From positions 128,001 through 192,000 of the forward strand of contig JBBRLI010000004.1 in the NCBI GenBank assembly GCA_038231455.1: a stretch of DNA of 64,000 nucleotides. Reading direction: 5' to 3'. Origin of the DNA: Vulcanimicrobiales bacterium. GTDB taxonomy: Bacteria > Vulcanimicrobiota > Vulcanimicrobiia > Vulcanimicrobiales > Vulcanimicrobiaceae. A program made the translations under genes and the position numbers. Below the pieces are notes generated by a model, which ran no database searches, was not told where the DNA came from, and saw only the letters and a list, made by a program, of their open reading frames with translations. Positions 1 through 64,000 of the stretch are shown here, piece by piece; positions within the stretch are counted from its first letter, which is position 1, and every line of letters begins with the position of its first letter.

Positions 1-162
1 GCAACGGTGAGTGCGGACTACGACGCCCTCGCGCGCGAGCCGAACGTCCGCGGTCACGTCGTGAACGATTTGCTCGCGCGGGCGCACGACGGAGACGCCG
101 ATGCGGATGCGGCGCTGCGCTACGTCGTCGCGGCGTTTGCGGGCGGCGAGATCGCACCGTGA
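1..162 (+). CDS. C-terminal fragment of a probable DNA repair exonuclease (YhaO/SbcD-like), truncated by the window edge
   Basis: Open frame +1 (..DYDALAREPNVRGHVV..ALRYVVAAFAGGEIAP*) ends in TGA overlapping the GTG of the YhaN-like ATPase. Identity is inferred from this context. Confidence 0.55.
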   Translation, partial: ATVSADYDALAREPNVRGHVVNDLLARAHDGDADADAALRYVVAAFAGGEIAP

Positions 163-2615
163 AACTTACGCAACTCCACGTCGACGGCTTCGGCGGGTTG
201 GTCGATCGCACGATCGACTTTGCGCCCGGCCTCACGATCGTGTACGGCGAGAACGAAGCGGGGAAATCGACGCTCGCACGCGCGATCGTTGCATCGCTCT
301 ACGGCGTTGGCCGCAAAGAAGACCGCGACGCGTGGCGTCCCTGGAGCGGCGCACGCTACGCATCGATTCTGCGCTACGAGTTGGCAAGCGGCGAGGCGAT
401 CGAAGTGCAGCGCGAGTACGATCGCGATCCCAAAGGCGTCCGCGTGTACGACCGCAGCGGCAACGATATCAGCGCGCAGGTGTCGATCGGGAAGACCGTC
501 GCACCGGGCGAGGCAGCACTGCGCATTCCACTCGAAGTGTTTATTAACGCCGCCTGCGTGCAACAGCAACACGTCGCAATTGACGGCACGCGTGCGAAAA
601 GCATTACGACCGCGCTCGCGCATGCGCTCGACGGCGGACCCAAAGACGATGCGGCGCTCGGGGCCTTGGGGCGACTCGACATCGCACTCAAAACCCATGT
701 TGGCACGGAACGGGCAACCAAAAACAATCCGTTACGCGCCGCGACCGAACGCGCCGCGGACCTCGGGCGCCGCGCACAAGAAGCGCGGATACGCGTCGAA
801 GCGCTCGCTGAGCTGCGCGCGCGACACGAAGGCGCACTGGTCGAACACGCGCGCATCGCCCAGTCGCGCGCCGAATTCGACCGCCGCGCCGCCGCGTATC
901 GCGCGCGCGCGATACGAACGCGGTTAGACAATCTCGCCCGAATCCGCGACGAGCTCGCTGCCGTCAACGAAGAGCGCGCACGCTTCGAGGACGTCGCGCG
1001 CTTCGATGCTCCCCGCGTCGGCGAACTCGACGCGGCGTTTTACGCCGTCGGGAGTGCAGCCGAACTCCTCGCGCATGCGGAATCCGAAGATCGCGAACGG
1101 CGCATGCGCTCCGAAGAACATCACGAACTTAGCGCCCGGCGGGCCGATGTGGGAACGATCGACGACGTTGCCTTTGAGTCGCTCGTTTCGGCCGCAGCCG
1201 AAGCCGATGGCGCGCGCGCGCGCAGCGCTGCCGCACAAACCAATGCCGCAAACGCACGACGCGACTCGGGAAGCGGTGCGACCGTCCTCGGTGCCGGCGT
1301 TGCTGCCGGACTCGCGGCGCTTGCCGTTGCGGTCGGCTTCGCCATCGCGCACGACTGGATCGTCGCCGGGATCGCGGCGATCGTCGCCGGGGCGATTCTC
1401 CTCGTCGTCGGATTGCGCGCGAACGGGCGCGCGCAGCGCGGGCGCGATGCGGCGCGCCTCCAGCAGACCGCTGATGCCGCCCTTGCCGCCGAACAAGCGG
1501 CTGCATCCGCCGTCGCAGCGGTGCTCGAACCACTCGGACTTGCCTCGATCGACGATCTCACGCGACGACGCGACCGCTTACGAGAGCTCGAAGCGCTCGC
1601 GCGGTCGGAAGGACGCGCAAGCGAGCAGTTCGCCTCGATGCGCACGCGACACGCAGACGCAGCGCGCGCCTTCGACACGCTTGCCGGGACACTCTTGCCC
1701 GATGCCGGCGGCACGCGCGAACAGATTCGCGATGAGGCGAAACGGCGCGCATCGCGGCGCTACGAACGCGACGGGCTCGACGCCGCGCGCGGGATGATCG
1801 AACTCCGTCGCGGCGAGGTGCTCGGCGGCGAAGATGAATTCGCGCTCGAACGGGAGCTCGCGGAGCTGGCCGCCGAGGGCGTCGAAGCGGCACCGGAAGA
1901 ACCGGACTTCTCGCAGCGGCTCTTCGATCATGAGCGCGCAGAAATCGAGTCGCGATTCCGTGCGGCGGAGATCACCTTGGCGACGCTCGTCGCTGACCGC
2001 CGGAATGCCGAAGAACACGCAACCGATCTCGCAACGCTCGATGAAGCCTGCGCACTCGCGCGCTCCGACATAACGAAGCTCGAGACGTTCGCGCGCGCGA
2101 TCGCGCTCGCACGCACGACGCTCGAGACACGCACGCGCGAGGCGCACGAAAAATTTGCGCGGCGGCTCGAAGATTATGCCGCCGAACAATTTACGACGAT
2201 CACCGGCGGTCGCTACACGGATCTCTTCGTCGATCCGACAACCCTCGAGGTGCGGGTGCGCGTTCCCGAAACGCGGGCGATCGTCGAGCTCGAAGCGCTC
2301 TCCGCCGGGACGCGCGAGCAAGCGTACCTCGTCGTGCGCTTCGCCATGGCGCGCATGTTTAGCGAGGGTCTCGAGACACCGCCGCTCTTACTCGACGATC
2401 CGTTCGCATTTTGGGATACGGCACGCATCGAACGTTGCTTGCCGATTCTCATCGGCGGAGCGCAGACGATGCAGGCGATCGTCTTTACCGCAAGCGCGCA
2501 GCTGGCCGAGGCCGCTCGCGCCGCAGGCGCGGCGGTCGAAACCTTAGACCGGGACGCCGTCGGGGATTTTGTCGACGCGCTCGATCGCGATGAGAATCTG
2601 CTCTTTCCCCGCTAG
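159..2615 (+). CDS. YhaN/SbcC-like SMC-type ATPase with central transmembrane hairpin
   Basis: Walker A GENEAGKST, long coiled coil, central hydrophobic hairpin, signature LSAGTREQ, Walker B LLLDDPF. Confidence 0.85.
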   Translation: MKLTQLHVDGFGGLVDRTIDFAPGLTIVYGENEAGKSTLARAIVASLYGVGRKEDRDAWRPWSGARYASILRYELASGEAIEVQREYDRDPKGVRVYDRSGNDISAQVSIGKTVAPGEAALRIPLEVFINAACVQQQHVAIDGTRAKSITTALAHALDGGPKDDAALGALGRLDIALKTHVGTERATKNNPLRAATERAADLGRRAQEARIRVEALAELRARHEGALVEHARIAQSRAEFDRRAAAYRARAIRTRLDNLARIRDELAAVNEERARFEDVARFDAPRVGELDAAFYAVGSAAELLAHAESEDRERRMRSEEHHELSARRADVGTIDDVAFESLVSAAAEADGARARSAAAQTNAANARRDSGSGATVLGAGVAAGLAALAVAVGFAIAHDWIVAGIAAIVAGAILLVVGLRANGRAQRGRDAARLQQTADAALAAEQAAASAVAAVLEPLGLASIDDLTRRRDRLRELEALARSEGRASEQFASMRTRHADAARAFDTLAGTLLPDAGGTREQIRDEAKRRASRRYERDGLDAARGMIELRRGEVLGGEDEFALERELAELAAEGVEAAPEEPDFSQRLFDHERAEIESRFRAAEITLATLVADRRNAEEHATDLATLDEACALARSDITKLETFARAIALARTTLETRTREAHEKFARRLEDYAAEQFTTITGGRYTDLFVDPTTLEVRVRVPETRAIVELEALSAGTREQAYLVVRFAMARMFSEGLETPPLLLDDPFAFWDTARIERCLPILIGGAQTMQAIVFTASAQLAEAARAAGAAVETLDRDAVGDFVDALDRDENLLFPR

Positions 2616-2936
2616 TTTGAGAAACGTGATCGTCACGTCGACCGAACCGTGTGCGAAGGGAAAGAAGTAGTCGAACGATTCGCTGACGCGGTCTTTTGAC
2701 TTGATGAACTCGTACATCCGGCCTTCGAATGCTTTGACCGCGGTACACGGCGCGATATCGTGGAAGAAGTTGCGCCCGATGACGGCTTGGGCATCTTTGT
2801 GCGCCATGCGTGCTTCGTATTGATTATACGCAACGATGTTGCCGACATAATCGACGACGACCGCGCCGAACGGCAACTCGTCGAGTCCGTCAAACGAGAT
2901 ATCGACGATGCGCCAGAGGCGTTCGCTATCGGGCAC
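2544..2936 (-). CDS. pyp: Photoactive yellow protein-like PAS protein
   Basis: LDELPFG..YNQYE..IGRNFFHDIAPCT matches PYP (YNAAE, IGKNFFKDVAPCT), including the chromophore Cys. Confidence 0.8.
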   Translation of the reverse strand: MPDSERLWRIVDISFDGLDELPFGAVVVDYVGNIVAYNQYEARMAHKDAQAVIGRNFFHDIAPCTAVKAFEGRMYEFIKSKDRVSESFDYFFPFAHGSVDVTITFLKLAGKEQILIAIERVDKIPDGVPV

Positions 2937-2938
2937 TG

Positions 2939-3481
2939 CTACTTACGCTCCAGCTTGCGCACGGCAGCGAGCGTATTCTCAACGTGTTTGTCGGGGTCCA
3001 GATCCGAGTACACGTAGGCGATTTTGCCGTCTTGCGCGATTACATACGACGTCCGGTTGGCAAACGTATTGGCAACGATCGAATCGTACGAATGCGCGAC
3101 GATCAGCTTCTCGTCGGCTGCGACCGGAAACTTCGAGCCGCATTCGCTCACCGAGAATTTGTTGAGCGTTGCGATGTCGTCACCCGAGACGCCGATGACC
3201 GTTGCGTTCATCTTCTTATACTCGTTCATGCTCGAGGCAAAGTCGTGCGCTTCTTTGGTGCAGCCCGACGTGAACGCCTTGGGATAGAAGTACACCACGA
3301 CCGGCCCTTTTTTAAGCGCGGTTGCAAGGTCGAACGTGAACGGCTTGCCGCCCAGAGTCGCCGGCAAAATAAACGTCGGCGCGGATTCGCCGACTTTCAT
3401 GCTTGCCGAGGCAACGGCGGTGGTGAACGCGACAGCACCCGCAAGGGCGAGCCAACCGGTAAGGACCGAACGTCGTTTCAA
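2939..3481 (-). CDS. bcp: Peroxiredoxin (BCP/PrxQ family) with signal peptide
   Basis: YFYPKAFTSGCTKEA peroxidatic motif; N-terminal KRRSVL followed by a hydrophobic stretch. Confidence 0.88.
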   Translation of the reverse strand: MKRRSVLTGWLALAGAVAFTTAVASASMKVGESAPTFILPATLGGKPFTFDLATALKKGPVVVYFYPKAFTSGCTKEAHDFASSMNEYKKMNATVIGVSGDDIATLNKFSVSECGSKFPVAADEKLIVAHSYDSIVANTFANRTSYVIAQDGKIAYVYSDLDPDKHVENTLAAVRKLERK

Positions 3482-3483
3482 AG

Positions 3484-4632
3484 CTACAACCCCATCATGC
3501 GAGCGATTACAAGGCGTTGGACTTCGTTTGTCCCCTCGCCGATCTCATTAATTTTCTGATCGCGGTACATCCGCGACACCGGATATTCATCCATGAAGCC
3601 GTAGCCGCCGTGGATTTGGACGGCCTCGTTGACGACCCGGCGCGAGACTTCACCCGAGTAGAGCTTAGCAAGCGAGGCCGTCATCCCAAAGTCGCGATCG
3701 TTGTCTTTCTCCCACGCGGCCTTGAGGATCATCGTCTTTGCGTGCTCGATCTCCATCTTCATGTCGGCGAGCTTGAACTGAATCGCCTGGAACTTGGAGA
3801 TCGGCTGCCCGAACTGGTGGCGCTCTTGCGCGTATTTAAACGCCTCATCGAACGCCCCCATCGCAAGGCCTACCGAGAGCGCCGCGACCGAGATGCGACC
3901 GCCGTCGAGGATTTTTAGGAATTGCTTGAGCCCTTGGCCGCGCTCGCCCAAGAGCATTTCCTCGGGGACCGTGGCATCGTTGAACGAGAGCTCGCGGGTA
4001 TCCGACGCCTTCCAGCCCATCTTGTTGTATTTCTTGGAGCGGGTGAAGCCGGGCGTCTCCTGGGGGACGATGATGTTCGAGATCTCGCTGCGGCCTTTGG
4101 CCGTGGTCCCGGTGACGGCGGTAATCGTGGTGCCGCCGGTCACATCGGTGCCGGAGTTGGTAATGAAGGCCTTGGTGCCGTTGATGACCCACTGGCCGCC
4201 TTTGAGCTCAGCTTTCGTGGCCGTGCCGCCCGCATCGCTGCCGGCGCCGGGCTCCGTGAGACCGAAACCCCAGAGCTTCTCTCCTTTGGCAAGCGGGACG
4301 AGGTACTTCTGTTTTTGCGCTTCGGTGCCGAAGTAATAGAACGGCGTCGCGCCAAGCGAGACGTTTGCGGCAAGCGTGATCCCAACCGAGGCGTCGGCCC
4401 GGGAAATCTCCATCACCGCAAGCGCATAACTCACGGTATCGGCACCCGCTCCACCGTACTCTTCGGGGAACGGTAAACCAAAGAGTCCGAGTCCCGCCAT
4501 TTTCTTGACCAGATCGTAGGGGAACTCGGCATGCCGATCGAGATGTTCGGCTTGCGGCGCGACTTCGTTTTGCGCGAAGTCTCGGCAGAGGTCTTGAATT
4601 GCTTTTTGTTCGTCGGAGAGATCGAAATTCAT
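3484..4632 (-). CDS. Acyl-CoA dehydrogenase
   Basis: FGLTEPGAGSDA, NGTKAFITN, QIHGGYG and IGEGTNEVQR motifs. Confidence 0.95.
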   Translation of the reverse strand: MNFDLSDEQKAIQDLCRDFAQNEVAPQAEHLDRHAEFPYDLVKKMAGLGLFGLPFPEEYGGAGADTVSYALAVMEISRADASVGITLAANVSLGATPFYYFGTEAQKQKYLVPLAKGEKLWGFGLTEPGAGSDAGGTATKAELKGGQWVINGTKAFITNSGTDVTGGTTITAVTGTTAKGRSEISNIIVPQETPGFTRSKKYNKMGWKASDTRELSFNDATVPEEMLLGERGQGLKQFLKILDGGRISVAALSVGLAMGAFDEAFKYAQERHQFGQPISKFQAIQFKLADMKMEIEHAKTMILKAAWEKDNDRDFGMTASLAKLYSGEVSRRVVNEAVQIHGGYGFMDEYPVSRMYRDQKINEIGEGTNEVQRLVIARMMGL

Positions 4633-4732
4633 CAAAGGTATCCCTAAGTGGCGACCGGAAAAATCCCTCTAATAATCCCACGGCACAAGCCGTGTGGATG
4701 CATCCTCCGCCGGATGCATCTGTGAGGACCAT

Positions 4733-5443
4733 GTGATCGCACTTCGCGGCGTTTCGCTCACGTATCCCAACGGCGTCCGGGCACTCGAAGATGTCGACTT
4801 AGAAGTTGCGAAGGGAGCCTTCGTCTTTCTAGTCGGCCACTCCGGTACGGGCAAGTCGTCGCTCCTGAAACTGCTCTACAAAGAAATCGTTCCGACGCGC
4901 GGTCAGGTGCACGTCGACAACATTCGCGTGGACACGCTCAAGCGGCGCAAGATTCCGTATCTCCGTCGGAACGTGGGCGTCGTCTTTCAAGACTTCAAGC
5001 TGCTCTCACACAAAACGGTGTGGGAGAACGTTGCCTTCGCCCTCCAGGTCACAGGTGCAGCGACCAAAGACGTCATGCGTCAGGTGCCGCGTGCGCTCGA
5101 CCTCGTCGGCCTCTCGCACAAAGCGCGGATGTTCCCGGGTGAACTCTCGGGCGGGGAGCAGCAACGTGCCGCGATCGCCCGGGCGCTGGTGAACAATCCC
5201 AAGATCTTGCTCTGTGATGAACCGACCGGCAACCTCGATCCGGTCAACACCACCGAGATCATGGAACTGCTGATGCGCATCAACCTCAAAGGAACGACGG
5301 TGCTCGTCGCCACTCATAACCAAGCGGTCGTCGACCGCATGCGCCGTCGCGTCGTGCGTCTGGAAGACGGGCGCATTCTCAGCGATGAAGAGCGAGGATT
5401 TTACGTACGTGGACTGGGGCAAAGTCAAGTTCTTTCTGGGTGA
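4733..5443 (+). CDS. ftsE: Cell division ABC ATPase FtsE
   Basis: GHSGTGKS, GVVFQDFKLL, LSGGEQQR, DEPTGNLD; lies upstream of ftsX; GTG start after GAGGA. Confidence 0.95.
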   Translation: MIALRGVSLTYPNGVRALEDVDLEVAKGAFVFLVGHSGTGKSSLLKLLYKEIVPTRGQVHVDNIRVDTLKRRKIPYLRRNVGVVFQDFKLLSHKTVWENVAFALQVTGAATKDVMRQVPRALDLVGLSHKARMFPGELSGGEQQRAAIARALVNNPKILLCDEPTGNLDPVNTTEIMELLMRINLKGTTVLVATHNQAVVDRMRRRVVRLEDGRILSDEERGFYVRGLGQSQVLSG

Positions 5444-6281
5444 GGTTTTTGCGAACTTCAGCCGCAACGCCGGGATGCAGCTTACGGCGATTGGAACCGT
5501 CTGCGTCACGATCGTGATGCTCGGCGCGTTTCTCTACACGCGCGAGACGGTTGCCTCGCTCGGCAACGGCATCCTCAACAAAATCGAGATCGCCGTCTAT
5601 CTCGATGATTCAGTCAGCGATACGGACGCCAAAAAACTCGGCGATCAATTCGCGAGCGACCCGCGCGTGTCGTCCGCGCAGTACGTCCCCAAGAAAGAAG
5701 GCTTGCGCCGGATGCACGACGTGCTCGGTCGTGACTTCGATCTCTCGCTGCTCACGGCGAACCCGTTCCCCAACGCCTATCACGTGCGGGTCAAGAACCC
5801 CGATCTCGTGCCGCAAGTCGCCGCACACATCGCAAAGATTCACGGCGTCGCGAAAGCCGACTACGCGGCCGACACCGTCACGAAGCTACTCAAAGTGAGC
5901 GATACGCTCGGACGCGTCGGACTCGTCATGATCGGGCTGCTCGTGCTCACGGCCGCGATCATCATCGCCAATACGATTCGCCTGACGGTCTTCGCGCGCC
6001 GGCGCGAGATTGCAATCATGCAGCTCGTCGGCGCCACCAACGGCTACATTCGCGGCCCGTTCATCATGGAGGGCATGGTCGCGGGACTCACCGGTGCGCT
6101 CGCCGCGATCGGCGTGCTTTTCCTCGCACGCTGGCAAGTGCTGCCGAAACTGACTTCAGCCCTAGCATTCGTACCCTTTCACGCAAACGAACCGCTCATC
6201 GCAGGCGAACTGCTCGGGGTCGGCGCGGCGGTCGGCTTCATCGCTGCGTGGATCTCTGTCGGACGCTACCTTCGCACGTGA
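5409..6281 (+). CDS. ftsX: Cell division permease FtsX
   Basis: NPFPNAY and NTIRLTVFARRREIAIMQLVGATNGYIRGPF motifs; FtsX-like hydrophobic segments. Confidence 0.95.
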   Translation: MDWGKVKFFLGEVFANFSRNAGMQLTAIGTVCVTIVMLGAFLYTRETVASLGNGILNKIEIAVYLDDSVSDTDAKKLGDQFASDPRVSSAQYVPKKEGLRRMHDVLGRDFDLSLLTANPFPNAYHVRVKNPDLVPQVAAHIAKIHGVAKADYAADTVTKLLKVSDTLGRVGLVMIGLLVLTAAIIIANTIRLTVFARRREIAIMQLVGATNGYIRGPFIMEGMVAGLTGALAAIGVLFLARWQVLPKLTSALAFVPFHANEPLIAGELLGVGAAVGFIAAWISVGRYLRT

Positions 6282-7213
6282 ACGACGAGCCGCGAAACTC
6301 GATTTTGGTGGTCGATGACGATCGCAATCTGCGCTCGATCATCGCAAGCAATCTCGAGCTTGCCGGCTATTCGGCGCGCGAAGCCGCCGACGGCAGCGCG
6401 GCGCTCGCCTACATGGACGCCGAGGTCCCGGATCTCGTGCTGCTCGACGTGATGCTCCCGGTCATGGATGGCTATGAAGTCTGCCGGCGCATCCGCAAAC
6501 ACCCGACCTGCGCGCACATCCCGATCATCATGCTCACCGCGCGCGGCGAGACGGAGGATGCGGTGATGGGTTTCGAAGCGGGTGCCGATGACTACATTGT
6601 CAAGCCGTTCTCACCGCAAGAGATGCTCGCGCGCGTACGCGCGAAGATCCGGCGCGTGAACGTCGATAGCTCGCTGCAGCCGCTCACGCGCCTGCCCGGC
6701 AACGTTGCAATCGAAGCGGACGTGCAGCGCCGCTTCCGCGATCGCATCCCGTGGGCCGTCCTGTATCTCGATCTCGACAATTTCAAAGCGTTCAACGACG
6801 TCTACGGATTCGTACGCGGCGACGATGCGATCCGCTTGCTCGCAACGACGCTCTCCAATGCCGTGCGTCACTTAGGTGCGGAGGGCGACTTCGTCGGGCA
6901 CATCGGCGGCGATGATTTCATCGCCGTGACCAGCCCGACGCATGCTGAAAAAATCGCACAGGAAGTCATCGTGAATTTCGATCGCGACGTCAAAGAGTTG
7001 TACGCCTTCGAGGATTTACGGCGCGGCTACATCGAGACGCGCGACCGCCGCAACGTCTCGATGCGATACCCGATCATGTCTGTCTCGATCGCGATCGTAG
7101 CCGGCGGCGCCATCGACACCTACCAGCAGATCGGCGAAGTCGCCGCGGAGTTGAAGAAGCTTGCCAAACGCCAACCGGGATCGGTCTTCGTGACCGACAA
7201 ACGCCGCTCGTGA
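6278..7213 (+). CDS. Response regulator, receiver + GGDEF-type domain (GGDDF)
   Basis: REC motifs (LVVDD, LLDVMLP, KPFS) followed by DLDNFKAFNDVYG and GHIGGDDF; GTGA overlap with the ftsX stop. Confidence 0.9.
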   Translation: MNDEPRNSILVVDDDRNLRSIIASNLELAGYSAREAADGSAALAYMDAEVPDLVLLDVMLPVMDGYEVCRRIRKHPTCAHIPIIMLTARGETEDAVMGFEAGADDYIVKPFSPQEMLARVRAKIRRVNVDSSLQPLTRLPGNVAIEADVQRRFRDRIPWAVLYLDLDNFKAFNDVYGFVRGDDAIRLLATTLSNAVRHLGAEGDFVGHIGGDDFIAVTSPTHAEKIAQEVIVNFDRDVKELYAFEDLRRGYIETRDRRNVSMRYPIMSVSIAIVAGGAIDTYQQIGEVAAELKKLAKRQPGSVFVTDKRRS

Positions 7214-8418
7214 TGCGCCGAACCATCGCAGCCGTCCTGACGCTCGCCGCGCTTGCCGGGCCGCTCTCGCCGGTGGCACGGGCCTCGGTCGACGAAAAGA
7301 TCAAGGCTCAGCAACGCAAGATTCACGATCTCCACGAACGTCTCAATGAAAAACGGGGCGAACTGGCGGGCGCCAAACGCAAAGTCCAGACACTCGCCGA
7401 ATACGTCGAGCAGACCAATCATTCGATCGCAATCGTCTCCGGCAACCTTTCCGTTTTGCGCTCGCAACAGCACACAAACGAAAAGAATCTCTCCTGGAAT
7501 AAAGTGCAACTCGGCGCGGCGCAAGCAACGCTCTCGCGTCATAGCGAAGCGCTCAAGCGGCGGTTGGTCGATGCCTACGAGCACGGCGACCTCGGCTATC
7601 TCGAAGTGATGCTCGAAGCAAAGTCGTTCGGCGATTTTGTCGAGCGATGGAACGCGATTCGCTACGTGATCAAATCCACCCAATCGACGATCCGGCAGCG
7701 CAAATCCGACGAGCACAAAGTGCGCCTGGTGCGCTCGAATCTCATGGTCGCCGAGCAACAGCTCGCGCGTTCTCAAGCCGCCGCCGAACAAGAACAGCGC
7801 GCGCTCGACGTACTCGCCGAGCAGCGGCGCGGACTGCTTGCGAGTGCCGAGACGCAAAAAGGCCAGATCGCAAAAGAAGTCGCCGACCTCGACGAAGTGA
7901 GCGCTGCACAGTCCGCGGCGCTCGGCGAACTCATCCGTCAGAAGCAAGCCGAGGAAGCGGCAAAGCGCGAAGCCGCGCGCCGCGCTGCACAGCTTGCGGG
8001 TCAAACGGTCGCGCCGATTGAGAACGCGCCCGGGATTCTCTCTTGGCCCGTCTCCGGCACCATCACCTCACCGTTCGGCATCCGCAATCATCCGGTGCTC
8101 GGCGTCATCCGGCCGCACGAAGGCATCGATATCGGCGCCAACACGGGCACGACGATCGCAGCGCCTGCCGGCGGGAAAGTCATTATCGCCGGCTGGTCGG
8201 ATGGCGGCTACGGCAACATGGTAACGATCGATCACGGCGGCGGCATGTCCACCGTCTACGGACATCTCAGTCAGATTTTCGTTTCGACAGACCAGAGCGT
8301 GCAAAAAGGCCAAGCGATCGGAGCGGTTGGTATGACGGGCCTTGCGAACGGTCCGCATCTCCACTTTGAAGTGCGTATCAACGGCAATCCAGTCGACCCG
8401 ATGGGCTACTTGCGCTAA
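7213..8418 (+). CDS. EnvC/CwlO-like coiled-coil M23 peptidase
   Basis: Signal peptide, long coiled coil, C-terminal M23 domain with intact HEGID and PHLHFE. Confidence 0.9.
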   Translation: MRRTIAAVLTLAALAGPLSPVARASVDEKIKAQQRKIHDLHERLNEKRGELAGAKRKVQTLAEYVEQTNHSIAIVSGNLSVLRSQQHTNEKNLSWNKVQLGAAQATLSRHSEALKRRLVDAYEHGDLGYLEVMLEAKSFGDFVERWNAIRYVIKSTQSTIRQRKSDEHKVRLVRSNLMVAEQQLARSQAAAEQEQRALDVLAEQRRGLLASAETQKGQIAKEVADLDEVSAAQSAALGELIRQKQAEEAAKREAARRAAQLAGQTVAPIENAPGILSWPVSGTITSPFGIRNHPVLGVIRPHEGIDIGANTGTTIAAPAGGKVIIAGWSDGGYGNMVTIDHGGGMSTVYGHLSQIFVSTDQSVQKGQAIGAVGMTGLANGPHLHFEVRINGNPVDPMGYLR

Positions 8419-8431
8419 GCCCCCGCTGAAG

Positions 8432-8464
8432 AAAAAAGAAGCCGCCGCGGATGCGACGGCTTCT
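8432..8464 (-). terminator. Intrinsic terminator for the minus-strand gene at 8476-9453 (possibly bidirectional)
   Basis: Hairpin AGAAGCCGCCGC-GGAT-GCGACGGCTTCT with an A6 run on its left, i.e. a U-tract on the minus strand. Confidence 0.7.
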
Positions 8465-8475
8465 CATCACTCGAG

Positions 8476-9453
8476 TTATTTCGAGAACTTACATCCGTGT
8501 GAGTAATTCGAATACTCGGATTGAATGTAGTAGCTCGTCCCGTTGAGTGAGACATTCCCGCGCGCTGATGCGCAGATGTCGCCGATCTCTCCGAGCGAGT
8601 TATTGTACCAAGCCACGTTTTGTGGAACATCCGGATCGGTAATCGCTTCGAACATTTCGTGCGAGAGTGTCGAGGCTGTCGAGTTCACGACGGTACTTGC
8701 CTGACAACCGTTGATTCCTTGATAGGGCTCGACGGAATAAATCACGTGGCCGATATCGCTAAAGTCCGTGTTACCGTGGTAGGCACAATATTGCTGCGCG
8801 TAACATCCGCCGGCATTTTGACTGCACTGCGAGACGCCTGCCTGGAGAAACACGTGATACATCTTGCCGTAACCGGTGCCGTATGACGCGGCGGCGGTGT
8901 GAATGAGATTGTAGATATCTTGATCTTGCAGCGTGCCGGACGTATCGTAATTCTCCGTGACGCTGCCATAGAACGGATAGCGGCTATTCGCGCTCGATCC
9001 GATGTACTGGTCGATAACATGCACGAAATTGCTGGCCGCTAAATTGCGCTCGAACACGGCAGGCGAGGTTCCGCCCCAGCAGCTATTGCCACAGTTGACG
9101 TAGATATTGATGTTCTGCGAACTCGTGAGCGTCGGACCACCGTAGAATGCAAGATCGTTCGGCGAAGTCGACTGAACGGATCGCAGCCCGAGGCCTTGCG
9201 GACGGCGTCCTTCGATCGGCGAGGCGTAGGCACTGGCCTGGGTAACGTGGGCCGAGGCGCTGCGGTCGACGGTCAACGTATCGATCGCGGTTTCGTCGGC
9301 GGAGAGCGGACGCACGGATGGCGCAACCGACGCGGCCACAGACGACTGCGCGGGCGCTACGGATGAACCGCCGCCCGCACACCCGACGGTCGCGAGCAGC
9401 CCGGCGGCACCCAAAGAAAACAGAACGGCTGAGAGCCGTTTGGAACTTGTCAT
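8476..9453 (-). CDS. Secreted lipoprotein, PHI-1/EXORDIUM-like
   Basis: Lipobox-like LATVGC; CAYH, SHEMFEAITDP and EIGDIC resemble the PHI-1/EXO family. Confidence 0.6.
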   Translation of the reverse strand: MTSSKRLSAVLFSLGAAGLLATVGCAGGGSSVAPAQSSVAASVAPSVRPLSADETAIDTLTVDRSASAHVTQASAYASPIEGRRPQGLGLRSVQSTSPNDLAFYGGPTLTSSQNINIYVNCGNSCWGGTSPAVFERNLAASNFVHVIDQYIGSSANSRYPFYGSVTENYDTSGTLQDQDIYNLIHTAAASYGTGYGKMYHVFLQAGVSQCSQNAGGCYAQQYCAYHGNTDFSDIGHVIYSVEPYQGINGCQASTVVNSTASTLSHEMFEAITDPDVPQNVAWYNNSLGEIGDICASARGNVSLNGTSYYIQSEYSNYSHGCKFSK

Positions 9454-9797
9454 AAACACCCAATTACCCTTGTAAGAGATACGGAGCCGGGCTGGTCACA
9501 CCCGGTGCGGCAATTAATCTCCGCTTAATCTCGGGGTTCCTGCAGAAAAGTTCCCGTCGGATTGTCGGGTGTGATCGTGCGTCGGGCAAGGGACGAGTCG
9601 GTCACTTGCTCAGCAAATCCCCGGCGGCTTCTAATGTATGTCCAAAAACAATCCCGATCCGCTGGGCGTATCGTTGATACTGTACCAGCCGAGTTGGGAA
9701 CATTGGCGCTATCGCCACCAACGGACCCCGAGGTTGGGTTCATGGCAAAACAGAACGTCGCTGACCCCCGCTCGGCGGGATTCGCGCACACCCCGGA

Positions 9798-11207
9798 TTG
9801 GACGCATCGTTGCCAGCTCGCCTTCGCCTCCTCTTTGCTGCCGTCATCGTCTTGCTCGCCTCGCTCGGAGGCGCCGCCTATATCAGCCGAGCGTCGGCCG
9901 ACACGGCGCCTACGCTTGCCGGGAACGCAAGCGGCATCGACCTGCGTTCGCTCTCGCTTGCCGGGCGCGATACCAACCAGCAGATGCTCGACATGTCGTT
10001 CCAGCGCGTTGAAGACGTCTTCTACAAACCGGTCAACGCGCAGACCCTGCTCAGCGGTGAGCGCAAGGCGCTCATCGATTTCCTGAAGTCGCGCAAGGTG
10101 AAGAACCCAAGCGTCCCCGCAATGACGGCGACGGGCGATCAGATGCACGATCTCTCGGTCGCGCAGTCCACGGTCAAAGCCGTCGAAGCGCTCTATCCGA
10201 AATCGGCAACGAAAGCGGAATACACGCAGTACGCGATCGCCGGTATCATGAGTTCGCTCAACGATCCGTATACGACGTATCTAACGAAGCACGACATCAA
10301 CGGATTGCAAGAGCAGCTCAAAGGCGGCGACTTCGGCGGCATCGGCGTCTACATCCAGCAGGATCCGAAGACCAAGAACATCCTCGCGCAGCCGATCGAT
10401 GGAAATCCCGCGATAAAAGCGGGCGTGAAGATCGGCGATGTCATCGACCGTGTCGACGGTAAGGCCGTGCGCGGTATGAAGCTCGACTCCGTCGAGAGCA
10501 TCATCCGCGGCCCGATCGGCAGCGTCGTTTCGCTCGACGTGCATGGCATGACGAATAAGGCTCCGCGAACGGTGAAAGTCACGCGCGCGCAAGTTCACGT
10601 TCCGTCGATTCTTGCAAAGAACGAGAACGGGATCGAATACGTGCGCCTGGCTGACTTCGGTCAGAGCTCCGCCGAAGAAGTGAAGAACGCGCTGCTCGAG
10701 GGCAAGAAGCACAACGTCCACGGCTACATTCTCGATCTGCGGTACAACGGCGGCGGCCTTTTGGATGCCGCTGTTGACATCAGCTCGCTCTTTATCAAGA
10801 GCGGTACGATCGTCTCCACGATCGACCGCGCCGGCAACAAAGAATCCAAAGCCGCCACGGGCGATGCGATCGGGACGCTGCCGCTTGTGATTCTCGTCAA
10901 TCGCTACACGGCCAGCGCATCGGAGATCACCGCAGGCGCGGTGCAAGATTATCGCGTCGGCACGCTGGTCGGCGAGAAAACATTCGGGAAAGGCGTCGTA
11001 CAGAGTCTCTACAATTTGCCCGACGCATCCGCTCTGAAAATCACGACGGCGCGTTACGTCACGCCCCTCGGACGCGACATCCACCACAAAGGCATCGTGC
11101 CCGATGTCGTCGTTCCACAGCGCGTCGATATTCCGCTCATCGACGGCCCCGGTGACAAACAACTCGCCGCTGCAAAAGCGATCATCAATCGCAAAGGGAA
11201 ATCGTGA
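9798..11207 (+). CDS. ctpA: Carboxyl-terminal processing protease, S41 family (copy 1)
   Basis: DPYTTY, GGIG PDZ entry, LDLRYNGGG, ASASE, TFGKGVVQ. Confidence 0.92.
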   Translation: MDASLPARLRLLFAAVIVLLASLGGAAYISRASADTAPTLAGNASGIDLRSLSLAGRDTNQQMLDMSFQRVEDVFYKPVNAQTLLSGERKALIDFLKSRKVKNPSVPAMTATGDQMHDLSVAQSTVKAVEALYPKSATKAEYTQYAIAGIMSSLNDPYTTYLTKHDINGLQEQLKGGDFGGIGVYIQQDPKTKNILAQPIDGNPAIKAGVKIGDVIDRVDGKAVRGMKLDSVESIIRGPIGSVVSLDVHGMTNKAPRTVKVTRAQVHVPSILAKNENGIEYVRLADFGQSSAEEVKNALLEGKKHNVHGYILDLRYNGGGLLDAAVDISSLFIKSGTIVSTIDRAGNKESKAATGDAIGTLPLVILVNRYTASASEITAGAVQDYRVGTLVGEKTFGKGVVQSLYNLPDASALKITTARYVTPLGRDIHHKGIVPDVVVPQRVDIPLIDGPGDKQLAAAKAIINRKGKS

Positions 11208-12583
11208 AACGCATCATTCCGCTCGCCATCATCCTGACGCTGCTCGCAACGACGACGCACGCGCCCGCTGCCGCCCCGATTCTCGGTCAATCCGAGCGTG
11301 AAGCGCTGGTTACGAGCTACGAACATCTCGTCGGTGACTTCTATAAGAAAGTCGACGGCGGCGCTGCCGTTACCGGCGCACACGATTCACTCATTGCGTT
11401 TTTGAAAAAAAAGGGCATCGCAAATCCGACGATCTCGCCGGTGAGCGTCGGCGCTGACGACAACGTCAACGAGCGCGAACTCCAGCGCGAAGTAGCAGCC
11501 GCGGTTACGACGTACGGTGCCAAATTCGGCGCCCGCGATTTGACGTACGCAGCGCTCGATGGCGTGCTCGGTTCGGTCAAAGACAAATACACAGTGTTCC
11601 TTACGCCCAAGCAATTTGCCGACCTCAACGAAGGACTCGACGGTGGCGCGAACTTCGGCGGCGTCGGCCTCGCCTATCACGCCGATTCGCCCGACGACAA
11701 AACGGTAACGGGCGTGAGCGGCGTGCACGTGGAGAATGTCATTCCCGACGGACCGGCCGATAAAGCCGGCGTGCTCACCGGCGATATCATCACTGCCGTT
11801 GACGGCCATCTCATCAAAGATCTCGATCACTCAAGCGCCGAGAAACTCTACGCGGCGATCACGAAACTCTTGCGCGGCGACGCGAACACCGCGGTCACAC
11901 TAAGCATCATTCGCGCCGACGGACCGATCGCACCGATCGTGGTCACCCGCGCGATGATCCATCCGCCAAGCGTGTACTCAAAGCTGCTGCCCAGCGGTAT
12001 CGGCTATGCGCAGCTCACCGTCTTCGGCCAAGCTACAGCAAACGAACTCACCACCGCCCTCACGCGCCTGCAAGCGCAGGGCGCAAAAGCCTACATCCTC
12101 GATCTGCGCAACAACGGCGGCGGATACCTCACGACGGCCGTCGACGTCAGCTCGAAGTTCGTTGCGAGCGGTCCGATCGTCTCGGTCGAATCGCGCGCGG
12201 GCAACAACACCGAATACGATGCGGAGAATACGGCCGTAAAACCGCTGCCGCTCGCCGTGCTCGTCAATCGCTATACCGCATCGGCTTCAGAGATCACCGC
12301 GGGCGCGATTCAGGATAGCGGTGTCGGAACGCTCATCGGCGAGAAGACCTACGGGAAAGGCGTCGTCCAAACGATCTTCCCGATGCGCGATGGCTCGGCG
12401 ATCAAGATCACAACGCAGCGCTACTTCACACCGCATGGCCGCGATATCAACGGCGTCGGTATTCAGCCGGACGTCGCCGCGGTGCAGAACAAAAACTACC
12501 GACTCGGCGATCCCACCGCTGACGACGTGCTCAAACAGGCTGTCGGCTTTCTCCAGGGGAAAATTACCGCACTCAGTCAGTAA
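11204..12583 (+). CDS. ctpA: Carboxyl-terminal processing protease, S41 family (copy 2)
   Basis: LDLRNNGGG, ASASE, TYGKGVVQ; GTGA overlap with copy 1. Confidence 0.92.
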   Translation: MKRIIPLAIILTLLATTTHAPAAAPILGQSEREALVTSYEHLVGDFYKKVDGGAAVTGAHDSLIAFLKKKGIANPTISPVSVGADDNVNERELQREVAAAVTTYGAKFGARDLTYAALDGVLGSVKDKYTVFLTPKQFADLNEGLDGGANFGGVGLAYHADSPDDKTVTGVSGVHVENVIPDGPADKAGVLTGDIITAVDGHLIKDLDHSSAEKLYAAITKLLRGDANTAVTLSIIRADGPIAPIVVTRAMIHPPSVYSKLLPSGIGYAQLTVFGQATANELTTALTRLQAQGAKAYILDLRNNGGGYLTTAVDVSSKFVASGPIVSVESRAGNNTEYDAENTAVKPLPLAVLVNRYTASASEITAGAIQDSGVGTLIGEKTYGKGVVQTIFPMRDGSAIKITTQRYFTPHGRDINGVGIQPDVAAVQNKNYRLGDPTADDVLKQAVGFLQGKITALSQ

Positions 12584-13244
12584 ACAGTTTGCGTTCGATT
12601 TGAGCGAATGAATCGAACGGGCGGAATGCTAGGCCGCGCTTGGCGAGATACGTCTCGAGAGCGCGGCCTTTTTTTGCAAAGCGAATGTCGGCGATCTCCG
12701 CGGCCGCATAGTCCGAGAGGCCATCGCCAATGAAGACGGTCCGTTCGCCGCGCGCTTTTGCTTCCCGGACGTGCACGGTCTTGTCGTGGCCGTGGTCGGT
12801 TGCATCGCGGAATGTCATAACCCAACCAGTCGGTTCGTAGCCAACATCGTTTGCGAGAATCTCGATCTCGGGAACACCTGCACGCGCGAGGTTGGCGCGC
12901 ATGAGCGAGCCGATCCCGGCGCTCAGAATCGTCGTGCTCGCGCCGTGTTCGCGCGCATGCTCGAGGAACGATGAAAACGTCGGATCGACGATTGCGGCGA
13001 CCGCAAGATACGCAAGTGCGTCGGCTTGCGATCCGGTAAGTGCGAGTGCCTGGCGGCGTAAGGCCTCGCGGAGGGTGATCTCGCCGCGCACGAGCGCACC
13101 GTCGAGTTCGTGCCAGAGCGCTTCACCCGCCGCGTGACGCACGAGCACATCGAAGGTGTCAACATTCGTGATCGTGCCGTCGTAGTCGATGAAAATGGAA
13201 AGCGCGCCCGTTTGGGGCGCGCTTTCGGCTTGATGGAGATCCAC
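12573..13244 (-). CDS. HAD-IB phosphatase, MtnX-like
   Basis: DYDGTIT motif I, LSAG, and IGDGLSD motif IV. Confidence 0.8.
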   Translation of the reverse strand: MDLHQAESAPQTGALSIFIDYDGTITNVDTFDVLVRHAAGEALWHELDGALVRGEITLREALRRQALALTGSQADALAYLAVAAIVDPTFSSFLEHAREHGASTTILSAGIGSLMRANLARAGVPEIEILANDVGYEPTGWVMTFRDATDHGHDKTVHVREAKARGERTVFIGDGLSDYAAAEIADIRFAKKGRALETYLAKRGLAFRPFDSFAQIERKLFTD

Positions 13245-13251
13245 GCGTGTC

Positions 13252-16200
13252 CTAGGACTTTTTGCGCGCGGTTTTTTTCTTAGCGGTATCGCTTGCCGCG
13301 CGCTTGGAGGTGGACAACGCGCCGGCCGCCTTCTTCGCGGGAGCTTTCGTGGCCGTTGCTTTTGGCGCGGGTGTTTTTACCGCCGTTGCTTTCGCAGCGG
13401 TCGCTTTGCGCGCCGGTGCTTTCTTCGCGACCGCGGGTTCGGTTGCGGCTTTCTTCGCAGCGGCGACACGCTTGGGGGCGGCCGCAGCGGCTTTTCGAAC
13501 GGAAGCAGCCCGCGCCGTCGGCGCATCGGCGTCTGCGCTTGCCGCTTTGCGCGTACGCTTCGGTGCTTCGGCAGCGGGAGCGGGAAGCGCGGCGAGCGTT
13601 TTCGATGCTATCGCCGGAGCCGGACCGCGCGTTGCAACTCCGGTAGCACGCCTACGAGCCGGAGTCGTCACTTTGAGGTCATCGGCGGGAGCCGGGATGA
13701 TGCGTTTGGGCGCATCGAGTGCAACGGCACCGCGACGGCTATCGATGCGAGCGATCGCACGCGAGGGTTCCTTTGGAGCAACGTCACCCGTGGGGTGCGC
13801 TGCGCCATCGGCGCCGACGCGGAAGATCTGACGATCCGGCGAGACCGGAGCGCCGTTTTGAGCCGCGACATCGGCGCCACCACGTCCGCGACGACGACGA
13901 CGGCGACGTTTGCGACGCACGTCTCCATCGGCGGCGACGCCGGTGAGACCCTGGACTTCGGCCTGATCGCCATCATCTTCGTCTTCGGTGTCCGCGTCAT
14001 CATCGAGCACGGCCCCATTGTTCAGCGCCGGGTTCGCGCCAACCGCCGCATCGGCACCGACACCACCGCGTCCGCGGCGACGACGGCGACGGCGCTTCCG
14101 GCCGGGCGCGCCGTCCTCGCCTTCGGCAGCGGGAACAGCGTTCGCAGCCGCCGGTTGCGGGCGCGGGGCGGGCGCGGGACGTTCGGTTTGATAGCCGCGC
14201 TCGGCAGCAGCCGCTGCAAAGTCCACGACTTTGGCGGAGACGAGATTGCCCGAAAGCGTCTCGCCGGGAAGTTTGGCGACTTTGTCGCCGGAGAGCGACT
14301 CGCCCGGGAACACCGTGCGCAGCCCGGAGCCCGCTGACGCAGCCGGAGCCGCGGGGCGAGGAGCAAACGGAACGGGCGCCGCGGGTGTCTCGGCACTGCG
14401 CTCGGCGCGGTCGCGACCCGGACGGTCCGTGCGATCGCGGCGTCCGCCACGCTCGCGCGGCGCCGGTGCGCCATCGTCCTCGCCTGCCGCGGCGCGCGCC
14501 GCCGCGGCAGCGGCCGCGGCAATCGCGATTTGCGCTTCATCGGCGAGTTTGTTTGCATCTTCGGCATCGGCCTCGGCTTGCGTCGAGATGCCGATTGCCG
14601 TACGCACTTCGAGGCCGCGCGCCGCTTCTTCGGCCAGTTCGCGCAGCTCTTCGGCTTGCTCGGCAGCCGTGAGTTCTTTCTTGCGTCCGCGTCCGCCGCG
14701 ACGACGACGTTTCTTCGCCGCCCCATCGGCACTTGCAGCAGCGGGAACGCCCACGCCGCCCGAACGCGGTTCGGCCAGAATATCGTCGCCATCGACGTCG
14801 ATCACTTTGATTTTGATCGTGTGGCCCGCGATGTTTGCCGAATTTTCCACTTCGACGAGGCGGCCGTTGACAACCGCAACCGCTGAAGTTGCGTTGGGCA
14901 TGCGCGTATTGAGGAGTTCGACTTCGAACTCATCGCCCACGCGAACGGCGGCAGCTTCTGTTTTCTCGGCTCCGCGCACCAGCACCGGTTTCTCCGGATG
15001 GATCGCGGGGTCGACGCGCACGTCGATCGTCGTGCCGATTTGCTCGGCGAGTTTTTGAAGTTCGGTCTCGTACCAGTATTCGACTTGCGCACCGACGATC
15101 GGGGCGGCGTGAATGTGCACGGGTTCGTTCTTGCCGTTCGATTCGAAGGCGATCTTCCGGAAGGTCGAGATCGTCACCGATTCCGGTGACATGACGGTTC
15201 CGATACCGCTGCACGTCGGGCACGCGCCGCGGAGCTGGCCCGCAAGATCCTTGCCGACGCGCTTACGCGTGAACTCGAGGAGTCCGAGCGGTGAGAACGA
15301 CTGAATCGTCGTTCGTGTACGGTCTTTTTTGAGGCCCTGTTCGAGGGTCGCGATAACTTTCGTGCGCGCCGACTCCGAGTTCATGTCGATGAAATCGCAG
15401 ACGATGATGCCGCCGATGTCGCGCAGGCGCACTTGGCGCGCGATCTCTGCAGCCGCTTCTACGTTGGTTTTTACGATCGTATCTTCGAGATTCTTGCCGC
15501 CGGTGAATTTACCGGAGTTCACGTCGATGACGGTGAGGGCTTCGGTCGTTTCGATGACGATCGAACCACCCGATGGCAAATTCACTTTGGGGCGCAGCAG
15601 CTTTGCCATCTCGTCGTCGATTTTGTAATCGCCGTAGAGTTTGCGGCCGCCGGGATAGGCCTGAATGCGATCGACGTACTGCGGTCCGAGCAGACGCATG
15701 AAGTCCTTCACGCGCTCGGCTTCTTCCGGATCGTCGATGAACACGTTCTCGACTTCGGGCGTGATGAAATCGCGCGCCGCTTTGAAAACGAGATTCATGT
15801 CTTTGTGGAGGAGCGCGGGCGAAGCCGAGCGCTTGTAATTCTCAAGGATGCCGTGCCACATGCGAATGAGCACGCCAAGGTCGGCGATGAGCTCGGCCTG
15901 GCTAACACCGGCCGCCGCCGTGCGCACGACCGTTGCCATGCCTTCGGGGCGAATCACTTTGAGCAGCTGCTTGAGACGGTTACGTTCGTCGGCCGACTCG
16001 ATCTTGCGCGAGACGCCCGAGTACTTGCCCGTCGGCATCAAGATGAGGTAGCGGCCCAGCAGCGAGATGTTCGTCGAGATGCGGGCGCCTTTAAGGCCGC
16101 GCGGCTCCTTGACGATCTGCACGAGGACATCGTCCCCGCGGCTGACTTTTTCGTTGATCGCCCAGCCGGTGCGGCCTTGGGTGATCTCGACGTCGCCGAT

Positions 16201-16431
16201 ATTGAGCGGCGTCTTGTTGATGTCATCGACGTAGAGGAACGCGTTGCGTCCCAGTCCGATGTCGACAAAACTCGCTCCCATACCGGGGAGCACGTTTTGA
16301 ACTTTGCCTTTGAAGATCGAGCCGATGACTTTTTCTTCACGCTCGACGTAGAGTTCGGCGAGAGTCCCATCCTCGAGGATCGCGACGCGGTTCTCCCACG
16401 GATCGCTCGAAATGAGAATGTTGGTTGGCAC
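13252..16431 (-). CDS. rne: Ribonuclease E/G with long disordered Arg/Ala/Lys-rich C-terminal region
   Basis: S1 domain, TEALTVIDVNSG, RLRDIGGIIVCDFIDM, CPTCSG Zn-link; AGGAAAGG SD before GTG. Confidence 0.93.
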   Translation of the reverse strand: MPTNILISSDPWENRVAILEDGTLAELYVEREEKVIGSIFKGKVQNVLPGMGASFVDIGLGRNAFLYVDDINKTPLNIGDVEITQGRTGWAINEKVSRGDDVLVQIVKEPRGLKGARISTNISLLGRYLILMPTGKYSGVSRKIESADERNRLKQLLKVIRPEGMATVVRTAAAGVSQAELIADLGVLIRMWHGILENYKRSASPALLHKDMNLVFKAARDFITPEVENVFIDDPEEAERVKDFMRLLGPQYVDRIQAYPGGRKLYGDYKIDDEMAKLLRPKVNLPSGGSIVIETTEALTVIDVNSGKFTGGKNLEDTIVKTNVEAAAEIARQVRLRDIGGIIVCDFIDMNSESARTKVIATLEQGLKKDRTRTTIQSFSPLGLLEFTRKRVGKDLAGQLRGACPTCSGIGTVMSPESVTISTFRKIAFESNGKNEPVHIHAAPIVGAQVEYWYETELQKLAEQIGTTIDVRVDPAIHPEKPVLVRGAEKTEAAAVRVGDEFEVELLNTRMPNATSAVAVVNGRLVEVENSANIAGHTIKIKVIDVDGDDILAEPRSGGVGVPAAASADGAAKKRRRRGGRGRKKELTAAEQAEELRELAEEAARGLEVRTAIGISTQAEADAEDANKLADEAQIAIAAAAAAAARAAAGEDDGAPAPRERGGRRDRTDRPGRDRAERSAETPAAPVPFAPRPAAPAASAGSGLRTVFPGESLSGDKVAKLPGETLSGNLVSAKVVDFAAAAAERGYQTERPAPAPRPQPAAANAVPAAEGEDGAPGRKRRRRRRRGRGGVGADAAVGANPALNNGAVLDDDADTEDEDDGDQAEVQGLTGVAADGDVRRKRRRRRRRGRGGADVAAQNGAPVSPDRQIFRVGADGAAHPTGDVAPKEPSRAIARIDSRRGAVALDAPKRIIPAPADDLKVTTPARRRATGVATRGPAPAIASKTLAALPAPAAEAPKRTRKAASADADAPTARAASVRKAAAAAPKRVAAAKKAATEPAVAKKAPARKATAAKATAVKTPAPKATATKAPAKKAAGALSTSKRAASDTAKKKTARKKS

Positions 16432-16725
16432 GAGTGGTCGCCTTTCCTGACGGTCACCACGCTCGCACGTTCACCCCGCGATGCGCCCCCGTACGCGCCG
16501 CAATACGGCCGCGCTCTGGCGACGGAGATCGAGCGGGTGCGCGATCTGCGCAGCCCCGTTTCCTATAATGCTTGAAAGCTTGCCCCTAAGCCGACGGTCC
16601 AAGCGCGACAATAGCCGGCGCGACCCGAAGACTTGGGATGGGGCGCTGTTCATGGGGCTGGCCAATTGGTCCTTTACGCGCGACCGACTGCCACCCACGC
16701 TCGGAAGATTTTGGCGAGCCAGAAG

Positions 16726-16789
16726 CGTAGCTGGATTGATTCGGTATCGTAGCTAAATTGGTGCAATACCGTAGCTTTTATGATACACT
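16726..16789 (+). promoter_or_regulatory. Three CGTAGCT direct repeats at 22-bp period plus an extended -10 (TGaTACACT) of a probable leaderless promoter
   Basis: CGTAGCT starts at 16726, 16748 and 16770. TACACT at 16784-16789 lies 6 nt before ATG 16796, with no SD. Confidence 0.65.
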
Positions 16790-16795
16790 CGGACC

Positions 16796-17134
16796 ATGAC
16801 AGCCGGTCAGCTCTTCGGCGGGCGCCTGCGAACTCAGACGCTTTACGCCATCTCTGCTCTCAAAGACACGTATGCCACCGAGATCGCCAAAGCGATTGGC
16901 GCGCATCGCCCCAACGTGCAACGGCTCCTCGATGCACTGGAAACCGACGGCATCATCGTGAGCCGCGGCGAGCGCGTTCGCCGCGTTTCTCTTAATCCAC
17001 GATTTGTGGCGGCTCGCGAACTTGCGATGCTCCTGGAACGCCTGGTCGATTCCGATCCGGAATTCATGGACCGACTCGGTGAGCTACGCCGGCGGCCACG
17101 CCGTCCCGGAAAAGCCGTCGTGCCCCCGGCATGA
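16796..17134 (+). CDS. Winged-helix DNA-binding protein
   Basis: YATEIAKAIG..VQRLLDALETDGIIVSR HTH pattern; basic tail RRRPRRPGK. Confidence 0.8.
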   Translation: MTAGQLFGGRLRTQTLYAISALKDTYATEIAKAIGAHRPNVQRLLDALETDGIIVSRGERVRRVSLNPRFVAARELAMLLERLVDSDPEFMDRLGELRRRPRRPGKAVVPPA

Positions 17135-17676
17135 CGCTTCGAGACGTCTGCTTTCACATAGCAAAGATACTCGACGAGGCATCGATCAAGGCGACACTAA
17201 CAGGCGGAGCGGCCGCGACGATCTACGCGCCGGACGCGATCAGTTCACAAGACGCCGATTTCATCTTGTCTTTTTCCGGTGATTCCAAAGCAGCTCATGA
17301 TGCGCTGACGAATGCAGGCTATAGCCTTCGCAACGGAATGTATGAGAGCAATAAACATCCGTTCACCGTCGAATTTCCTCGCGGCCCACTAGCGATCGGA
17401 TCGACGAACGAGCCCATCGAGACAATCGAAATTTCTGAAGGCGATTCACGGCTGAGCCTTCTCTCCGTAACCGACTGCATAAAAGATCGACTCGCCGGCT
17501 ACTACGCATGGGACGATCCCAACTCTCTTCGACAAGCGATCGCCGTTGCGAAGGCTAACGCCGACCTCATCGAACTGCCGCGCTTACGCAAGTGGAGCGA
17601 AGCCGAAGATCGCATTGATTCGTCGATGCGCGCGCTAACCAAATTCCAGCGGTTCGTAAACCGCCTCGATTCTTAG
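17131..17676 (+). CDS. Putative nucleotidyltransferase (Pol beta superfamily, AbiEii-like)
   Basis: LTGGAAATIY...SQDADF (GG...S.DxD pattern); ATGA overlap with the HTH gene; visibly more AT-rich than its neighbours. Confidence 0.65.
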   Translation: MTLRDVCFHIAKILDEASIKATLTGGAAATIYAPDAISSQDADFILSFSGDSKAAHDALTNAGYSLRNGMYESNKHPFTVEFPRGPLAIGSTNEPIETIEISEGDSRLSLLSVTDCIKDRLAGYYAWDDPNSLRQAIAVAKANADLIELPRLRKWSEAEDRIDSSMRALTKFQRFVNRLDS

Positions 17677-17734
17677 GTGTACGACCGCACTTCGCGACTC
17701 CAACGGCGCTTGGCGCTAGCCGCCGCACTTGAGT

Positions 17735-18835
17735 TTAGAAAACGAGTTTATCTCGCTGCATTGCGATGTTGAGCAGCACGCCGACGGCAAGATAGTCGGT
17801 GAGAATCGCGCTTCCGCCGTAACTCATGAACGGCAGCGGGATGCCGGTGATCGGCATGATGCCGATCGTCATGCCGATGTTGATGATCATGTGGAAGGCG
17901 AGCATTGCGACAAGACCGACGCCGAGCAGTACGCCGAAGCGGTCACGTGCCGCGAAGATTGCGCGGATGCCGCCGGCGATGATGATCGCGTAGAGTGCGA
18001 CGAGGATCATTGCACCGAGGTAGCCGACTTCTTCGCCGACAACCGTGAAGATGAAGTCGCGCGAATGTTCCGGTACAAAATTGAGTTGCGTCTGCGTGCC
18101 GTGGAAGAGCCCTTTGCCAAACCACTCGCCACTGCCGACGGCAATCTTTGACTGTCGCAGATTCCAGCCGACGCCTTGTGGATCGGTCGTTGGATTGAGG
18201 AACACGAGCAAGCGCGCTTTTTGAAACGGTTTGAGCAGCTTGTCGCTTGTGAGTACGAACGACGCGACCGCCGCACCGCCGCCCATCACGATCAAGAAAT
18301 CCATCAAGTTCGGCAAACCGAAAAACAATTCGGCGAGCAAAATCGTCACGATGACGAGCGTCGTACCGAGATCCGGTTGCTTGAGAATGAGCAATGCGGG
18401 GATTGCAACTGCGGCAAGCGGGAGCAGCAACTCTTTAAAATTCTTGTACGTGCCGCGACATAGGAGCGCCGCGATTGCCGCGGCGAGCGCGAACTTCGCG
18501 GGCTCCGATGGCTGGAACGTGCCGAGCGGTCCGAGTGAAATCCAGCGCACGGCGCCGAGTGCGCCGTGGCCCTTCACAAGAATGAACCCGAGCAGGCCGA
18601 CGCAGACGATATAAATTGGTAACGCATAGCGTTGCCAAAAGTGATAGTCGACGAACGAAATGCCGAACATCAGCGCGATGCCGGCGATCGCGTACACCAT
18701 CTGGCGTTTGTATTCCATCGCGGCACTCGGATCGTGCAACGTGGCGGAATGAATGAACACGATCCCCGCGAGCGTGACGAGCACGCACGCTATTGCTAGC
18801 GGCCAGGCAAACGAGGCATACCAGGGACGATCCAC
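17735..18835 (-). CDS. rodA: Rod shape-determining protein RodA (SEDS)
   Basis: FQPSEPAK, KQPDLGT, PEHSRDFIF, GIPLPFMSYGGS; start placed at GTG 18835. Confidence 0.92.
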   Translation of the reverse strand: MDRPWYASFAWPLAIACVLVTLAGIVFIHSATLHDPSAAMEYKRQMVYAIAGIALMFGISFVDYHFWQRYALPIYIVCVGLLGFILVKGHGALGAVRWISLGPLGTFQPSEPAKFALAAAIAALLCRGTYKNFKELLLPLAAVAIPALLILKQPDLGTTLVIVTILLAELFFGLPNLMDFLIVMGGGAAVASFVLTSDKLLKPFQKARLLVFLNPTTDPQGVGWNLRQSKIAVGSGEWFGKGLFHGTQTQLNFVPEHSRDFIFTVVGEEVGYLGAMILVALYAIIIAGGIRAIFAARDRFGVLLGVGLVAMLAFHMIINIGMTIGIMPITGIPLPFMSYGGSAILTDYLAVGVLLNIAMQRDKLVF

Positions 18836-18851
18836 GCCCCTGGCTTCGCGA

Positions 18852-19352
18852 TTAGGTCGCCGGTGCTTGCTGGCTGAGGTTGGGTCGGCGGCGGCGACGC
18901 TTACGCGCCGCCTTCGGCTTGGCCGGTTCGACCGTGCTTGTGACCGTGTCCGCGGGGACGGCGGTCTCGACGGTCGGCGTGACCAGCGCCGTATCGGCCG
19001 CCGCCTGCGGCTCGTGCGCGAGCGCGGCGTGAGCCGGCGTTGCGCTCGAAGGCGGTTCGTAGGGTGGTGCGGTCGGGGAAGCGGGCGGTGTCGATCGTCC
19101 GTTCCGCAGACCCAGGATCGGGATATTTGCGAGCATGGCAACGGCGCTGTCTTGCTGCTCGAAGCTCACGTCGGTGTTGGCGACGTCGACTTCGCAGTAG
19201 CGCGAGATCACCTCGATCAGATCGCGCTTGAGCGACTCGACCACATCGGGTGCAAGCGAGAGATGATCGGAGAGCAGCACGAGACGCAGGCGTTCTTTGG
19301 CAGTTGCGCCGGAGCGTTCGGGTTTGAAGAAGCGGGTGAGAAAGTCGAGCAA
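18852..19352 (-). CDS. minE: Cell division topological specificity factor MinE with C-terminal extension
   Basis: AKERLRLVL and DLIEVISRY; TTG start just after the minD stop, with GGAGG upstream. Confidence 0.9.
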   Translation of the reverse strand: MLDFLTRFFKPERSGATAKERLRLVLLSDHLSLAPDVVESLKRDLIEVISRYCEVDVANTDVSFEQQDSAVAMLANIPILGLRNGRSTPPASPTAPPYEPPSSATPAHAALAHEPQAAADTALVTPTVETAVPADTVTSTVEPAKPKAARKRRRRRPNLSQQAPAT

Positions 19353-19353
19353 T

Positions 19354-20190
19354 TTAGCGTCGTCCTCCGAAGAGCTTCTCGAAGAACGTGGGTTCTTGCG
19401 GAATCTCCGGCTTGGAAGTATCGGTACCGGCGATGCGCCCGGCGATCGCGCGAAACGACGCGCCCGTGCGCGAGGTATCGTCGTTCGCAAGCGGCTCGCC
19501 GCGATTGGTGGAAACGATGACGTCGGGTTCATCGGCGATCACGCCAAGCAGCGGCAGTCGAAGAATGGCATTCACATCCTCGACCGAGAGCATCTTGCCT
19601 TTTTTCACGAGCGCCGGGCGGATGCGATTGATGATGAGTTGCACCTTCATCGCATTCCCCAGCAGTCCGACGACGCGATCGGCATCGCGCACGGCGGAGA
19701 CTTCCGGCGTACAGACGATGATCGCTTCTTCGGCACCGACGATCGCGTTTTGAAATCCGGCCTCGATACCCGCAGGACAGTCAATGATCACGTAGTCGAA
19801 TTTGTCGCGCAAACGTTCGACGAGCGCCTTCATTTGCGCGGTATCGACTTCGTCTTTTTCGCGCGTCTGCGCTGCGGCAAGCAACTGCAGCGAGGGCACG
19901 CGCTTGTCGATGACGAGTGCTTCTTCGAGCGTCGCTTTTTCTTCAAGCACGTCGAGCACGTGACTGCGAACGCGATTCTCTAAGCCGAGAACGATATCCA
20001 AATTCCGGAGACCGACATCTGCGTCGATCAAGACGACGCGCGCGCCGGTGCGCGCGAGTGCCGTGCCGAGATTCGCGGTCGTCGTCGTCTTGCCGACGCC
20101 GCCTTTCCCGGAGGTAACGACGATTGCGCGACCGCGCGGCTTTGGAACGGAAGCGGCGACGGCCGCATTCTGCGGAGTCATCTCTTGCAT
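19354..20190 (-). CDS. minD: Septum site-determining ATPase MinD (copy 2)
   Basis: SGKGGVGKTTTTANLG, DVGLRNLD, PEVSAVRDADR; C-terminal FFEKLF amphipathic helix. Confidence 0.92.
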   Translation of the reverse strand: MQEMTPQNAAVAASVPKPRGRAIVVTSGKGGVGKTTTTANLGTALARTGARVVLIDADVGLRNLDIVLGLENRVRSHVLDVLEEKATLEEALVIDKRVPSLQLLAAAQTREKDEVDTAQMKALVERLRDKFDYVIIDCPAGIEAGFQNAIVGAEEAIIVCTPEVSAVRDADRVVGLLGNAMKVQLIINRIRPALVKKGKMLSVEDVNAILRLPLLGVIADEPDVIVSTNRGEPLANDDTSRTGASFRAIAGRIAGTDTSKPEIPQEPTFFEKLFGGRR

Positions 20191-20193
20191 CGG

Positions 20194-20985
20194 TCAGCCT
20201 GCCTTAAACGCGCTCATGATCCGGCCGAAGAAGCCGGGGGCGCTTAGATTCGTGAACGGAATGAGTTCGCCGTCGAGTCGGCGCGCGATCTTATCGTAAA
20301 TCGGTGCGAGATGATTGTTCGGATCGAGGACGATCGGCTCGCCCCGGTTGGTCGTGTCGATGACTTCTTCATCGTCGGGAACGATACCAAGCAACTCAGC
20401 GGAGAGAATGTCGCATACATCTTCGACCGACATCATATCGCCATTACGCACCATCTCGGGGCGAATGCGATTGACGATCAGGCGAATCGGAACGCCGCGT
20501 TCGTGCAGCTTGCCGATCACGCGATCCGCATCGCGAATCGCACTGACTTCGGGCGTGGTGACGACGATTGCTTCAAGTGCGCCCGCGATCGCGCTGCGGA
20601 ACCCGTGTTCGATGCCGGCCGGGCAATCGATGAGCACGTAGTCGCAGAGTTCGGCGAGTTCTTCGACGACCTTGGCCATCTGCAGTTCGCTCACAGCGCC
20701 TTTGTCGCGCGTTTGCGCTGCGGGCAGAATCGAGAGCGATTCAAAGCGTTTGTCTTTGATGAGCGCTTGACGCAATTGGCAGCGCCCTTCAACGACTTCC
20801 ACCAGATCGAAGACGATGCGCTTCTCAACGCCCAGAACGAGGTCGAGATTCCGTAAACCGATATCCGCATCGACGAGCACGACCCGTTTGCCGCGCTGCG
20901 CGAGAGCCGCTCCAAGGTTCGCGGTGGTCGTGGTTTTACCGACGCCGCCTTTGCCGGAGGTGAGAACGATCCGCCGGCCGCTCAT
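20194..20985 (-). CDS. minD: Septum site-determining ATPase MinD (copy 1)
   Basis: SGKGGVGKTTTTANLG, DIGLRNLD, PEVSAIRDADR; C-terminal GFFGRIMSAF helix. Confidence 0.93.
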   Translation of the reverse strand: MSGRRIVLTSGKGGVGKTTTTANLGAALAQRGKRVVLVDADIGLRNLDLVLGVEKRIVFDLVEVVEGRCQLRQALIKDKRFESLSILPAAQTRDKGAVSELQMAKVVEELAELCDYVLIDCPAGIEHGFRSAIAGALEAIVVTTPEVSAIRDADRVIGKLHERGVPIRLIVNRIRPEMVRNGDMMSVEDVCDILSAELLGIVPDDEEVIDTTNRGEPIVLDPNNHLAPIYDKIARRLDGELIPFTNLSAPGFFGRIMSAFKAG

Positions 20986-21833
20986 CGGGCCTGCTCCCGC
21001 TGCGGAAACGAGGCTTCGGCGTGCGGCACGACGACGATCCGGCCGTTGTCGATATACGCTTGCTCGGGGACACTCGTCTTGCGCGGCTCGCCCGCATCGG
21101 CCGCGATCACCGTCGCGATGCGAAGCTGCGTCGGCGCGAGCTCGAGCGCGATCACGCGCGACTGCGCATCACCTTGCGCGCCGGCGTGCGCGACGCCGCG
21201 CATCGACCCGAAGACGAGGATATCACCGCTAGCGATCAATTCGGCGCCCGGGTTCACATCGCCGATCACCACGATATTGCCGAGGTTGTGAAGCGCCTGA
21301 CCGCCCCGGAGCGTACCGCGGTGGTAGAGCGTCGATACGCCCGCGGGCGCGGCGATCGGGATTGGCGGGATCACGACGGAGCTGGGGGCGGCGACCGTGG
21401 CACGGACGGCTTCGCGCTGAATGCGGCGTTCGGCGAGATCCTGACGGGCGCCGGCAAAGTCGGCCACGAGCGAGCGCGCGGCATCGGAGAGCACGACCGT
21501 CTTTTCGCCGCGGTTCTTGCGCACCGGCAGCGGCGCGACATCGGCGATCGGCGGCGTTCCTAAATAGGAGAGTTCCAGACCTTCGACGATCTCGCCGAGC
21601 TGCGCGGGGCCGTAAACGCCGTCGAGCACGATGCCGTAATTTCCGAGGAACGTGCGAAACGTTGCGAGCGCCGCAGCGTCGGATTCGAGCGTCCCCAGGT
21701 TCGCCGTGGCGCGGCTACCGCGGTAAAAGTCGGGGCGATCGGCAAACTGCGCGCGCAAATCCTCAGCCGCCTCGAGCAGCGGCCGGTCTACCGTGATCTC
21801 CAAAACTCGGCCTCGGCCGCGAACTGTCGTCAT
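20982..21833 (-). CDS. minC: Septum site-determining protein MinC
   Basis: TLRGGQ, GDVNPGAELIA, RGVAHAG, PTQLRIA. Confidence 0.92.
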   Translation of the reverse strand: MTTVRGRGRVLEITVDRPLLEAAEDLRAQFADRPDFYRGSRATANLGTLESDAAALATFRTFLGNYGIVLDGVYGPAQLGEIVEGLELSYLGTPPIADVAPLPVRKNRGEKTVVLSDAARSLVADFAGARQDLAERRIQREAVRATVAAPSSVVIPPIPIAAPAGVSTLYHRGTLRGGQALHNLGNIVVIGDVNPGAELIASGDILVFGSMRGVAHAGAQGDAQSRVIALELAPTQLRIATVIAADAGEPRKTSVPEQAYIDNGRIVVVPHAEASFPQREQAR

Positions 21834-21891
21834 ACGTCCATCCTCCCGATCATCCGCGGCGCATTCCGATGGCTGCTAGGGCGGCCCTCCG

Positions 21892-21954
21892 CTCTCCACA
21901 TGGCTCCCACAACTAACTTCACTTATGCACACGCCCCCCACGGATTCGTCCACA
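21892..21954 (+). promoter_or_regulatory. Cluster of same-orientation DnaA-box-like 9-mers upstream of minC
   Basis: TTATGCACA (21923-21931) fits TTATNCACA; degenerate copies CTCTCCACA, GCTCCCACA, CCCCCCACG and TCGTCCACA flank it. Confidence 0.4.
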
Positions 21955-22075
21955 GGCGCTCGCCCGCCTCAGGCTCCGAGGGGGGCGGGCAAGAGACTCC
22001 GTGCCCCACCGTGTCGAATGAAAGAACCCCGGAGAGCACTCGCAGCTCCTCGGACGCCTTGCGCCGCGAAAGAGA

Positions 22076-24100
22076 TTGCCTGTGATCGCTCGCCGCTTCG
22101 TCCCCATCGTCCTGATCATGTCACTGCTGAGTGCCACCATCCCGGCACCCGCGTTTGCACTTTCGACCCAAAGTGAAGTGCAGCTCGGCAAAGAGACCGA
22201 CAAAGAGATCACGGACTCGACGACCGTCATTACCGACCCGTTGCTCAACGCCTGGGTCAACGAGATCTCGCAAAAGCTCTGGACGCAAGTCGCGCGCAAA
22301 GACGTCCCGTATAACATCAAAATTTTAGATGTGAACGACGTCAACGCGTTCACCACGCTTGGCGGTTACATCTACATCAACGAGGGGACGCTCGATTTCG
22401 CGCAGTCCGATGACGAACTCGCGGGAGTGATCGCTCACGAAACCGGCCATGACGAACGTCGTCACGCCATCACCGGCAGCACCAAGGCGAATATCGTCAA
22501 CATTCTCTTCGGCATCGGCTCGCTGTTCTCGCCATTCTTATATCGTTTCGGCCAGATCATGCAAGCGGGCGTGCTTGCGAAAATTTCGCGCGGACAAGAA
22601 ACCGAAGCCGATAAATACGGCCTGATGCTCATGACGCGCGCCGGATACGATCCCGATGCGATGGTCTCGTTCATGAAGCATTTAGGTGCGGCATACGCCG
22701 ATCACGACGATCTGGTCAGCAAGTATTTCGCCGATCATCCGGGCGTCCCCGATCGCGTCGCGCACCTGGTCGGTTATCCCGAACTCGATCCCAAGAATCG
22801 GACGCTCGATCAGCGTGTCGTCGCCGCGCTTCACAACGAAGCAACGGCGCGTTACGCAATCGCCGCGCGCGAATTTGCATCGATCGTCAAAGCCGATCCG
22901 CATAACGCGGTCGCGCAGTTTCACCTCGGTCAGTCGCAACTCGCGCTCGGTCAAACATCCAAAGGCGAACAGAATCTCGCCGAAGCGGCTACCGCCGGAA
23001 CACCCGAAACGAAGACCCTTGCGCTCTCGCGCATCCGTCAATTGCGCGATAGCGAAAAACGCCTCGACCTGCTCAAACCCAACTTGCAGCCGCTGCGCGA
23101 TGAACTCGCGGAGGCACAGCTGAAAGAATCGCAGGCCGTGACCGCGATTCAATCGCGTCACGACTCGGGTCGCGATCAACTCAAAGCCATCTCCGCGCGC
23201 CTGCAGAATCTCACGTACAGCGTGCCGGACTTCAGCCGCGTGCAAGTGCGCAAAGGCGGCCGGCTCGAAGCAGTAATCAAGAACCTTACCGGCATGAGCC
23301 GCTCGGTCGACACCGTGCAGGCCCATGCAACGGAGGCAATCCTTGGCGTCGGTTCGCTTGAAAAGAATAAAGAAGGCGGACTGCTCAAAGAAAACGCGGC
23401 GATTTACGCCGAGATGGCAGCACCGCTCAAGCTCACCCCCGTTCCGCCGCAGTCGCTCGCCACGCTCGCCGATTATCCGCGCACCTTCACGACGCTCCAA
23501 GCAGCCGATGCCGACATGCTGCGCGGTGTCGATGCCGGACGCGCCTCGCTTGCCATGATGGACGCGGGGCTCGGCGATCTCGACGTCTTCCTGCGCACGC
23601 TCGCACATCTGCAGTACGATATCCAAGGCGAGATCTCGATTGGCGACTATAACATGCTGCTGCCGCTCATGACGAAGGCGACCGACTCACTTAACAAAGC
23701 AGCCGTCGCCGCTTCGCAGTCATCGCAGCTCTTCAACATGGCGCGCTCGCGTCAGCTCGAAGCGCACATCACGCTTCTCGGCGTGCAAGGCAGCGGCGAC
23801 CGCTACGCGACGCTGCAAAAGGCGCTCAACGTGCGTTTCCACAACGACGGCCTCGCCTTCGATGAAATGCTCAAGAGCGATCTTGCACCGGGCGACGTCG
23901 TCGCTGCAACGATCGTTGCGGCCGACACGAACACAACGCCGGCCGCAATCGTGCAAGAAGCCCGCGCGACGAATAAGTCGATCGTGGACGTTGCCAACGC
24001 CCGTGGCATGCACGCCGAGGCCTTGGAGATTTTCCTCGGCTTGATCTACCTCAACTATACCGACGACCCCGAGAAAGAAGCCCGCGGCATCGGGGCGTAG
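22076..24100 (+). CDS. M48 family metalloprotease with TPR and long helical extension
   Basis: Signal peptide, VNAF, ELAGVIAHETGH (HExxH), ETEAD, DHP. Confidence 0.85.
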   Translation: MPVIARRFVPIVLIMSLLSATIPAPAFALSTQSEVQLGKETDKEITDSTTVITDPLLNAWVNEISQKLWTQVARKDVPYNIKILDVNDVNAFTTLGGYIYINEGTLDFAQSDDELAGVIAHETGHDERRHAITGSTKANIVNILFGIGSLFSPFLYRFGQIMQAGVLAKISRGQETEADKYGLMLMTRAGYDPDAMVSFMKHLGAAYADHDDLVSKYFADHPGVPDRVAHLVGYPELDPKNRTLDQRVVAALHNEATARYAIAAREFASIVKADPHNAVAQFHLGQSQLALGQTSKGEQNLAEAATAGTPETKTLALSRIRQLRDSEKRLDLLKPNLQPLRDELAEAQLKESQAVTAIQSRHDSGRDQLKAISARLQNLTYSVPDFSRVQVRKGGRLEAVIKNLTGMSRSVDTVQAHATEAILGVGSLEKNKEGGLLKENAAIYAEMAAPLKLTPVPPQSLATLADYPRTFTTLQAADADMLRGVDAGRASLAMMDAGLGDLDVFLRTLAHLQYDIQGEISIGDYNMLLPLMTKATDSLNKAAVAASQSSQLFNMARSRQLEAHITLLGVQGSGDRYATLQKALNVRFHNDGLAFDEMLKSDLAPGDVVAATIVAADTNTTPAAIVQEARATNKSIVDVANARGMHAEALEIFLGLIYLNYTDDPEKEARGIGA

Positions 24101-24112
24101 GCCCCAAACTCC

Positions 24113-24142
24113 AGGCCGCCCGCGCTAGGGCGGCCTTTTTTT
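24113..24142 (+). terminator. Intrinsic terminator
   Basis: AGGCCGCCC-GCGCTA-GGGCGGCCT hairpin followed by a T run. Confidence 0.85.
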
Positions 24143-24196
24143 ATGCCGTGGGCTATAAGGTGGAACAACCAACCTCAGAATCGGGTACAGAAGAGT

Positions 24197-25204
24197 ATGA
24201 ATTATCAAGCGGGCGTCATGGGCGCCGCCGACGTCTTCAACAAGCTCCGCTCCAGCATCAACGTCGGTGCCGTGCGCGCGCAGACACGCGCTCCGTTCCG
24301 CTTTTTGCTCTGCGGCGATCCGGGGCTCGTCTCCGAACTGCGAGCCCTCTTGCTTGCGGGCGGCGATGCGGATTTCATCCCGATGGACGCTGCCGCCACG
24401 CTCGAGACGATCGACCCGGGCCGGCTCGTCGAGACGAGCGACGCGAAGGCGATTCTGTTCCTCGGCCGCGTGGGCGACCGTGACGGCGCGCGCCTCGATC
24501 TCCTGCAGACATTCAAACTGCCGATTCTCTCATTGCTCGTCGATCCGGAGGTCGCCGCGCCATCCGGTCCGGCGTCCGCACCCGCCGCCGGAAATATCGA
24601 GGACTACATCGTCGCGAAAATCGATCGCGACACGCTCAAAGGCCGCTTTCTCCCACACCTGATCGATTGTTGCAAAGGCATCGAGATTGCCGTCGGACGC
24701 CGCCTCCCGGCGCTGCGCGAAACCGTCTGCGCGAAACTTACGCGCGATGCGGCAATGAACTCGCTCAAGATCGCGGGCGCAAGTGCCCTTGCCGATAAAA
24801 TTCCGTTCGTCGGCATCGTGCTCGGCGCGTTCGCATCGGCTGGCGACATGGTCGCCATCACCGGCATCCAGATGATGCTCATGCTGCAGATCGGTGCCGT
24901 GTTCGGGAAAGAGCCCGACATGCAGCGGATGTGGGAATTGCTGCCGATCGTCGGCGGCGGCTTCGGCTGGCGCATGCTCTCGCGCGAACTCTCGGGCTTC
25001 ATCCCCGTCGCTGGCATCTTCATCAAAGGCGCAATCGCGTACGCGGGCACGATCGTCGTCGGCGAGAGCGTGACGTTCTATTTTCTGCACGGCCGCCACA
25101 TGAGTCCGAGCGATGCATCAACGGTCTATGCGGATGCAAAGAGCGCCGCGATGCGTCTAGGGCGCGATATTTTCGACCGGTTACGTCCGCGTCGCGATCC
25201 CTAA
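24197..25204 (+). CDS. DUF697/YcjF-like membrane-associated protein
   Basis: C-terminal pattern D..AITGIQMMLMLQIGAVFG and GFIPVAG..KGAIAYAGT; start uncertain. Confidence 0.6.
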   Translation: MNYQAGVMGAADVFNKLRSSINVGAVRAQTRAPFRFLLCGDPGLVSELRALLLAGGDADFIPMDAAATLETIDPGRLVETSDAKAILFLGRVGDRDGARLDLLQTFKLPILSLLVDPEVAAPSGPASAPAAGNIEDYIVAKIDRDTLKGRFLPHLIDCCKGIEIAVGRRLPALRETVCAKLTRDAAMNSLKIAGASALADKIPFVGIVLGAFASAGDMVAITGIQMMLMLQIGAVFGKEPDMQRMWELLPIVGGGFGWRMLSRELSGFIPVAGIFIKGAIAYAGTIVVGESVTFYFLHGRHMSPSDASTVYADAKSAAMRLGRDIFDRLRPRRDP

Positions 25205-25888
25205 GAGAAACGCATCGTCGTCGAGCTGCGCGAGAGCCGGCTCGGGGAACTTCGCCCGCAAGCGATTTGCGAGTTCGGTTGCAATTCGCTTGCGCGCCGT
25301 CGAGCTGAGCATCGCGCGGCGTTCGATGTAGCGTTCGACGAGCGCGCGCTCGTCGCGATCGAGTCGCACGTCGCTTGACGACGGACGATATCCCTGCGCA
25401 GCACGTTTACCTTCGCGCACGACGATCGTTCCGGCCGCAAAATCGCCGAGCCGCTTATTTTCTTTGGAGACGAGCGTGCTGATTGCGGAAATGAGGTAGA
25501 ATCCAAGACCAAATTCGATCGCACGAATCACGTTGCGAATCGTGACGGTGAGAAAGTCGACCGGAAATCCGCCGTCGCGTACGACGCGAATCCCGATCGC
25601 CTTCTTGCCCGGTGTTTGGCCGCGCCACAACCACTCGAAGATGATGAAGTAGCCGAAGAAATTCAAGAACGTCAGGAAAATATAGAACGCATAGATCCAG
25701 GGCTGCGGTACGATGCGCGGACCTTTGTGCGTGCTGCCGATCGCAGCGAATATTGCGGTTGCAACGATCAAGAGCACGATCTGAATCGCAAAATCGATGA
25801 ACACCGCAAGGAAGCGGCTCCCGAGCCCCGCGAGTTCGTAGGAGATCGCGATCGACTCGGGGGTGCGGACATCGAGGGAACGCTCCAC
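25181..25888 (-). CDS. RDD family membrane protein
   Basis: TPE..YELAGLGSRFLA, GQTPGKK..GIRVVR, KRLGDFAAGT. Confidence 0.88.
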   Translation of the reverse strand: MERSLDVRTPESIAISYELAGLGSRFLAVFIDFAIQIVLLIVATAIFAAIGSTHKGPRIVPQPWIYAFYIFLTFLNFFGYFIIFEWLWRGQTPGKKAIGIRVVRDGGFPVDFLTVTIRNVIRAIEFGLGFYLISAISTLVSKENKRLGDFAAGTIVVREGKRAAQGYRPSSSDVRLDRDERALVERYIERRAMLSSTARKRIATELANRLRAKFPEPALAQLDDDAFLLGIATRT

Positions 25889-25932
25889 TAGCGCACCGAG
25901 GCCGCGCTGCGGCGGGACGGGAAGCCACGCTT

Positions 25933-26967
25933 ATGCGCGAGGAGACATTCGTCGCTCGGGGGAGCGAACGCTGGGAGCGCCTCGATGTTCTGCTGGGGCG
26001 AGCCGATCGCGGCGGCATTCGCCGCCTTGCGCCGAGTGAGGTGGTAGAACTTGGGCTGCTGTATCGCCGCCTGACCTCGGACCTTGCCTATGCGCAGGGA
26101 CGCCGCTTCGATCCGAATCTGATCGGCTACATCAATCGCCTGGTCGTACGCGGCCATTCGTACATCTATGGCGGGGCGCTCGAAAGTGGCCGCGCCCGTC
26201 TGGTCTCGTTTTTTACTACGGTATTCCCGGCGGAATTCCGTCGCTCGTGGATCCCGATCGCGCTCTGCGCGCTGCTGTTCACGCTGACGACGGTCGTGTC
26301 GTTTGCGATCGTGCGGCACGATCCGAGTACCGCATACGCGCTCGTCCCCGGCGAGATCCCCAAAGTCGAAAAGAGCCTGCACGATTCGAACTTCGCGGTC
26401 AATCGGTCCGATGCCCCGGAGATGTCGGCGCTGATCATCACCAACAACATCCGCGTCTCGGTCATGGCGTTTGCCGGCGGCATGACGCTGGGCGCACTCA
26501 CGGTCTGGGCAATCTATTTCAACGGTCTGGATTTCGGATCGATTGGCGCACTCTTCGCAAACGCCGGTTTCGGCTACGATTTCTTTGCGACGGTTGCACC
26601 GCACGGCGTCATCGAACTCACCGCGATTCAAGTCGCCGGCGGCGGCGGTTTATTGCTCGCAGCCGGTGTGCTCGTGCCCGGACGCTTGCGGCGCAGCGTC
26701 GCGCTCGTGCGTAACGCGCGGCGTGCGGGCGTGCTGATGCTCGGTGTCTGCGCGATGCTCGTCGTTGCGGGAACGATCGAGGGATTCTTCTCGCCGCTGC
26801 GCCTGAGTGCTGAAATTCGCCTCGCTTTTGGTGCGCTCACCGCCGTCGCCCTCATCGCGTACTTTGGATTTGCCGGACGGCCGCGACCTAAATCGCTCCG
26901 CGCGTCTTCATTTCGATATACCGGTTCACCAGCGCTAATCCGAGATCCGGCGCGGGCACATCGATGA
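25933..26967 (+). CDS. Stage II sporulation protein M (SpoIIM/DUF95) family membrane protein
   Basis: LYRRLTSDLAYA, IITNNIRVS, PHGVIELTAI, AGTIEGF. Confidence 0.85.
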   Translation: MREETFVARGSERWERLDVLLGRADRGGIRRLAPSEVVELGLLYRRLTSDLAYAQGRRFDPNLIGYINRLVVRGHSYIYGGALESGRARLVSFFTTVFPAEFRRSWIPIALCALLFTLTTVVSFAIVRHDPSTAYALVPGEIPKVEKSLHDSNFAVNRSDAPEMSALIITNNIRVSVMAFAGGMTLGALTVWAIYFNGLDFGSIGALFANAGFGYDFFATVAPHGVIELTAIQVAGGGGLLLAAGVLVPGRLRRSVALVRNARRAGVLMLGVCAMLVVAGTIEGFFSPLRLSAEIRLAFGALTAVALIAYFGFAGRPRPKSLRASSFRYTGSPALIRDPARAHR

Positions 26968-28225
26968 CGCCGATGCCGCGCCGCGCGAGCAAGAGCGCGG
27001 CGCGGCGACGTTCCTCGCCCAGCGTCGCGGCAACCGAAGCGCGATACGCCTCATCGACGCTCGTCGGTCGGAGTGACACGGCATTTGCGATCGCCTCATC
27101 GTTCATCATTACGACGACGATGAGGTGCCGACGTGCGAGCGCGCCGAGTTCGCCAAGAAGTGCCGCCGAGGCAACCGGATCGAACATGTCGGTAAACACA
27201 ACGACCAAGCTCCGTTTGGTTTGACGGCGGCGCAGATACGCAAACGCCCCTTCGTAATCGGACTCTTCAAAGCGCGGTTGAAGATCGGCGATGCGCCGCG
27301 CGATGAGCGCCGCATGTGCGGGACGCGCCGCGGGTGCGACGTAGTCGACGATACCACCGGCGAAGGCAAGGAAACCGACTTTGTCGTCGGCGGCGGCGGC
27401 GCGGCTTGTAAGCATGAGCGCCGCCGTCAACGCGTAGTCGAACTTGCGCTGACCCGCGACGGGCGCGGTCATCAAGCGGCCCGCATCGAGCGCGAGAATG
27501 ACGCTCTGACTGCGTTCGACGGTCCGTTCGACGACGATCGTCTTGCCGCGCCGCGCCGTAGCTTGCCAGGCGATCGATCGGAACGCATCGCCCGGGACAT
27601 AATCGCGCAAGCTTTCAAAATCACTACCGGTTCCGGTCCGACGCAGACGTCGCAACCCGGCATCGATCGTGCGCCGACGCTGCGCGAGCGTTCCCGGTTG
27701 AACGAGCGCACGCAGATCCGGCCACACACGAAACGGCGACGGAGCATCGTGGGATGCGTAGGCACGCACGATTCCCAGCGGCGTTTCCCACCACGCGGCA
27801 AACCCGGTCAGCGTCCCCGACCCGCGTTCGTGCGGCACGAACGGCAGCACCACCTCGAGCCCCGCGTTGGCTTCGATCGATGCAATCGTTTCGCGCTCTT
27901 CAAACCGCAAGAGTGCAACGGGCGCTTCGAGCAAGCCGATACGAAGCCGCAGCGGACCACGATTCTCAAGCTGATAGCGGAGCGCACCCGCTTCGCCCAG
28001 CGTCAGGCGCCCGAGCGGCTCGCGCACGATCTGCACGCGTGCGCGGCCCGGAACGAGCGCGCAATCAACCACCGCGACGATGACGAATGCGACTCCGAGC
28101 GCGATGCCAAGACCGATGCAGAACGGAAAGACCGATCCAACGCCAATGCACGCCGCGACAATCAGCGCGACGAACAACGCGCGACGCGTAAACCAGCGGC
28201 GCGGCAGCAGACGGCGAATCGTCAG
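26888..28225 (-). CDS. DUF58 (vWA-related) protein; start uncertain, possibly CTG
   Basis: GSDFESLRDYVPGD..IAWQATARR, LDAGRLM, VVFTD; directly downstream of moxR. Confidence 0.85.
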   Translation of the reverse strand: MTIRRLLPRRWFTRRALFVALIVAACIGVGSVFPFCIGLGIALGVAFVIVAVVDCALVPGRARVQIVREPLGRLTLGEAGALRYQLENRGPLRLRIGLLEAPVALLRFEERETIASIEANAGLEVVLPFVPHERGSGTLTGFAAWWETPLGIVRAYASHDAPSPFRVWPDLRALVQPGTLAQRRRTIDAGLRRLRRTGTGSDFESLRDYVPGDAFRSIAWQATARRGKTIVVERTVERSQSVILALDAGRLMTAPVAGQRKFDYALTAALMLTSRAAAADDKVGFLAFAGGIVDYVAPAARPAHAALIARRIADLQPRFEESDYEGAFAYLRRRQTKRSLVVVFTDMFDPVASAALLGELGALARRHLIVVVMMNDEAIANAVSLRPTSVDEAYRASVAATLGEERRRAALLLARRGIGVIDVPAPDLGLALVNRYIEMKTRGAI

Positions 28226-29172
28226 CTCGCAGCGATGACGGGAACGGGGACGGCATCCAAGATGCGCGCGATCACGGCGAGCGTATCGATGCCCTCGATC
28301 TCCGCTTCCGGCTGCACGATCATACGATGTCCGAGCACCATTGCGGCCGTCGCTTTGCAATCGTCGGGCGTTGCAAACGTGCGATCATCCAGAAAAGCCG
28401 CACACTTCATCGCGGTTAGGAGAGAAATCGCTGCGCGCGGACTCGCGCCAAGGGCGAGTTCCGGTGTGTTGCGCGTCTTCGCGATCACTGCATACAGATA
28501 GTCGATGAGTTCCCCCGCGACGTGAATCGTTCGGACGTGAGCCTGTGCCGCACTTATTTCTTCGAGCGTCGCGACCGGCTGAATCGCCTCGAGATCGAGT
28601 GCATTGAATCCGGCGTTCGCGCGCGCGAGCAGATCGCGCTCTTGCGCTGCCGAGGGATAATCGGTCGTCGTCTTCACCATGAACCGATCGAGCTGTGCCT
28701 CCGGTAGCGGATAGGTGCCTTCGAACTCGATTGGATTCTGGGTTGCCGCCACGATGAACGGCGTCGGCATCGCGATCCGGTTGCCGTCGATCGTGACCTG
28801 GCGTTCTTCCATCGCCTCGAGAAGGGCCGATTGCGTCTTAGGCGGCGTGCGGTTGATTTCATCGGCGAGCACCACGTTGGCGGAGATCGGCCCCACACGC
28901 AGTGAGAATTGTGCGCTGCGAGGATCGAACGTCGTGGTCCCGATGACGTCGGCGGGCATGAGATCGGGCGTGAATTGAATGCGTCGGAACGAGCCGCCGA
29001 TTAGCCGCGCGAGCGTCCGCACGAGCAATGTTTTGGCCGTACCCGGCACGCCTTCGACGAGCAGATGTCCGCCGCCGAAGAGTGCGACGAGCGCGGCGAA
29101 AATCGGGCCGTCCGTACCGACGAGCACGCGTCGAAATCCCTCATCGAGCCGCTGCGCGACGCTGTGTTCCAT
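28222..29172 (-). CDS. MoxR family AAA+ ATPase
   Basis: EGVPGTAKT, RIQFTPDLMPAD, DEINR, TQNPIEFEGTYPLPEAQLDRF. Confidence 0.95.
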   Translation of the reverse strand: MEHSVAQRLDEGFRRVLVGTDGPIFAALVALFGGGHLLVEGVPGTAKTLLVRTLARLIGGSFRRIQFTPDLMPADVIGTTTFDPRSAQFSLRVGPISANVVLADEINRTPPKTQSALLEAMEERQVTIDGNRIAMPTPFIVAATQNPIEFEGTYPLPEAQLDRFMVKTTTDYPSAAQERDLLARANAGFNALDLEAIQPVATLEEISAAQAHVRTIHVAGELIDYLYAVIAKTRNTPELALGASPRAAISLLTAMKCAAFLDDRTFATPDDCKATAAMVLGHRMIVQPEAEIEGIDTLAVIARILDAVPVPVIAAS

Positions 29173-30310
29173 CCGTGTCCAGTTCCTTTCGGAGTTCCGC
29201 GCAAAGCTGCGCGGCATGTAGGAGTTGTGAATCATCGACGCCCGAGCGCGCACGTAGCGCGGCAAGTTCGCGAATGCGTTCGGGAGCACCGGTTCGACCT
29301 TGCGCGAGGACGGCAAGCGTGTTCGGATCGGTGTGCGTGGGGAGACCGAACGCACGCGCGACCGATGCAAACGTCGCATCGATCAAGTCGGCAAGCGCGC
29401 GCGTCGCCGCCCGCCCACGGCGCAGCAAAATCGCAAGCGATGCTAAATAGGCAGCGGAATTCGGGTCGGAGGCGATGGGAACGGCGGCGGCCGGGACAAA
29501 TCGTATGGCGGACCCGACGAGCGCGACGAGGCAAGCCCCTATCGCGATGAGGATCGCAACGCGCAGCGGCTCGGGCAGCACGAGCCAAGCCGATTCCGCG
29601 CGGCCGTATCCGTGTACGAATTCATCGAATGCAACCGTCGTATCCGGACCGGCGCCGAGAACGTTTACGGCAAAGCGCGCGTTGTCGGCGCGTTCGAGCA
29701 ATCGGTTCGTAAAAATCGTGGGGTCGCTCAGGACAACAATACGGCCGCGACCGAGCGCGTAGCTCGCAAGCACCGCACCACTTGCATCGGCAACGATCGG
29801 CACGACGGCGGGAAACGCACGGTACACGATGCGCGTGGTATCCTCGCCGACAATCTGATCGACGCCGCGCGTGTACGGCGATGCGATGATCGGCACGGCA
29901 CCGTACGTGTTACGAACGGTGATCTCGCGCGTCACCGGAAGTTTCAGGGTCTTGCGCGCATACGCGCTACTACTGCCGATGACAACGAGCGTCTTGCCGC
30001 GTTTCGCGACAAAATCACGTAGCTCGTCGACGTCGACTTTGGCATACGTGCCGATTCCCGATAGAACCAATCGGTCGGCGACCAGAAATCGCGGATGGCG
30101 ATTGCTTTCGACAACGCGGACGCCTTCGCGCTCGAGCAAACGGCGCACGGCAAGATAGCCTCCGCGATCGCTATCGTGGGTCGAATACGTATCGACGTAA
30201 TCGGGCGGCGCGGCGCGCTGTGCACCCACAATTCCAGCAACGATCAGGGCCAGCGTAACGAGTGCGAGCGCGATGACATCACCCGGCCGCAGCGCGCGCA
30301 GGAGCATCAT
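29141..30310 (-). CDS. DUF4350-type membrane-anchored protein
   Basis: N-terminal TM, YST..G, GRGRIVVLSDP.IFTN, FDEF.HG, C-terminal TM; MoxR cluster context. Confidence 0.7.
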   Translation of the reverse strand: MMLLRALRPGDVIALALVTLALIVAGIVGAQRAAPPDYVDTYSTHDSDRGGYLAVRRLLEREGVRVVESNRHPRFLVADRLVLSGIGTYAKVDVDELRDFVAKRGKTLVVIGSSSAYARKTLKLPVTREITVRNTYGAVPIIASPYTRGVDQIVGEDTTRIVYRAFPAVVPIVADASGAVLASYALGRGRIVVLSDPTIFTNRLLERADNARFAVNVLGAGPDTTVAFDEFVHGYGRAESAWLVLPEPLRVAILIAIGACLVALVGSAIRFVPAAAVPIASDPNSAAYLASLAILLRRGRAATRALADLIDATFASVARAFGLPTHTDPNTLAVLAQGRTGAPERIRELAALRARSGVDDSQLLHAAQLCAELRKELDTDGTQRRAAAR

Positions 30311-31071
30311 GCGAAGACGCGCTCGTACGCAGCAAGCGTGCTTGCCCACGCCAATTCATCGGGTTCGCGATTTCCGTACACCGCGACGACGTATTCGCGC
30401 GCGAGCGTATCGAACGGCTCGGCGAGCGGCGCCTGCGCGCGACGTACGGCCCGCCGATATTCCCCAGGCGTGCGCGCAGCGTCGTATCCGACGATTCCAC
30501 GTTCGTCGAGCGACCGCAGTGCAGCCCCGAACGTCAGGCCGATCGCCTGGGCGAATTCACCGCGCGAAGCACGCGCGCGTGCTGCTGCAAGCAACTCTGC
30601 CGAGCCCGCATCATGCGATCCGGCAGCGGTGCGCATCGTAGCGCCGATCCGGCGCTCGACACGACGTCGAACCACCGTTACGAGCAGCGCCAGCGCCCCG
30701 AGCGACGCGAGCGCGGCAAGTAGTAAGACGAGCGTCTGATTCTGTTGCGAGTTCAGATTTGTCGCGCGGCGTAAACCCTTGAAGAGTTTCTCGAGGATCG
30801 AACCGAGCCAATTGAAAAAACGGTCGATCAACGACTCTTCTTTCTTCCGTGGCTTCGGATGGGGATGCGCGAATTCCGGGGCCGCAAGAATCGTGTGCGC
30901 GAGCCAGTGTGCGTCGCGCGGCGGCACAAATGCGACCTCATTTGCCGCACGCTTCGCGCGCTGCAATCCGAGCGCGATGGCTTTAGGATCGGCTTTCTTC
31001 GCGCGTCGCGCGGCGTCCACAAAGTCCGCAAGCGATGGCACCGGTGGACGGCGATGCACGATCGCCGGCAC
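30307..31071 (-). CDS. DUF4129 domain protein
   Basis: Single TM, then A..GEF..AI, ARTPGEY, VYG; MoxR cluster context; start uncertain. Confidence 0.7.
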   Translation of the reverse strand: MPAIVHRRPPVPSLADFVDAARRAKKADPKAIALGLQRAKRAANEVAFVPPRDAHWLAHTILAAPEFAHPHPKPRKKEESLIDRFFNWLGSILEKLFKGLRRATNLNSQQNQTLVLLLAALASLGALALLVTVVRRRVERRIGATMRTAAGSHDAGSAELLAAARARASRGEFAQAIGLTFGAALRSLDERGIVGYDAARTPGEYRRAVRRAQAPLAEPFDTLAREYVVAVYGNREPDELAWASTLAAYERVFA

Positions 31072-31099
31072 CGGCGGCGGTGTCGTTACGATCGGAATC

Positions 31100-32050
31100 T
31101 CACGCGATGGGCGCGAGTGGGACCGCTGCCGACGTCGCCATCAAGTCCGAACCTTCGCGACGCAGGCGTACATCCAGATAGTAAATGGTTGCCGTTGCCG
31201 TCGAAAAGATGACCCCGATCGAACTAAAGAGCTGCGCGATGACGACATAACTTGCGAACCACTTCGTGAGCGCGAAGACGAGGCCGCCCACGACCAAACC
31301 CAGGAGCGATGTCGCTAAGGTAACGGCGAAGAGCGCGAGCGAAACCACGATCGATCGCAAAAATTCGCGCCGGGCGAAAATTCGCGCAAAAGACCGGCCG
31401 ATCGCAACGAATGGGTTGCCCGTTTCGAGAACGGCGCTAGCGAACGACACGATCGCGAGTGCATAGCCGAGCGCGCCGAGAGGAACGCTTATGACAAGCG
31501 CAACCAGACCAATCAGCAGGCTCGCAACGATCCCACCTTGATCGGGGACGGCGACACCTTTGGTGCGCACAACGGTAAAAATAATCAGTCCGAAGACGAT
31601 CGAGAAGACGAAAATCACAGCGACGAAGATGAGGAACCAGACGGCACCCGTCCCGAGCATGCTCGGCAAGCGACGAAGCGCGCTGCGATAGATTCCACCA
31701 ATCGTTAACGACTCGCCGTCGAGCGCGCGTGCGATGGCAAGCGTTACGACGCCGATCATCAGCGGCGTGATCAAGAGTGCGATCAGCACGATCGCATAAT
31801 CGAACGGTCCGGATTTTGGGATCGAATTCAGGATGGCTGCGGTGTCGGTCTTGCCACCTTTGGCCGCAGCTTGGATCGCCGCAATGTACTGATTGAGCGG
31901 ATTCACCGAAAAGCTCTGCAAGATTGCAAGTGGGACCGAAAGCACCGCAACCAACGCGATCAACATCGGAAAGCGCTGCACGCTCACCGTCACAGCACGG
32001 TCGAGAATCTCGCCCAAATGAAGTGGACGATCGAGCCCACGAATCGACAT
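31100..32050 (-). CDS. Multi-pass membrane protein of the MoxR cluster
   Basis: RPLHLGEILDRA N-terminus and YYLDVRLRREGSDL C-terminus; several TM helices. Confidence 0.75.
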   Translation of the reverse strand: MSIRGLDRPLHLGEILDRAVTVSVQRFPMLIALVAVLSVPLAILQSFSVNPLNQYIAAIQAAAKGGKTDTAAILNSIPKSGPFDYAIVLIALLITPLMIGVVTLAIARALDGESLTIGGIYRSALRRLPSMLGTGAVWFLIFVAVIFVFSIVFGLIIFTVVRTKGVAVPDQGGIVASLLIGLVALVISVPLGALGYALAIVSFASAVLETGNPFVAIGRSFARIFARREFLRSIVVSLALFAVTLATSLLGLVVGGLVFALTKWFASYVVIAQLFSSIGVIFSTATATIYYLDVRLRREGSDLMATSAAVPLAPIA

Positions 32051-32061
32051 CAAACCCGCTT

Positions 32062-32919
32062 TCAGTCGCTGGTAACAGACGCCGCAAAATTCGCGTGAGC
32101 GCGAAGCCCCTCCTGGAGTAAATCCGTGCCATCACGCCGGACGATGAGGTCACGACGCAAGGAAACAAGCGCGGCGACGTTCACGACGTGCGACCCGCCG
32201 CCCAGCACGGCGATCAGAACAACGCGTGCGACGTGTTCGACAAGCGGTGATGCCGCTACGAGGCCTAAGAGATAGTCGCTCGTCACGGCCCCCACATAGA
32301 TGCTGCCGAGGTGAACGGCAAACGCGGCGCCGGCGACGAGCATGGCGCTAACGCACGTGCGGCGGGTTGCAAGCCAGCCGAATGTTACCCGCAAGGCTCC
32401 AAACGGCGAGCGCGTGTCTAGGACGATTGCCGTTAGTGCCAGTCCCGCAACCGCGGCACTATAGGCCATGACCGCGAGCGCGATCAGCGCGGGCACGAGC
32501 GCGACCAGGACGACAAGCGCTGGATTTGCTCGGCTCAGCGGTGCGATCATCAGCGTCACGACAATCCCGGCAACAAGAAGCGCAAAGCCGACCATGAGCG
32601 CGAGTGCAAACGCCGTGGCGATAGCGAACGGGAATCGCCGCGCCGCCGAGATCACGATCTCCCCCGGGCGTGAGCGACGCCCATCGAGGTGCGCGTCGAG
32701 AAACGTGACAAGCACGGTCAAGGCCGCAAGGTCGACGAGGATGTCGATCAGGAAGGGCACCCACGAGAACGCGCCGCTACCGTCCTCGATTAGCGCGCCG
32801 GTCAGTTCGAACGCGCAGCCGATACCGATCGAAACGACGGCGGTGCGCACCACAAGATCGATCGCCCGATCGAAAATTTCGCCGACGCCGCGTGGTCGCT
32901 CCCGTTCGCGAACCGACAT
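32062..32919 (-). CDS. Multi-pass membrane protein, paralogue of 31100-32050
   Basis: RPRGVGEIFDRA N-terminus and RRDGTDL C-terminus. Confidence 0.7.
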   Translation of the reverse strand: MSVRERERPRGVGEIFDRAIDLVVRTAVVSIGIGCAFELTGALIEDGSGAFSWVPFLIDILVDLAALTVLVTFLDAHLDGRRSRPGEIVISAARRFPFAIATAFALALMVGFALLVAGIVVTLMIAPLSRANPALVVLVALVPALIALAVMAYSAAVAGLALTAIVLDTRSPFGALRVTFGWLATRRTCVSAMLVAGAAFAVHLGSIYVGAVTSDYLLGLVAASPLVEHVARVVLIAVLGGGSHVVNVAALVSLRRDLIVRRDGTDLLQEGLRAHANFAASVTSD

Positions 32920-32984
32920 AAAACCCGCTTTCGGTCGTACGCTTCGAGCGGGCATTTTTCGCGCGTGACCGGAATCAACCTCGC

Positions 32985-33626
32985 GTGACTCGCTCGATCG
33001 TCGGCAGCATCTCGGAACTCTGGACGTATCCGATCAAAGCGCTCGCTCCGCATGCGCACGATCGCGTCGTCGTCGAAGCGGAAGGCCTTGGGGGAGACCG
33101 CGAGCGCGCGTTGTTCGTGGAAACGAGCGAGCACCGTCGATTTGGCAAGACGTTGCGCGGCAAAGAGAACGCGCTCATGCATACCGCACCCGATCTTGCG
33201 AGCGGGATTGCGATTGCCGAGCAGGGAGGCGCGACGGTACGTCTCTCCGATCCCGCGCGCTACTTCGATGCAGCTCCGGTCTCGATCATCATGGACACGT
33301 GGGTTCGTGACTGCGAGCGTCTCGCCGGCGTGCCGGTCGAGCCGCAGCGATTTCGACCGAACATTTATGTGCGGTCTGAGCCGGGATTTGCTCTGGTGGA
33401 AGCCGATTTTATCGGCGCGACGATTCGCATCGGTGATGTCGCGCTGCTTGTCGTCGACCGCATTATCCGCTGCGTAACACCAGCTTACGATCTGATCACG
33501 GGTGAGACGGACGCTGCGATCTTGCGTGCGATCGCAAACGATCGCAAGAACATTGTGGGCATCTATGCCGAAGTGGCGCAGACTGGATCGATCGCGCGCG
33601 GCGACGCATTGACCTTAACTCAGTGA
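32985..33626 (+). CDS. MOSC domain protein
   Basis: YPIK, GDR, RFRPNI, RCVT, GIYAEV..GSI..GD. Confidence 0.85.
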   Translation: MTRSIVGSISELWTYPIKALAPHAHDRVVVEAEGLGGDRERALFVETSEHRRFGKTLRGKENALMHTAPDLASGIAIAEQGGATVRLSDPARYFDAAPVSIIMDTWVRDCERLAGVPVEPQRFRPNIYVRSEPGFALVEADFIGATIRIGDVALLVVDRIIRCVTPAYDLITGETDAAILRAIANDRKNIVGIYAEVAQTGSIARGDALTLTQ

Positions 33627-34220
33627 ACGGCGGCCTTCCAGGGCCTTTGCGAGCGTGACTTCATCGGCGTAGTCCAGATCGCCGCCGATTGGCAAACCAT
33701 ACGCAAGGCGCGTGACGCTCACGCCGCTTGGTGAGATGAGTCGCGAGAGATAGAGGGCCGTTGCTTCGCCTTCGGCATTCGGATTCGTCGCGACCACAAC
33801 TTCGCGGAAGTCTTCGCTCCTGACCCGTTCGATGAGTTCTTTGATGTGCAGTTGCGCGGGGCCGATGCCGTCCATCGGCGAGATCAAGCCGCCGAGCACG
33901 TGGTATTTGCCGCGGAACGCCGACGTGCGTTCGATCGCGTAGATATCTTTTGCCTCGGCGACGACGCAAATTTGCGTTAGATCGCGGCGCGCATCCGTGC
34001 AGATGCCGCACGGGTCTTCTTCGGTGATCGAAAAGCAGCGCGAACATTGGCGCACGCGATCTTTGAGCGCGATGATGGCCTCGGAGAGGGCTTCGGCTTC
34101 AGCGCGAGGCCGGTTGAGCAAATAAAACACCAACCGCGCAGCCGTCTTCGGCCCTACGGTCGGCAGTTTACTGAACTCGTTGATCAGAGCCGCGACGGGC
34201 CCCGCGATCGCGCTTGAAAT
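33615..34220 (-). CDS. recR: Recombination mediator RecR
   Basis: LPTVGPKTAARL HhH, C4 zinc finger, Toprim (ATNPNAEGEATA); frame open back to ATT 34220. Confidence 0.93.
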   Translation of the reverse strand: MSSAIAGPVAALINEFSKLPTVGPKTAARLVFYLLNRPRAEAEALSEAIIALKDRVRQCSRCFSITEEDPCGICTDARRDLTQICVVAEAKDIYAIERTSAFRGKYHVLGGLISPMDGIGPAQLHIKELIERVRSEDFREVVVATNPNAEGEATALYLSRLISPSGVSVTRLAYGLPIGGDLDYADEVTLAKALEGRRSLS

Positions 34221-34529
34221 CTACATCAACCCGGGAATTTTCATCCCGCCGGTGAGTTTGCCCATTTTCTGACCCGAGAGTTCTTGCACTTTGCCAAGCG
34301 CATCGTTGAGCGCGACGACGAGCAAATCTTCAAGCGTCTCGATGTCATCGGGATCGACGGCTTCTTTGCTCACGGAGATTTTTTGCACGCGGAAATCTCC
34401 GTTGATCGACGCGGTCACGGCGTTTCCGCCGGCACTACCCGTCACGGTTGTCGCTTTGAGCTCGTCTTGAACGCGCTCCATCTCTTGTTGCATCTTGCGC
34501 ATCTGCGCCATCAATTGGGCTTGGTTCAT
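34221..34529 (-). CDS. ybaB: YbaB/EbfC nucleoid-associated protein
   Basis: MNQAQLMAQMRKMQ, GSAGG, DPDDIETLEDL; 102 aa, between dnaX and recR. Confidence 0.93.
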   Translation of the reverse strand: MNQAQLMAQMRKMQQEMERVQDELKATTVTGSAGGNAVTASINGDFRVQKISVSKEAVDPDDIETLEDLLVVALNDALGKVQELSGQKMGKLTGGMKIPGLM

Positions 34530-34548
34530 CGTGTCCTCATTTGCGTGA

Positions 34549-36324
34549 TTAGCTAAAGCGTTTGAGCGCGTAGAGTTTGAGGTCGTTCTGATCGACGGCG
34601 CTGCCGTCGTCTTCGGTCGGCGGCGGAGCGCCCGGACCCTGCACGATTGAGAGCGTGAGCGAACGCCCAAGCACATCGGCAAGCGCTTTTTGCACGAGCG
34701 CCTGCTGCGCGCGCAAGAGCTGAGCGTTGGGCGGCGAGCTCGCGCGTAGCGTAAGCGTATCGCCCTCCAACTTCTCGACCATCGTACTCGAAAGCGGCCC
34801 GGCCATCGCCGGCTTCTCGCCTTCGACACGCGTGCGAACGCTCTGCCAAAGCGACCGCACTTTTTGTAAGGAGACCTCGCCCGGCGCGCCGCCCGAGGGC
34901 GGTGTTTCCACGTGGATCGGCTCAACCGCCGAAACCGCGGGTACCGGCGGTTCCGGCGCGGCCGCAACCAGCGGTTCGGGCGCAGCGGCGGTGAGCGGAG
35001 AGTCGGAAGGCAAGTCCGCAAGCGTCGGCTCCGCACCCGATAATGTGTGCACCTCGGGTGAGACGGGTCGCGGAAACGGAACAGCAACGGGATTCGTCGG
35101 TCGGGTAGCCGGGGGACGCACGGAAGCGGCTGCGGGAGCGGGGGCCGACCGCTGAGGCGGGAGCGCCGCAGCAGCCGGAAGCGCCGAGATTCCCCCACCG
35201 GCTTCAATGGCGGCGACGCGCGACGCCAGAGCCTCAAGTGACGGATCTTCCGCCGCTAGCATGAAGCGCAGCAGAGCGGTCTCGAGTTCGAGTCGGGCAT
35301 TCCCCGACGCGCGACTCGCCGTGAGCGCTTCGCCAAGCAGCCGCAGCGCGCGAACGATCCGCGCCTGCGACGTCGCGTCGGCACGAGCGAGCGCCTCAGC
35401 AGCATCATCGGCCGAAAGATCGCGCGCGAGCAATTCGGGATTCACGCGGCCAACGAGCAAATGCCGAAATTCCGCCGTCAGGCTCCGGATGAGCCCCGGC
35501 ATATCGGTCCCTGCATCGCTCGCATCGTCGATCAGGCGCAACCCCGTAGCCGCATCGTTTGCAAGCGACGCATCGAGCAGCGAACGTGCATATTCACGCC
35601 CGGTCGTGCCAAACGCCGCATCAACCGTCGCAAGATCGACCGGACCATTCGCAAACGACGCAACCTGTTCGAGCATCGTGAGCGCATCGCGCAAGCCGCC
35701 ATCGGCCCGATACGCAATCGCGCCAAGCGCCGCATCATCGATCACGATCGACTCGGCAAGCGAGATCTCACGCATCCGCTCGATCATCGTCGGAATCGCA
35801 ATCCGTCGAAACGCATACCGCTGACAACGCGAGAGAATCGTCGGCGGCAACGCCTCCGGCGCCGTCGTCGCAAGAATAAAGACAGCATAGTCCGGCGGCT
35901 CTTCAAGCGTTTTTAAGAACGCATTGGCGCCTTCTTTGGTAAGCATATGCGCTTCATCAATGATGTAGACTTTGTTGCGCATGCTCGAAGGAGAGAACTT
36001 CACCGCATCACGCAGCGCCCGAATCTCATCGATGCCGCGATTCGACGCAGCATCGATCTCCAAAACATCAAGCGCAGAGCCATTCAAAATAGCAACGCAA
36101 TTCTCACACGTATTATCAGGCGTCGCCGTCGGCCCATTCACACACTCAATACACCGAGCGAGAATCTTCGCAGCCGAAGTCTTCCCCGAGCCCCTCGGCC
36201 CAGAAAAAAGATACGCATGCGCAAGCCGCCCCGTCGAGAGCGCCGTACTAAGCGTACGAACAACAGCATCCTGACCAACCAAGTCCGCAAACGACCGCGG
36301 ACGCCAAGTACGATAGAGCGACAC
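34549..36324 (-). CDS. dnaX: DNA polymerase III subunit gamma/tau
   Basis: SLYRTWRP..F.DLVGQ, GPRGSGKTS, EIDAASNRG, IIDEAHML, SRCQ; GTG start at 36324 or 36327. Confidence 0.95.
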   Translation of the reverse strand: MSLYRTWRPRSFADLVGQDAVVRTLSTALSTGRLAHAYLFSGPRGSGKTSAAKILARCIECVNGPTATPDNTCENCVAILNGSALDVLEIDAASNRGIDEIRALRDAVKFSPSSMRNKVYIIDEAHMLTKEGANAFLKTLEEPPDYAVFILATTAPEALPPTILSRCQRYAFRRIAIPTMIERMREISLAESIVIDDAALGAIAYRADGGLRDALTMLEQVASFANGPVDLATVDAAFGTTGREYARSLLDASLANDAATGLRLIDDASDAGTDMPGLIRSLTAEFRHLLVGRVNPELLARDLSADDAAEALARADATSQARIVRALRLLGEALTASRASGNARLELETALLRFMLAAEDPSLEALASRVAAIEAGGGISALPAAAALPPQRSAPAPAAASVRPPATRPTNPVAVPFPRPVSPEVHTLSGAEPTLADLPSDSPLTAAAPEPLVAAAPEPPVPAVSAVEPIHVETPPSGGAPGEVSLQKVRSLWQSVRTRVEGEKPAMAGPLSSTMVEKLEGDTLTLRASSPPNAQLLRAQQALVQKALADVLGRSLTLSIVQGPGAPPPTEDDGSAVDQNDLKLYALKRFS

Positions 36325-36505
36325 CACCCAAAGTTCGGGAACCGCCACACCCAACCCCACAAGGAACCCCGAACAACAAGCCCAGAGAAAACGCCGCACC
36401 GCAGGTGTCTGAACTCCCCCTCAGGGCTTGGGTTTTCTCGCTACCAACCCTCACCGGCGTTGCCGAACGGGCTTATGAGGAAGCCGCAGATCGAGATCGT
36501 GCCTA

Positions 36506-36677
36506 GCGGCTACGGGTGGGGTTTCTGGCGGGGTGTCTGAGCTTTTCGCGGAGCGTGTTGGCCCAGCGTAGGCTGGGACAACTCATCAGGATGGCGGGAG
36601 CGAAAAGTCAGCAAGTAGGCTTTTCCCAAGGATGGGAAAAGCCGGGCGCCCCCGCCAGAAACCCCACCCGTAGCCGC
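36506..36677. repeat. 172-bp palindromic element with 28-bp perfect terminal inverted repeats and internal hairpins (REP/MITE-like or structured RNA)
   Basis: GCGGCTACGGGTGGGGTTTCTGGCGGGG (36506-36533) is the exact reverse complement of 36650-36677. Internal stems: CCCAGC-GTAG-GCTGGG and GGCTTTTCCCA-AGGA-TGGGAAAAGCC. Confidence 0.85.
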
Positions 36678-36813
36678 AAGCCCCAACCCAATCAGCCGAA
36701 ACCCAGCCACGTTTGGCAGAGTATACCAAGGGGTACCCTCCAACCAAGCCCACTCCTAACTTTGCGCTCATGTTATGACCGCGAAGCTCTTGTATCCTCA
36801 GAGTTATACAATT

Positions 36814-38490
36814 ATGAGCACAGCAACGGCAATCGATCTCCTCGGAGCACTGCGCGAGAAATTCGGGTTCGAGCGCTTTCAACCGGGTCAAGAAGAAGTG
36901 ATCACGCGCGTTATGAACGGCGAGAATTCGCTCGCCATTTTAGCGACCGGCGCCGGGAAAAGTTTGTGTTATCAGCTCCCCGCGCTGCTGCTGGATGGAA
37001 CGACGATCGTCGTTTCGCCGCTCATCGCGCTGATGAAAGATCAGCTCGATATGCTTGCGGAGCGCGGCGTAAAAGAAGTCGTCGCGCTCAACTCGACGCT
37101 CTCGGAAGATCAAGAGTCGCGCGCAATGTCGCGCATCGCGGGCGGCAGCACGAAGATCGTCTTCGTGACGCCCGAGAAGCTCGAAGACGAAACGTTTATC
37201 GGCATTCTCAAGACGCTGCACGTCCCACTCTTCGTGGTCGACGAGGCGCACTGTATCTCCGCCTGGGGCCACGATTTCCGTCCCGCGTATTTGGGCCTCG
37301 GACACGTGATAGCCGAGCTCAAACACCCAACCGTTCTTGCGCTTACGGCAACGGCGACGCCCGCCGTGCGCGAAGATATCCTCATCCAGCTGGGCATTCC
37401 GAATACGAAGCCGATCGTCAAAGGCTTCGATCGCCCCAATCTGCGCTACGAAGTCAAACGTGCGGAGAACGAAGCCGCGAAGTTGCGCGCGCTCAAAGAT
37501 CTCTTCCAAACCGGCCTCGAAGGCACCGGGATCATCTACACCGCGACGATCAAGAACGCGCTCGAAGTGCAAAAATATTTGCACGACACGTTGAACTTGC
37601 CGGCGGCTGTGTACCATTCGAAGTTACAGAAGTACGATCGCGTTTCGGTCCACGAACTGTTCATGGGCGAGGCGATCCGTGCGGTCGTCGCCACGAACGC
37701 GTTTGGTCTTGGGATCGACAAGCCGAACATTCGCTTTGTCGTGCACTACGATCTCCCGGGATCGGTCGAAGCGTATACGCAGGAAGCCGGTCGCGCCGGA
37801 CGCGACGGCGACCTCTCGCGCTGCATATTGATCTACCGCATGAGCGACACGCGCGTGCAGAACTACTTCCTCACCGGCAAGTATCCCAACGTCGAGGAAG
37901 TGCAAAAAGTCTTCGGCACGCTCGAATACTTCGGGACGCAAGAAGGCGGCGTGTCGCTCACCGACATGCGCAAGATCTCGCAGCTGCCGCTCACCAAGCT
38001 CAAAGTCATCCTGGCCCTGCTCAAGAAGAGCGGCTTCATCGAGACGAGTTCGCGCGCGAAGTATACGCTTACCGATGCCGCCCGCAAAAACCGTGAGCTG
38101 GTTCTCAATCTTGCGAACTACGAGACGAAAAAGTCGTACGACCAATCGAAGCTCGCTATGATGCTGCAGTACTGCGAGACGGGATCGTGCCGCCGCAAAT
38201 TCATTCTCAACTATTTTGGCGAGGATTTCGAGCGCGAGAACTGCGGGCAGTGCGATAACTGCCTTGCCAAGCTTGCGCGTTCTGCCAAAGCCCAATCGAG
38301 CAACACGCCGATCGCCTCGACGCCGACCGTCAAAGGCGAATATCGTATCGCCGACGTTGTCTTTCATCCGAAATTCGGGCAAGGCACGGTCGAGCGTACC
38401 GAGAAAGACCTGGTAACGGTCTTATTCCCGAGCGTTGGGTATAAGACGCTGCTCGCGTCTGCCGTCAGTCGCGAAGCAAAAATCGCTTAA
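36814..38490 (+). CDS. recQ: RecQ family DNA helicase
   Basis: TGAGKSLCYQ, VDEAHCIS.WGHDFRP, TATA, QEAGRAGRDG, CRR..YFGE..CGQCDNC. Confidence 0.93.
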   Translation: MSTATAIDLLGALREKFGFERFQPGQEEVITRVMNGENSLAILATGAGKSLCYQLPALLLDGTTIVVSPLIALMKDQLDMLAERGVKEVVALNSTLSEDQESRAMSRIAGGSTKIVFVTPEKLEDETFIGILKTLHVPLFVVDEAHCISAWGHDFRPAYLGLGHVIAELKHPTVLALTATATPAVREDILIQLGIPNTKPIVKGFDRPNLRYEVKRAENEAAKLRALKDLFQTGLEGTGIIYTATIKNALEVQKYLHDTLNLPAAVYHSKLQKYDRVSVHELFMGEAIRAVVATNAFGLGIDKPNIRFVVHYDLPGSVEAYTQEAGRAGRDGDLSRCILIYRMSDTRVQNYFLTGKYPNVEEVQKVFGTLEYFGTQEGGVSLTDMRKISQLPLTKLKVILALLKKSGFIETSSRAKYTLTDAARKNRELVLNLANYETKKSYDQSKLAMMLQYCETGSCRRKFILNYFGEDFERENCGQCDNCLAKLARSAKAQSSNTPIASTPTVKGEYRIADVVFHPKFGQGTVERTEKDLVTVLFPSVGYKTLLASAVSREAKIA

Positions 38491-38545
38491 GACGCTCGCC
38501 GGCGTTTAGACACCGGCGCCGGGTCGGTTTGGTCGGGTAGAGGAT

Positions 38546-40351
38546 ATGCGACGCGCAACTTTCGCGCCGTTCGGTTTTATCGTGATTGCGATGCTCGCGC
38601 TTTGGGCGACGGGGGTCACCAGCCGCGCGCAATCGGTTAATCCGCCCGTTTCCCCGCCTCCCACCGGCTCAAGCGTGAATCCGCCGGGCGTTCCCACCCC
38701 TGGATCGCTTGCGACGCCTCCGAACAACGCGCCAATTGCAACGCCGCAGTCGCAGCCAACGGGGCCGTCCGGGGCGCCTACGCCCGGGACGACACCGGCG
38801 GCAACGCCGATGCCCGGTGAGTCGCCGAACGGGGCGAGCCCCGGGCCGTACACACCGCAGCCGATCGTCACGGTACCACCGACACCCGTGCCGATAATCG
38901 TCGAACCGCCGTACCCGGGCGTCGTCGTCGGATCGACGCTCGTCGCGCGCGTCTCCGGGGTCTATGGGACGCTCATCGCCGTCTCGGCGAATCCCGCGAT
39001 CGCCGAGGTTACCGTCGATCAAGTCGCGCGCACGCTCAGCATCTCGGGCAAGTCCTTAGGGATGACAACGCTCACCCTACACGACGATCGAGGGACCGTC
39101 ACGCGCGACGTTCCGGTGATGGTCGCGTACAATGCCGGCGCGATTCCCGAGAGCGTTCCGCTGCGAATCACCGGCAATCCGGCGACCGGCGACTACGTGC
39201 GCGAAGCGGCCGCAGAAGCCGCGCGTGTCGCAACACTCGCCTATGCGCGCCCCGGAGCCGCCGTGCGCGTCTTCACCGATGCGATGTCGACGGTGCCGCA
39301 AATTGGGATCGACAACCGCGCGACGATCGACGTCCCGGTACAAATCGACGGGGAAGGCTACTTCACGGTCTCCGGAACGACGCACGTCGTCGTCGACAAT
39401 ATCGCACTCCCGCGCATCCAACCATCGCTCTTGCTCGTGAGCGATTTTCCCGAAACGCTGCGCTCGAACGGGATTCTCTTTACCGCGCAATTGGCACGTC
39501 GCGAAGCCAAGCGCTTTCTGTACTATCACTACAACCCCAAGACCGAGCCCGCGCGACGCATCTTACTCAAGCTGCACAACTCCTCAGCGCAGCCGGCGCG
39601 CGTGCAGTTCATCGAAGGTCAAGGCGGTCCCAACACCAACGAAATCCTCGTTGGGCATCAATCGACGCAGCGCTTTCTCGTTCGCGAATTGCAGAACGAA
39701 GGCGTCGTCGTAACGATTCCACCGAACGCGACGATCAATCTTGTGAATCATGCATTGCCGCCGGGCGCCGTCGTCAGCGGTCTTCTGCAGTTACGCGAAG
39801 TCGACGGCGATCCGCTCGACCTCACACTCCTCGCGCAGGACGCCGAGACGGCGACCGATGCGCCGTTCGATGCGACGCATTTGCTCGAGGGGACCGTGGC
39901 CCACGCACGCGGCGAATACAAAGTGCCGGAGTTTTATTTCGAGAACACCTACGACACGTCGGGGGCAAATCTCGAAATTCCGATCGGACAGTTGCCGTTG
40001 CCGAACCTCCGTCAAGGAGAAGCGCTCGCGGGCGACTACGGCGTCAAGGCGCAAGTGACGGTGACCATCGTAAATTCCGGGCGCACCGCAATGCCCACAG
40101 CGATCTACGCAAATCCACGCGGCGGGAAGGCAACCGGAACGTTCCTGATCGATCGCACGCTCGTACAATCGCATGCGCTGGCGCCGTTCTCGACATTCAA
40201 GATCTGGCAGGAGACCATTCCCGCTGGGACGTTCCGCAAAGTCGTGATCGTCACGATGCCCGAAGGCGGCTCGTCCTATCCACTGCGTCTTATTTTCGCG
40301 CCGGACGACGGCAGCATTCCGCCGGGTGCACCGGGCTCACCGATTTACTAG
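38546..40351 (+). CDS. Secreted protein with Pro-rich N-terminus and Ig-like (pilus assembly N-terminal-type) domain
   Basis: Signal peptide, Pro/Thr-rich linker, S.NP.IA.V...G.T.L.L Ig-like pattern. Confidence 0.55.
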   Translation: MRRATFAPFGFIVIAMLALWATGVTSRAQSVNPPVSPPPTGSSVNPPGVPTPGSLATPPNNAPIATPQSQPTGPSGAPTPGTTPAATPMPGESPNGASPGPYTPQPIVTVPPTPVPIIVEPPYPGVVVGSTLVARVSGVYGTLIAVSANPAIAEVTVDQVARTLSISGKSLGMTTLTLHDDRGTVTRDVPVMVAYNAGAIPESVPLRITGNPATGDYVREAAAEAARVATLAYARPGAAVRVFTDAMSTVPQIGIDNRATIDVPVQIDGEGYFTVSGTTHVVVDNIALPRIQPSLLLVSDFPETLRSNGILFTAQLARREAKRFLYYHYNPKTEPARRILLKLHNSSAQPARVQFIEGQGGPNTNEILVGHQSTQRFLVRELQNEGVVVTIPPNATINLVNHALPPGAVVSGLLQLREVDGDPLDLTLLAQDAETATDAPFDATHLLEGTVAHARGEYKVPEFYFENTYDTSGANLEIPIGQLPLPNLRQGEALAGDYGVKAQVTVTIVNSGRTAMPTAIYANPRGGKATGTFLIDRTLVQSHALAPFSTFKIWQETIPAGTFRKVVIVTMPEGGSSYPLRLIFAPDDGSIPPGAPGSPIY

Positions 40352-41355
40352 ACCACGCGACGATAGATCGCACTGCAAGCAGCAGCGGCGGTCGACCACG
40401 CGAATCGTTCGGCCGCTGCGAGTCGCATCGCCGTGGTGGGCACCGCTTCGAGGGCGGTGCGCGTAGCCTCGATCCACGCAGCACCATCGTCGGGATTGCA
40501 GAGCGCGCCGTCGATACCGGTCACTTCGATCAGCGATGAGCTTGCCGCGGCAACCAATGGAATCCCGGCGCACAGCGCCTGCGCTGCAGCGTACCCGAAC
40601 CCTTCGTACCGCGATGGAACGAGTGCGACGGCGGCCTGGGCGTGCAGGCGCAAGAGTTCGGAACGCTCGACGTAGCCGCGAAATTCAACTCGGTCCGCGA
40701 TTCCAAGTTCCGCGGCCCGCGCACGACACACCTCAAGATACGGCGTCGGCGGTCCGACTGAAACAAGTCGCAGGTCCGGAATTGCGGCGACCGTTTCAAT
40801 CGCGCGAAGCAGATTCTTTCGCGCCTCGACCGTGCCGAGGGCTAAGGCAAACGGTCGTTCGCCGCGCACGCGCTCGAGCGCGACAAACGCCGGATCGACG
40901 CCCGGATACACAACGTGGACGCGCGCCGGATCGCCGCCGACCAGTTCGAGATATTCGGTGCGCGTAAAGTTCGAGTCGACGACGATCGCGGCCGCCGTGC
41001 GATAACGCCGGCGCATGAACGTGCCGAAATACCAGCGCGCGTACGGGCGCGTGTGCCCTTGCACGCGCAGCCAAGCAAGATCGTGCACGGTCGTAACCAC
41101 CGGTACGCCTGCGCGATATGGCATCGTGCCACTCGTTGCGTGAAGCAGAGCGGCGCCGCTGCGCCGCAGCTGAATCGGCAGCTCGATTTGATCCCAACGC
41201 ACGCGACGATCGAAGCGCCACGGATCGAGTCGCGGATTCGCAAGTTCGCTCACGTCGATACCGGTCGCACGCAGGCCCGTCGCAAGGCCGCGCGCATATT
41301 CACCGATCCCCGTGGACGTCCCGACGGCAAGCTGCAAATCGAGTGCGACTTTCAC
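40348..41355 (-). CDS. Glycosyltransferase family 4
   Basis: TGIGEY, TVHDL, RKNL, PSRYEGFG. Confidence 0.88.
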   Translation of the reverse strand: MKVALDLQLAVGTSTGIGEYARGLATGLRATGIDVSELANPRLDPWRFDRRVRWDQIELPIQLRRSGAALLHATSGTMPYRAGVPVVTTVHDLAWLRVQGHTRPYARWYFGTFMRRRYRTAAAIVVDSNFTRTEYLELVGGDPARVHVVYPGVDPAFVALERVRGERPFALALGTVEARKNLLRAIETVAAIPDLRLVSVGPPTPYLEVCRARAAELGIADRVEFRGYVERSELLRLHAQAAVALVPSRYEGFGYAAAQALCAGIPLVAAASSSLIEVTGIDGALCNPDDGAAWIEATRTALEAVPTTAMRLAAAERFAWSTAAAACSAIYRRVV

Positions 41356-42092
41356 GAAGGCGCGACCGGCCGCAGGTCGAGGCGCGGGTCACCCGGGTCG
41401 AGACGACGCGCTTGCGCGTACGCGTCATCAGCCAGAGCGCGATCGCCCAGAACGAAATAGGTATCGCCGATCCCGAGAAGCAGCGTCACGTCGATCGGCT
41501 GCAGCGCGCGGGCACGTGCATACGCATTGAGTGCCGACAGCAACTCTCGCCGACGCTGCGTGCGGTCGGCAAGCGCGCAAGCGTAGTGCAGCTTTCCGAG
41601 TTTGATGAGCGCATCCACCCGATTTGCGGGTCGCGCGGGATCGCGTTCGAGTCGCGCGACCAACTGCTCTTCGAGCGCGACCGCTCCCGCAAGATCGCCC
41701 GCCGCGACAAGGCGGTCGACAAACGGGAAAACCTCGTTCGCATCGCCGGCGGCAAGAAAGAACGGCAGCGCAGCGCGCGGATCGTGCCGCAAGAGCGCGA
41801 CCCGCCCCGCGAGATCGTCGCGCGCGTCGCTCGGTGCGAGCCGCACGATCTGCGTACGTGCTGCCGCAACATCGCCGCGAACCACGGCCGCCTGCGCGAG
41901 CGCGAAGGTCGACCACGACGTCGGGAGCATGGCATCGATGCGCTCCAAAAGCGCGGGACCGATCGTGCGGCTAAGCCATCCCGGTAGCGATGCGGGTTCT
42001 GCGAGCGAACCGAACGCACCGTCGCAAGCAATTTGAATGAGGCAAGAGAGCGTGACCGCGACGATCGCCATCGCGGCGAAGAAACGGCGCAT
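41352..42092 (-). CDS. TPR-repeat protein
   Basis: N-terminal hydrophobic segment; TPR-like A..AY.RAR.LDP repeats. Confidence 0.65.
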   Translation of the reverse strand: MRRFFAAMAIVAVTLSCLIQIACDGAFGSLAEPASLPGWLSRTIGPALLERIDAMLPTSWSTFALAQAAVVRGDVAAARTQIVRLAPSDARDDLAGRVALLRHDPRAALPFFLAAGDANEVFPFVDRLVAAGDLAGAVALEEQLVARLERDPARPANRVDALIKLGKLHYACALADRTQRRRELLSALNAYARARALQPIDVTLLLGIGDTYFVLGDRALADDAYAQARRLDPGDPRLDLRPVAPS

Positions 42093-42109
42093 CACGGTGC
42101 CTTAGAAAT

Positions 42110-42146
42110 GCAAACGCCCGCTCCCTCGCGGGAACGGGCGTTTTGC
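42110..42146. terminator. Hairpin terminator downstream of the SLH porin gene
   Basis: GCAAACGCCCG..CGGGCGTTTTGC stem with flanking A/T runs. Confidence 0.65.
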
Positions 42147-42161
42147 TTTCGATCGCTTTGT

Positions 42162-44885
42162 TTAGAAGCGGACGGCGAAGTTCACGTCTTCACGATTTTG
42201 CGTGAAGTTGAACGTCGGCAGGACGTTGTCCGTGTATTTCTGCTGACGGAAGAACGTCGTGATCGAGCTGTTGGTCTTCGGAATATTGTACGTCGCGCCG
42301 ATCTGATACTGATCTTTGCGTTCGTCCATATTCTGTCCGATGGTGGTGCCGTACGCACCGCGATAGCGCTGCGTATTGTAGTCGAAGTTCAGCGAGACGT
42401 CTTTGGTCACCGGCAGTGCTGCCGACGCCGCGTACGTTACGTGATACATATCGACGTAGTTGGGATAGAACGGGACCTTGCTGCCGCCGGTCGCTCCGAA
42501 TTGCGAGCGCGGGTCGGGCGGGAGATTCGCTGCGGCCGCAGCGATCGCGGCGGGGTCGAACGACTGCGTGCCGGGATTGATCGGGTAGTACTGGTAGGCC
42601 GTCGTGTCTTTGCGCGAGAGATGCTCGACGCCGGCCGTCAGGTTGACCGCGACCTTCTGTGAGAAGACCGGGAGGCTAAAGGACGCGCCGCCTTCGATTT
42701 TGTCGAAGTTTTCTTTAGTCGAGCTGTAGTAGCTCGGGCCATAGACGAGCGGACCGAAGCCGTTTGCGCGCAGCTCGTTGAGATGCTGTGCGTTGAGACG
42801 ACCCTGAACCGTGAGATCGCCGATCTTGATCGGCGTGTTGACGGTCAGCGTTTCACCCTGCGTGTTGGGGGCGAAGTTCGAGAAATACTGCGGTCCGGAT
42901 GCGACGAACGGGTTGAACAGCGGATAGATGAACGTGAGGTTCGGGTTACCCGCCGTTTTGACGCCGTTGCCCGCCGTGAACTGCGAATCGAACTGCTGGT
43001 TGATACCCAGGTTGTTGCCGAATCCGAAGAACTGCGGGTAGTACGAGAGACGGTAGAACGTGAAGAGCTGCGGCGCGTTACCGAAGTAACGAATCGGCGC
43101 ACCCGAGAAGAAGTTCGGTCCGACCGACTGGTACTGCAGCGATGCAGTGACTTGGTAGACCTTGAAGCGCAGGCCGAGGACGCCCGCGGTGTCGGTCGTG
43201 GCAGCGACGTTGCGGTAATCCGCGCTGTACTTGCTGCCGGCGATTTCGCCGAAGAGGATCGGATGCGCGCTCTTGTCCGAGAACGTGAACGGCAACGGCG
43301 CTTGGAAATCAAGGCCGAAGACCGTGTCGCTGACGGCGGTGAAGCCGCAGTTACACGCCTGGAACGTGTTGGTCTGGTCGCCTGAGGTGTAGAGCTGGTC
43401 GTCATCCCAGAGACGGTTGAACGACAAGCCGACTTCGGCGCCCGCCAGACCCTTGATCTTGTGGTTGATACGCGCGTTCACGTCGTAGCGCTGGTAGTTC
43501 GTATTGTTGTTGTACGTGAGGCCGACATACGTGATCGTGACTTGCGAGCCCGCCGGAAGCGGAGCGGCGAAGACGACGGCGTTGAGGTTCTCATTGAACG
43601 TGAAGCCCGGAAGTGCGACGGCGCCGCCGCCGACTTGCTGGCCTTGCGCGTTATACAGCGCACCGTTGTAAGCCGAAATATAGACCGTACCGGTGACGGC
43701 TTTGCGATCCAGGAAAACCTGGGTCAGCGCGCCCGTACCTGAAGTGAAGGTGTTCGAACGAAGCGCACCGGCCGATGACTGCGCCTGACCCGGCTGCAGG
43801 TAGCCCGTTTGCGGGCGAACCGTGAAGAACAGGTAGTTATTCGCGCCGTAAATGCCATTGGGATCCGAAACGCCGGTGTTCGTATTGAGCAACACTTGAT
43901 CCAGCCGCATGAAGCTGACCTGGAACTGGGTGAGGCCGTTGATCGTACCGGTGAAGTTGAAGCCCTTGCCGTACGGGTTGACCGGGTTTTCGTAGCCGGG
44001 GCCGGTCGAGAGGCCGCCATCGCTTGCGCGGTAGGCGAGGCCTGTACGCGAGCTCAGGATATTGTCGAGCTGCCCGTCGCGGATCTGGAGGTTGCTGAGA
44101 TTACCGGCTTTCGCCACGTTGACGACGACGTCGGGATAGAAATTCGTGCCGGTCTGCGTGCTAAATTCACCGCCGTAGCCGTAGCCCAGGATGTGAATCG
44201 GAAGCGAAATCGTCAGGTTCTCGTTGATTGCGTACGAGAACGTAAACTTGTCGTCCAGGCGGATGAGCGTTCCCGGGCCAGCCTGCTCCAGCGGACTGTT
44301 GCTGGAGGGTGAGGTGAGGAACGCGTTGACGAACGGATCGACGCCGCCGGTGCGACCGTTAGCTGCGGCACCGCCGTAATACAAGGTCTGCGTTGCGCCG
44401 GTCGTGTTCACGATCGACTTTGCCGGAGTAACGCGCTGACGCGATGTGTTGTTCGGCAGAATCGTGCCGTGGAACTGAACGGACTGCGCGAACTTCGTGC
44501 GCTTGTCCAGCGCGTCGAGGGCGTCCTCAACGTTGGTCACGCGAACGCCCAGCGAATCGAGCTCATCTTTGAAAGCATCGATCAGCTTCTGCAGCTTGTC
44601 GAGGTCCGCTTTCGAAGGGGTCTGCGAGACGTTGAGATTCACGCGTTGGATGATGCGGCTGATGATGACCGCGATCTCGTAACGCGTAAGCGGGCGATCG
44701 CCTTTGAAAGTGCCGTCGGGATAGCCTTCGATGAATCCGTCCGCCGCGAGCGACTGAATGGCCTGATAGGCCCAGTGCGTCGAGGGGACGTCTACGAACG
44801 GCGTAGCGGCGGCGCCCTGGCCCATGGCGATGACCGAGCCTAGGCTCAGGCCGGCCATGAGGACCAGGGTTGCGAGACGCTTCAT
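42162..44885 (-). CDS. SLH domain + coiled coil + beta-barrel outer membrane protein (OmpM-like)
   Basis: FVDVPSTHWAYQA..GYPDGTFKG..TRYE SLH motif, coiled coil, aromatic/Gly-rich beta region, C-terminal Phe; GGAGG SD. Confidence 0.85.
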   Translation of the reverse strand: MKRLATLVLMAGLSLGSVIAMGQGAAATPFVDVPSTHWAYQAIQSLAADGFIEGYPDGTFKGDRPLTRYEIAVIISRIIQRVNLNVSQTPSKADLDKLQKLIDAFKDELDSLGVRVTNVEDALDALDKRTKFAQSVQFHGTILPNNTSRQRVTPAKSIVNTTGATQTLYYGGAAANGRTGGVDPFVNAFLTSPSSNSPLEQAGPGTLIRLDDKFTFSYAINENLTISLPIHILGYGYGGEFSTQTGTNFYPDVVVNVAKAGNLSNLQIRDGQLDNILSSRTGLAYRASDGGLSTGPGYENPVNPYGKGFNFTGTINGLTQFQVSFMRLDQVLLNTNTGVSDPNGIYGANNYLFFTVRPQTGYLQPGQAQSSAGALRSNTFTSGTGALTQVFLDRKAVTGTVYISAYNGALYNAQGQQVGGGAVALPGFTFNENLNAVVFAAPLPAGSQVTITYVGLTYNNNTNYQRYDVNARINHKIKGLAGAEVGLSFNRLWDDDQLYTSGDQTNTFQACNCGFTAVSDTVFGLDFQAPLPFTFSDKSAHPILFGEIAGSKYSADYRNVAATTDTAGVLGLRFKVYQVTASLQYQSVGPNFFSGAPIRYFGNAPQLFTFYRLSYYPQFFGFGNNLGINQQFDSQFTAGNGVKTAGNPNLTFIYPLFNPFVASGPQYFSNFAPNTQGETLTVNTPIKIGDLTVQGRLNAQHLNELRANGFGPLVYGPSYYSSTKENFDKIEGGASFSLPVFSQKVAVNLTAGVEHLSRKDTTAYQYYPINPGTQSFDPAAIAAAAANLPPDPRSQFGATGGSKVPFYPNYVDMYHVTYAASAALPVTKDVSLNFDYNTQRYRGAYGTTIGQNMDERKDQYQIGATYNIPKTNSSITTFFRQQKYTDNVLPTFNFTQNREDVNFAVRF

Positions 44886-45109
44886 ATGTCCTCCAGAAAA
44901 GTAGGGCTGCCTCGACCGAACACGTGGTTGCCGCCACCGGATTGCTTGCGGAGTTTCTTAATTTACCTTCGCAAAACACGAGCCGATTCGCTGTGGCTCG
45001 CAAGAGCCGCAGACACGGAAACGACGCCCTCGTTGGAGCGCATGCCGAGGCCACAAATACGCCTGCGAATGGGGGACTCCTCCCCAAGGTAAGCGGCTTT
45101 GACGATCCC

Positions 45110-45541
45110 TTACCGCGACTTGGAAAAGTCGCCCAGCGGGCCATCGTCTTTCTTTATATAGCGCTCGGCGATGAGGAGTGCGGCGTAGTCGTCGATCGGG
45201 CGGTCCGGGAGGAGCATTCCGCGGGGGATCAGGCGCCGCCAGCCGCGCGGGGGGTGGTCAACGAAGAACCGGGCGCGGGCCCGCAAGGTCGTCTCGCGCT
45301 CGTCGACCAGCGTATACGGTAAGGCGACCCGATCGAGCGCTGCCCCGACGAAGGCAGCGTTTGTGCCGCGGCCCAGCGCCACGGTTTCAATCGCATAACC
45401 ACCGGCGAGGCGAGCAAGCTCGCGGTCGAGATCGTCGATGAGAATGATGCCGATCGCGATCGGCGGCTCGCCGCAGGCGCGAACGACCGCATAGCCGCAC
45501 TTGCGCGTCCCGGGATCGATTCCCAGCGTCAACCCCGCCAC
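45110..45541 (-). CDS. YqgF/RNase H-like resolvase-family protein
   Basis: LGIDPGTRKCG, VDE..TT..AR, PIDDYAA. Confidence 0.8.
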   Translation of the reverse strand: MAGLTLGIDPGTRKCGYAVVRACGEPPIAIGIILIDDLDRELARLAGGYAIETVALGRGTNAAFVGAALDRVALPYTLVDERETTLRARARFFVDHPPRGWRRLIPRGMLLPDRPIDDYAALLIAERYIKKDDGPLGDFSKSR

Positions 45542-46476
45542 TAGCGCGCTCCGCTTATTCCGAAGTCGAGCCGGAGCGAGGTCGTGTGCGGATAGACATC
45601 GTCGACGGCTTTGGCGACCACCCGGTACTTGCCGCGCGCGTGGCTGAGCTGCTGGAGGAGGGCCGTGAGCTGGGTCTGGTTGATGAGCGGCAGTTCCAAA
45701 AAGACCGCCGGGACACCGCGCACGGCCATGACTTGCCGGGCCGCGGCAACCAAGTCCGCGTAGTTGAACGGCGTCCCGCCCGCGACATCGGTCGATGCGA
45801 GCACCTCGCCAGCGCGCGCGAGCCGCTTGTCGGCGTAGGCTTCGAACGAGAAACTCAGCTGGTCGCCGCGGAAGATATTGCGGTCGGCCACCGGCAAGAG
45901 CAGAACGGGATCCACGCGGTCATTATCGGCGACGTCCGCGAGTTGCTGAACGAGCAGCTTACGCACTTCGGGGTCGGTCGATTTCTTTTTGTTTGGAATG
46001 AGCGCGTACGGCGGCTTTGCAAAGCGGGCATTCGCCGCGCGAACCGTTTCATCGAAGAAGTCGGAGAACGTCTTGAGCTGCACGTCGACGGGTTGGTCTT
46101 TATTGAAGACGACGAAATTGACATAGATCGGCGAAAACTTCGAGAGGACGATGCCCCGGTTGCGCGTCGTGTCGAGCTCGCGCTCTTGTGCGGCGGCTTG
46201 CGCCTGCAGCGCATGGATGCGCGCGTTGATCTCGCCCAGGCGAAAGAACGCCGTTCGAACGGATTCGGAGGCGATGAGGGCGGCGACCGTGACGGAGAGC
46301 GCGATGAGCATCCCCGTTCCGACGGCGACGATCGTCGATGTGTACTTCGGCCGAAGTCCGAAGAGCGTCAGTCGACGGCGGCCGACTTGATGGCCGACGC
46401 GATCGCCGACGTAGGCAACGACGCCCGCGACGATCACGATAAAGAGCGCGATGAGGATACCGGGCAAAAATGTCAT
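45541..46476 (-). CDS. DUF3084 family protein
   Basis: AYVGDRVG..VGRRRLTLFGLRPKYT; ATGA overlap with the lptF/G stop. Confidence 0.8.
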   Translation of the reverse strand: MTFLPGILIALFIVIVAGVVAYVGDRVGHQVGRRRLTLFGLRPKYTSTIVAVGTGMLIALSVTVAALIASESVRTAFFRLGEINARIHALQAQAAAQERELDTTRNRGIVLSKFSPIYVNFVVFNKDQPVDVQLKTFSDFFDETVRAANARFAKPPYALIPNKKKSTDPEVRKLLVQQLADVADNDRVDPVLLLPVADRNIFRGDQLSFSFEAYADKRLARAGEVLASTDVAGGTPFNYADLVAAARQVMAVRGVPAVFLELPLINQTQLTALLQQLSHARGKYRVVAKAVDDVYPHTTSLRLDFGISGAR

Positions 46477-47591
46477 GCGCCCGATGCCCGTCGCAGCAGC
46501 CAGAGGCCGATGCCGGTAAAGAGAACGTTCGGCGTCCAAGCCGCGATAAATGCCGCCGGACCGCCAAGCTCGCCAATCGACGCAAAGATGGTGACGATCA
46601 CGTAGTACACAAAGACGATTGCGACGGCAAGGCCAAATCCCAGCGACGCCCCGCCGCCGCGAGTGGGCCGCAGGCCGAAGGGAACGGCGATGAGCGCAAA
46701 GACGAATGCGGCGAAGGGCCGGGCGGCTTTTGCTTCATAGGTGGCCCGAAACTGATTCTCTTGAAGCGGCGTGAGCTGACTTTGGTCGAGCTGCTGCTTG
46801 ATCTGCGCACGGGACATCTCTTCGGGATTCGAGAGCGTCGCCCGCTTCGCAATCTCGCTCGGCGGCTCGCCAATATCAACGCGCAATTTGGGATCGGTGC
46901 TCGTGGCCGAGAGCGAACCGTCCGGCGCAATATGGTAGATCGTCGCATCGACGAACGACCACGTCGGCGCAACGTAATTCGCTTTGTCGCTGAAGATGAT
47001 CTCTGAGGGGCGCTGGTCGCGATCGTATTGGATGATCGTCACGTGCTGCAAGGTTTGCGTGGTCGGATCGAGCGCGGCGGCGTTGGTCAGTTGACGACCG
47101 CCGCCGGGGAGCGGGATTGCGATATTGAGGTTGCTCGTAATCGGTGAGAGCTTCTTGATCACCGCTTCGCGCACATAAGCCGCCCGGTCGGTCGCAAGCG
47201 GCACGACTTGCTCTTGTAATACAAGCACGATCACCGAGGTGAAGAACCCAACGACGAGCAGCGGGGTCACGATACGAATGAGGCTAATGCCACCCGCTTT
47301 CATCGCCGTGATCTCGCTCTCGCCCGAGAGACGTCCGAGCGAGAGTAAGACGCCAAGGAGCATCGCCATCGGAATGACGTAGAGCAAATACTGCGGCATG
47401 AGCAGCAAGAAGTATTGCATCGCCGCCCACAGCGGCGCGTGTTCGTCCGAGACAAGTTTGCCGAGCGCTATTAGATTGGTCGCGGTGAAGATCAGCGTAA
47501 ACGCCGAAAACCCAAACGCGAACGGACCGCCGAGTTCGCTAACCATATAGCGGTCCATAATCGTGATGCGCCGCTGCGCGCTTACCGCCAA
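46473..47591 (-). CDS. LPS export permease LptF/G
   Basis: MDRY..EL..PF, RLSGESEITAMKAGGIS, AAWTPN; start uncertain (TTG 47591 or ATG 47558). Confidence 0.88.
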   Translation of the reverse strand: MAVSAQRRITIMDRYMVSELGGPFAFGFSAFTLIFTATNLIALGKLVSDEHAPLWAAMQYFLLLMPQYLLYVIPMAMLLGVLLSLGRLSGESEITAMKAGGISLIRIVTPLLVVGFFTSVIVLVLQEQVVPLATDRAAYVREAVIKKLSPITSNLNIAIPLPGGGRQLTNAAALDPTTQTLQHVTIIQYDRDQRPSEIIFSDKANYVAPTWSFVDATIYHIAPDGSLSATSTDPKLRVDIGEPPSEIAKRATLSNPEEMSRAQIKQQLDQSQLTPLQENQFRATYEAKAARPFAAFVFALIAVPFGLRPTRGGGASLGFGLAVAIVFVYYVIVTIFASIGELGGPAAFIAAWTPNVLFTGIGLWLLRRASGA

Positions 47592-47613
47592 GGTGAGGCC
47601 TTGCGCGGAGCGA

Positions 47614-48357
47614 TCATAACCGGAAACCTTCGCCAAGATAGAACTTGCGCGCGAGTTCGGAATTGAGCACGTCATCGGCGCTGCCGGAGACTTCGATCCG
47701 GCCGTTGTTGAGAATGTAGGCCCGATCGACGATCGCGAGCGTCTCGCGCACTTGGTGGTCGGTGATCAAGACGCCGAGGCCCTTATCGCGCAACTGCCGG
47801 ATCATCGCCTGAATGTCGGCAACGGCAATCGGATCGATGCCGGTAAACGGTTCGTCGAGCAAGAGAAACGCGGGTTCCGTCGCGATCGCGCGTGCAATTT
47901 CGACGCGGCGGCGCTCGCCGCCCGAGAGCGAATCGCCTCGCGCATCGATAAAGCGCGCGAGTCCGAATTCATCGAGCAATGCGGGCAACCGTTCTTCTTG
48001 CTCTTCACGCGAGACGCCGTTCATCTCCCAGATCAACCGGATGTTGTCGCCGACAGAGAGTTTGCGGAAGATCGAATTCTCTTGCGCGAGATACCCGATA
48101 CCGGCCCGCGCACGCATGTGCATCGGCGCGCCGGTCAAATCGAAATCGCCGCCCGCACGTTCGAGCACGACGCGTCCGTCATCCGGCTTCACCAAGCCAA
48201 CGACCATGTAGAACGTCGTCGTTTTCCCCGCGCCGTTGGGACCGAGCAAGCCGACGACTTCGCCGCGACGCACGTCCGCACTCACGCCGTCCACGACCGC
48301 GCGTTTGCCGTAGCTCTTCTTGAGCGACGTGATGACGATGCGTTGCTCGTCGATCAT
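47614..48357 (-). CDS. lptB: LPS export ABC ATPase LptB
   Basis: GPNGAGKTTTFYM, GIGYLAQE.SIFRKL, LSGGERRRVEIAR, DEPFTGIDPI. Confidence 0.95.
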   Translation of the reverse strand: MIDEQRIVITSLKKSYGKRAVVDGVSADVRRGEVVGLLGPNGAGKTTTFYMVVGLVKPDDGRVVLERAGGDFDLTGAPMHMRARAGIGYLAQENSIFRKLSVGDNIRLIWEMNGVSREEQEERLPALLDEFGLARFIDARGDSLSGGERRRVEIARAIATEPAFLLLDEPFTGIDPIAVADIQAMIRQLRDKGLGVLITDHQVRETLAIVDRAYILNNGRIEVSGSADDVLNSELARKFYLGEGFRL

Positions 48358-48896
48358 CGCGCAATCGTCCGGATGTGCGCGTCTTCCAAGCGAACGTTCC
48401 CGTCGATCACGTCGCCCGTGATGCGATCGCCGCCCGGACTCGTCACGACGACATGGCCCTCGCCGTGGAGGTGTTCGTTGTCGCTCGTGTAGCGGAGTCG
48501 GTCGCAGGTCATGAGGGCGCCCGCCTGCGTGCGCGTTACTACTCCACCAGTCATCACGAGGGTTTTACTGCTTTCATCCACGGTCGCCTTTGGCGCATCG
48601 GAGGTCATCGTGCGCCCGCTCGCGTCGTAAAACTCCACGTGCGGCTGCGTAAAGACACCGGTACTATGGCCCGCGCCGTCGCGCGCGCCCGTGTACGAGG
48701 GCGCCGTGAGGTAGTAGGCCTTGCGTTTCCCATGCATACCGGTGATCGTGGGCTGCTTGCCCTCGCCTCCCGCGGCACTGACGCGAATCGGTTCGACGGT
48801 CGGCGACCCAAGGGGTCTGGGACTTGTGCTCGGGGCTGGGGCATGGGGCCGAGCGCAGCCCGCAAGCAGCACGAGCACGACGAGCCTACGCCACAC
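48354..48896 (-). CDS. lptC: LptC/LptA-like beta-jellyroll protein
   Basis: Lipobox LAGC, beta-strand-rich sequence, coupled to lptB. Confidence 0.7.
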   Translation of the reverse strand: MWRRLVVLVLLAGCARPHAPAPSTSPRPLGSPTVEPIRVSAAGGEGKQPTITGMHGKRKAYYLTAPSYTGARDGAGHSTGVFTQPHVEFYDASGRTMTSDAPKATVDESSKTLVMTGGVVTRTQAGALMTCDRLRYTSDNEHLHGEGHVVVTSPGGDRITGDVIDGNVRLEDAHIRTIAR

Positions 48897-50097
48897 GTTC
48901 GGCGAGTCCAACGCGCAGCGCCGCGATCGCAAGCGCCGAAAACAGAAACCAGATCATAAACGTTATACTCACCGAATTGAGCAGCGTGTGCAGCGTCGCC
49001 GCGCCGATTCCGCAGGTGATCCCGTACGCAAGGATCCGGTTTGGCCTGGGCGCGCCGGCGCCGATCGCGCGATAGAGCCGCACGAAGGCAACGCCCCCGT
49101 ACACGAGGGCCGCCACACCCAGAATCCCCGTTTCATCGAGGATCGAAAGCAACATGTTGTGCGGGTCGTACCCAACGGGCGTGGTCACCGGCGGCCCATC
49201 CGGCGGCCGAAAAACATCGTATGTCCGGTGGTAGGCAAGCGGCCCCATCCCGCTCAGTGGAAACCGCAGGAACGTCGTCGCGCCGGTCGCCCAGGCGGCC
49301 GTCCGTGCAAACGTATCTTGCGGGTTGTGGTGCCCAGCGCCGACGCCAAGTTCCAACGCAGCGGCAACGGCAGCGACGACGGCACCGCCGATGACGACGC
49401 GGCGACTCGCGAACCGTGCGAGGAAAAACGCCGCTCCGATTCCGCCGGCGATCAATCCGCTTCTCGAGAACGTGAACGCAAGTGTCACCGCGCAGAGCAG
49501 CAGTGCCGTTCCCGCGAGGATCCGCATCCCGCGCTCGCGCGTCGCGCCCAAGACACCCGCCGCGGTCCCGGCGATAACGAGTGTGCCCGCGGCGAGTTCG
49601 TTGGGATTGAGAAACGTTCCGACCGCGCGGCCATTGTTGACGACGGCAAGGGCGACGGGCCATTTGAGTGCCGCAAGAACGAGCGCGAGTGCGAACGCGA
49701 CGATCGAGGTGGCGAAGAGCCAGCGATAGATCGTCTGCGGCGCGCCGGCTTCGCCGTAATAGCGTTCGAGACCGTAATGCGAGATCGCATACGAGAGCAG
49801 CGCAAGCGAAAAGACGACGCCCGTGATTGGCTCGAAGCCGAGCGCCCCGCCAAGGAGCGTCACGATAAAATTCGCGGCGACGGGCCAGAAGAGCGGTCCG
49901 AGCGGCTGAAGTCGGCGCGTAACGCCGATGCCGACAACGACCGTGAGTGCGAGAATACTGATAAGGATCGCAAGCGTTGGCGCGTACGGGACGAGCGGCG
50001 CAACGGGCGGACGTGATTGGTCGAGCACCGCGAACATCCCGTACGCCGGCATCGTGCAATACAAGAGCGCGAGCGCCAAGACGACAATCCGGTTCAC
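48886..50097 (-). CDS. O-antigen ligase family (Wzy_C) membrane protein
   Basis: RAVGTFLNPNELA, TFSRSG, PHNMLL..ETGILG. Confidence 0.85.
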   Translation of the reverse strand: MNRIVVLALALLYCTMPAYGMFAVLDQSRPPVAPLVPYAPTLAILISILALTVVVGIGVTRRLQPLGPLFWPVAANFIVTLLGGALGFEPITGVVFSLALLSYAISHYGLERYYGEAGAPQTIYRWLFATSIVAFALALVLAALKWPVALAVVNNGRAVGTFLNPNELAAGTLVIAGTAAGVLGATRERGMRILAGTALLLCAVTLAFTFSRSGLIAGGIGAAFFLARFASRRVVIGGAVVAAVAAALELGVGAGHHNPQDTFARTAAWATGATTFLRFPLSGMGPLAYHRTYDVFRPPDGPPVTTPVGYDPHNMLLSILDETGILGVAALVYGGVAFVRLYRAIGAGAPRPNRILAYGITCGIGAATLHTLLNSVSITFMIWFLFSALAIAALRVGLAERVA

Positions 50098-51230
50098 GCG
50101 GCGTGCTCCGCGATTCGCACGATCTCTTCGGCGATCCGCGCCGCGCCGCCGCTCCCACCCATGCGCTTGCGACCGATCGCGCCCATGCGCTCGCGACGCC
50201 CGGCATCATCGAGCAGGGCGACGATCGCGCGCGCGGCGCCATCGACATCACCGGGAACGATCGTCAGCGCCTCGCCGAGTAATTTTGCTTGCCGCATGCG
50301 ATACCAACCGGCTGCGCGCGAGGTGCTCGGGGTTTCGAGCGCTACGACCGGGAGCCCGCAGCCCGCCGCCGCTTCGTTTGCCGTTCCGGCCTGACCGATT
50401 GCAACCGTTGCAGTTGCGAGCAGCGTCCCCAGTCCGTCGCGCACGCCCCGCAGCATCAGCGGTTCGGTTGCGCGAAAGGGCGTGGAGCTCGACTCCTCGC
50501 GCAAGCTCCAACCGTCTGCGCGCAAGGCCTCGATGAATCGCCCGGCGTCGAGACCCGGCGCAAGCGACATCGCTGCCTCCACGTCGGCATGTAATTCTCC
50601 AACACGGCGGGCGACCGCGGCCAGAAGTACCGCATCGCCGTAGGCGGGCTCGCGCGAGCCCGGCAAAAGCGCAAGACGCAGTGATTTTGTCCAAACGAGC
50701 GAGGCTGCATCATCGTGTAGCAGGTCGACGATGACGTTGCCCGGTGCTCGTGCTTCTACGCCGTGCGCGCATAAATCGACCGCCGTCGCTTCGTCACGCA
50801 CGAAGACGGCGCGCGCCCGACGCAGCACCCGCCGTTCGAGCGAACCGTACGGAACGACGTGCACGCTCTTCGCCGTCCCGACGTAGACGATCGGCAACCC
50901 GGCAAACGTCGCGAGCAACAGCGCGTACACATCACCAACGGCAACGACGCAATCGTACGCCGAGTGGGCAGCCCGCAAGAACGCGATCTGGCCGCCGAGC
51001 AACGACAAAAATCCGGCGCGCAAGTCGCGCGAAAAAGCGGCGAGATTGCCCATCGCTACCAGGCCGCCGCTGGGCATTGCGCGCTGCGGACCGACGTCGA
51101 CGAACGACGCATCGCCAAAGCCCGCACCGACAAGCGCGAGGTGGTGCGTCTGGGCGCGCGGGAGTTCGCGCGCGATTCGCGCCGCGATCGCCGCTTCACC
51201 GTGGCCGTTCGTCACGAAGAGGATGCGCAC
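50094..51230 (-). CDS. Lipid-A-disaccharide synthase-related GT-B protein
   Basis: NGHGE, MPSGG, LLPGSR, AGTANE. Confidence 0.75.
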   Translation of the reverse strand: MRILFVTNGHGEAAIAARIARELPRAQTHHLALVGAGFGDASFVDVGPQRAMPSGGLVAMGNLAAFSRDLRAGFLSLLGGQIAFLRAAHSAYDCVVAVGDVYALLLATFAGLPIVYVGTAKSVHVVPYGSLERRVLRRARAVFVRDEATAVDLCAHGVEARAPGNVIVDLLHDDAASLVWTKSLRLALLPGSREPAYGDAVLLAAVARRVGELHADVEAAMSLAPGLDAGRFIEALRADGWSLREESSSTPFRATEPLMLRGVRDGLGTLLATATVAIGQAGTANEAAAGCGLPVVALETPSTSRAAGWYRMRQAKLLGEALTIVPGDVDGAARAIVALLDDAGRRERMGAIGRKRMGGSGGAARIAEEIVRIAEHAA

Positions 51231-51970
51231 TATGCGTGAACCGCATCGAGTAGCGGCACAAGATCGAAGCGCGTGATACGCGCACGCTCCGGGGTCAGCG
51301 TAAGCTCGGTGCGCGAGACAAATCGGCCGTACGGTCCCGCGTGCACGATCGGGACCTCACCGACATACTCCGGTTGCGGCAGCGTGTCATGACTGTGTCC
51401 GCCGAGAAGTAAATCGATGCGCGGGACGCGGCGCGCGAGCTCGCGGTCGGCACGAAGTCCAAGATGCGAGAGCGCGACGAGCGTGACGTCCGCGGGCGTC
51501 GATGCAGCGATGTGTTCGGCGACGACGAACGGATCGAGAAACCGCCAACCGAAGATCTTCTCCCAAAAACTGCCGACCGGATATTGCGGCACCAGCAAGC
51601 CGAAAAAGCGCACGTCCCGCGAGCGGATACCATCATCGTACCGCAGCGTCTTTTCGGCCACGAACGGCAGCGTGCGGCCTTTGGTATCGACGAGATTCGC
51701 ACACAAGAGCGGATGCTGCATCAAACGAACGCGCGCTTCAACGGCACCAAAGAGGTAGTGGAATTCGCGATTTCCCATCGCTTGCAGATCGTAGCCCGCC
51801 GCATCGATCTCCGTGACGATGGGTTCGCGGCGGTGAAAGACGGTTTGCGAACCGCGCAGTGAGTCGCCGCAATCGACGAGTAGGCCGGGCTCTGCTGCTC
51901 GCAGGGCGTGCAACTTCGCTGCGATCTGGCCGTTGTCGTGCAGGTCGGAGGTATGATAGATCCGGATCAT
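51230..51970 (-). CDS. Calcineurin-like metallophosphoesterase (5'-nucleotidase N-domain type)
   Basis: SDLH, DCGD, MGNREF, LSHLG, GGHSH. Confidence 0.85.
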   Translation of the reverse strand: MIRIYHTSDLHDNGQIAAKLHALRAAEPGLLVDCGDSLRGSQTVFHRREPIVTEIDAAGYDLQAMGNREFHYLFGAVEARVRLMQHPLLCANLVDTKGRTLPFVAEKTLRYDDGIRSRDVRFFGLLVPQYPVGSFWEKIFGWRFLDPFVVAEHIAASTPADVTLVALSHLGLRADRELARRVPRIDLLLGGHSHDTLPQPEYVGEVPIVHAGPYGRFVSRTELTLTPERARITRFDLVPLLDAVHA

Positions 51971-53073
51971 GTCGCGGCGAGGCCCAATGCGTACACGGCG
52001 CAGCGGTCGAGCGTCGCGGGATCGCCGAGTTCGGCGCGTAGCGCGGCGAACTGCGCATGTTGCATGCTCGCATCCGCAAGCAATCGCTCGAGCGCAGATG
52101 CAAGTGCGGCGGACGTTGCCGCAGCTTGAATGAATTCCGGCACGACCTCGTCGTTCAGGATCAAATTTGGGATCGTGATAAAGCGGCCCGAATAGACGCG
52201 TAAGGCGATCTTGTATTGCGCATCTGAGAGCACGTAAAGCGCGATTGTCGGCACGTCAAGAAGCGCCGCTTCGAGCACCGCCGTCCCCGAGGCGATGGCG
52301 GCGACGTCGGCCGCGAGGAGCGCTGGCCGCGCACCGCGCACGATCCTTACGTCGAGATCGGTATACGCACGAAGCGCCGCACGCAGGGACTGCTCCGCAT
52401 CGTCGTCGGCTGCTCCTAAGACGATCTTGAGGTCGGGACGCGTCTGGCGAAGTGCGCGCGCGGCGGCAAAGAGGGGTGCGGTGTGTCGGTCGATTTCGCT
52501 GCGACGACTACCGGGGAGGATTGCAATCGTACCGCCACCCGAGGGTGCCGGCGCGCGCGGTTCGCGCGGCTCGATCGTCGCAACGAGCGGGTGTCCGAAG
52601 TGCGCGATCGGCAGGTCGAGCGACCGATAGAAATCGCGCTGATGCGTAAAGGGCGTGAGCGGTGCGCAAAGCCGTGCGACTTGGCGCGCGCGCTTCGCAT
52701 TATCCAGCCACGCCGCAGGCGGAAAATAATACAGAATCCGGCCGCGGTATCCGATGCGCCGCAGCGTACTTGCGAGCCGTACGTTAAACGCGCCAAAGTC
52801 GATGAGCACGAGCAGATCGGGCGGATCGCGCTTCAGTTCGAACGCGGTGAGGAACATGATCGAGAGCAACTTGGGAATTTTTCCAAGCGCGTCGATCGGA
52901 CCCATCGAGGCCCAGCCGCGCGTCGACCAGCGCAGCGTAAATCCGGCAGCACGCATGCGCTCGTTGCCGATCCCCTCACACTGCAAGTCCGCGACATGCG
53001 CGCGCATTGCGCGAGCAAGGTCGACTGCCGCAAGTTCTCCGGACGCCTCGCCCGTCGAGAAAAAGACGCGCAT
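51967..53073 (-). CDS. lpxB: Lipid-A-disaccharide synthase LpxB
   Basis: GEASGE, ID..FN, GHP, LPGSRRSEI, ASGTAVLE, PN, VPEFIQ. Confidence 0.9.
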   Translation of the reverse strand: MRVFFSTGEASGELAAVDLARAMRAHVADLQCEGIGNERMRAAGFTLRWSTRGWASMGPIDALGKIPKLLSIMFLTAFELKRDPPDLLVLIDFGAFNVRLASTLRRIGYRGRILYYFPPAAWLDNAKRARQVARLCAPLTPFTHQRDFYRSLDLPIAHFGHPLVATIEPREPRAPAPSGGGTIAILPGSRRSEIDRHTAPLFAAARALRQTRPDLKIVLGAADDDAEQSLRAALRAYTDLDVRIVRGARPALLAADVAAIASGTAVLEAALLDVPTIALYVLSDAQYKIALRVYSGRFITIPNLILNDEVVPEFIQAAATSAALASALERLLADASMQHAQFAALRAELGDPATLDRCAVYALGLAAT

Positions 53074-53081
53074 CGCGCGCG

Positions 53082-53849
53082 CTACTTCATGATCCCGCGG
53101 GGCGATTCGGCTTCGACGAAGGCGAGCACCGCGCGACCCGCGTCGGTTTTCACTGTCTCTTTGAGCGCGATGACCGCTTGCGAGATGTTGCGGTCCGAAC
53201 GATAGATCGTCTTGTACGCATCTTTGAGATCCGAGAGCACCTCGGCGGAAAACGCATGGCGCCGGAGGCCCGGCGAATTGAGTCCGTAGACTTCCGCCGG
53301 ATTGCCTTCGGCAAGAAAATACGGCGGCAGATCGCGCACCATCTTCGTATAGCCGCCGACGAAACTGTATGCACCGACGCGTACGAACTGGTGGATTCCG
53401 GCCATGCCGCCGATACCCGCGTAGTCTTCGACCGTCACATGGCCGGCGAGCTGCGCGAGATTCGACATCGTGACGCCGTTTCCAACGCGGCAGTTGTGCG
53501 CGATGTGCACGTAGGCGAGCAGCAGACAGTCGTTACCGATCGAGGTGACTTCGCCCTCACCCGTCGCGCGGTGGACGCTTGCGTATTCGCGTATGACGGT
53601 CCGGTCGCCGATCGTCGTATAGGCGATCTCATCGCTTGCTTTGCGGTCTTGCGAACTCGCGCCGAGCGACGCGAACGGATGCACGATCGTCTCTTCGCCG
53701 ATCGTCGTGTGACCGTTGACGACGACTTGCGCGAGCAATTTCGAACCCGCGCCGATCGAGACGTGTTCGCCCACGATACAAAACGGGCCGATCTCGGCGG
53801 TCGCAGCGATGTTGGCGTTCGGGTGAACGATTGCAGTCGGGTGAATCAT
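53082..53849 (-). CDS. lpxA: UDP-GlcNAc O-acyltransferase LpxA
   Basis: MIHPTAIVHP, hexapeptide repeats, IREY.SVHR, HIAHNC, HQFVRVG. Confidence 0.95.
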   Translation of the reverse strand: MIHPTAIVHPNANIAATAEIGPFCIVGEHVSIGAGSKLLAQVVVNGHTTIGEETIVHPFASLGASSQDRKASDEIAYTTIGDRTVIREYASVHRATGEGEVTSIGNDCLLLAYVHIAHNCRVGNGVTMSNLAQLAGHVTVEDYAGIGGMAGIHQFVRVGAYSFVGGYTKMVRDLPPYFLAEGNPAEVYGLNSPGLRRHAFSAEVLSDLKDAYKTIYRSDRNISQAVIALKETVKTDAGRAVLAFVEAESPRGIMK

Positions 53850-54319
53850 AGGTGGAGGATCGTCGCGTCCAGGCGGAACGCGCGCGGATCGATCGAGACG
53901 GAGAACATTAATTCGCCCGAGACGGCAAGCTCGCCATCGACGCGCGCTTCGGCCTGAACCCACCCGATGTTCTTGCGCGTTTTGGTCACGGTCGTGGTCA
54001 TCATGAAACAGTCTCCCGGCACGACCGGTCGTCGGAAACGCACTTTGTCGACGCCCACAAGGTACGTTACTTTGCGATGCATGTCGCCCGGGTTGAGCAC
54101 GGCGCACCCGCCCAGTTGCGCCATCGCCTCGATCATGTACACGCCGGGCATCAGGGGATTGCCCGGAAAATGCCCCTGCACCCACGGCTCGTTCGCGCTG
54201 ACGTTGCGGTAGCCGACGGCCCGAACGCCCGGAACGAGTTCCGTGATGCGGTCGATGAGCAACATGGGATAGCGGTGCGGCAAGATCGACATGATCTCGC
54301 GCACGTCGTGAATGGACAT
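53846..54319 (-). CDS. fabZ: 3-hydroxyacyl-ACP dehydratase FabZ
   Basis: LPHRYPMLLIDR, GHFPGNPLMPGV..EAMAQ. Confidence 0.95.
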   Translation of the reverse strand: MSIHDVREIMSILPHRYPMLLIDRITELVPGVRAVGYRNVSANEPWVQGHFPGNPLMPGVYMIEAMAQLGGCAVLNPGDMHRKVTYLVGVDKVRFRRPVVPGDCFMMTTTVTKTRKNIGWVQAEARVDGELAVSGELMFSVSIDPRAFRLDATILHL

Positions 54320-54320
54320 G

Positions 54321-55172
54321 CTAAGGAACGACGGCGGTAATCGGGCTGGCAGCGCTCCACGGTGCGAGCTCGCGCACCGCCGTGCAATGCAATTTGTGAC
54401 CGCTCTTGATCGCAATGACCTCGCACTGAGGATAGGCGCCCAAAAGCGCAAAGTCGCCGATCAGATCGAGGATCTTGTGGCGCGCGGGTTCGTCGCGCAT
54501 CCGCAGCGGTGCGAGCGGACCCTCGGGTCCGAACACCACGGCATTGTCGAGCGTGCCACCTTGCGCGAGCCCGCGGCGGATGAGTGCTTCGACTTCGTGC
54601 AAGAATCCGAAGGTTCGCGCGGGCGCAACTTCGGCAGCGTAGTTTGCCGGGTCGATCTCGACATCGACGAACTGCGAACCGATCGGCGCGGGATAGTCGA
54701 CGGTCATCCGCACGCGAAACGTTGAACTTGGCGTGACGATGAGCGTCTTGTCGCCGTCACGGAAGACCAGGGGCTCGGTGACGATGAAGCGCTGACGCGG
54801 TTCGGTGAGCGTTGCGGTGCCGACGGCGAGAATCGCATCGGCGAAAACTTTTGCGCTGCCGTCCATCACGGGAATCTCCGGTCCGTCAACCGCGATGAGA
54901 GCGTTGTCGACGCCCATTCCCACCATTGCGGAGAGCAGGTGTTCGACGGTCGAGACGGTGTGCTCGCCGCTTCCGAGCACCGTCGCGCGGCGCGTGTCGA
55001 CGACGTATTCGCCACGGGCCGGAAACGTGACCGCGTTATTGAGACGAAAGCTCAGGCCCGCCCCCGCGCGCGCGGGAAAAATGCGCACGCGAGCCGGCTG
55101 GCCCGTATGCAATCCGATTCCCGCAAACTCAATTGAGTCGCGTAAGGTCGCTTGAAGCTGCACTCGTCTCAT
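54321..55172 (-). CDS. lpxC: UDP-3-O-acyl-GlcNAc deacetylase LpxC
   Basis: GIGLHTG, TVEHLLSA, ARTFG, HKILDLIGD, GHKLH. Confidence 0.95.
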   Translation of the reverse strand: MRRVQLQATLRDSIEFAGIGLHTGQPARVRIFPARAGAGLSFRLNNAVTFPARGEYVVDTRRATVLGSGEHTVSTVEHLLSAMVGMGVDNALIAVDGPEIPVMDGSAKVFADAILAVGTATLTEPRQRFIVTEPLVFRDGDKTLIVTPSSTFRVRMTVDYPAPIGSQFVDVEIDPANYAAEVAPARTFGFLHEVEALIRRGLAQGGTLDNAVVFGPEGPLAPLRMRDEPARHKILDLIGDFALLGAYPQCEVIAIKSGHKLHCTAVRELAPWSAASPITAVVP

Positions 55173-55230
55173 CCTACCAACTGAACGAAACCGCGGACAC
55201 CGAAGGTTTCGTCCGTCAACGCCGCTTCAA

Positions 55231-56259
55231 TCACGCTTTGCGAGCGCTCTCTAAGGCATCGACCCGAGCGAACAGCTTTGGAAGATTCTTAAGGAACACC
55301 TGCCCTCGTACTTCGTCGCGGTGGTTGCGCGCCGGGCGACCCGAAACGAACGCACCGTCCGCAAGATCGTTCCAAACCGCGGTGCCGCCGGCAACCGTTA
55401 CGCGCGAGCCGATGGTAATGTGCCCGTTGAAGCCGCTCTGACCGCCGACGCGAACGTAGTCGCCAAGCGTCGTGGAACCGGAGATGCCGTTTTGCGCGGC
55501 AAGCGCCGAGTGTTTGCCGATCCGCACGTTGTGGCCGATCTGGCAAAGATTATCGATCTTCGTGCCCTCGCCAATGCGGGTCACGCCGGTCTGCGCGCGG
55601 TCGACGGTGGTGTTCGCGCCGATCTCCACATCATCGCCGAGTTCGACGATCCCGATCTGCGGAATCTTGCGCAGGCGTCCGTCCAAGAACGCCCATCCGA
55701 AGCCGTCCGATCCGATCACGGCGCCCGGCTGCAGTACGCAGCGCGCGCCGATCCGCGAACCATTCTCGATCACCACGCGCGCGTGCAAATAGGTCTGCTC
55801 GCCGATCGCAACGTCATCGCCGATCGCGCTGCCCGCGCCGAGGATGGCACCGGCACCAACGGTCGTACGCGCGCCAACGCTCACGTGCGGCCCGACGTAG
55901 ACATCGGCACCCACACGCGCAGATGGATCGACGGCGGCGGTGGGATGGACGAAGGGGCCTTGCGGACGCGGCGGCTCGAGTTCGGCCAAGAGGGCCGCAA
56001 GCGCGAGCCGCGTCGACTCGACGACGACGAGGGGCTTCGTCGGCGCGTCGACTTCACGTGCAAGTGCGGCATCGGTTAGAACAGCCGACGCCTTGGAGGC
56101 AAGGGCCGCCTTGAGATATGTCGCGTCGGTTGCGAACGTCATCGATCCGGGACCGACGTCCTCAATCGCGCGCAGACCCTCGATGAGGATCGTTCCATCC
56201 CCGATCACGCGACCGCCGGTACGCTCGGCGATTGCGGCAAGCGTACCGAGTCCGCTCAC
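55231..56259 (-). CDS. lpxD: UDP-3-O-acylglucosamine N-acyltransferase LpxD
   Basis: IGSDGFG, KIPQIG, DR, TKIDNLCQIGHN. Confidence 0.95.
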   Translation of the reverse strand: MSGLGTLAAIAERTGGRVIGDGTILIEGLRAIEDVGPGSMTFATDATYLKAALASKASAVLTDAALAREVDAPTKPLVVVESTRLALAALLAELEPPRPQGPFVHPTAAVDPSARVGADVYVGPHVSVGARTTVGAGAILGAGSAIGDDVAIGEQTYLHARVVIENGSRIGARCVLQPGAVIGSDGFGWAFLDGRLRKIPQIGIVELGDDVEIGANTTVDRAQTGVTRIGEGTKIDNLCQIGHNVRIGKHSALAAQNGISGSTTLGDYVRVGGQSGFNGHITIGSRVTVAGGTAVWNDLADGAFVSGRPARNHRDEVRGQVFLKNLPKLFARVDALESARKA

Positions 56260-56660
56260 GGCGCGGGCGTCGCCTTTGCTTCATCGATCTTGAGGATTTT
56301 CTCGACATCCGCGGTGATGTCGACGCCGCCAAAGCCCGTCGCCTGACGTGTGAAAACCATCGTCAGATGCTTCTCGCTTGCGACCTGCTGCGAGGCGCTG
56401 GAAAGATCTTGAGCGATTTCGTTTTGAAACTGCACGTAGCGATCTTGCAGCTTCGCGCGCAGTTTCGCTTTGTCGGATGCCGATGCGTTCGACCGTTCGA
56501 TCGTCGCGGCGTCAGCGTTGATTTGGTTCTGGTTGTTGATGTATTTCGGCCAATAGCCGGCAAGGCGCTGGACGTCGAGCGTTGCGATATCGCTTTTTGG
56601 CGCCGCGGTGCAAGCGGCAAGGGCGGTTGTGAGCAGTGCGGCGATGATGGTGCGTTTCAC
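56256..56660 (-). CDS. Small Skp/OmpH-like lipoprotein
   Basis: Lipobox LAAC, IATLDVQ, C-terminal GGVDITADV. Confidence 0.6.
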   Translation of the reverse strand: MKRTIIAALLTTALAACTAAPKSDIATLDVQRLAGYWPKYINNQNQINADAATIERSNASASDKAKLRAKLQDRYVQFQNEIAQDLSSASQQVASEKHLTMVFTRQATGFGGVDITADVEKILKIDEAKATPAP

Positions 56661-57985
56661 TCGTGAAGGCTTTCGATATCTTTCTGTGCATCGGCCGTGA
56701 GGTCCACACCGCTCGCCGAACCGGCGATATTGTTGAGGACCACGGAGACCCCGCGGTTGTGCGCGACGACGCGCACTTCGCGATTGATCTGATCGATGAT
56801 CTGGCCGTAAAGATCATCGCGTTTTTTCTGCAACGAGGCAATTTGTTTGCGCGCGCCATCTTGGGCTCGGGCGTCGATCCCGTGCAACGCTTCGAAACGC
56901 CGCGTAAGATCGGATTTGGTGCGGTTGAAATCATCGATCGTGGACTTTGCGTCGGCTTCGAATTTCTTCTGATAGTCGGCATGCAGCGCCGTGATCTTCG
57001 CCCGCAAATTCGGTGGAAGGTTGGGATTTGGGCCGGCGAGGGTTTGCGTCTGCGCGATCACGGGACCGGCTGGCGCCGAGAACTGCGCGCGCAGCGTCGA
57101 CTCTCGCGTTTTGAGCTTGCCGATCGAACGCGTCTGGATGTCGAGTGCGGCCTTTCGCGCGTCTCGCGCGACGCTATCGCGCAGCTGCGTTTGCAGCGCT
57201 GCGAGCGTCGCCTGGTCTTTATTGCGCATCGCCCCGACGGCGTCGGATTCGCGGCGTTCGATCGCTGCGAGTTGCGCTTTTGATTCTTCGCGGGCCGCAT
57301 CGTCGAGCGCGAGGTTCGAGAGGCGCGTCTTCACCCCTAAGCGTTCGCCCGCGTCTTTATTCGCAAGATCGAGGGAGAGCTGCGCTTCTTTTCCCTGCAG
57401 TTCGTCGCGCTTTGCATTGTACGTGCGTTCCGCACGGGCTTGCAGCGCGCGCGTCGCCGCCTCGATCGCCGAGCGGTCTTGTCCTTCGAGAGCGGCACGG
57501 TACGTGTTGAAATCCGTTTGCGCGGCTTTCGCGGCGCCCGCATATTGTTTGCTTGCGGTTTCGTTGATCTGGCTTGCGATTTGCCCGGTCGAGGTGCCCG
57601 GTCGCGAGCCACCGGCCAGCGCTGCGGAGATTGCTACATTTTCGCGTTTCGCGTACTCGTCTTGTTTTTGATGCAGAATCTTCTCGGTACGCACGCGCGC
57701 AGCATCGAGTTCGACTTGCAGCTGCTTCTCGCCGCGTGCGAGTTCCGGTCCCGACGCCGCCGCAGCCGGTATCGTGGCCGTCAGATTGAGTGCGTCGATC
57801 GAGGCATCGTACTCGGCAAGCTGGCCGAAGAGCGGATGCCGTTTTACGAGCTCTTCCATCCGGACATAGCCAACCGGACCACCCGAAGTGGCCGGGCCTG
57901 CGGTGCTCGCGGGAGCCGACGTCGACGCCGGCTTCGCGCACGCAGCGAGTGCGCAGAACGCGATCGCCGCAAGAACGCGACGCAA
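56657..57985 (-). CDS. Long coiled-coil Skp/OmpH-like lipoprotein
   Basis: Lipobox LAAC, VGYVRMEELVKRHP, long helical middle, C-terminal GVDLTADA. Confidence 0.55.
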   Translation of the reverse strand: MRRVLAAIAFCALAACAKPASTSAPASTAGPATSGGPVGYVRMEELVKRHPLFGQLAEYDASIDALNLTATIPAAAASGPELARGEKQLQVELDAARVRTEKILHQKQDEYAKRENVAISAALAGGSRPGTSTGQIASQINETASKQYAGAAKAAQTDFNTYRAALEGQDRSAIEAATRALQARAERTYNAKRDELQGKEAQLSLDLANKDAGERLGVKTRLSNLALDDAAREESKAQLAAIERRESDAVGAMRNKDQATLAALQTQLRDSVARDARKAALDIQTRSIGKLKTRESTLRAQFSAPAGPVIAQTQTLAGPNPNLPPNLRAKITALHADYQKKFEADAKSTIDDFNRTKSDLTRRFEALHGIDARAQDGARKQIASLQKKRDDLYGQIIDQINREVRVVAHNRGVSVVLNNIAGSASGVDLTADAQKDIESLHE

Positions 57986-57986
57986 G

Positions 57987-58799
57987 CTACTTCAGAGCGC
58001 TCGTGACGTCCGCGGTGATATCCGTACCGCCGAAGACGATGTTGCGCTTATCGACGACGAGGATGAGATTCTTTTTCTTTGCAACACCGGCAATCGCATC
58101 GCGCGTCTTGTCAACGAGCGGCTTGAGCGTCGACTCTTGCTTATCGTTGATCGTTTTTTGGTACGCCTTAACGATCTCGTTGCGGTCCTTGTCAGTCTTC
58201 GCCGACTTGAGCTTCTCTTTCGTCGCGGCAAGCTGATCTTGACCGAATTTCAGCACGTCGGATTGCGCGGTTTTCACACTCGGTAACGCGTCAATCTGCG
58301 TTTGATCGACGAAGCCGACGTTCGATGGCGGCGGTGTGTTAACCGGCGGGACGGGGTCGCCGACACCGCCGAGCAGATCGGCGACGTTCTTCGTAATGTC
58401 TGTGCCGCCGTACACGACGATCTGGTGATCGACGACAACCGAGAGATTCTTGCTCGAGGCGACCGAGGCGATCGCGACTTGCGCCTTGCCGAAAAGCGGG
58501 CCGAGGAGTTGCCGCTGTTTGTCGGCGATTTTCTGCTGGAATTCGCCCTGCAGCTTTTGTTGATCGGCCTGCGAGCGCGCGGATTTCGCGCGGTTTTGGA
58601 ACTGCTTCGCAAGCCGATTCTGATAGTCGTTGAGCTGGCGATTTGCCGCCTGGAAGGCGGGCAATTGCGCGAGCTGATCTTGCGAAACATACCCGATGTC
58701 GACGACATCCGCGGCGAGAACCGCAGGCGCGGCAAGGAACGCGACGAGCGCGAGGGCCACCGCCGCCGAGCGGCGGAGGCGGTGCGAGAACGAATTCAT
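57987..58799 (-). CDS. skp: Skp/OmpH chaperone with two tandem OmpH domains
   Basis: IGYV..YGGTDIT followed by VGFVD..FGGTDITADV; directly downstream of bamA. Confidence 0.8.
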   Translation of the reverse strand: MNSFSHRLRRSAAVALALVAFLAAPAVLAADVVDIGYVSQDQLAQLPAFQAANRQLNDYQNRLAKQFQNRAKSARSQADQQKLQGEFQQKIADKQRQLLGPLFGKAQVAIASVASSKNLSVVVDHQIVVYGGTDITKNVADLLGGVGDPVPPVNTPPPSNVGFVDQTQIDALPSVKTAQSDVLKFGQDQLAATKEKLKSAKTDKDRNEIVKAYQKTINDKQESTLKPLVDKTRDAIAGVAKKKNLILVVDKRNIVFGGTDITADVTSALK

Positions 58800-58800
58800 T

Positions 58801-61056
58801 CTAGAAACTTTGACCGATCGCGAATGCGGTGTGCGCACCTTGAGAACCACGAGCGAAGTCGAGTCGGATCGTGTGGAGCCCAAGCTGCGGGACATCGAAT
58901 CGGAGTCCGACGCCGATGTCCGAGTGGAACGTATAGGGGTTGAGCGAGATCAAGTTGCCGTTCAAGTCGGTTCCCGTGCCGCCGCGAATACGCGTGCCGC
59001 CGGTCTCGGCGAAGGTCGCAACCGAGAACTTGGCATCGGGCGTCAGCGGGATGCGGAGTTCTGCCTGAAACAGCAGCGAGTCGGTTCCATAGAACGGATC
59101 GCGATACCCGCGCAGATCCTGATCGGAGAAGGTCGCCAGACGGTTGGGCGGGATGGCCCCGGTCGACTGGATGGCCTTGCCGTGGACGCCGAACGTCGCC
59201 GTCTTGAGAACCGGGAAGAAGCGCGCGGCGTCGAGCGTGAGGATCGAGTAGTTGAAGTCCGAGCCGACGCCTTTGCCGGAGACCTCTTCCGAGAGCGAGA
59301 TGTTATTGCCGGTGCGCGGATTGAAGATGTTATTGCGCGTATCGCTTCCCACGCCGAAGATCAAACTGCGCAAGTTGTACGGCTTGGTCGAATCGATATT
59401 CGCAATCGAAGGCGCTTGGACGCCGAGCGCCGTGCCGCCGCCAACTTGCGTGTTCGTGCCGAAGGGATTGCTCGTCGAGCCCGTGTTGAACGTGCCGAGC
59501 GCCGTCGCGGACGAGGCGAAGTAATAGCCTGTCGGCAGCGAGGCAGCCGATGCGACTTGCTGAACGTTCGCGCCGATCGAGGCGTGGAGATAGTCCGTGA
59601 ACCGCCGACCGATGTTGACAGAAATGCCATTCGAACGCGACTGGTAGTTGGAGACGATGCCGCCAAGCTGGGTCGAATTGACGCTCCCGGGGACGAGCGC
59701 TACGCCTTGCGGCGCACCGATCGGGATCGGTGTGGGCGCTACGGATCCGGGCGAGGGAGCCGCCGTCGGCACCGCATAGACCGGGTAAAAGTTGAGGACC
59801 TGATTGGTAAAGACGGTCGCGCCGAGTGAGTATTTCTGCGACTTCTCGGTGCGCCCGACGTACGGCACGGTCACGGAGAGCTGCGCATCCGAGGTGCGCG
59901 AGCCGCGTTCGACGCGGACCGACGCGCCGTTACCGGTGCCGTTCACATTATTCTGCGAGTACGAAAGCGTACCGGTGAGGCCTTGGCCCGTGATTCCGCC
60001 GGAATACCCGGCGCCAACCTGTGCGGTCCCGGTGCGCTGCTCTTTGACGTTCCAATCGAGCGTGACGAGTGCGGCTTTCTTCGGATCGGGGCCGGGCTTC
60101 GTGTTGAGCTCGACTTTTTCGAAGAAGCCAAGTGAATTGAGGCGATCGTAGTCGCGGCGCACGCCGCTCTCGGTGATGATCATGCCGGGCTTCAATCGCA
60201 GCTCGCGACGCACGACATCATCGTGCGTTGTGGTGTTGCCGGTAATCTGCACGGCGCCGACGCGCGCGACATTGATGTTATACCGCACGTCTGCCGCGCC
60301 CGTTTTCGTATCCGAGGTCGCGGGATCGATACCGGCATCGAAGTCGCCGATCGAGAGGTCATACTTTGCGTAGAGGGCTTTGAGCGCGGTGTAATCTTTA
60401 TCGCGCGTCTCTTCGGAGAACGCCTGGCCGGGCTTGGTTACGAGCGCCCCGGTGATGATGTTCGGTGCAAGAATGTGGTCGCCGTCGATGATGATCTTGC
60501 GAACCGTGAGGCCCTCGAGGATCGAGACGGAGATCACGCCGCTTGGGTCGACTTTGAGATCGTTGACGTGATTGGAAACCTGGCCGCCGTAGCCGATCTT
60601 GTCGTAATACGAATTGATTTTGAGGACGTCCTGATGGAACGTATTCGTATTAAAAACTTGGCCCGTGGCCGAGTCCATAAGTGCCAGGAGCGTCTCGCTC
60701 GGCACGTGGATATTGCCGTTGAAGGTGATGCGCGAGATGACCGGGTTCTCGATCACGCGGAAGGTGACCGCGATCCCGTCGGGCCGTTGCTTGATCAGCG
60801 GCGGCGCCTGATCGGCGAAGAATCCGAGGTCGACGATCGCGGCAAGATCTTGCTCGACGACTTTCGGATCGAATGGGTCGCCGACTTTCGTCTTGACCAC
60901 CGCGAGGATGCGATCGCTCGGGACGTGCGCGTTCCCGGAGACCGCGACCGAAACGACCGGCGGGGCCGCTTGGGCCTGCTGCGCGTTCACGGGGATGGCA
61001 AGACCGAGGACGGTGGCGAGAACGAGCGACATCGCGCGGCGGACAAAAACGAACAT
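58801..61056 (-). CDS. bamA: Omp85/BamA outer membrane protein assembly factor
   Basis: POTRA repeats (GN..V...I..LGFF), barrel with LRGY, C-terminal IGQSF. Confidence 0.92.
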   Translation of the reverse strand: MFVFVRRAMSLVLATVLGLAIPVNAQQAQAAPPVVSVAVSGNAHVPSDRILAVVKTKVGDPFDPKVVEQDLAAIVDLGFFADQAPPLIKQRPDGIAVTFRVIENPVISRITFNGNIHVPSETLLALMDSATGQVFNTNTFHQDVLKINSYYDKIGYGGQVSNHVNDLKVDPSGVISVSILEGLTVRKIIIDGDHILAPNIITGALVTKPGQAFSEETRDKDYTALKALYAKYDLSIGDFDAGIDPATSDTKTGAADVRYNINVARVGAVQITGNTTTHDDVVRRELRLKPGMIITESGVRRDYDRLNSLGFFEKVELNTKPGPDPKKAALVTLDWNVKEQRTGTAQVGAGYSGGITGQGLTGTLSYSQNNVNGTGNGASVRVERGSRTSDAQLSVTVPYVGRTEKSQKYSLGATVFTNQVLNFYPVYAVPTAAPSPGSVAPTPIPIGAPQGVALVPGSVNSTQLGGIVSNYQSRSNGISVNIGRRFTDYLHASIGANVQQVASAASLPTGYYFASSATALGTFNTGSTSNPFGTNTQVGGGTALGVQAPSIANIDSTKPYNLRSLIFGVGSDTRNNIFNPRTGNNISLSEEVSGKGVGSDFNYSILTLDAARFFPVLKTATFGVHGKAIQSTGAIPPNRLATFSDQDLRGYRDPFYGTDSLLFQAELRIPLTPDAKFSVATFAETGGTRIRGGTGTDLNGNLISLNPYTFHSDIGVGLRFDVPQLGLHTIRLDFARGSQGAHTAFAIGQSF

Positions 61057-61247
61057 AGGCAACTTTCCTTTAGAGTACCAAGCCGACGACAGCGAGCGGC
61101 TACCGGGGGAACGTGCGAACACCGGCGGGTGTTCCGTGTCGGCCCCTGCGGGGGCACCCAAAGCGCGAACGCATCGGCGGGCGCGCTCATCCCAGCTTGC
61201 AAGTTTTTGGGTGGCGGAGGTCAGGCCCTCCCCGACGTCCGCTGACC

Positions 61248-64000
61248 TTACTTGAAAAACTTTTGAAAATTCAGGGAAAATCCGTCGCGGCCGCCGAGCG
61301 GCTGCCCGGCATTAATGCGGTTTGAGGCATTGATCGACGAGGTCGCGCCCGACCCAAACGCCGAGGTGTTTCCCGCTTGGGTGAACACGGTGAGCTGGAT
61401 TGCCGTCCTCGCACTGGGACGCGCTTCAAAGCCGAACGTTTGCCGATACGGGTACGCCAGCGTCTCGCCGTAGACCGCGTAGACGTTCTTCCGCAGTGCT
61501 TTTCGGGCGTTGAAGCCGACGTTTCCGGAATTGTCGATCGTCACGCCCAGGTCGCTTACCCCAAGCGCCCCGCCGAAGACGTTCGCAATGGGTGCGATGA
61601 GGCGCTGGCTGATCTGGCCGTTGAGGATGCTCAAGACCTCGGTGTTGAGCGATGTCTGGCCGGCGGCGAGGCCCCCGGAGAGGTTAGGCGGGAGGAGGAC
61701 GTTGGATTCGCCGGGCGTCCCGCGCAGAATCGGCACGTTCGTCCCGCGGCGGTTGAAGTCGACCACGCCCGCCCCGAGCACTTGTGCATCGAAGAGTAGG
61801 CCCAGAATCTTTTCTTGCGAGTAGGCGGGGACCGATTCGTACGAGGTGCGCACGCTATCGGCCGGGCCGTCGATTTGAATCGTAATGTCCGCCGTGCCCG
61901 CGTCGTTCCGCAGGCGATTGGGATCGGGATTGGAGACGTGCGTGGAAGCGCGCAAGTCGACCGTTGGCACAATCCCGGCGCTGGGGTCGAACGCGACCGT
62001 CGCATCGGTCACCCGAAAGACCCGATTGTACGATGAGAACGTGCCGCCGCCGGTCGAGACGATCTCGCCCGCGAGCGTGGGACGCGCGAGCGTGCCGCCG
62101 AGCGTTACCGCGCCCCGCGCCCCGATATCGATCAAGGGCGAGCGCACGCGAACGTTGTGCTCCGCCTGTACGCGCAAGCCGGCGAACGCAACATCGAACG
62201 GCGACTTTTCCGGCGCCGCGGCACCGTTCCCCGGATGATAGAGTGCCGCGAACGGTATCGTCGCATCGTTCAACGAGACGGAACCCGAAAGGCGCGGTAG
62301 CGCCGCCGTACTTGCAAGTTCGATCGCGCCATCGAACGAGCCGCGGCCGTATGCCGGAAAATTCAAACCCGCATGTGCCGCGCGCAGATCGACGACATAC
62401 GAACTCTGCGTGCCGGCGGCCAAAGGTAACTGCAACGAACCGGTTGCATCGAGCGCGCCGTTACCGGCGTCGGCATGGAGCGCCGTAAGCGCAACGGACG
62501 AACCGGCAAAGGCAAGCGTGCCGCTGATGTGATTGATCGCCTCACTCTGCAGCGGCGATTGAATCGACCCATCGGCAAGCCCGAGCGAACCGATCAAGCG
62601 CGGGGCATCGACCGTCCCGCTCACGCCGAAGCGGCCCTCAAGCGTCCCGCCGATACGCGCGCCGCGCGGCAAGAGCGTCGAGAATTGCGCCAGATCGACG
62701 GCCTTCGCTGTCACGTCGAAATCGAGTGGCGCGTTCTTTGGACCGAGTCGCATCGTCGCCGGCGACACGGGCAGGGCGCCGGCAAGAAACGCCGTTCCTT
62801 TGTCGAGCGTGAATTCGATATCACGCACCGTCAGCGTGCGTTCGTCGAAGGCGAGCGCGCCGACGGTGCGCGGAACGACCAGCGAGCCGTAGCGGCCGCG
62901 TTCGATATCGAAGCCCGCCTCCACCACGGGATGCGCGAGCGACCCGCGCACGCGCACTTCGGATTCGAGCGTGCCGCCGACATCGATGCCGCCGGCGCCG
63001 GGCGCGAAGCGGTGGACGATCTTTCCGATATCCCGCGCGGCTACGTGGACGGCAAGTTCGAGCGGAGCGTTCGACGTAAGTGCAAACGAACCCGATGCGC
63101 CGAGCGAGACGAACGGCAAATCGAGACTCGCTGCGGTGATCCGGGTGCGTGTGCCGACGGAGTCTGCGCGCACGGTAAGGCGATCGATCGGAACTTGCGC
63201 GTACGACCCTTGCGTGAGGCGCGCGTCACTCGTGATTGCAAGCGCGGGAGCGACGCCGACGACGTGCGCCGTCGCATCGACTTGTCCCAAGATCGGCAAC
63301 GCGATTCCCAGCGCCGGGAGCCACGTTTTCAAGTCCACACGCGCAAGTGTCGTCTCCGCATCGTATCGTGCTCGCGCAAAGGCCGTGAGCGGATCGCGCA
63401 ACGCCGGCGCAATCGTTCCGCGCGCGGTGAACGCACCGGCGGGTCCGTCGACGTCGATCGCACCGCGAATTCGGCTGCCCTCCATATGCCAATCACCATT
63501 CGCGTTACCGAAGAGCAGCCGCCGATACCGGAAATCGCGCAGCGCGAGCGTTCCGTTCGTGACGATCCGGTGACCGGCAGCGGTCGAAAAGGCAATCCCG
63601 AGCGGCCCATGCCCGGCGAGCGTGTCGCCTTCGTTGAAGAAATCGTTGAAGTCCGCAAGATCGACCGTCGGCGATGCGATCTGCACGCGCGCATCGCCTG
63701 CGCGGACCGAGCCCGCAAAATCCAGTTCGGTCGTCCCGACGTCGACGTGCCCGACTCGCGCGTTTGCGCCGCGCGCATCGACGGCGAGTATCGCGCGACC
63801 GTGCCGAAAATTCAATCCGTTATAACGACCTTCGGGAACGACAACGCGCCCTGCAACTGCGGGATGATTGCCGCTTCCCGTAATGCGCACCGCCGCATCA
63901 AAGCTGCCTTCGAGCGGGACGCCGGTAAATCCGAGCGCCCGGCGCAGCGTGCCAACGTCGCCTTCGGGTACGCGCGCATCGATCGCGTAGCGCGGGACCG
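61248..64000 (-). CDS. tamB: TamB/AsmA-like protein, C-terminal part (5' end outside the window)
   Basis: Repeated beta-taco G...P.L.G patterns and a DUF490-type C-terminus (S.P.YSQE.IL.LL); upstream of bamA; frame continues to the window edge. Confidence 0.85.
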   Translation of the reverse strand, partial: VPRYAIDARVPEGDVGTLRRALGFTGVPLEGSFDAAVRITGSGNHPAVAGRVVVPEGRYNGLNFRHGRAILAVDARGANARVGHVDVGTTELDFAGSVRAGDARVQIASPTVDLADFNDFFNEGDTLAGHGPLGIAFSTAAGHRIVTNGTLALRDFRYRRLLFGNANGDWHMEGSRIRGAIDVDGPAGAFTARGTIAPALRDPLTAFARARYDAETTLARVDLKTWLPALGIALPILGQVDATAHVVGVAPALAITSDARLTQGSYAQVPIDRLTVRADSVGTRTRITAASLDLPFVSLGASGSFALTSNAPLELAVHVAARDIGKIVHRFAPGAGGIDVGGTLESEVRVRGSLAHPVVEAGFDIERGRYGSLVVPRTVGALAFDERTLTVRDIEFTLDKGTAFLAGALPVSPATMRLGPKNAPLDFDVTAKAVDLAQFSTLLPRGARIGGTLEGRFGVSGTVDAPRLIGSLGLADGSIQSPLQSEAINHISGTLAFAGSSVALTALHADAGNGALDATGSLQLPLAAGTQSSYVVDLRAAHAGLNFPAYGRGSFDGAIELASTAALPRLSGSVSLNDATIPFAALYHPGNGAAAPEKSPFDVAFAGLRVQAEHNVRVRSPLIDIGARGAVTLGGTLARPTLAGEIVSTGGGTFSSYNRVFRVTDATVAFDPSAGIVPTVDLRASTHVSNPDPNRLRNDAGTADITIQIDGPADSVRTSYESVPAYSQEKILGLLFDAQVLGAGVVDFNRRGTNVPILRGTPGESNVLLPPNLSGGLAAGQTSLNTEVLSILNGQISQRLIAPIANVFGGALGVSDLGVTIDNSGNVGFNARKALRKNVYAVYGETLAYPYRQTFGFEARPSARTAIQLTVFTQAGNTSAFGSGATSSINASNRINAGQPLGGRDGFSLNFQKFFK

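Follow-up and report, generated by a model that had tools for sequence, protein, structure and literature searches.

The extreme G/T bias at the third codon positions of the 5′ part of dnaX is not a property of dnaX but one of at least ten oriented compositional halos in this genome (G000, a 106-contig MAG that is 93.7% complete), each anchored on a copy of a hairpin-forming repeat element. The halos lie on one defined side of the element, decay with distance from it, keep their orientation regardless of gene orientation and of replication direction, and are absent at young copies. Coordinates are those of the window, the 64-kb stretch (64,000 nucleotides) of DNA that was analysed, unless a contig is named; the relatives referred to include the congener G001 (genus g1) and G010 (genus g10).

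The dnaX gene (34549–36324, minus strand; 591 aa) starts with GTG at 36324 and codes for DNA polymerase III tau/gamma, with the Pfam domains DNA_pol3_delta2 (E 4.9e-43), DNA_pol3_gamma3 and DNAX_ATPase_lid. Its 5′ third lies within the halo. A recount of the third positions of codons 1–100 is identical to the hand count of the earlier note (A0 C11 G44 T45), with A0 C4 G25 T21 in codons 1–50 and A0 C7 G19 T24 in codons 51–100 on the minus strand. The fading that had been described along the gene is also present, codons 101–150 having A7 C13 G15 T15 and the later 50-codon blocks containing 3–7 A each. A crude gene set made by greedy choice of the longest ORFs (3,199 of them, 90.8% of the 3.71 Mb genome) has third positions of A.133, C.399, G.304 and T.165. 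The third-position G+T share of 100-codon windows across the genome averages.466 over 33,791 windows (sd.064). With counting begun at the ORF start (36399), the first dnaX window has a share of.91, the top of all these windows, only two of which are at or above.89. Keto skew in 300-nt windows, which is free of gene calls, is -0.36 at 36101–36400, where the genome sd over 73,633 windows is 0.073; only two skew patches in the genome are stronger.

The shift in dnaX had been described as synonymous, and comparison with 27 outgroup dnaX genes bears this out, with no consensus residue replaced in codons 1–100 and only four in codons 1–240. The ybaB-like gene downstream of dnaX (34221–34535, minus strand) is outside the halo and has the ordinary codon usage previously attributed to it (third positions A20 C37 G36 T12) on the same strand as dnaX. 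The divergent neighbour (36775–38490, plus strand), which from its N-terminal sequence we take to be a recQ-like helicase, is similarly ordinary (A72 C231 G189 T80). The halo itself, G+T-rich and C/A-depleted on the minus strand, occupies 35295–36494 and spans both the 5′ coding part of dnaX and the 170-nt untranslated stretch upstream. It is strongest at 36000–36450 and fades ~1.2 kb from the element; plus-strand keto skew in 200-nt bins leftward from 36494 is -0.27, -0.29, -0.08, -0.20, -0.17, -0.12 and +0.01.

The element beside dnaX (36493–36690) is a copy of a hairpin repeat of ~165–195 nt (model R1), with an nhmmer match at 36495–36686 (E 5.7e-38) and a cmsearch score of 163.9 bits. The palindrome seen here earlier is real: a left arm of 45 nt (36503–36547) pairs with a right arm (36636–36680) at 84% complementarity with 88 nt between the arms, and the structure has an MFE of -126.8 kcal/mol and a folding z of -11.7 against shuffles. 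This copy has the left end ATCGTGCC and the right end AGCCGCA (AGCCACA in most other copies), conserved internal loops, and a long stem specific to this copy. Alignments show an optional 32-nt apical insert (36555–36586) in three of ten copies (dnaX, gcvPB, C11), and a Logan contig, presumably from another copy of the element, joins 36554 to 36589 without it. Compensatory changes are found at 40 of 61 predicted pairs among the ten copies and, judged by its conserved loops and covarying stems across genera, the element itself is under selection. Its fold is nearly equal on either strand (-94.15 vs -94.08 kcal/mol) and a tally of G·U wobbles gives about equal counts for the two; because the hairpin folds equally well on both, neither strand can be named as a functional RNA. 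No Rfam 15 family reaches its gathering score in 30000–42000 and none has E ≤ 1 in 36250–36850; plasmid and phage records contain no similarity to the stretch. A scan for sigma-70-type promoters in 36200–36900 gives no sites, and no shared promoter motif is evident by eye upstream of the ten copies. Of sequencing runs, one alone, the probable source, is listed with contigs containing the stretch, and no RNA run is among them.

The ten element copies in G000 (nhmmer, E ≤ 4e-10) all have negative keto skew on the ATCGTGCC side, with per-copy means over 0–600 nt of -0.09 to -0.32 and an overall mean of -0.219. The ten-copy mean has z = -11.4 relative to the means of ten random sites, and none of 100,000 resamples falls below -0.089. 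Mean skew over the ten copies is -0.29, -0.20, -0.17, -0.19, -0.13, -0.12 and -0.10 in successive 200-nt bins and then ~-0.05, corresponding to a decay over ~1.4 kb for the pooled G000 copies. The skewed strand is the one running 5′→3′ away from the element, on which T rises from.19 to.33 while C falls from.30 to.20 and A from.19 to.14. Four-fold sites at 0–300 nt are A.07 C.16 G.44 T.33 against a background of A.12 C.40 G.35 T.13, with the same polarity where the resident gene is sense (six loci) or antisense (four loci) to the skewed strand, and the halos span unrelated genes in either orientation and non-coding DNA alike. The six largest of the 52 skew patches in the genome adjoin these elements. 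An unfiltered cmsearch near dnaN, uvrB and other patches gives no degenerate extra copies above noise. The ATCGTGCC 8-mer alone is not the cause, the 539 scored non-element sites having a mean skew of +0.007 and no halo.

The earlier note had the effect starting at or near the palindrome; it is anchored there, but the skewed strand begins ~100–250 nt before the element and continues through it. Pooled over the ten copies, skew on the far side is -0.30 at 0–50 nt, -0.14 at 50–100 nt and -0.08 to -0.15 out to 250 nt, after which it is ~0. At the dnaX copy this appears as a weak, short continuation of the same-strand skew (36687–36886, minus strand; -0.14 in the first 200 nt) that reaches the start of the recQ-like gene.

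Relatives show the same association of element and bias. Among 29 dnaX loci compared, the element lies beside dnaX only in G000 and G001, and the bias occurs only there (G001, third positions of 100 codons: A2 C19 G43 T36); the other 27, in which the element is missing from this site, all have normal codon use with 6–18 T per 100 codons. The oriented halo expected at other copies is present at 10/10 copies in G000, at 7/7 copies having a left flank in G001 and at 6/6 in G010. In the reciprocal direction, third-position G+T (K3) of three G010 halo genes and their G000 homologues, at which no R1 copy mapped, is.67/.40,.33/.50 and.26/.44, the values of the homologues being ordinary. Mean skew at 26 public Eremiobacterota loci is -0.116 at 0–300 nt, and eight of the 26 are at or below -0.15.

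Halos are acquired after the element arrives. The 29 young, near-identical copies in G005 lack a halo (mean skew -0.05), which places insertion before the halo. In G020 and G021, copies whose stems are diverse are also halo-free, so age alone does not explain which lineages show halos. At gatCAB in G001 most of the element copy is deleted and the halo is kept. A second family of large palindromes has one-sided halos following the same 5′→3′-away rule, with copies at C7 33800–34180, C3 83350–83710, C11 4015–4142 and C7 109334–109527; the last of these is upstream of uvrB and accounts for the uvrB patch.

Substitution rates within the halos are not raised. Synonymous transition divergence between G000 and G001 is 0.132–0.161 inside halos and 0.170–0.203 on the other side of the elements (0.148 vs 0.187 over 0–1000 nt), and a rough equilibrium estimate for pure hypermutation predicts about twice the background synonymous divergence, such that ongoing hypermutation is unlikely. 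A slow bias suits these values better than a zone of intense mutation does, as would repair or protection that differs between the strands, and the values leave room for selection on flank composition. The proposal that a local mutagenic process acts on dnaX from the palindrome is supported in its anchoring and orientation; repeated exposure or faulty copying of the minus strand is an inference, and the word mutagenic is doubtful because divergence is not raised.

Whatever the 5′ neighbour, C>T is enriched; the enrichment is a little greater after T (.70,.64) than after G (.53,.33), a context not specific enough to name a particular deaminase. Judged by the share of each base converted at four-fold sites (C from.40 to.16, A from.12 to.07), A>G is about as large as C>T, which counts against plain hydrolytic deamination because that should give far less A>G. 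Vertebrate mtDNA shows both C>T and A>G.

The reading we favour is that the halos reflect a substitution bias that is slow, anchored on the element and unequal between the strands, with recurrent one-directional opening of the duplex as its most likely cause; we infer both the mutational cause and the opening, with a probability of roughly one half. Beside old copies, the strand running 5′→3′ from the element would slowly trade C for T and, to a lesser degree, A for G wherever sites can vary, most strongly next to the element and no longer by ~1.4 kb, and selection on proteins would remove the non-synonymous changes such that only synonymous and non-coding positions show the bias. Recurrent opening of the duplex would set out from the element, or from slightly upstream of it, and proceed one way only, brought about either by transcription across the hairpin with R-loop formation or by RNA- or nick-primed strand displacement, with one strand more often unpaired or non-template and its partner protected or repaired. 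Duplex opening is favoured because the skew begins ~100–250 nt before the element and runs through it, which is the shape of a transcription unit, because unraised divergence fits an increase in the changes of one strand together with a decrease in those of its partner, and because known footprints of one-directional opening or synthesis, such as the ColE1 origin, look alike. Three of the four antisense loci are without a co-directional upstream gene, which argues against read-through, and the highly expressed genes tuf (K3.41) and fusA (K3.43) are unbiased, so expression alone is not enough.

A bolder possibility, held tentatively, is that the palindromes are active cis-elements that start one-directional synthesis or editing, i.e. 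multi-copy 'mini-origins' acting through an R-loop or RNA-primed strand displacement or through a recruited strand-specific base-modifying activity. If so, synonymous sites would be rewritten within ~1 kb of each copy, even in essential genes of replication and translation (dnaX, dnaA, gatCAB, uvrB and gcvP are affected). The elements would then parallel in nature the targeted mutators that have been engineered around promoters or origins, and would be a new means by which mobile elements influence the genes beside them.

Primed low-fidelity synthesis is an alternative that is unlikely but accounts for several features. The element would provide the chromosome with a place of priming or nicking, as ColE1 RNA II or a plasmid single-strand origin does; a repair-type polymerase (e.g. 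Pol I) would resynthesise the outgoing strand with its processivity setting the ~1 kb decay, and G·T-type misincorporations would build up in the new strand as C>T and A>G. Plasmid single-strand origins are built of long hairpins with conserved loops and are active in one orientation, a build to which the element's hairpin may be likened. Polarity, order of the spectrum (C>T, then A>G) and length scale all agree with what Pol I leaves at ColE1 as given in the accessible part of the report (PMC3167613), although those data, in the same portion, come from an engineered error-prone Pol I. The effect follows element orientation and not replication direction, and a per-site A>G comparable to C>T suits polymerase wobble errors better than hydrolysis. 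Error-prone synthesis should, however, raise synonymous divergence between the G000 and G001 halos, which is not raised; MutS, present in 31/31 genomes, would correct the nascent strand; and a start at the element does not predict a skew that sets in ~100–250 nt earlier.

Selection in place of mutation is less probable still. Here the flank strand would be kept free of C and A so that its A+C-rich complement cannot fold, perhaps to leave a transcript or single strand unstructured, to favour or block loading of Rho or RecA, or to leave hairpin folding uncontested. A strand of A and C only cannot form Watson–Crick pairs; divergence in halos is slightly lower than on the other side (over 0–1000 nt, as given above), as constraint would give; and the elements are conserved in loops and covarying in stems across genera. 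The gatCAB halo of G001 outlasts the deletion of its element, but this persistence argues equally against a need tied to the element. A functional need is hard to square with a smooth 1.4-kb decay or with a halo crossing unrelated genes in either orientation and non-coding DNA, young copies work without a halo, and we know of no function that needs 1 kb of keto skew, which also counts against selection.

Cleavage of the hairpin followed by break repair, in which repeated resection and fill-in leave a strand-biased footprint, is very improbable. SbcCD cuts hairpins in E. coli, and 5′→3′ resection with resynthesis predicts a G+T-rich strand running 5′→3′ away. Two unrelated families of large palindromes have halos, and a second, mirror-image halo accompanies some copies (the dnaN patch by the dnaA–dnaN copy, and L058 and L244 in G010). 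Two mirror halos would however be expected generally, whereas the far side in G000 is ~0 beyond 250 nt and of the wrong sign within it, element orientation predicts the side of the halo at every copy scored in G000, G001 and G010, and divergence is not raised.

Causes other than the element are hardly credible: although G+T excess is the usual signature of leading and non-template strands, the dnaX strand is the G-rich one of the 64-kb window, and G000 is a MAG of many contigs, replication is countered by an oriented background GC skew 3–15 kb away that is positive at seven copies and negative at three with a magnitude of ≤ 0.03, and by the interspersion of the plus and minus strands of 13 G010 copies along a complete single-contig chromosome, and expression by the unbiased tuf and fusA. 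The origins that would have undone the initial reading fare no better. A low-GC donor allele is ruled against by an A3 that is 0, not raised, and by an orthologous and unchanged protein whose N-terminal 100 residues match the outgroup consensus. Misassembly is ruled against by a Logan contig of the probable source run, an independent assembly though not independent data, that covers 34400–36567 with one differing letter, and halos recur in independent MAGs, single-contig genomes included. Reverse-transcriptase conversion was rejected, with RVT_1 (PF00078) in 2/31 genomes and in none of G000, G001, G005 and G010, as was a diversity-generating retroelement, since there is no template repeat and the changes, spread over the synonymous sites of 1 kb, are of the C>T and A>G kinds. 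Loss of repair was likewise rejected, MutS_I (PF01624), UDG (PF03167) and RNase_H (PF00075) each being present in 31/31 genomes.

One-directional duplex opening invites comparison with several known systems. The strand-displacement gradient of vertebrate mtDNA was reportedly described by Reyes in 1998 and by Faith and Pollock in 2003. There, as far as the accessible parts of two reports go (PMC4182315, PMC3269012), C>T and A>G build up on the strand that stays unpaired during one-directional synthesis, graded from an origin and best seen at four-fold sites, a pattern that the halos resemble. The mtDNA gradient is genome-wide from one origin, in contrast to the many local 1-kb gradients here, each at a copy of a repeat.

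The Pol I footprint at the ColE1 origin has, in the portion of the report at hand (Allen et al. 2011, PMC3167613), 140 C>T vs 29 G>A and 32 A>G vs 9 T>C, with an exponential decay of half-distance ~800 bp and a hand-over to Pol III that takes at least 1.3 kb. By that portion, footprint and halos are alike in being one-directional, in affecting the strand 5′→3′ away, in an excess of C>T and A>G, and in reach (at least 1.3 kb vs ~1.4 kb). ColE1 starts at a structured RNA or R-loop, and on the same partial account the trait shared with the halos is the resemblance of footprints only. ColE1 in that excerpt is a plasmid with an engineered polymerase in an experiment, whereas the halos are natural chromosomal gradients of composition on an evolutionary scale at a multi-copy repeat, with an unraised substitution rate.

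In transcription-associated asymmetry and immunoglobulin (Ig) hypermutation the changes favour the non-template strand, according to the available sections of two reports (PMC2927911, PMC2212980); the Ig zone starts ~100 nt after the promoter and extends 1–2 kb in the section seen of the second (PMC2212980), a scale similar to that of the halos. Ig hypermutation, as presented in those sections, differs in being somatic and enzyme-driven and in raising the mutation rate. Transcription asymmetry scales with expression, but the most expressed genes here (tuf, fusA) are without bias.

The usual explanations of local base composition in bacteria are replication direction, expression level and foreign origin. 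A fourth cause appears here, a repeat element imprinting a directional gradient on its neighbours, so strongly that no A-ending codon is left among the first 100 of an essential gene. Literature consisting mostly of open-access papers and their main texts contains no report of repeat-anchored compositional halos in bacteria. In compositional screens these halos can pass for horizontal transfer or misassembly, and they can bias codon-usage and dS estimates of the genes that they touch. If one-directional opening or synthesis is at work, the elements would show where R-loops, priming or nicking occur in an uncultured phylum, and from sequence alone the halos would report that activity as well as the age of an element.

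The element is widespread in Eremiobacterota (Vulcanimicrobiota), its model finding matches in 27 of 31 relatives' genomes with 1 to 57 per matching genome, and its presence or absence at sites differs between the congeners G000 and G001: the gatCAB copy is lost in G001 and the carB copy in G000, and those at gcvPB, C10b and C12 have nothing corresponding in G001. The 57 matches are in G005, where the copies form two near-identical subfamilies. A pattern scan of 185,579 species gave matches outside Eremiobacterota, e.g. in Streptomyces, Pseudomonas and Gemmatimonadota, that the structure model did not confirm and that are due to chance.

Like REP/REPIN sequences and MITEs, the element is multi-copy, intergenic, hairpin-forming and lineage-restricted, with a burst in G005, and breaks assemblies; the near-identical G005 copies at unrelated sites indicate recent mobility, as in MITEs. 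REP/REPIN are short palindromes of 20–40 bp with a GTAG or CGTC tag in the accessible part of one account (PMC3733652). The element differs in its 165–195 nt, its ends ATCGTGCC and AGCCACA, its conserved loops and its copy-specific covarying stems, and in having no RAYT or IS200 transposase in G000, G001, G005 or G010. RAYT/IS200 mobilisation was rejected, Y1_Tnp (PF01797) being found in 4/31 genomes with none of these four among them (G000 at its 93.7% completeness). To our knowledge there is no report of flanking halos for REPs or MITEs, and a literature search found none. Six short ORFs between paired copies (L099, L050) have no Pfam match, and no autonomous partner was identified among them. 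The gatCAB copy is bordered by a 10-nt direct repeat, GGGTGGTGGC, a feature not seen generally, and contigs of the probable source run break inside the element.

The dnaX gene (34549–36324, minus strand; Pfam DNA_pol3_delta2, gamma3 and lid domains) has third positions of A0 C11 G44 T45 in codons 1–100 from GTG 36324, exactly the count claimed in the earlier note, and the bias weakens past ~codon 230. The shift is synonymous and ybaB on the same strand has ordinary codon use, both as claimed there; codons 1–100 keep every consensus residue of 27 outgroup dnaX genes, and at the 41 codons where the outgroup majority has C in third position the source genome (G000; 3.71 Mb, 106 contigs) reads T at 25, G at 10, C at six and A at none. 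Third positions overall are A.133, C.399, G.304 and T.165 in a crude set of 3,199 longest ORFs, and the G+T share of third positions (K3) has a mean of.466 (sd.064) over 33,791 windows of 100 codons, among which the dnaX start is the genome-wide maximum (.91). Using no gene calls, the plus-strand keto skew (G+T versus A+C) at 36101–36400 is -0.36, ~5 sd off the mean, and only two patches in the genome are stronger. Other extreme K3 patches are located in gatC/A/B, dnaN, uvrB, a beta-lactamase-like gene and a CrtC-like gene, where the coding strand is G+T-rich, and, with opposite polarity, in gcvPB, an MGMT-like gene, carB and others; many adjoin a copy of the repeat found beside dnaX.

The palindrome adjacent to dnaX has inverted-repeat arms at 36503–36547 and 36636–36680, a folding z of -11.7 against shuffles, and nothing matching it in Rfam at E ≤ 1. 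It is one of ten copies in G000 (identified by BLAST and then nhmmer) of a hairpin-forming element of ~165–195 nt, here at 36493–36690, which can be aligned between a conserved ATCGTGCC end and an AGCCACA end. Internal loops are conserved among the ten, the stems are copy-specific yet still complementary with compensatory changes in 40 of 61 predicted pairs, and folding is equally good on either strand. Of 31 relatives, 27 from across the class have matches to a covariance model (R1), each genome giving 1 to 57; matches outnumber copies because some sites match on both strands. A pattern scan over one genome of each species listed 80 loci, and the R1 model, applied to 60 of these, confirms copies at 38 of the 60, all in records labelled Eremiobacterota, Vulcanimicrobiota or unclassified, save one labelled Alphaproteobacteria; pattern-scan hits in other phyla are chance matches by the same model. 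Copies in the relative G005 are near-identical, which argues that the element is, or formerly was, mobile. Pfam profile searches of 31 genomes found neither a Y1 transposase nor a reverse transcriptase in G000, its congener G001, G005 or the relative G010, the latter absence arguing against reverse transcriptase-driven conversion as the source of the skew. Six short ORFs between paired copies (L099 and L050) have no Pfam match, and no similarity of the element to plasmid or phage records was found.

Copies in G005, G015 and G017 (loci L074/L107, L050 and L241/L246) are often head-to-head pairs or triplets spaced 100–400 nt apart. About five of ten copies share a conserved box that reads CTTCTTCTTAGCCGTTT, or AACGGCTAAGAAGAAG on the opposite strand, 20–45 nt outside the ATCGTGCC end in the S-sense flank (e.g. 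L001, L005, L003, and weakly at ~36440–36470), and since it lies outside the hairpin the element probably extends past the R1 model on that side. Positions 36555–36586 are an optional 32-nt insert present in three of ten copies, reading CUGAUGAG and then a stem-loop on the minus strand, a hammerhead-like string with no Rfam hammerhead match. The gatCAB copy of G000 (L001:2780–2990, contig C9) is bordered by a 10-nt direct repeat, GGGTGGTGGC, and a second GGCACGAT located 45 nt past its end looks like a joined empty site.

The compositional bias is a property of the element and not of dnaX. The suggestion in the earlier note that other copies might bear the same oriented halo, a one-sided zone of ~1 kb, is borne out at all ten, where the ATCGTGCC-side flank is A+C-rich on the element plus strand. 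Mean keto skew on this side is -0.29 at 0–200 nt, -0.20 at 200–400, -0.17 at 400–600, -0.19 at 600–800, -0.13 at 800–1000, -0.12 at 1000–1200, -0.10 at 1200–1400 and about -0.05 beyond 1400 nt, and on the opposite flank same-strand skew reaches only ~250 nt. The ten-copy mean over 0–600 nt is -0.219 (z = -11.4 when compared with means of ten randomly chosen sites), and no halo is present at 539 scored ATCGTGCC sites outside elements. On the strand running 5′→3′ away from the ATCGTGCC end, T rises from.19 to.33, C falls from.30 to.20 and A from.19 to.14; four-fold sites within 300 nt are A.07 C.16 G.44 T.33 against a background of A.12 C.40 G.35 T.13. Polarity is equal in antisense (four loci) and sense (six loci) genes. 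The six largest of 52 skew patches (≥400 nt) are element-linked, and 38 have no element nearby.

A second palindrome family, found by looking for long inverted repeats and for stable folding at the end where unexplained patches originate, has G000 copies outside the window on contigs C7 (33800–34180 and 109334–109527), C3 (83350–83710) and C11 (4015–4142). These elements are larger, up to ~380 nt (MFE -213 kcal/mol for 361 nt), and have common pieces such as GGGGAATCGCG. The four large copies are each flanked on one side by a halo of ~600 nt that follows the same 5′→3′-away rule, and one of the family explains the uvrB 5′ G/T patch; short terminator-like hairpins and 50–60 nt sub-hairpins of the family have no halos.

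Relatives that lack the palindrome beside dnaX also lack the codon bias, in keeping with the link drawn in the earlier note: among 29 dnaX loci only those of G000 and G001 have an adjacent element, and only those are biased (G001: A2 C19 G43 T36), the other 27, including unpublished G030, having 6–18 T per 100 codons. Halos are present at 7/7 G001 copies with a left flank and at 6/6 copies in G010 (another genus, single contig), two of which are also mirrored on the other side; the G010 halos peak at 200–600 nt, and three of the genes involved have G000 homologues with ordinary K3. At least two genera have acquired halos, at loci that differ between them. Most of six G017 copies have short halos, and six copies each in G003, G020 and G021 have none or weak ones, those of G020 and G021 being halo-free despite diverse stems. 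Young copies in G005 (30 loci, 29 distinct copies) have no halo (mean -0.05), the best copies of 23 other genomes (including unpublished G009) have a mean of about 0, and 26 public Eremiobacterota loci average -0.116 at 0–300 nt, with 8/26 at or below -0.15. The gatCAB copy in G001 (C33) has a clean deletion of ~131 nt leaving a 24-nt remnant and the halo is still there, and carB has an element in G001 that is absent from G000, where the patch persists. Together with the halo-free G005 copies, these two loci indicate that insertion comes first, that the halo builds up slowly, and that it outlasts the element. The G010 dnaX (L032) matches in three consecutive pieces in different frames (2–228, 229–398, 473–579) and could be a frameshifted gene or reflect long-read indel error.

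In the halos, C>T and A>G changes mark one strand and are graded by distance from a fixed start, the mark of a strand left unpaired or freshly synthesised while a process runs one way. Vertebrate mtDNA is one case of such a one-strand gradient. Among measured cases in the literature covered, the closest is the synthesis by Pol I that starts at the ColE1 origin, for which the data drawn from PMC3167613 give C>T 140 versus G>A 29 and A>G 32 versus T>C 9, with exponential decay, a half-distance near 800 bp and a hand-over at 1.3 kb or more. The C>T shift occurs whatever the 5′ neighbour, slightly favouring T, a context that names no enzyme.

Skew begins ~100–250 nt before the element and continues through it, a course that looks like a transcription unit enclosing the hairpin, not like a process that starts at it. 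Divergence of G000 from G001 by synonymous transitions is 0.132, 0.161 and 0.159 in halos versus 0.170, 0.203 and 0.169 on the other side; a rough equilibrium calculation from four-fold frequencies predicts, relative to background, ~1.9x for pure hypermutation, ~0.5x for pure suppression of reverse changes and ~1x for a mixture, and the observed value is ~0.7–0.8x. Because the skew starts before the element and synonymous divergence is not raised, a process exposing one strand while protecting or repairing the other is favoured, as transcription with R-loops would do. We therefore put at about 0.5 the probability that the duplex is recurrently opened in one direction at the element, through an R-loop or primed strand displacement. 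Counting against transcription, no sigma-70-type promoter was found at 36200–36900, no shared upstream motif is evident among ten copies, and three of four antisense loci have no upstream gene able to read through. An extended -10-like TGGTATACT is located at 36715–36735 on the minus strand, dnaX-sense and ~35 nt upstream of the element, with a GGGTACC nearby that is common to the dnaX and gcvPB copies; as a candidate promoter it could place the hairpin in the dnaX leader.

Primed low-fidelity synthesis is an unlikely alternative to such opening; error-prone resynthesis alone is a poorer fit to the unraised divergence of the halos. Selection on flank composition also fits the lowered divergence and is less probable again, and cleavage and repair of the hairpin is more doubtful than either. 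A cause of the skew other than the element is scarcely credible. Replication direction is rejected, as oriented background GC skew has no consistent sign (seven copies positive, three negative) and G010 plus and minus copies are interspersed round a complete chromosome; so are expression level (K3 of.41 in tuf and.43 in fusA), foreign DNA (over codons 1–100 dnaX has no A in third positions and its protein keeps the outgroup consensus), misassembly (34400–36567 recurs with one difference in a Logan contig from the probable source run) and loss of MutS, UDG or RNase HI, each found in 31/31 genomes.

Full-text literature searches, with few subscription journals in their coverage, turned up no account of bacterial compositional halos anchored on repeats. 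Plasmid origins, mitochondria and transcribed genes already provide footprints of this kind; what appears to be new is that the footprint is tied to multi-copy chromosomal palindromes, that it is strong in essential genes and that it can be used as an element-age clock.

Outside the window, which is C4:128001–192000 of G000, the dnaN gene (C4:198389–199504) is G/T-biased over codons 125–350 (K3 up to.85), 800–1400 nt from an element in the dnaA–dnaN spacer (C4:199773–199933) on its 'wrong' side and with mirrored polarity; the normal halo of this element, which occupies the usual place of oriC, enters the dnaA 3′ end. Patches with skew of 0.2–0.28 and neither palindrome family nearby are located at C1:316626–317300, C1:329176–329725, C8:116001–116450, C1:147126–147700 and C53:3626–4200, with ~30 smaller ones, and some element-free patches reach contig ends where an unassembled copy may lie. 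Those in the window are at 11801–12100, 13151–13600, 18851–19150, 27901–28200 and 56401–56700. Unrelated to the dnaX halo, AT skew is very high (0.36–0.43) over ~600 nt at 31200–31800.

Follow-up and report, generated by a model that had tools for sequence, protein, structure and literature searches.

A GNRE-type metallophosphoesterase encoded between lpxB and an lpxB paralogue: a candidate for the missing lipid X-forming step of lipid A synthesis

Step 4 of lipid A synthesis, the formation of lipid X from UDP-2,3-diacylglucosamine, is essential and an antibiotic target; to our knowledge, it is the only step of the Raetz pathway for which unrelated enzymes (LpxH, LpxI and LpxG) have been described. 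These three are the only enzymes that a passage of a 2025 review names for this step (PMC12444477), and the literature also describes LPS-bearing bacteria that have none of them. LpxH is a cytoplasmic calcineurin-like metallophosphoesterase of ~240 aa with five metal-binding blocks, the third of which reads GNRD; two papers describe its block 3 Arg, Arg80, as binding the lipid X phosphate (PMC5016852; PMC3087551). LpxI (PF06230/PF17930) acts at the same step with an unrelated fold and mechanism; PMC3087551 places lpxI next to lpxB in the lpx cluster and lpxH outside such clusters. LpxG (Chlamydia CT461), discovered by complementation of an E. coli lpxH mutant, is a metallophosphoesterase independently recruited to this step in a lineage that has neither LpxH nor LpxI; the protein is ~37 kDa in size, carries a GNHD motif and has a membrane helix at its N-terminus (PMC4807358).

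How is this step filled in a lineage with none of the three? The window analyzed here, a 64,000-nucleotide stretch from a Vulcanimicrobiales bacterium, was described in a preliminary account as carrying lpxD, lpxC, lpxA and lpxB, followed by a metallophosphoesterase (MPE) gene. Pfam and NCBIfam models confirm all four lpx genes and add fabZ; the genes read in the same direction:

55231..56259, minus strand: lpxD (PF04613 and hexapeptide repeats)
54321..55172, minus strand: lpxC (PF03331, 301.7 bits)
53846..54319, minus strand: fabZ (PF07977, 103.8 bits)
53082..53849, minus strand: lpxA (NF003657, 322.5 bits; start put at MIHPTAIVH)
51967..53073, minus strand: lpxB, lipid-A-disaccharide synthase (PF02684, 224.5 bits; TIGR00215, 200.7 bits, cut-off 190.25)
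51967..51970, minus strand: ATGA, where the end of lpxB and the beginning of the MPE gene overlap, read from the sequence
51230..51970, minus strand: MPE, GNRE, 5'-nucleotidase type, candidate UDP-2,3-diacylglucosamine pyrophosphatase
51228..51232, minus strand: TAGTG, MPE stop TAG and GTG start of the TIGR03492 gene with one common base, read from the sequence
50094..51230, minus strand: TIGR03492 "lipid-A-disaccharide synthase-related protein", an LpxB paralogue of 378 aa (228.2 bits, cut-off 219.2)
48886..50097, minus strand: Wzy_C / O-antigen-ligase-like membrane protein (PF04932, 57.6 bits)
46473..48932, minus strand: downstream genes for an LptC-like protein, lptB and lptF/G (PF06835, PF00005, PF03739)

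The ATGA overlap reported earlier is real: the minus strand across this junction of lpxB and the MPE gene reads ...GACATGATCC... At the far end of the LpxB paralogue, the GTG start of the Wzy_C gene overlaps the TIGR03492 stop (junction GTGA). An MPE gene inside the lpx cluster is an arrangement unlike that of lpxH and recalls that of lpxI, which adjoins lpxB.

The MPE gene encodes a single-domain protein of 246 aa (P0001) that belongs to the calcineurin-like superfamily, matching Pfam Metallophos (PF00149) with 26.2 bits (cut-off 21.5). All the motifs listed for it in the preliminary description are present: D9-L-H11, G35-D36, G66-N67-R68-E69, C90-A91-N92, S168-H169-L170-G171 and G190-G191-H192-S193-H194. 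Block 3 has Arg where the superfamily has His, and the other blocks (D-x-H / GD / H / GHxH) are intact. None of the metal ligands (D9, H11, D36, N67, H169, H192 and H194) varies among 38 relatives, at least 90% of which retain R68; judged by this alignment, GNRE, noted earlier in place of GNHE in this one protein, is the signature of the whole MPE family and not a one-off substitution. An Arg at block 3 had been called characteristic of LpxH, and PMC5016852 bears out that this residue contacts the lipid X phosphate there. P0001 and LpxH thus have Arg for His in the same block (GNRE vs GNRD), as well as a cytoplasmic format of similar size, the same five blocks and, as proposed below, possibly the same reaction.

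By descent, however, P0001 differs from LpxH: it shows no match to the LpxH models TIGR01854 and NF003743 and lies on the 5'-nucleotidase branch. Its top NCBIfam model is that of the SoxB thiosulfohydrolase (TIGR04486), which covers the catalytic domain in the N-terminal half (81.4 bits vs a cut-off of 550), P0001 being without the C-terminal part of SoxB; other best matches are to the N-terminal halves of UshA-like and cyclic-nucleotide phosphodiesterase/5'-nucleotidase models, far under their cut-offs. A profile of the MPE family retrieves from the PDB 2z1a (E 7e-36), CD73 (~1e-35) and UshA (~5e-34), and Foldseek, run with an AF2 model of P0001 (pLDDT 96.2), gives the N-domains of UshA and CD73 as top matches (TMq 0.76-0.80), in agreement with the resemblance to the N-domain of 5'-nucleotidase/UshA drawn at the outset. 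P0001 is homologous to the catalytic domain of UshA, 5'-nucleotidases and CD73 and has the same metal ligands; unlike UshA and 5'-nucleotidases, it has no 5_nucleotid_C domain (no Pfam match to PF02872; the protein stops at residue 246, and family members measure 233-276 aa) and no signal peptide or membrane helix (top 19-residue Kyte-Doolittle mean 1.26; the N-terminus is strand 1 with the DxH motif, with nothing ahead of it), both as first described. P0001 is a cytoplasmic protein of the 5'-nucleotidase/UshA/SoxB branch. Where 5'-nucleotidases read GNHEFD, the family reads GNREFH/N (GNREFHY in P0001): the catalytic His is replaced by Arg, and the Asp three residues on by His or Asn. P0001 also differs from LpxG, with GNRE for GNHD, no helix and no match to NF033458.

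Profile searches found no canonical enzyme for the step, either in the genome that carries the locus (93.67% complete, 106 contigs) or, at scores above the cut-offs, among 101 genomes from its GTDB phylum, a survey whose members are mutually related, so that its counts are not independent. In the own genome, the LpxH profiles (TIGR01854, NF003743) and the LpxI profiles (PF06230, PF17930) have no match, and the LpxG profile (NF033458, cut-off 350) reaches no more than 16.6 bits, its best match being a CpdA-like protein that is secreted. P0001 itself has no match to LpxI_N or LpxI_C in Pfam, and TIGR01854, NF003743 and NF033458 are absent from its matches listed at E <= 0.01. Across the phylum genomes, LpxH is found in 0/101, LpxI_C in 0/101 and LpxG above its cut-off in 0/101, and lpxB is found in 97/101; profiles of LpxK and WaaA retrieve none. 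Weak LpxG-like metallophosphoesterases occur in 51/101 genomes, all from other classes (at most ~84 bits per stretch vs 350), and could in principle act at step 4 there; in the window's own class, not even a weak match is seen (0/37). Since LpxH, LpxI and LpxG are not found in the phylum, the step is left without another candidate, which counts for the MPE. The metallophosphoesterase set of the own genome counts for it as well: the MPE is the sole gene of the 5'-nucleotidase type, and of the eight others, three resemble YfcE and the remaining five a secreted CpdA-like protein, SbcD, a purple acid phosphatase, TIGR00282 and PdeM, respectively.

The MPE is present throughout the phylum, and so is its setting. 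In 78 of 80 Eremiobacterota loci, the gene directly upstream of the MPE is lpxB, and in 78 the one directly downstream is TIGR03492; by predicted starts, the MPE start overlaps the upstream stop in 42 of 78 related loci and the MPE stop overlaps the TIGR03492 start in 48 of 78. In 51 genomes of other classes, with coordinates inspected by eye, lpxB is within 5 kb of the MPE gene in ~40 and the MPE-TIGR03492 pair is found in ~45. The pair lies on another contig than lpxB in genomes G059, G054 and G047, and it is intact at loci L187-L189 though lpxB is on a separate contig. Three natural MPE-TIGR03492 fusions (P0146, P0278 and P0279; 39-56% identical, 99% of length) each score above the TIGR03492 cut-off; the AF2 model of P0146 has a pLDDT of 93.5 and a pTM of 0.77, and its Foldseek matches are 5'-nucleotidases only. 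The coupling to lpxB proposed at the outset is conserved, but it is only part of the picture: across the phylum, the MPE is coupled to TIGR03492 at least as tightly, a link that the preliminary description missed. A literature search returned no description of TIGR03492, nor of a fourth class of lipid X-forming enzyme.

Some apparent exceptions to this pattern proved to be artefacts. The MPE seemed absent from genus g44 and from G100, whose best matches (~1e-52) fell on 520-aa paralogues; all four genomes that were re-examined have an ORF of 274-300 aa, adjoining TIGR03492, that matches the MPE in two stretches. TIGR03492 seemed absent from genus g34 (0/3 at E <= 1e-40), and tblastn, run on two of the three genomes, places the gene directly downstream in both; with this result, the idea that MPE and TIGR03492 occur separately within the phylum was withdrawn. 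Three LpxB-MPE fusions (P0125, P0166, P0226) are Arg-rich and look frameshifted; they were taken for assembly artefacts and used as evidence of adjacency alone.

Outside the phylum, a sister clade keeps the block 3 Arg in the tree, and the Arg-bearing family is split from ordinary GNHE 5'-nucleotidases, the outgroup, with an SH-aLRT of 97. Among 17 sister-clade loci with interpretable neighbours, four lie directly after Kdo-synthesis genes: kdsD-kdsC (L105), kdsC (L114 and L150) and kdsB-kdsA-kdsD (L133). The other 13 have neighbours unrelated to LPS, and no TIGR03492 is seen in the visible 5-6 kb around the Kdo-linked members. The position of this clade beside Kdo genes, together with a phylum that shows neither LpxK nor WaaA, points to a step common to LPS pathways with and without Kdo, which must lie between LpxA and LpxB. 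Recruitment of an independent enzyme to step 4 "in this lineage", as first suggested, fares well in the computational checks as a predicted function, but its scope was drawn too narrowly, given Arg-bearing relatives beside Kdo genes elsewhere.

What might the enzyme do? The MPE is the best candidate for the missing lipid A step, its activity being predicted from fold, active-site residues and gene context. It would be a cytoplasmic dinuclear-metal pyrophosphatase that releases UMP and lipid X from UDP-2,3-diacylglucosamine or from the GlcN3N analogue; lipid X would then be the acceptor for LpxB and probably also for the TIGR03492 paralogue. The enzyme may have arisen when a 5'-nucleotidase/UDP-sugar hydrolase shed its signal peptide and its C-terminal nucleoside-binding domain and kept the N-terminal catalytic domain, and R68, in place of the catalytic GNHE His, would form a salt bridge with the departing sugar-1-phosphate, the role that Arg80 plays in LpxH. 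UshA converts UDP-sugars to UMP and sugar-1-phosphate; by analogy, such UDP-sugar pyrophosphatase chemistry in the nearest solved relatives (UshA and 5'-nucleotidases) fits the proposed step. On balance, we favor the reading that the MPE constitutes a fourth UDP-2,3-diacylglucosamine pyrophosphatase, recruited independently of the other three, in which an Arg has converged on LpxH Arg80; LpxG, likewise a metallophosphoesterase, is a separate recruitment to this step. The multi-helix, acyl-binding lid of LpxH was sought in the AF2 model and is absent: residues 96-165 form strands (106-112, 117-126) and short helices (135-140, 147-157) that resemble 5'-nucleotidase N-domains. The lack of a helical lid in the model and of a nucleoside-binding C-domain in the protein counts against this reading, as neither can account for the recognition of a UDP-lipid.

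If the MPE travels with TIGR03492 at least as faithfully as with lpxB, might it serve that protein alone? Adjacency across the phylum and the three fusions reveal a coupling that would allow a different substrate: the MPE could be a dedicated TIGR03492 partner acting on another pyrophosphate-linked compound (a UDP-linked lipid or sugar, or a UDP by-product) and not a general lipid X former, which would leave Raetz step 4 to another enzyme. The pair is the most conserved one at the locus, is recovered in the re-examined exceptions and stays joined where lpxB is on another contig. Furthermore, TIGR03492 scores above its cut-off in the Deinococcus radiodurans control genome, in which the lpxB model has no match, and NCBI names place it in the Firmicute groups Halanaerobiales and Limnochordia; as PMC5007114 reports lpxI in Halanaerobiales, TIGR03492 is not dependent on the pathway gap. 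(In the control genomes, TIGR04486 was used as a proxy for the MPE; with matches in 10/14, it is uninformative.) Yet TIGR03492 is missing from the visible 5-6 kb around the Kdo-linked sister-clade members, an essential step would be left without a candidate in 101 genomes, and an MPE that makes the acceptor of GT19 enzymes would be just as likely to become fused to an LpxB homologue. These points, along with the fact that bacteria are not known to require a UDP-ase for glycosyltransfer, make this reading, the main rival, rather unlikely.

The 5'-nucleotidase relatives of the MPE are also phosphomonoesterases, and the enzyme might instead act in the cytoplasm as a phosphatase on lipid A or lipid X, taking off the 1-phosphate or 1-diphosphate. 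Its product would be a phosphate-poor lipid A as reported in cyanobacteria, whose "four-enzyme" pathway yields LPS without phosphate and Kdo according to PMC3087551; the pathway of the phylum, likewise without LpxK and WaaA, resembles it. This is quite improbable: an Arg in the place of the general-acid His marks a pyrophosphatase whose leaving group is a phosphate (LpxH), not a monoesterase; the gap at step 4 would persist; and in other classes of the phylum, an LmtA-like gene (for a lipid A 1-phosphate methyltransferase; weak matches of 43-67 bits vs a cut-off of 325) adjoins the MPE, which argues that the 1-phosphate is retained. Most improbable of all is that the MPE landed in the operon by chance and has a housekeeping role in the cytoplasm, as a nucleotidase or UDP-sugar hydrolase. 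Database annotations do call the MPE a 5'-nucleotidase, a UDP-sugar diphosphatase or a cyclic-nucleotide phosphodiesterase, and its genome has no other gene of the 5'-nucleotidase type. However, a slot between two GT19 genes that is kept phylum-wide, with codon overlaps on both sides and recurrent fusions, does not look accidental; the nucleoside-binding C-domain is lost; and the His-to-Arg change sets the family apart from GNHE 5'-nucleotidases with the tree support given above.

If the MPE is indeed a fourth class of UDP-2,3-diacylglucosamine hydrolase, it would supply the missing step in a large soil phylum, most of it uncultured (Eremiobacterota and Armatimonadota at NCBI), and perhaps in others; it would represent a second independent His-to-Arg switch from metallophosphoesterase to sugar-nucleotide pyrophosphatase; and it would offer the first functional handle on TIGR03492, an uncharacterized LpxB paralogue found in cyanobacteria, Deinococcus and diderm Firmicutes too. 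A more ambitious picture, which we put forward tentatively as possible rather than probable, has the GNRE enzyme and TIGR03492 work as a module of two enzymes, joined in one protein in some organisms, in an LpxK- and Kdo-independent lipid A pathway: the MPE would feed lipid X to both LpxB and TIGR03492, TIGR03492 would build a non-canonical backbone or the first core linkage, and the GNR(E) class would stand in for the "missing LpxH" of several further phyla, among them planctomycete-like lineages in which it follows kdsC/kdsD. In a plasmid collection, the MPE query retrieves SoxB and 5'-nucleotidases only, and TIGR03492 has no match. Metagenome loci L100-L103, considered as independent lineages, fall inside the phylum's clade, and L103 is identical to G054.

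Which enzyme makes lipid X in this organism? In its genome, which is 93.67% complete, the models for LpxH (TIGR01854, NF003743) and LpxI (PF06230, PF17930) find no match, and the best match to LpxG (NF033458) reaches 16.6 bits where the cut-off is 350; the search proposed in the preliminary description, with models of these three enzymes for UDP-2,3-diacylglucosamine hydrolysis, thus gave none above threshold. The pattern extends to 101 genomes taken evenly across the 21 families of the GTDB phylum (close relatives carry NCBI labels that include Vulcanimicrobiota and Armatimonadota): lpxB is found in 97, while LpxH, LpxI_C and LpxG over its cut-off are each found in 0/101. Weak LpxG-like phosphoesterases occur in 51 of the 101, and in none of the 37 from the window's own class. 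The lpxA, lpxC, lpxD, lpxB and Lpt genes are present in the phylum, with LpxK giving a single marginal match among the 101 and WaaA none (0/101); its lipid A route lacks Kdo and the 4'-kinase and resembles the one described for cyanobacteria.

The candidate for the missing step and its downstream neighbour are:
51230-51970, minus strand: phosphoesterase P0001, a 246-aa ORF
50094-51230, minus strand: TIGR03492 gene, an LpxB paralogue ("lipid-A-disaccharide synthase-related")

Both belong to a minus-strand outer-membrane biogenesis supercluster that runs TamB, BamA, two Skp/OmpH-like genes, lpxD, lpxC, fabZ, lpxA, lpxB, phosphoesterase, TIGR03492, a Wzy_C/O-antigen-ligase-like gene, LptC-like, lptB and lptF/G. 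Packing is tight: lpxB ends and the phosphoesterase begins within a shared ATGA, as first described and as the junction sequence bears out; the phosphoesterase stop overlaps the TIGR03492 start in TAGTG, and the TIGR03492 stop overlaps the next start in GTGA.

P0001 matches Pfam Metallophos (26.2 bits, cut-off 21.5). Its NCBIfam matches are confined to the N-terminal, catalytic half of the models for SoxB (81.4 bits), UshA-like proteins and 5'-nucleotidase/cyclic-nucleotide phosphodiesterases, and none comes near its cut-off. Every motif named at the outset is found in the protein, with GNRE at residues 66-69. It was also said to lack a C-terminal domain and a signal peptide, and this is upheld: a Pfam search finds no 5_nucleotid_C domain, and neither a signal peptide nor a membrane helix is present (highest 19-residue hydropathy mean, 1.26), the first strand being the very start of the chain. 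A confident AlphaFold2 model based on 38 relatives (pLDDT 96.2, pTM 0.92) best matches the N-domains of E. coli UshA/5'-nucleotidase and human CD73 (TMq 0.76-0.80), and a family-profile search of the PDB returns the same proteins at E about 1e-35, with GNRE opposite their GNHE. P0001 thus shares the N-domain fold of UshA, CD73 and the 5'-nucleotidases but differs in having Arg for His and no 5_nucleotid_C. The genome has no second gene of the 5'-nucleotidase type; its eight other metallophosphoesterases look YfcE-type (3), secreted CpdA-like, SbcD-like, purple-acid-phosphatase-like, TIGR00282 and PdeM.

The enzyme is found in 40/41 relatives up to class level by single-protein search (three of these genomes, G020, G022 and G036, are flagged unpublished), and 89/101 phylum genomes give orthologue-quality matches to the family profile. 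Of the 12 apparent exceptions, a closer look at four showed a 274-300-aa copy matching in two pieces in each. The synteny with lpxB suggested for checking is conserved, with lpxB directly upstream in 78/80 Eremiobacterota loci; TIGR03492 is directly downstream in 78/80, and by predicted starts 42/78 lpxB-phosphoesterase and 48/78 phosphoesterase-TIGR03492 junctions overlap. Other classes usually have the order gnnA, lpxA, lpxB, a second LpxB-like gene, a weakly LmtA-like methyltransferase, a small ORF, phosphoesterase and TIGR03492; from coordinates compared by eye, about 45/51 genomes of these classes have TIGR03492 adjacent and about 40/51 have lpxB no more than 5 kb away. In three genomes (G059, G054, G047) the phosphoesterase-TIGR03492 pair and lpxB are on separate contigs. 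Absences from six-frame HMM searches are provisional, two having proved false: in genus g44 the phosphoesterase match was split into two weaker stretches, and in genus g34 TIGR03492 was missed at E <= 1e-40, tblastn placing copies (55-58% identical) at the expected site in the two genomes examined. With these g44-type and g34 exceptions resolved, therefore, no phylum genome has been seen with one gene alone (re-examined: 4/12 phosphoesterase exceptions and two g34 genomes).

The two proteins are also naturally fused. P0146, P0278 and P0279, from low-GC and high-GC organisms, are single uninterrupted ORFs of 640-653 aa; they are 39-56% identical to one another across 99% of the length, and all three carry GNREFHY and exceed the TIGR03492 cut-off. 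Apparent LpxB-phosphoesterase fusions (P0125, P0166, P0226) come from high-GC contigs, are rich in Arg and are translated through frameshifts; they were discarded.

Stand-alone relatives are numerous beyond the phylum: an exhaustive search turned up many proteins of roughly 240 aa with 30-50% identity. Aligning 38 of them shows no variation in the metal ligands, and at least 90% retain Arg68. A quick maximum-likelihood tree built from 87 sequences sets all GNR-type proteins apart from ordinary GNHE 5'-nucleotidase relatives (SH-aLRT 97) and divides them into two clades: A, the window's phylum, with GNRE[FL][HN]Y and lpx/TIGR03492 context (support 92), and B, other lineages (support 89). Among 17 clade-B metagenome loci with interpretable neighbours, the enzyme directly follows Kdo-synthesis genes in four, where KdsC, KdsA and KdsB score over their cut-offs:
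L105: kdsD-kdsC
L114: kdsC
L150: kdsC
L133: kdsB-kdsA-kdsD

ArnT/PMT_2-like or LIC_10190-like membrane proteins lie close by at L109, L114 and L172; the remaining loci have unrelated neighbours (e.g., trpC, YHS/lgt, SMC, prfA, relA). Several clade-B contigs carry DUF1559/prepilin genes, a combination typical of Planctomycetota.

What, then, would the enzyme cleave? UshA splits UDP-sugars into UMP and sugar-1-phosphate. On this enzymology, P0001 would descend from enzymes that release UMP and a sugar-1-phosphate; it is cytoplasmic, keeps the complete dinuclear metal site, has lost the nucleoside-holding domain of 5'-nucleotidases and has Arg in place of the general-acid His. LpxH likewise has Arg in block 3, a point made in PMC3087551. 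UDP-2,3-diacylglucosamine hydrolysis is the only LPS step that is both common to a Kdo-less, LpxK-less phylum and Kdo-making lineages and known to be filled by differing enzymes in different bacteria; a 2025 review names LpxH, LpxI and LpxG only for it (PMC12444477). On these grounds we lean slightly towards P0001 as a candidate pyrophosphatase of a fourth, lipid X-forming class. What it releases would feed LpxB and presumably TIGR03492, the paralogue fused or adjacent to it. Full-text searches, supplementary tables not covered, found no description of such an enzyme and no literature on TIGR03492.

Two control genomes, Synechococcus elongatus and Deinococcus radiodurans, score above the TIGR03492 cut-off, and Deinococcus gives no match to the lpxB model; NCBI names further members in Limnochordia, other Bacillota and Halanaerobiales, a group with reported lpxI (PMC5007114). 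Should the phosphoesterase travel with TIGR03492 in those organisms, it probably acts on a substrate different from UDP-diacylglucosamine. The observation made from sequence is confirmed, and its reading as a lipid X enzyme is partly supported: the lack of LpxH, LpxI or LpxG over cut-off and the lpxB synteny speak for it, while the tightest partner is TIGR03492, not lpxB, and the model of P0001 shows no acyl-binding lid. Lipid X formation is the best available reading, with P0001 a candidate for it. The finding also reaches further in two ways: the enzyme forms, with an LpxB paralogue that is uncharacterised, a module that spans the phylum and is fused in places, and an Arg-bearing sister clade is tied to Kdo genes in other lineages.

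TIGR03492 itself lacks a Pfam family of its own and occurs throughout the phylum. In other classes of the phylum, at L183 (G041), L185 (G097), L186 (G056), L100 and L101, two inserted genes separate lpxB from the phosphoesterase. One is the second LpxB-like gene (about 390-420 aa); the other encodes an ICMT-family methyltransferase weakly matching LmtA (43-67 bits, cut-off 325), the lipid A 1-phosphate methyltransferase of Leptospira. Genes for gnnA-like UDP-GlcNAc 3-dehydrogenases flank lpxA at these loci, which suggests that lipid A in the other classes may be GlcN3N-based. In one family (L180, G081; L181, G043; L182, G098), LpxB and a second LpxB-like domain share a single 807-842-aa ORF. 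Other genes in the window are:
9798-12583, plus strand: tandem pair of S41 (C-terminal processing) peptidase genes with PDZ domains
45541-46539, minus strand: DUF3084 membrane protein, immediately downstream of lptF/G and co-oriented with it
42162-44885, minus strand: 907-aa protein adjoining the Lpt genes, whose N-terminal SLH domain is followed by a long C-terminal region; possibly an OmpM-like outer membrane-peptidoglycan tether, as in other Terrabacteria diderms
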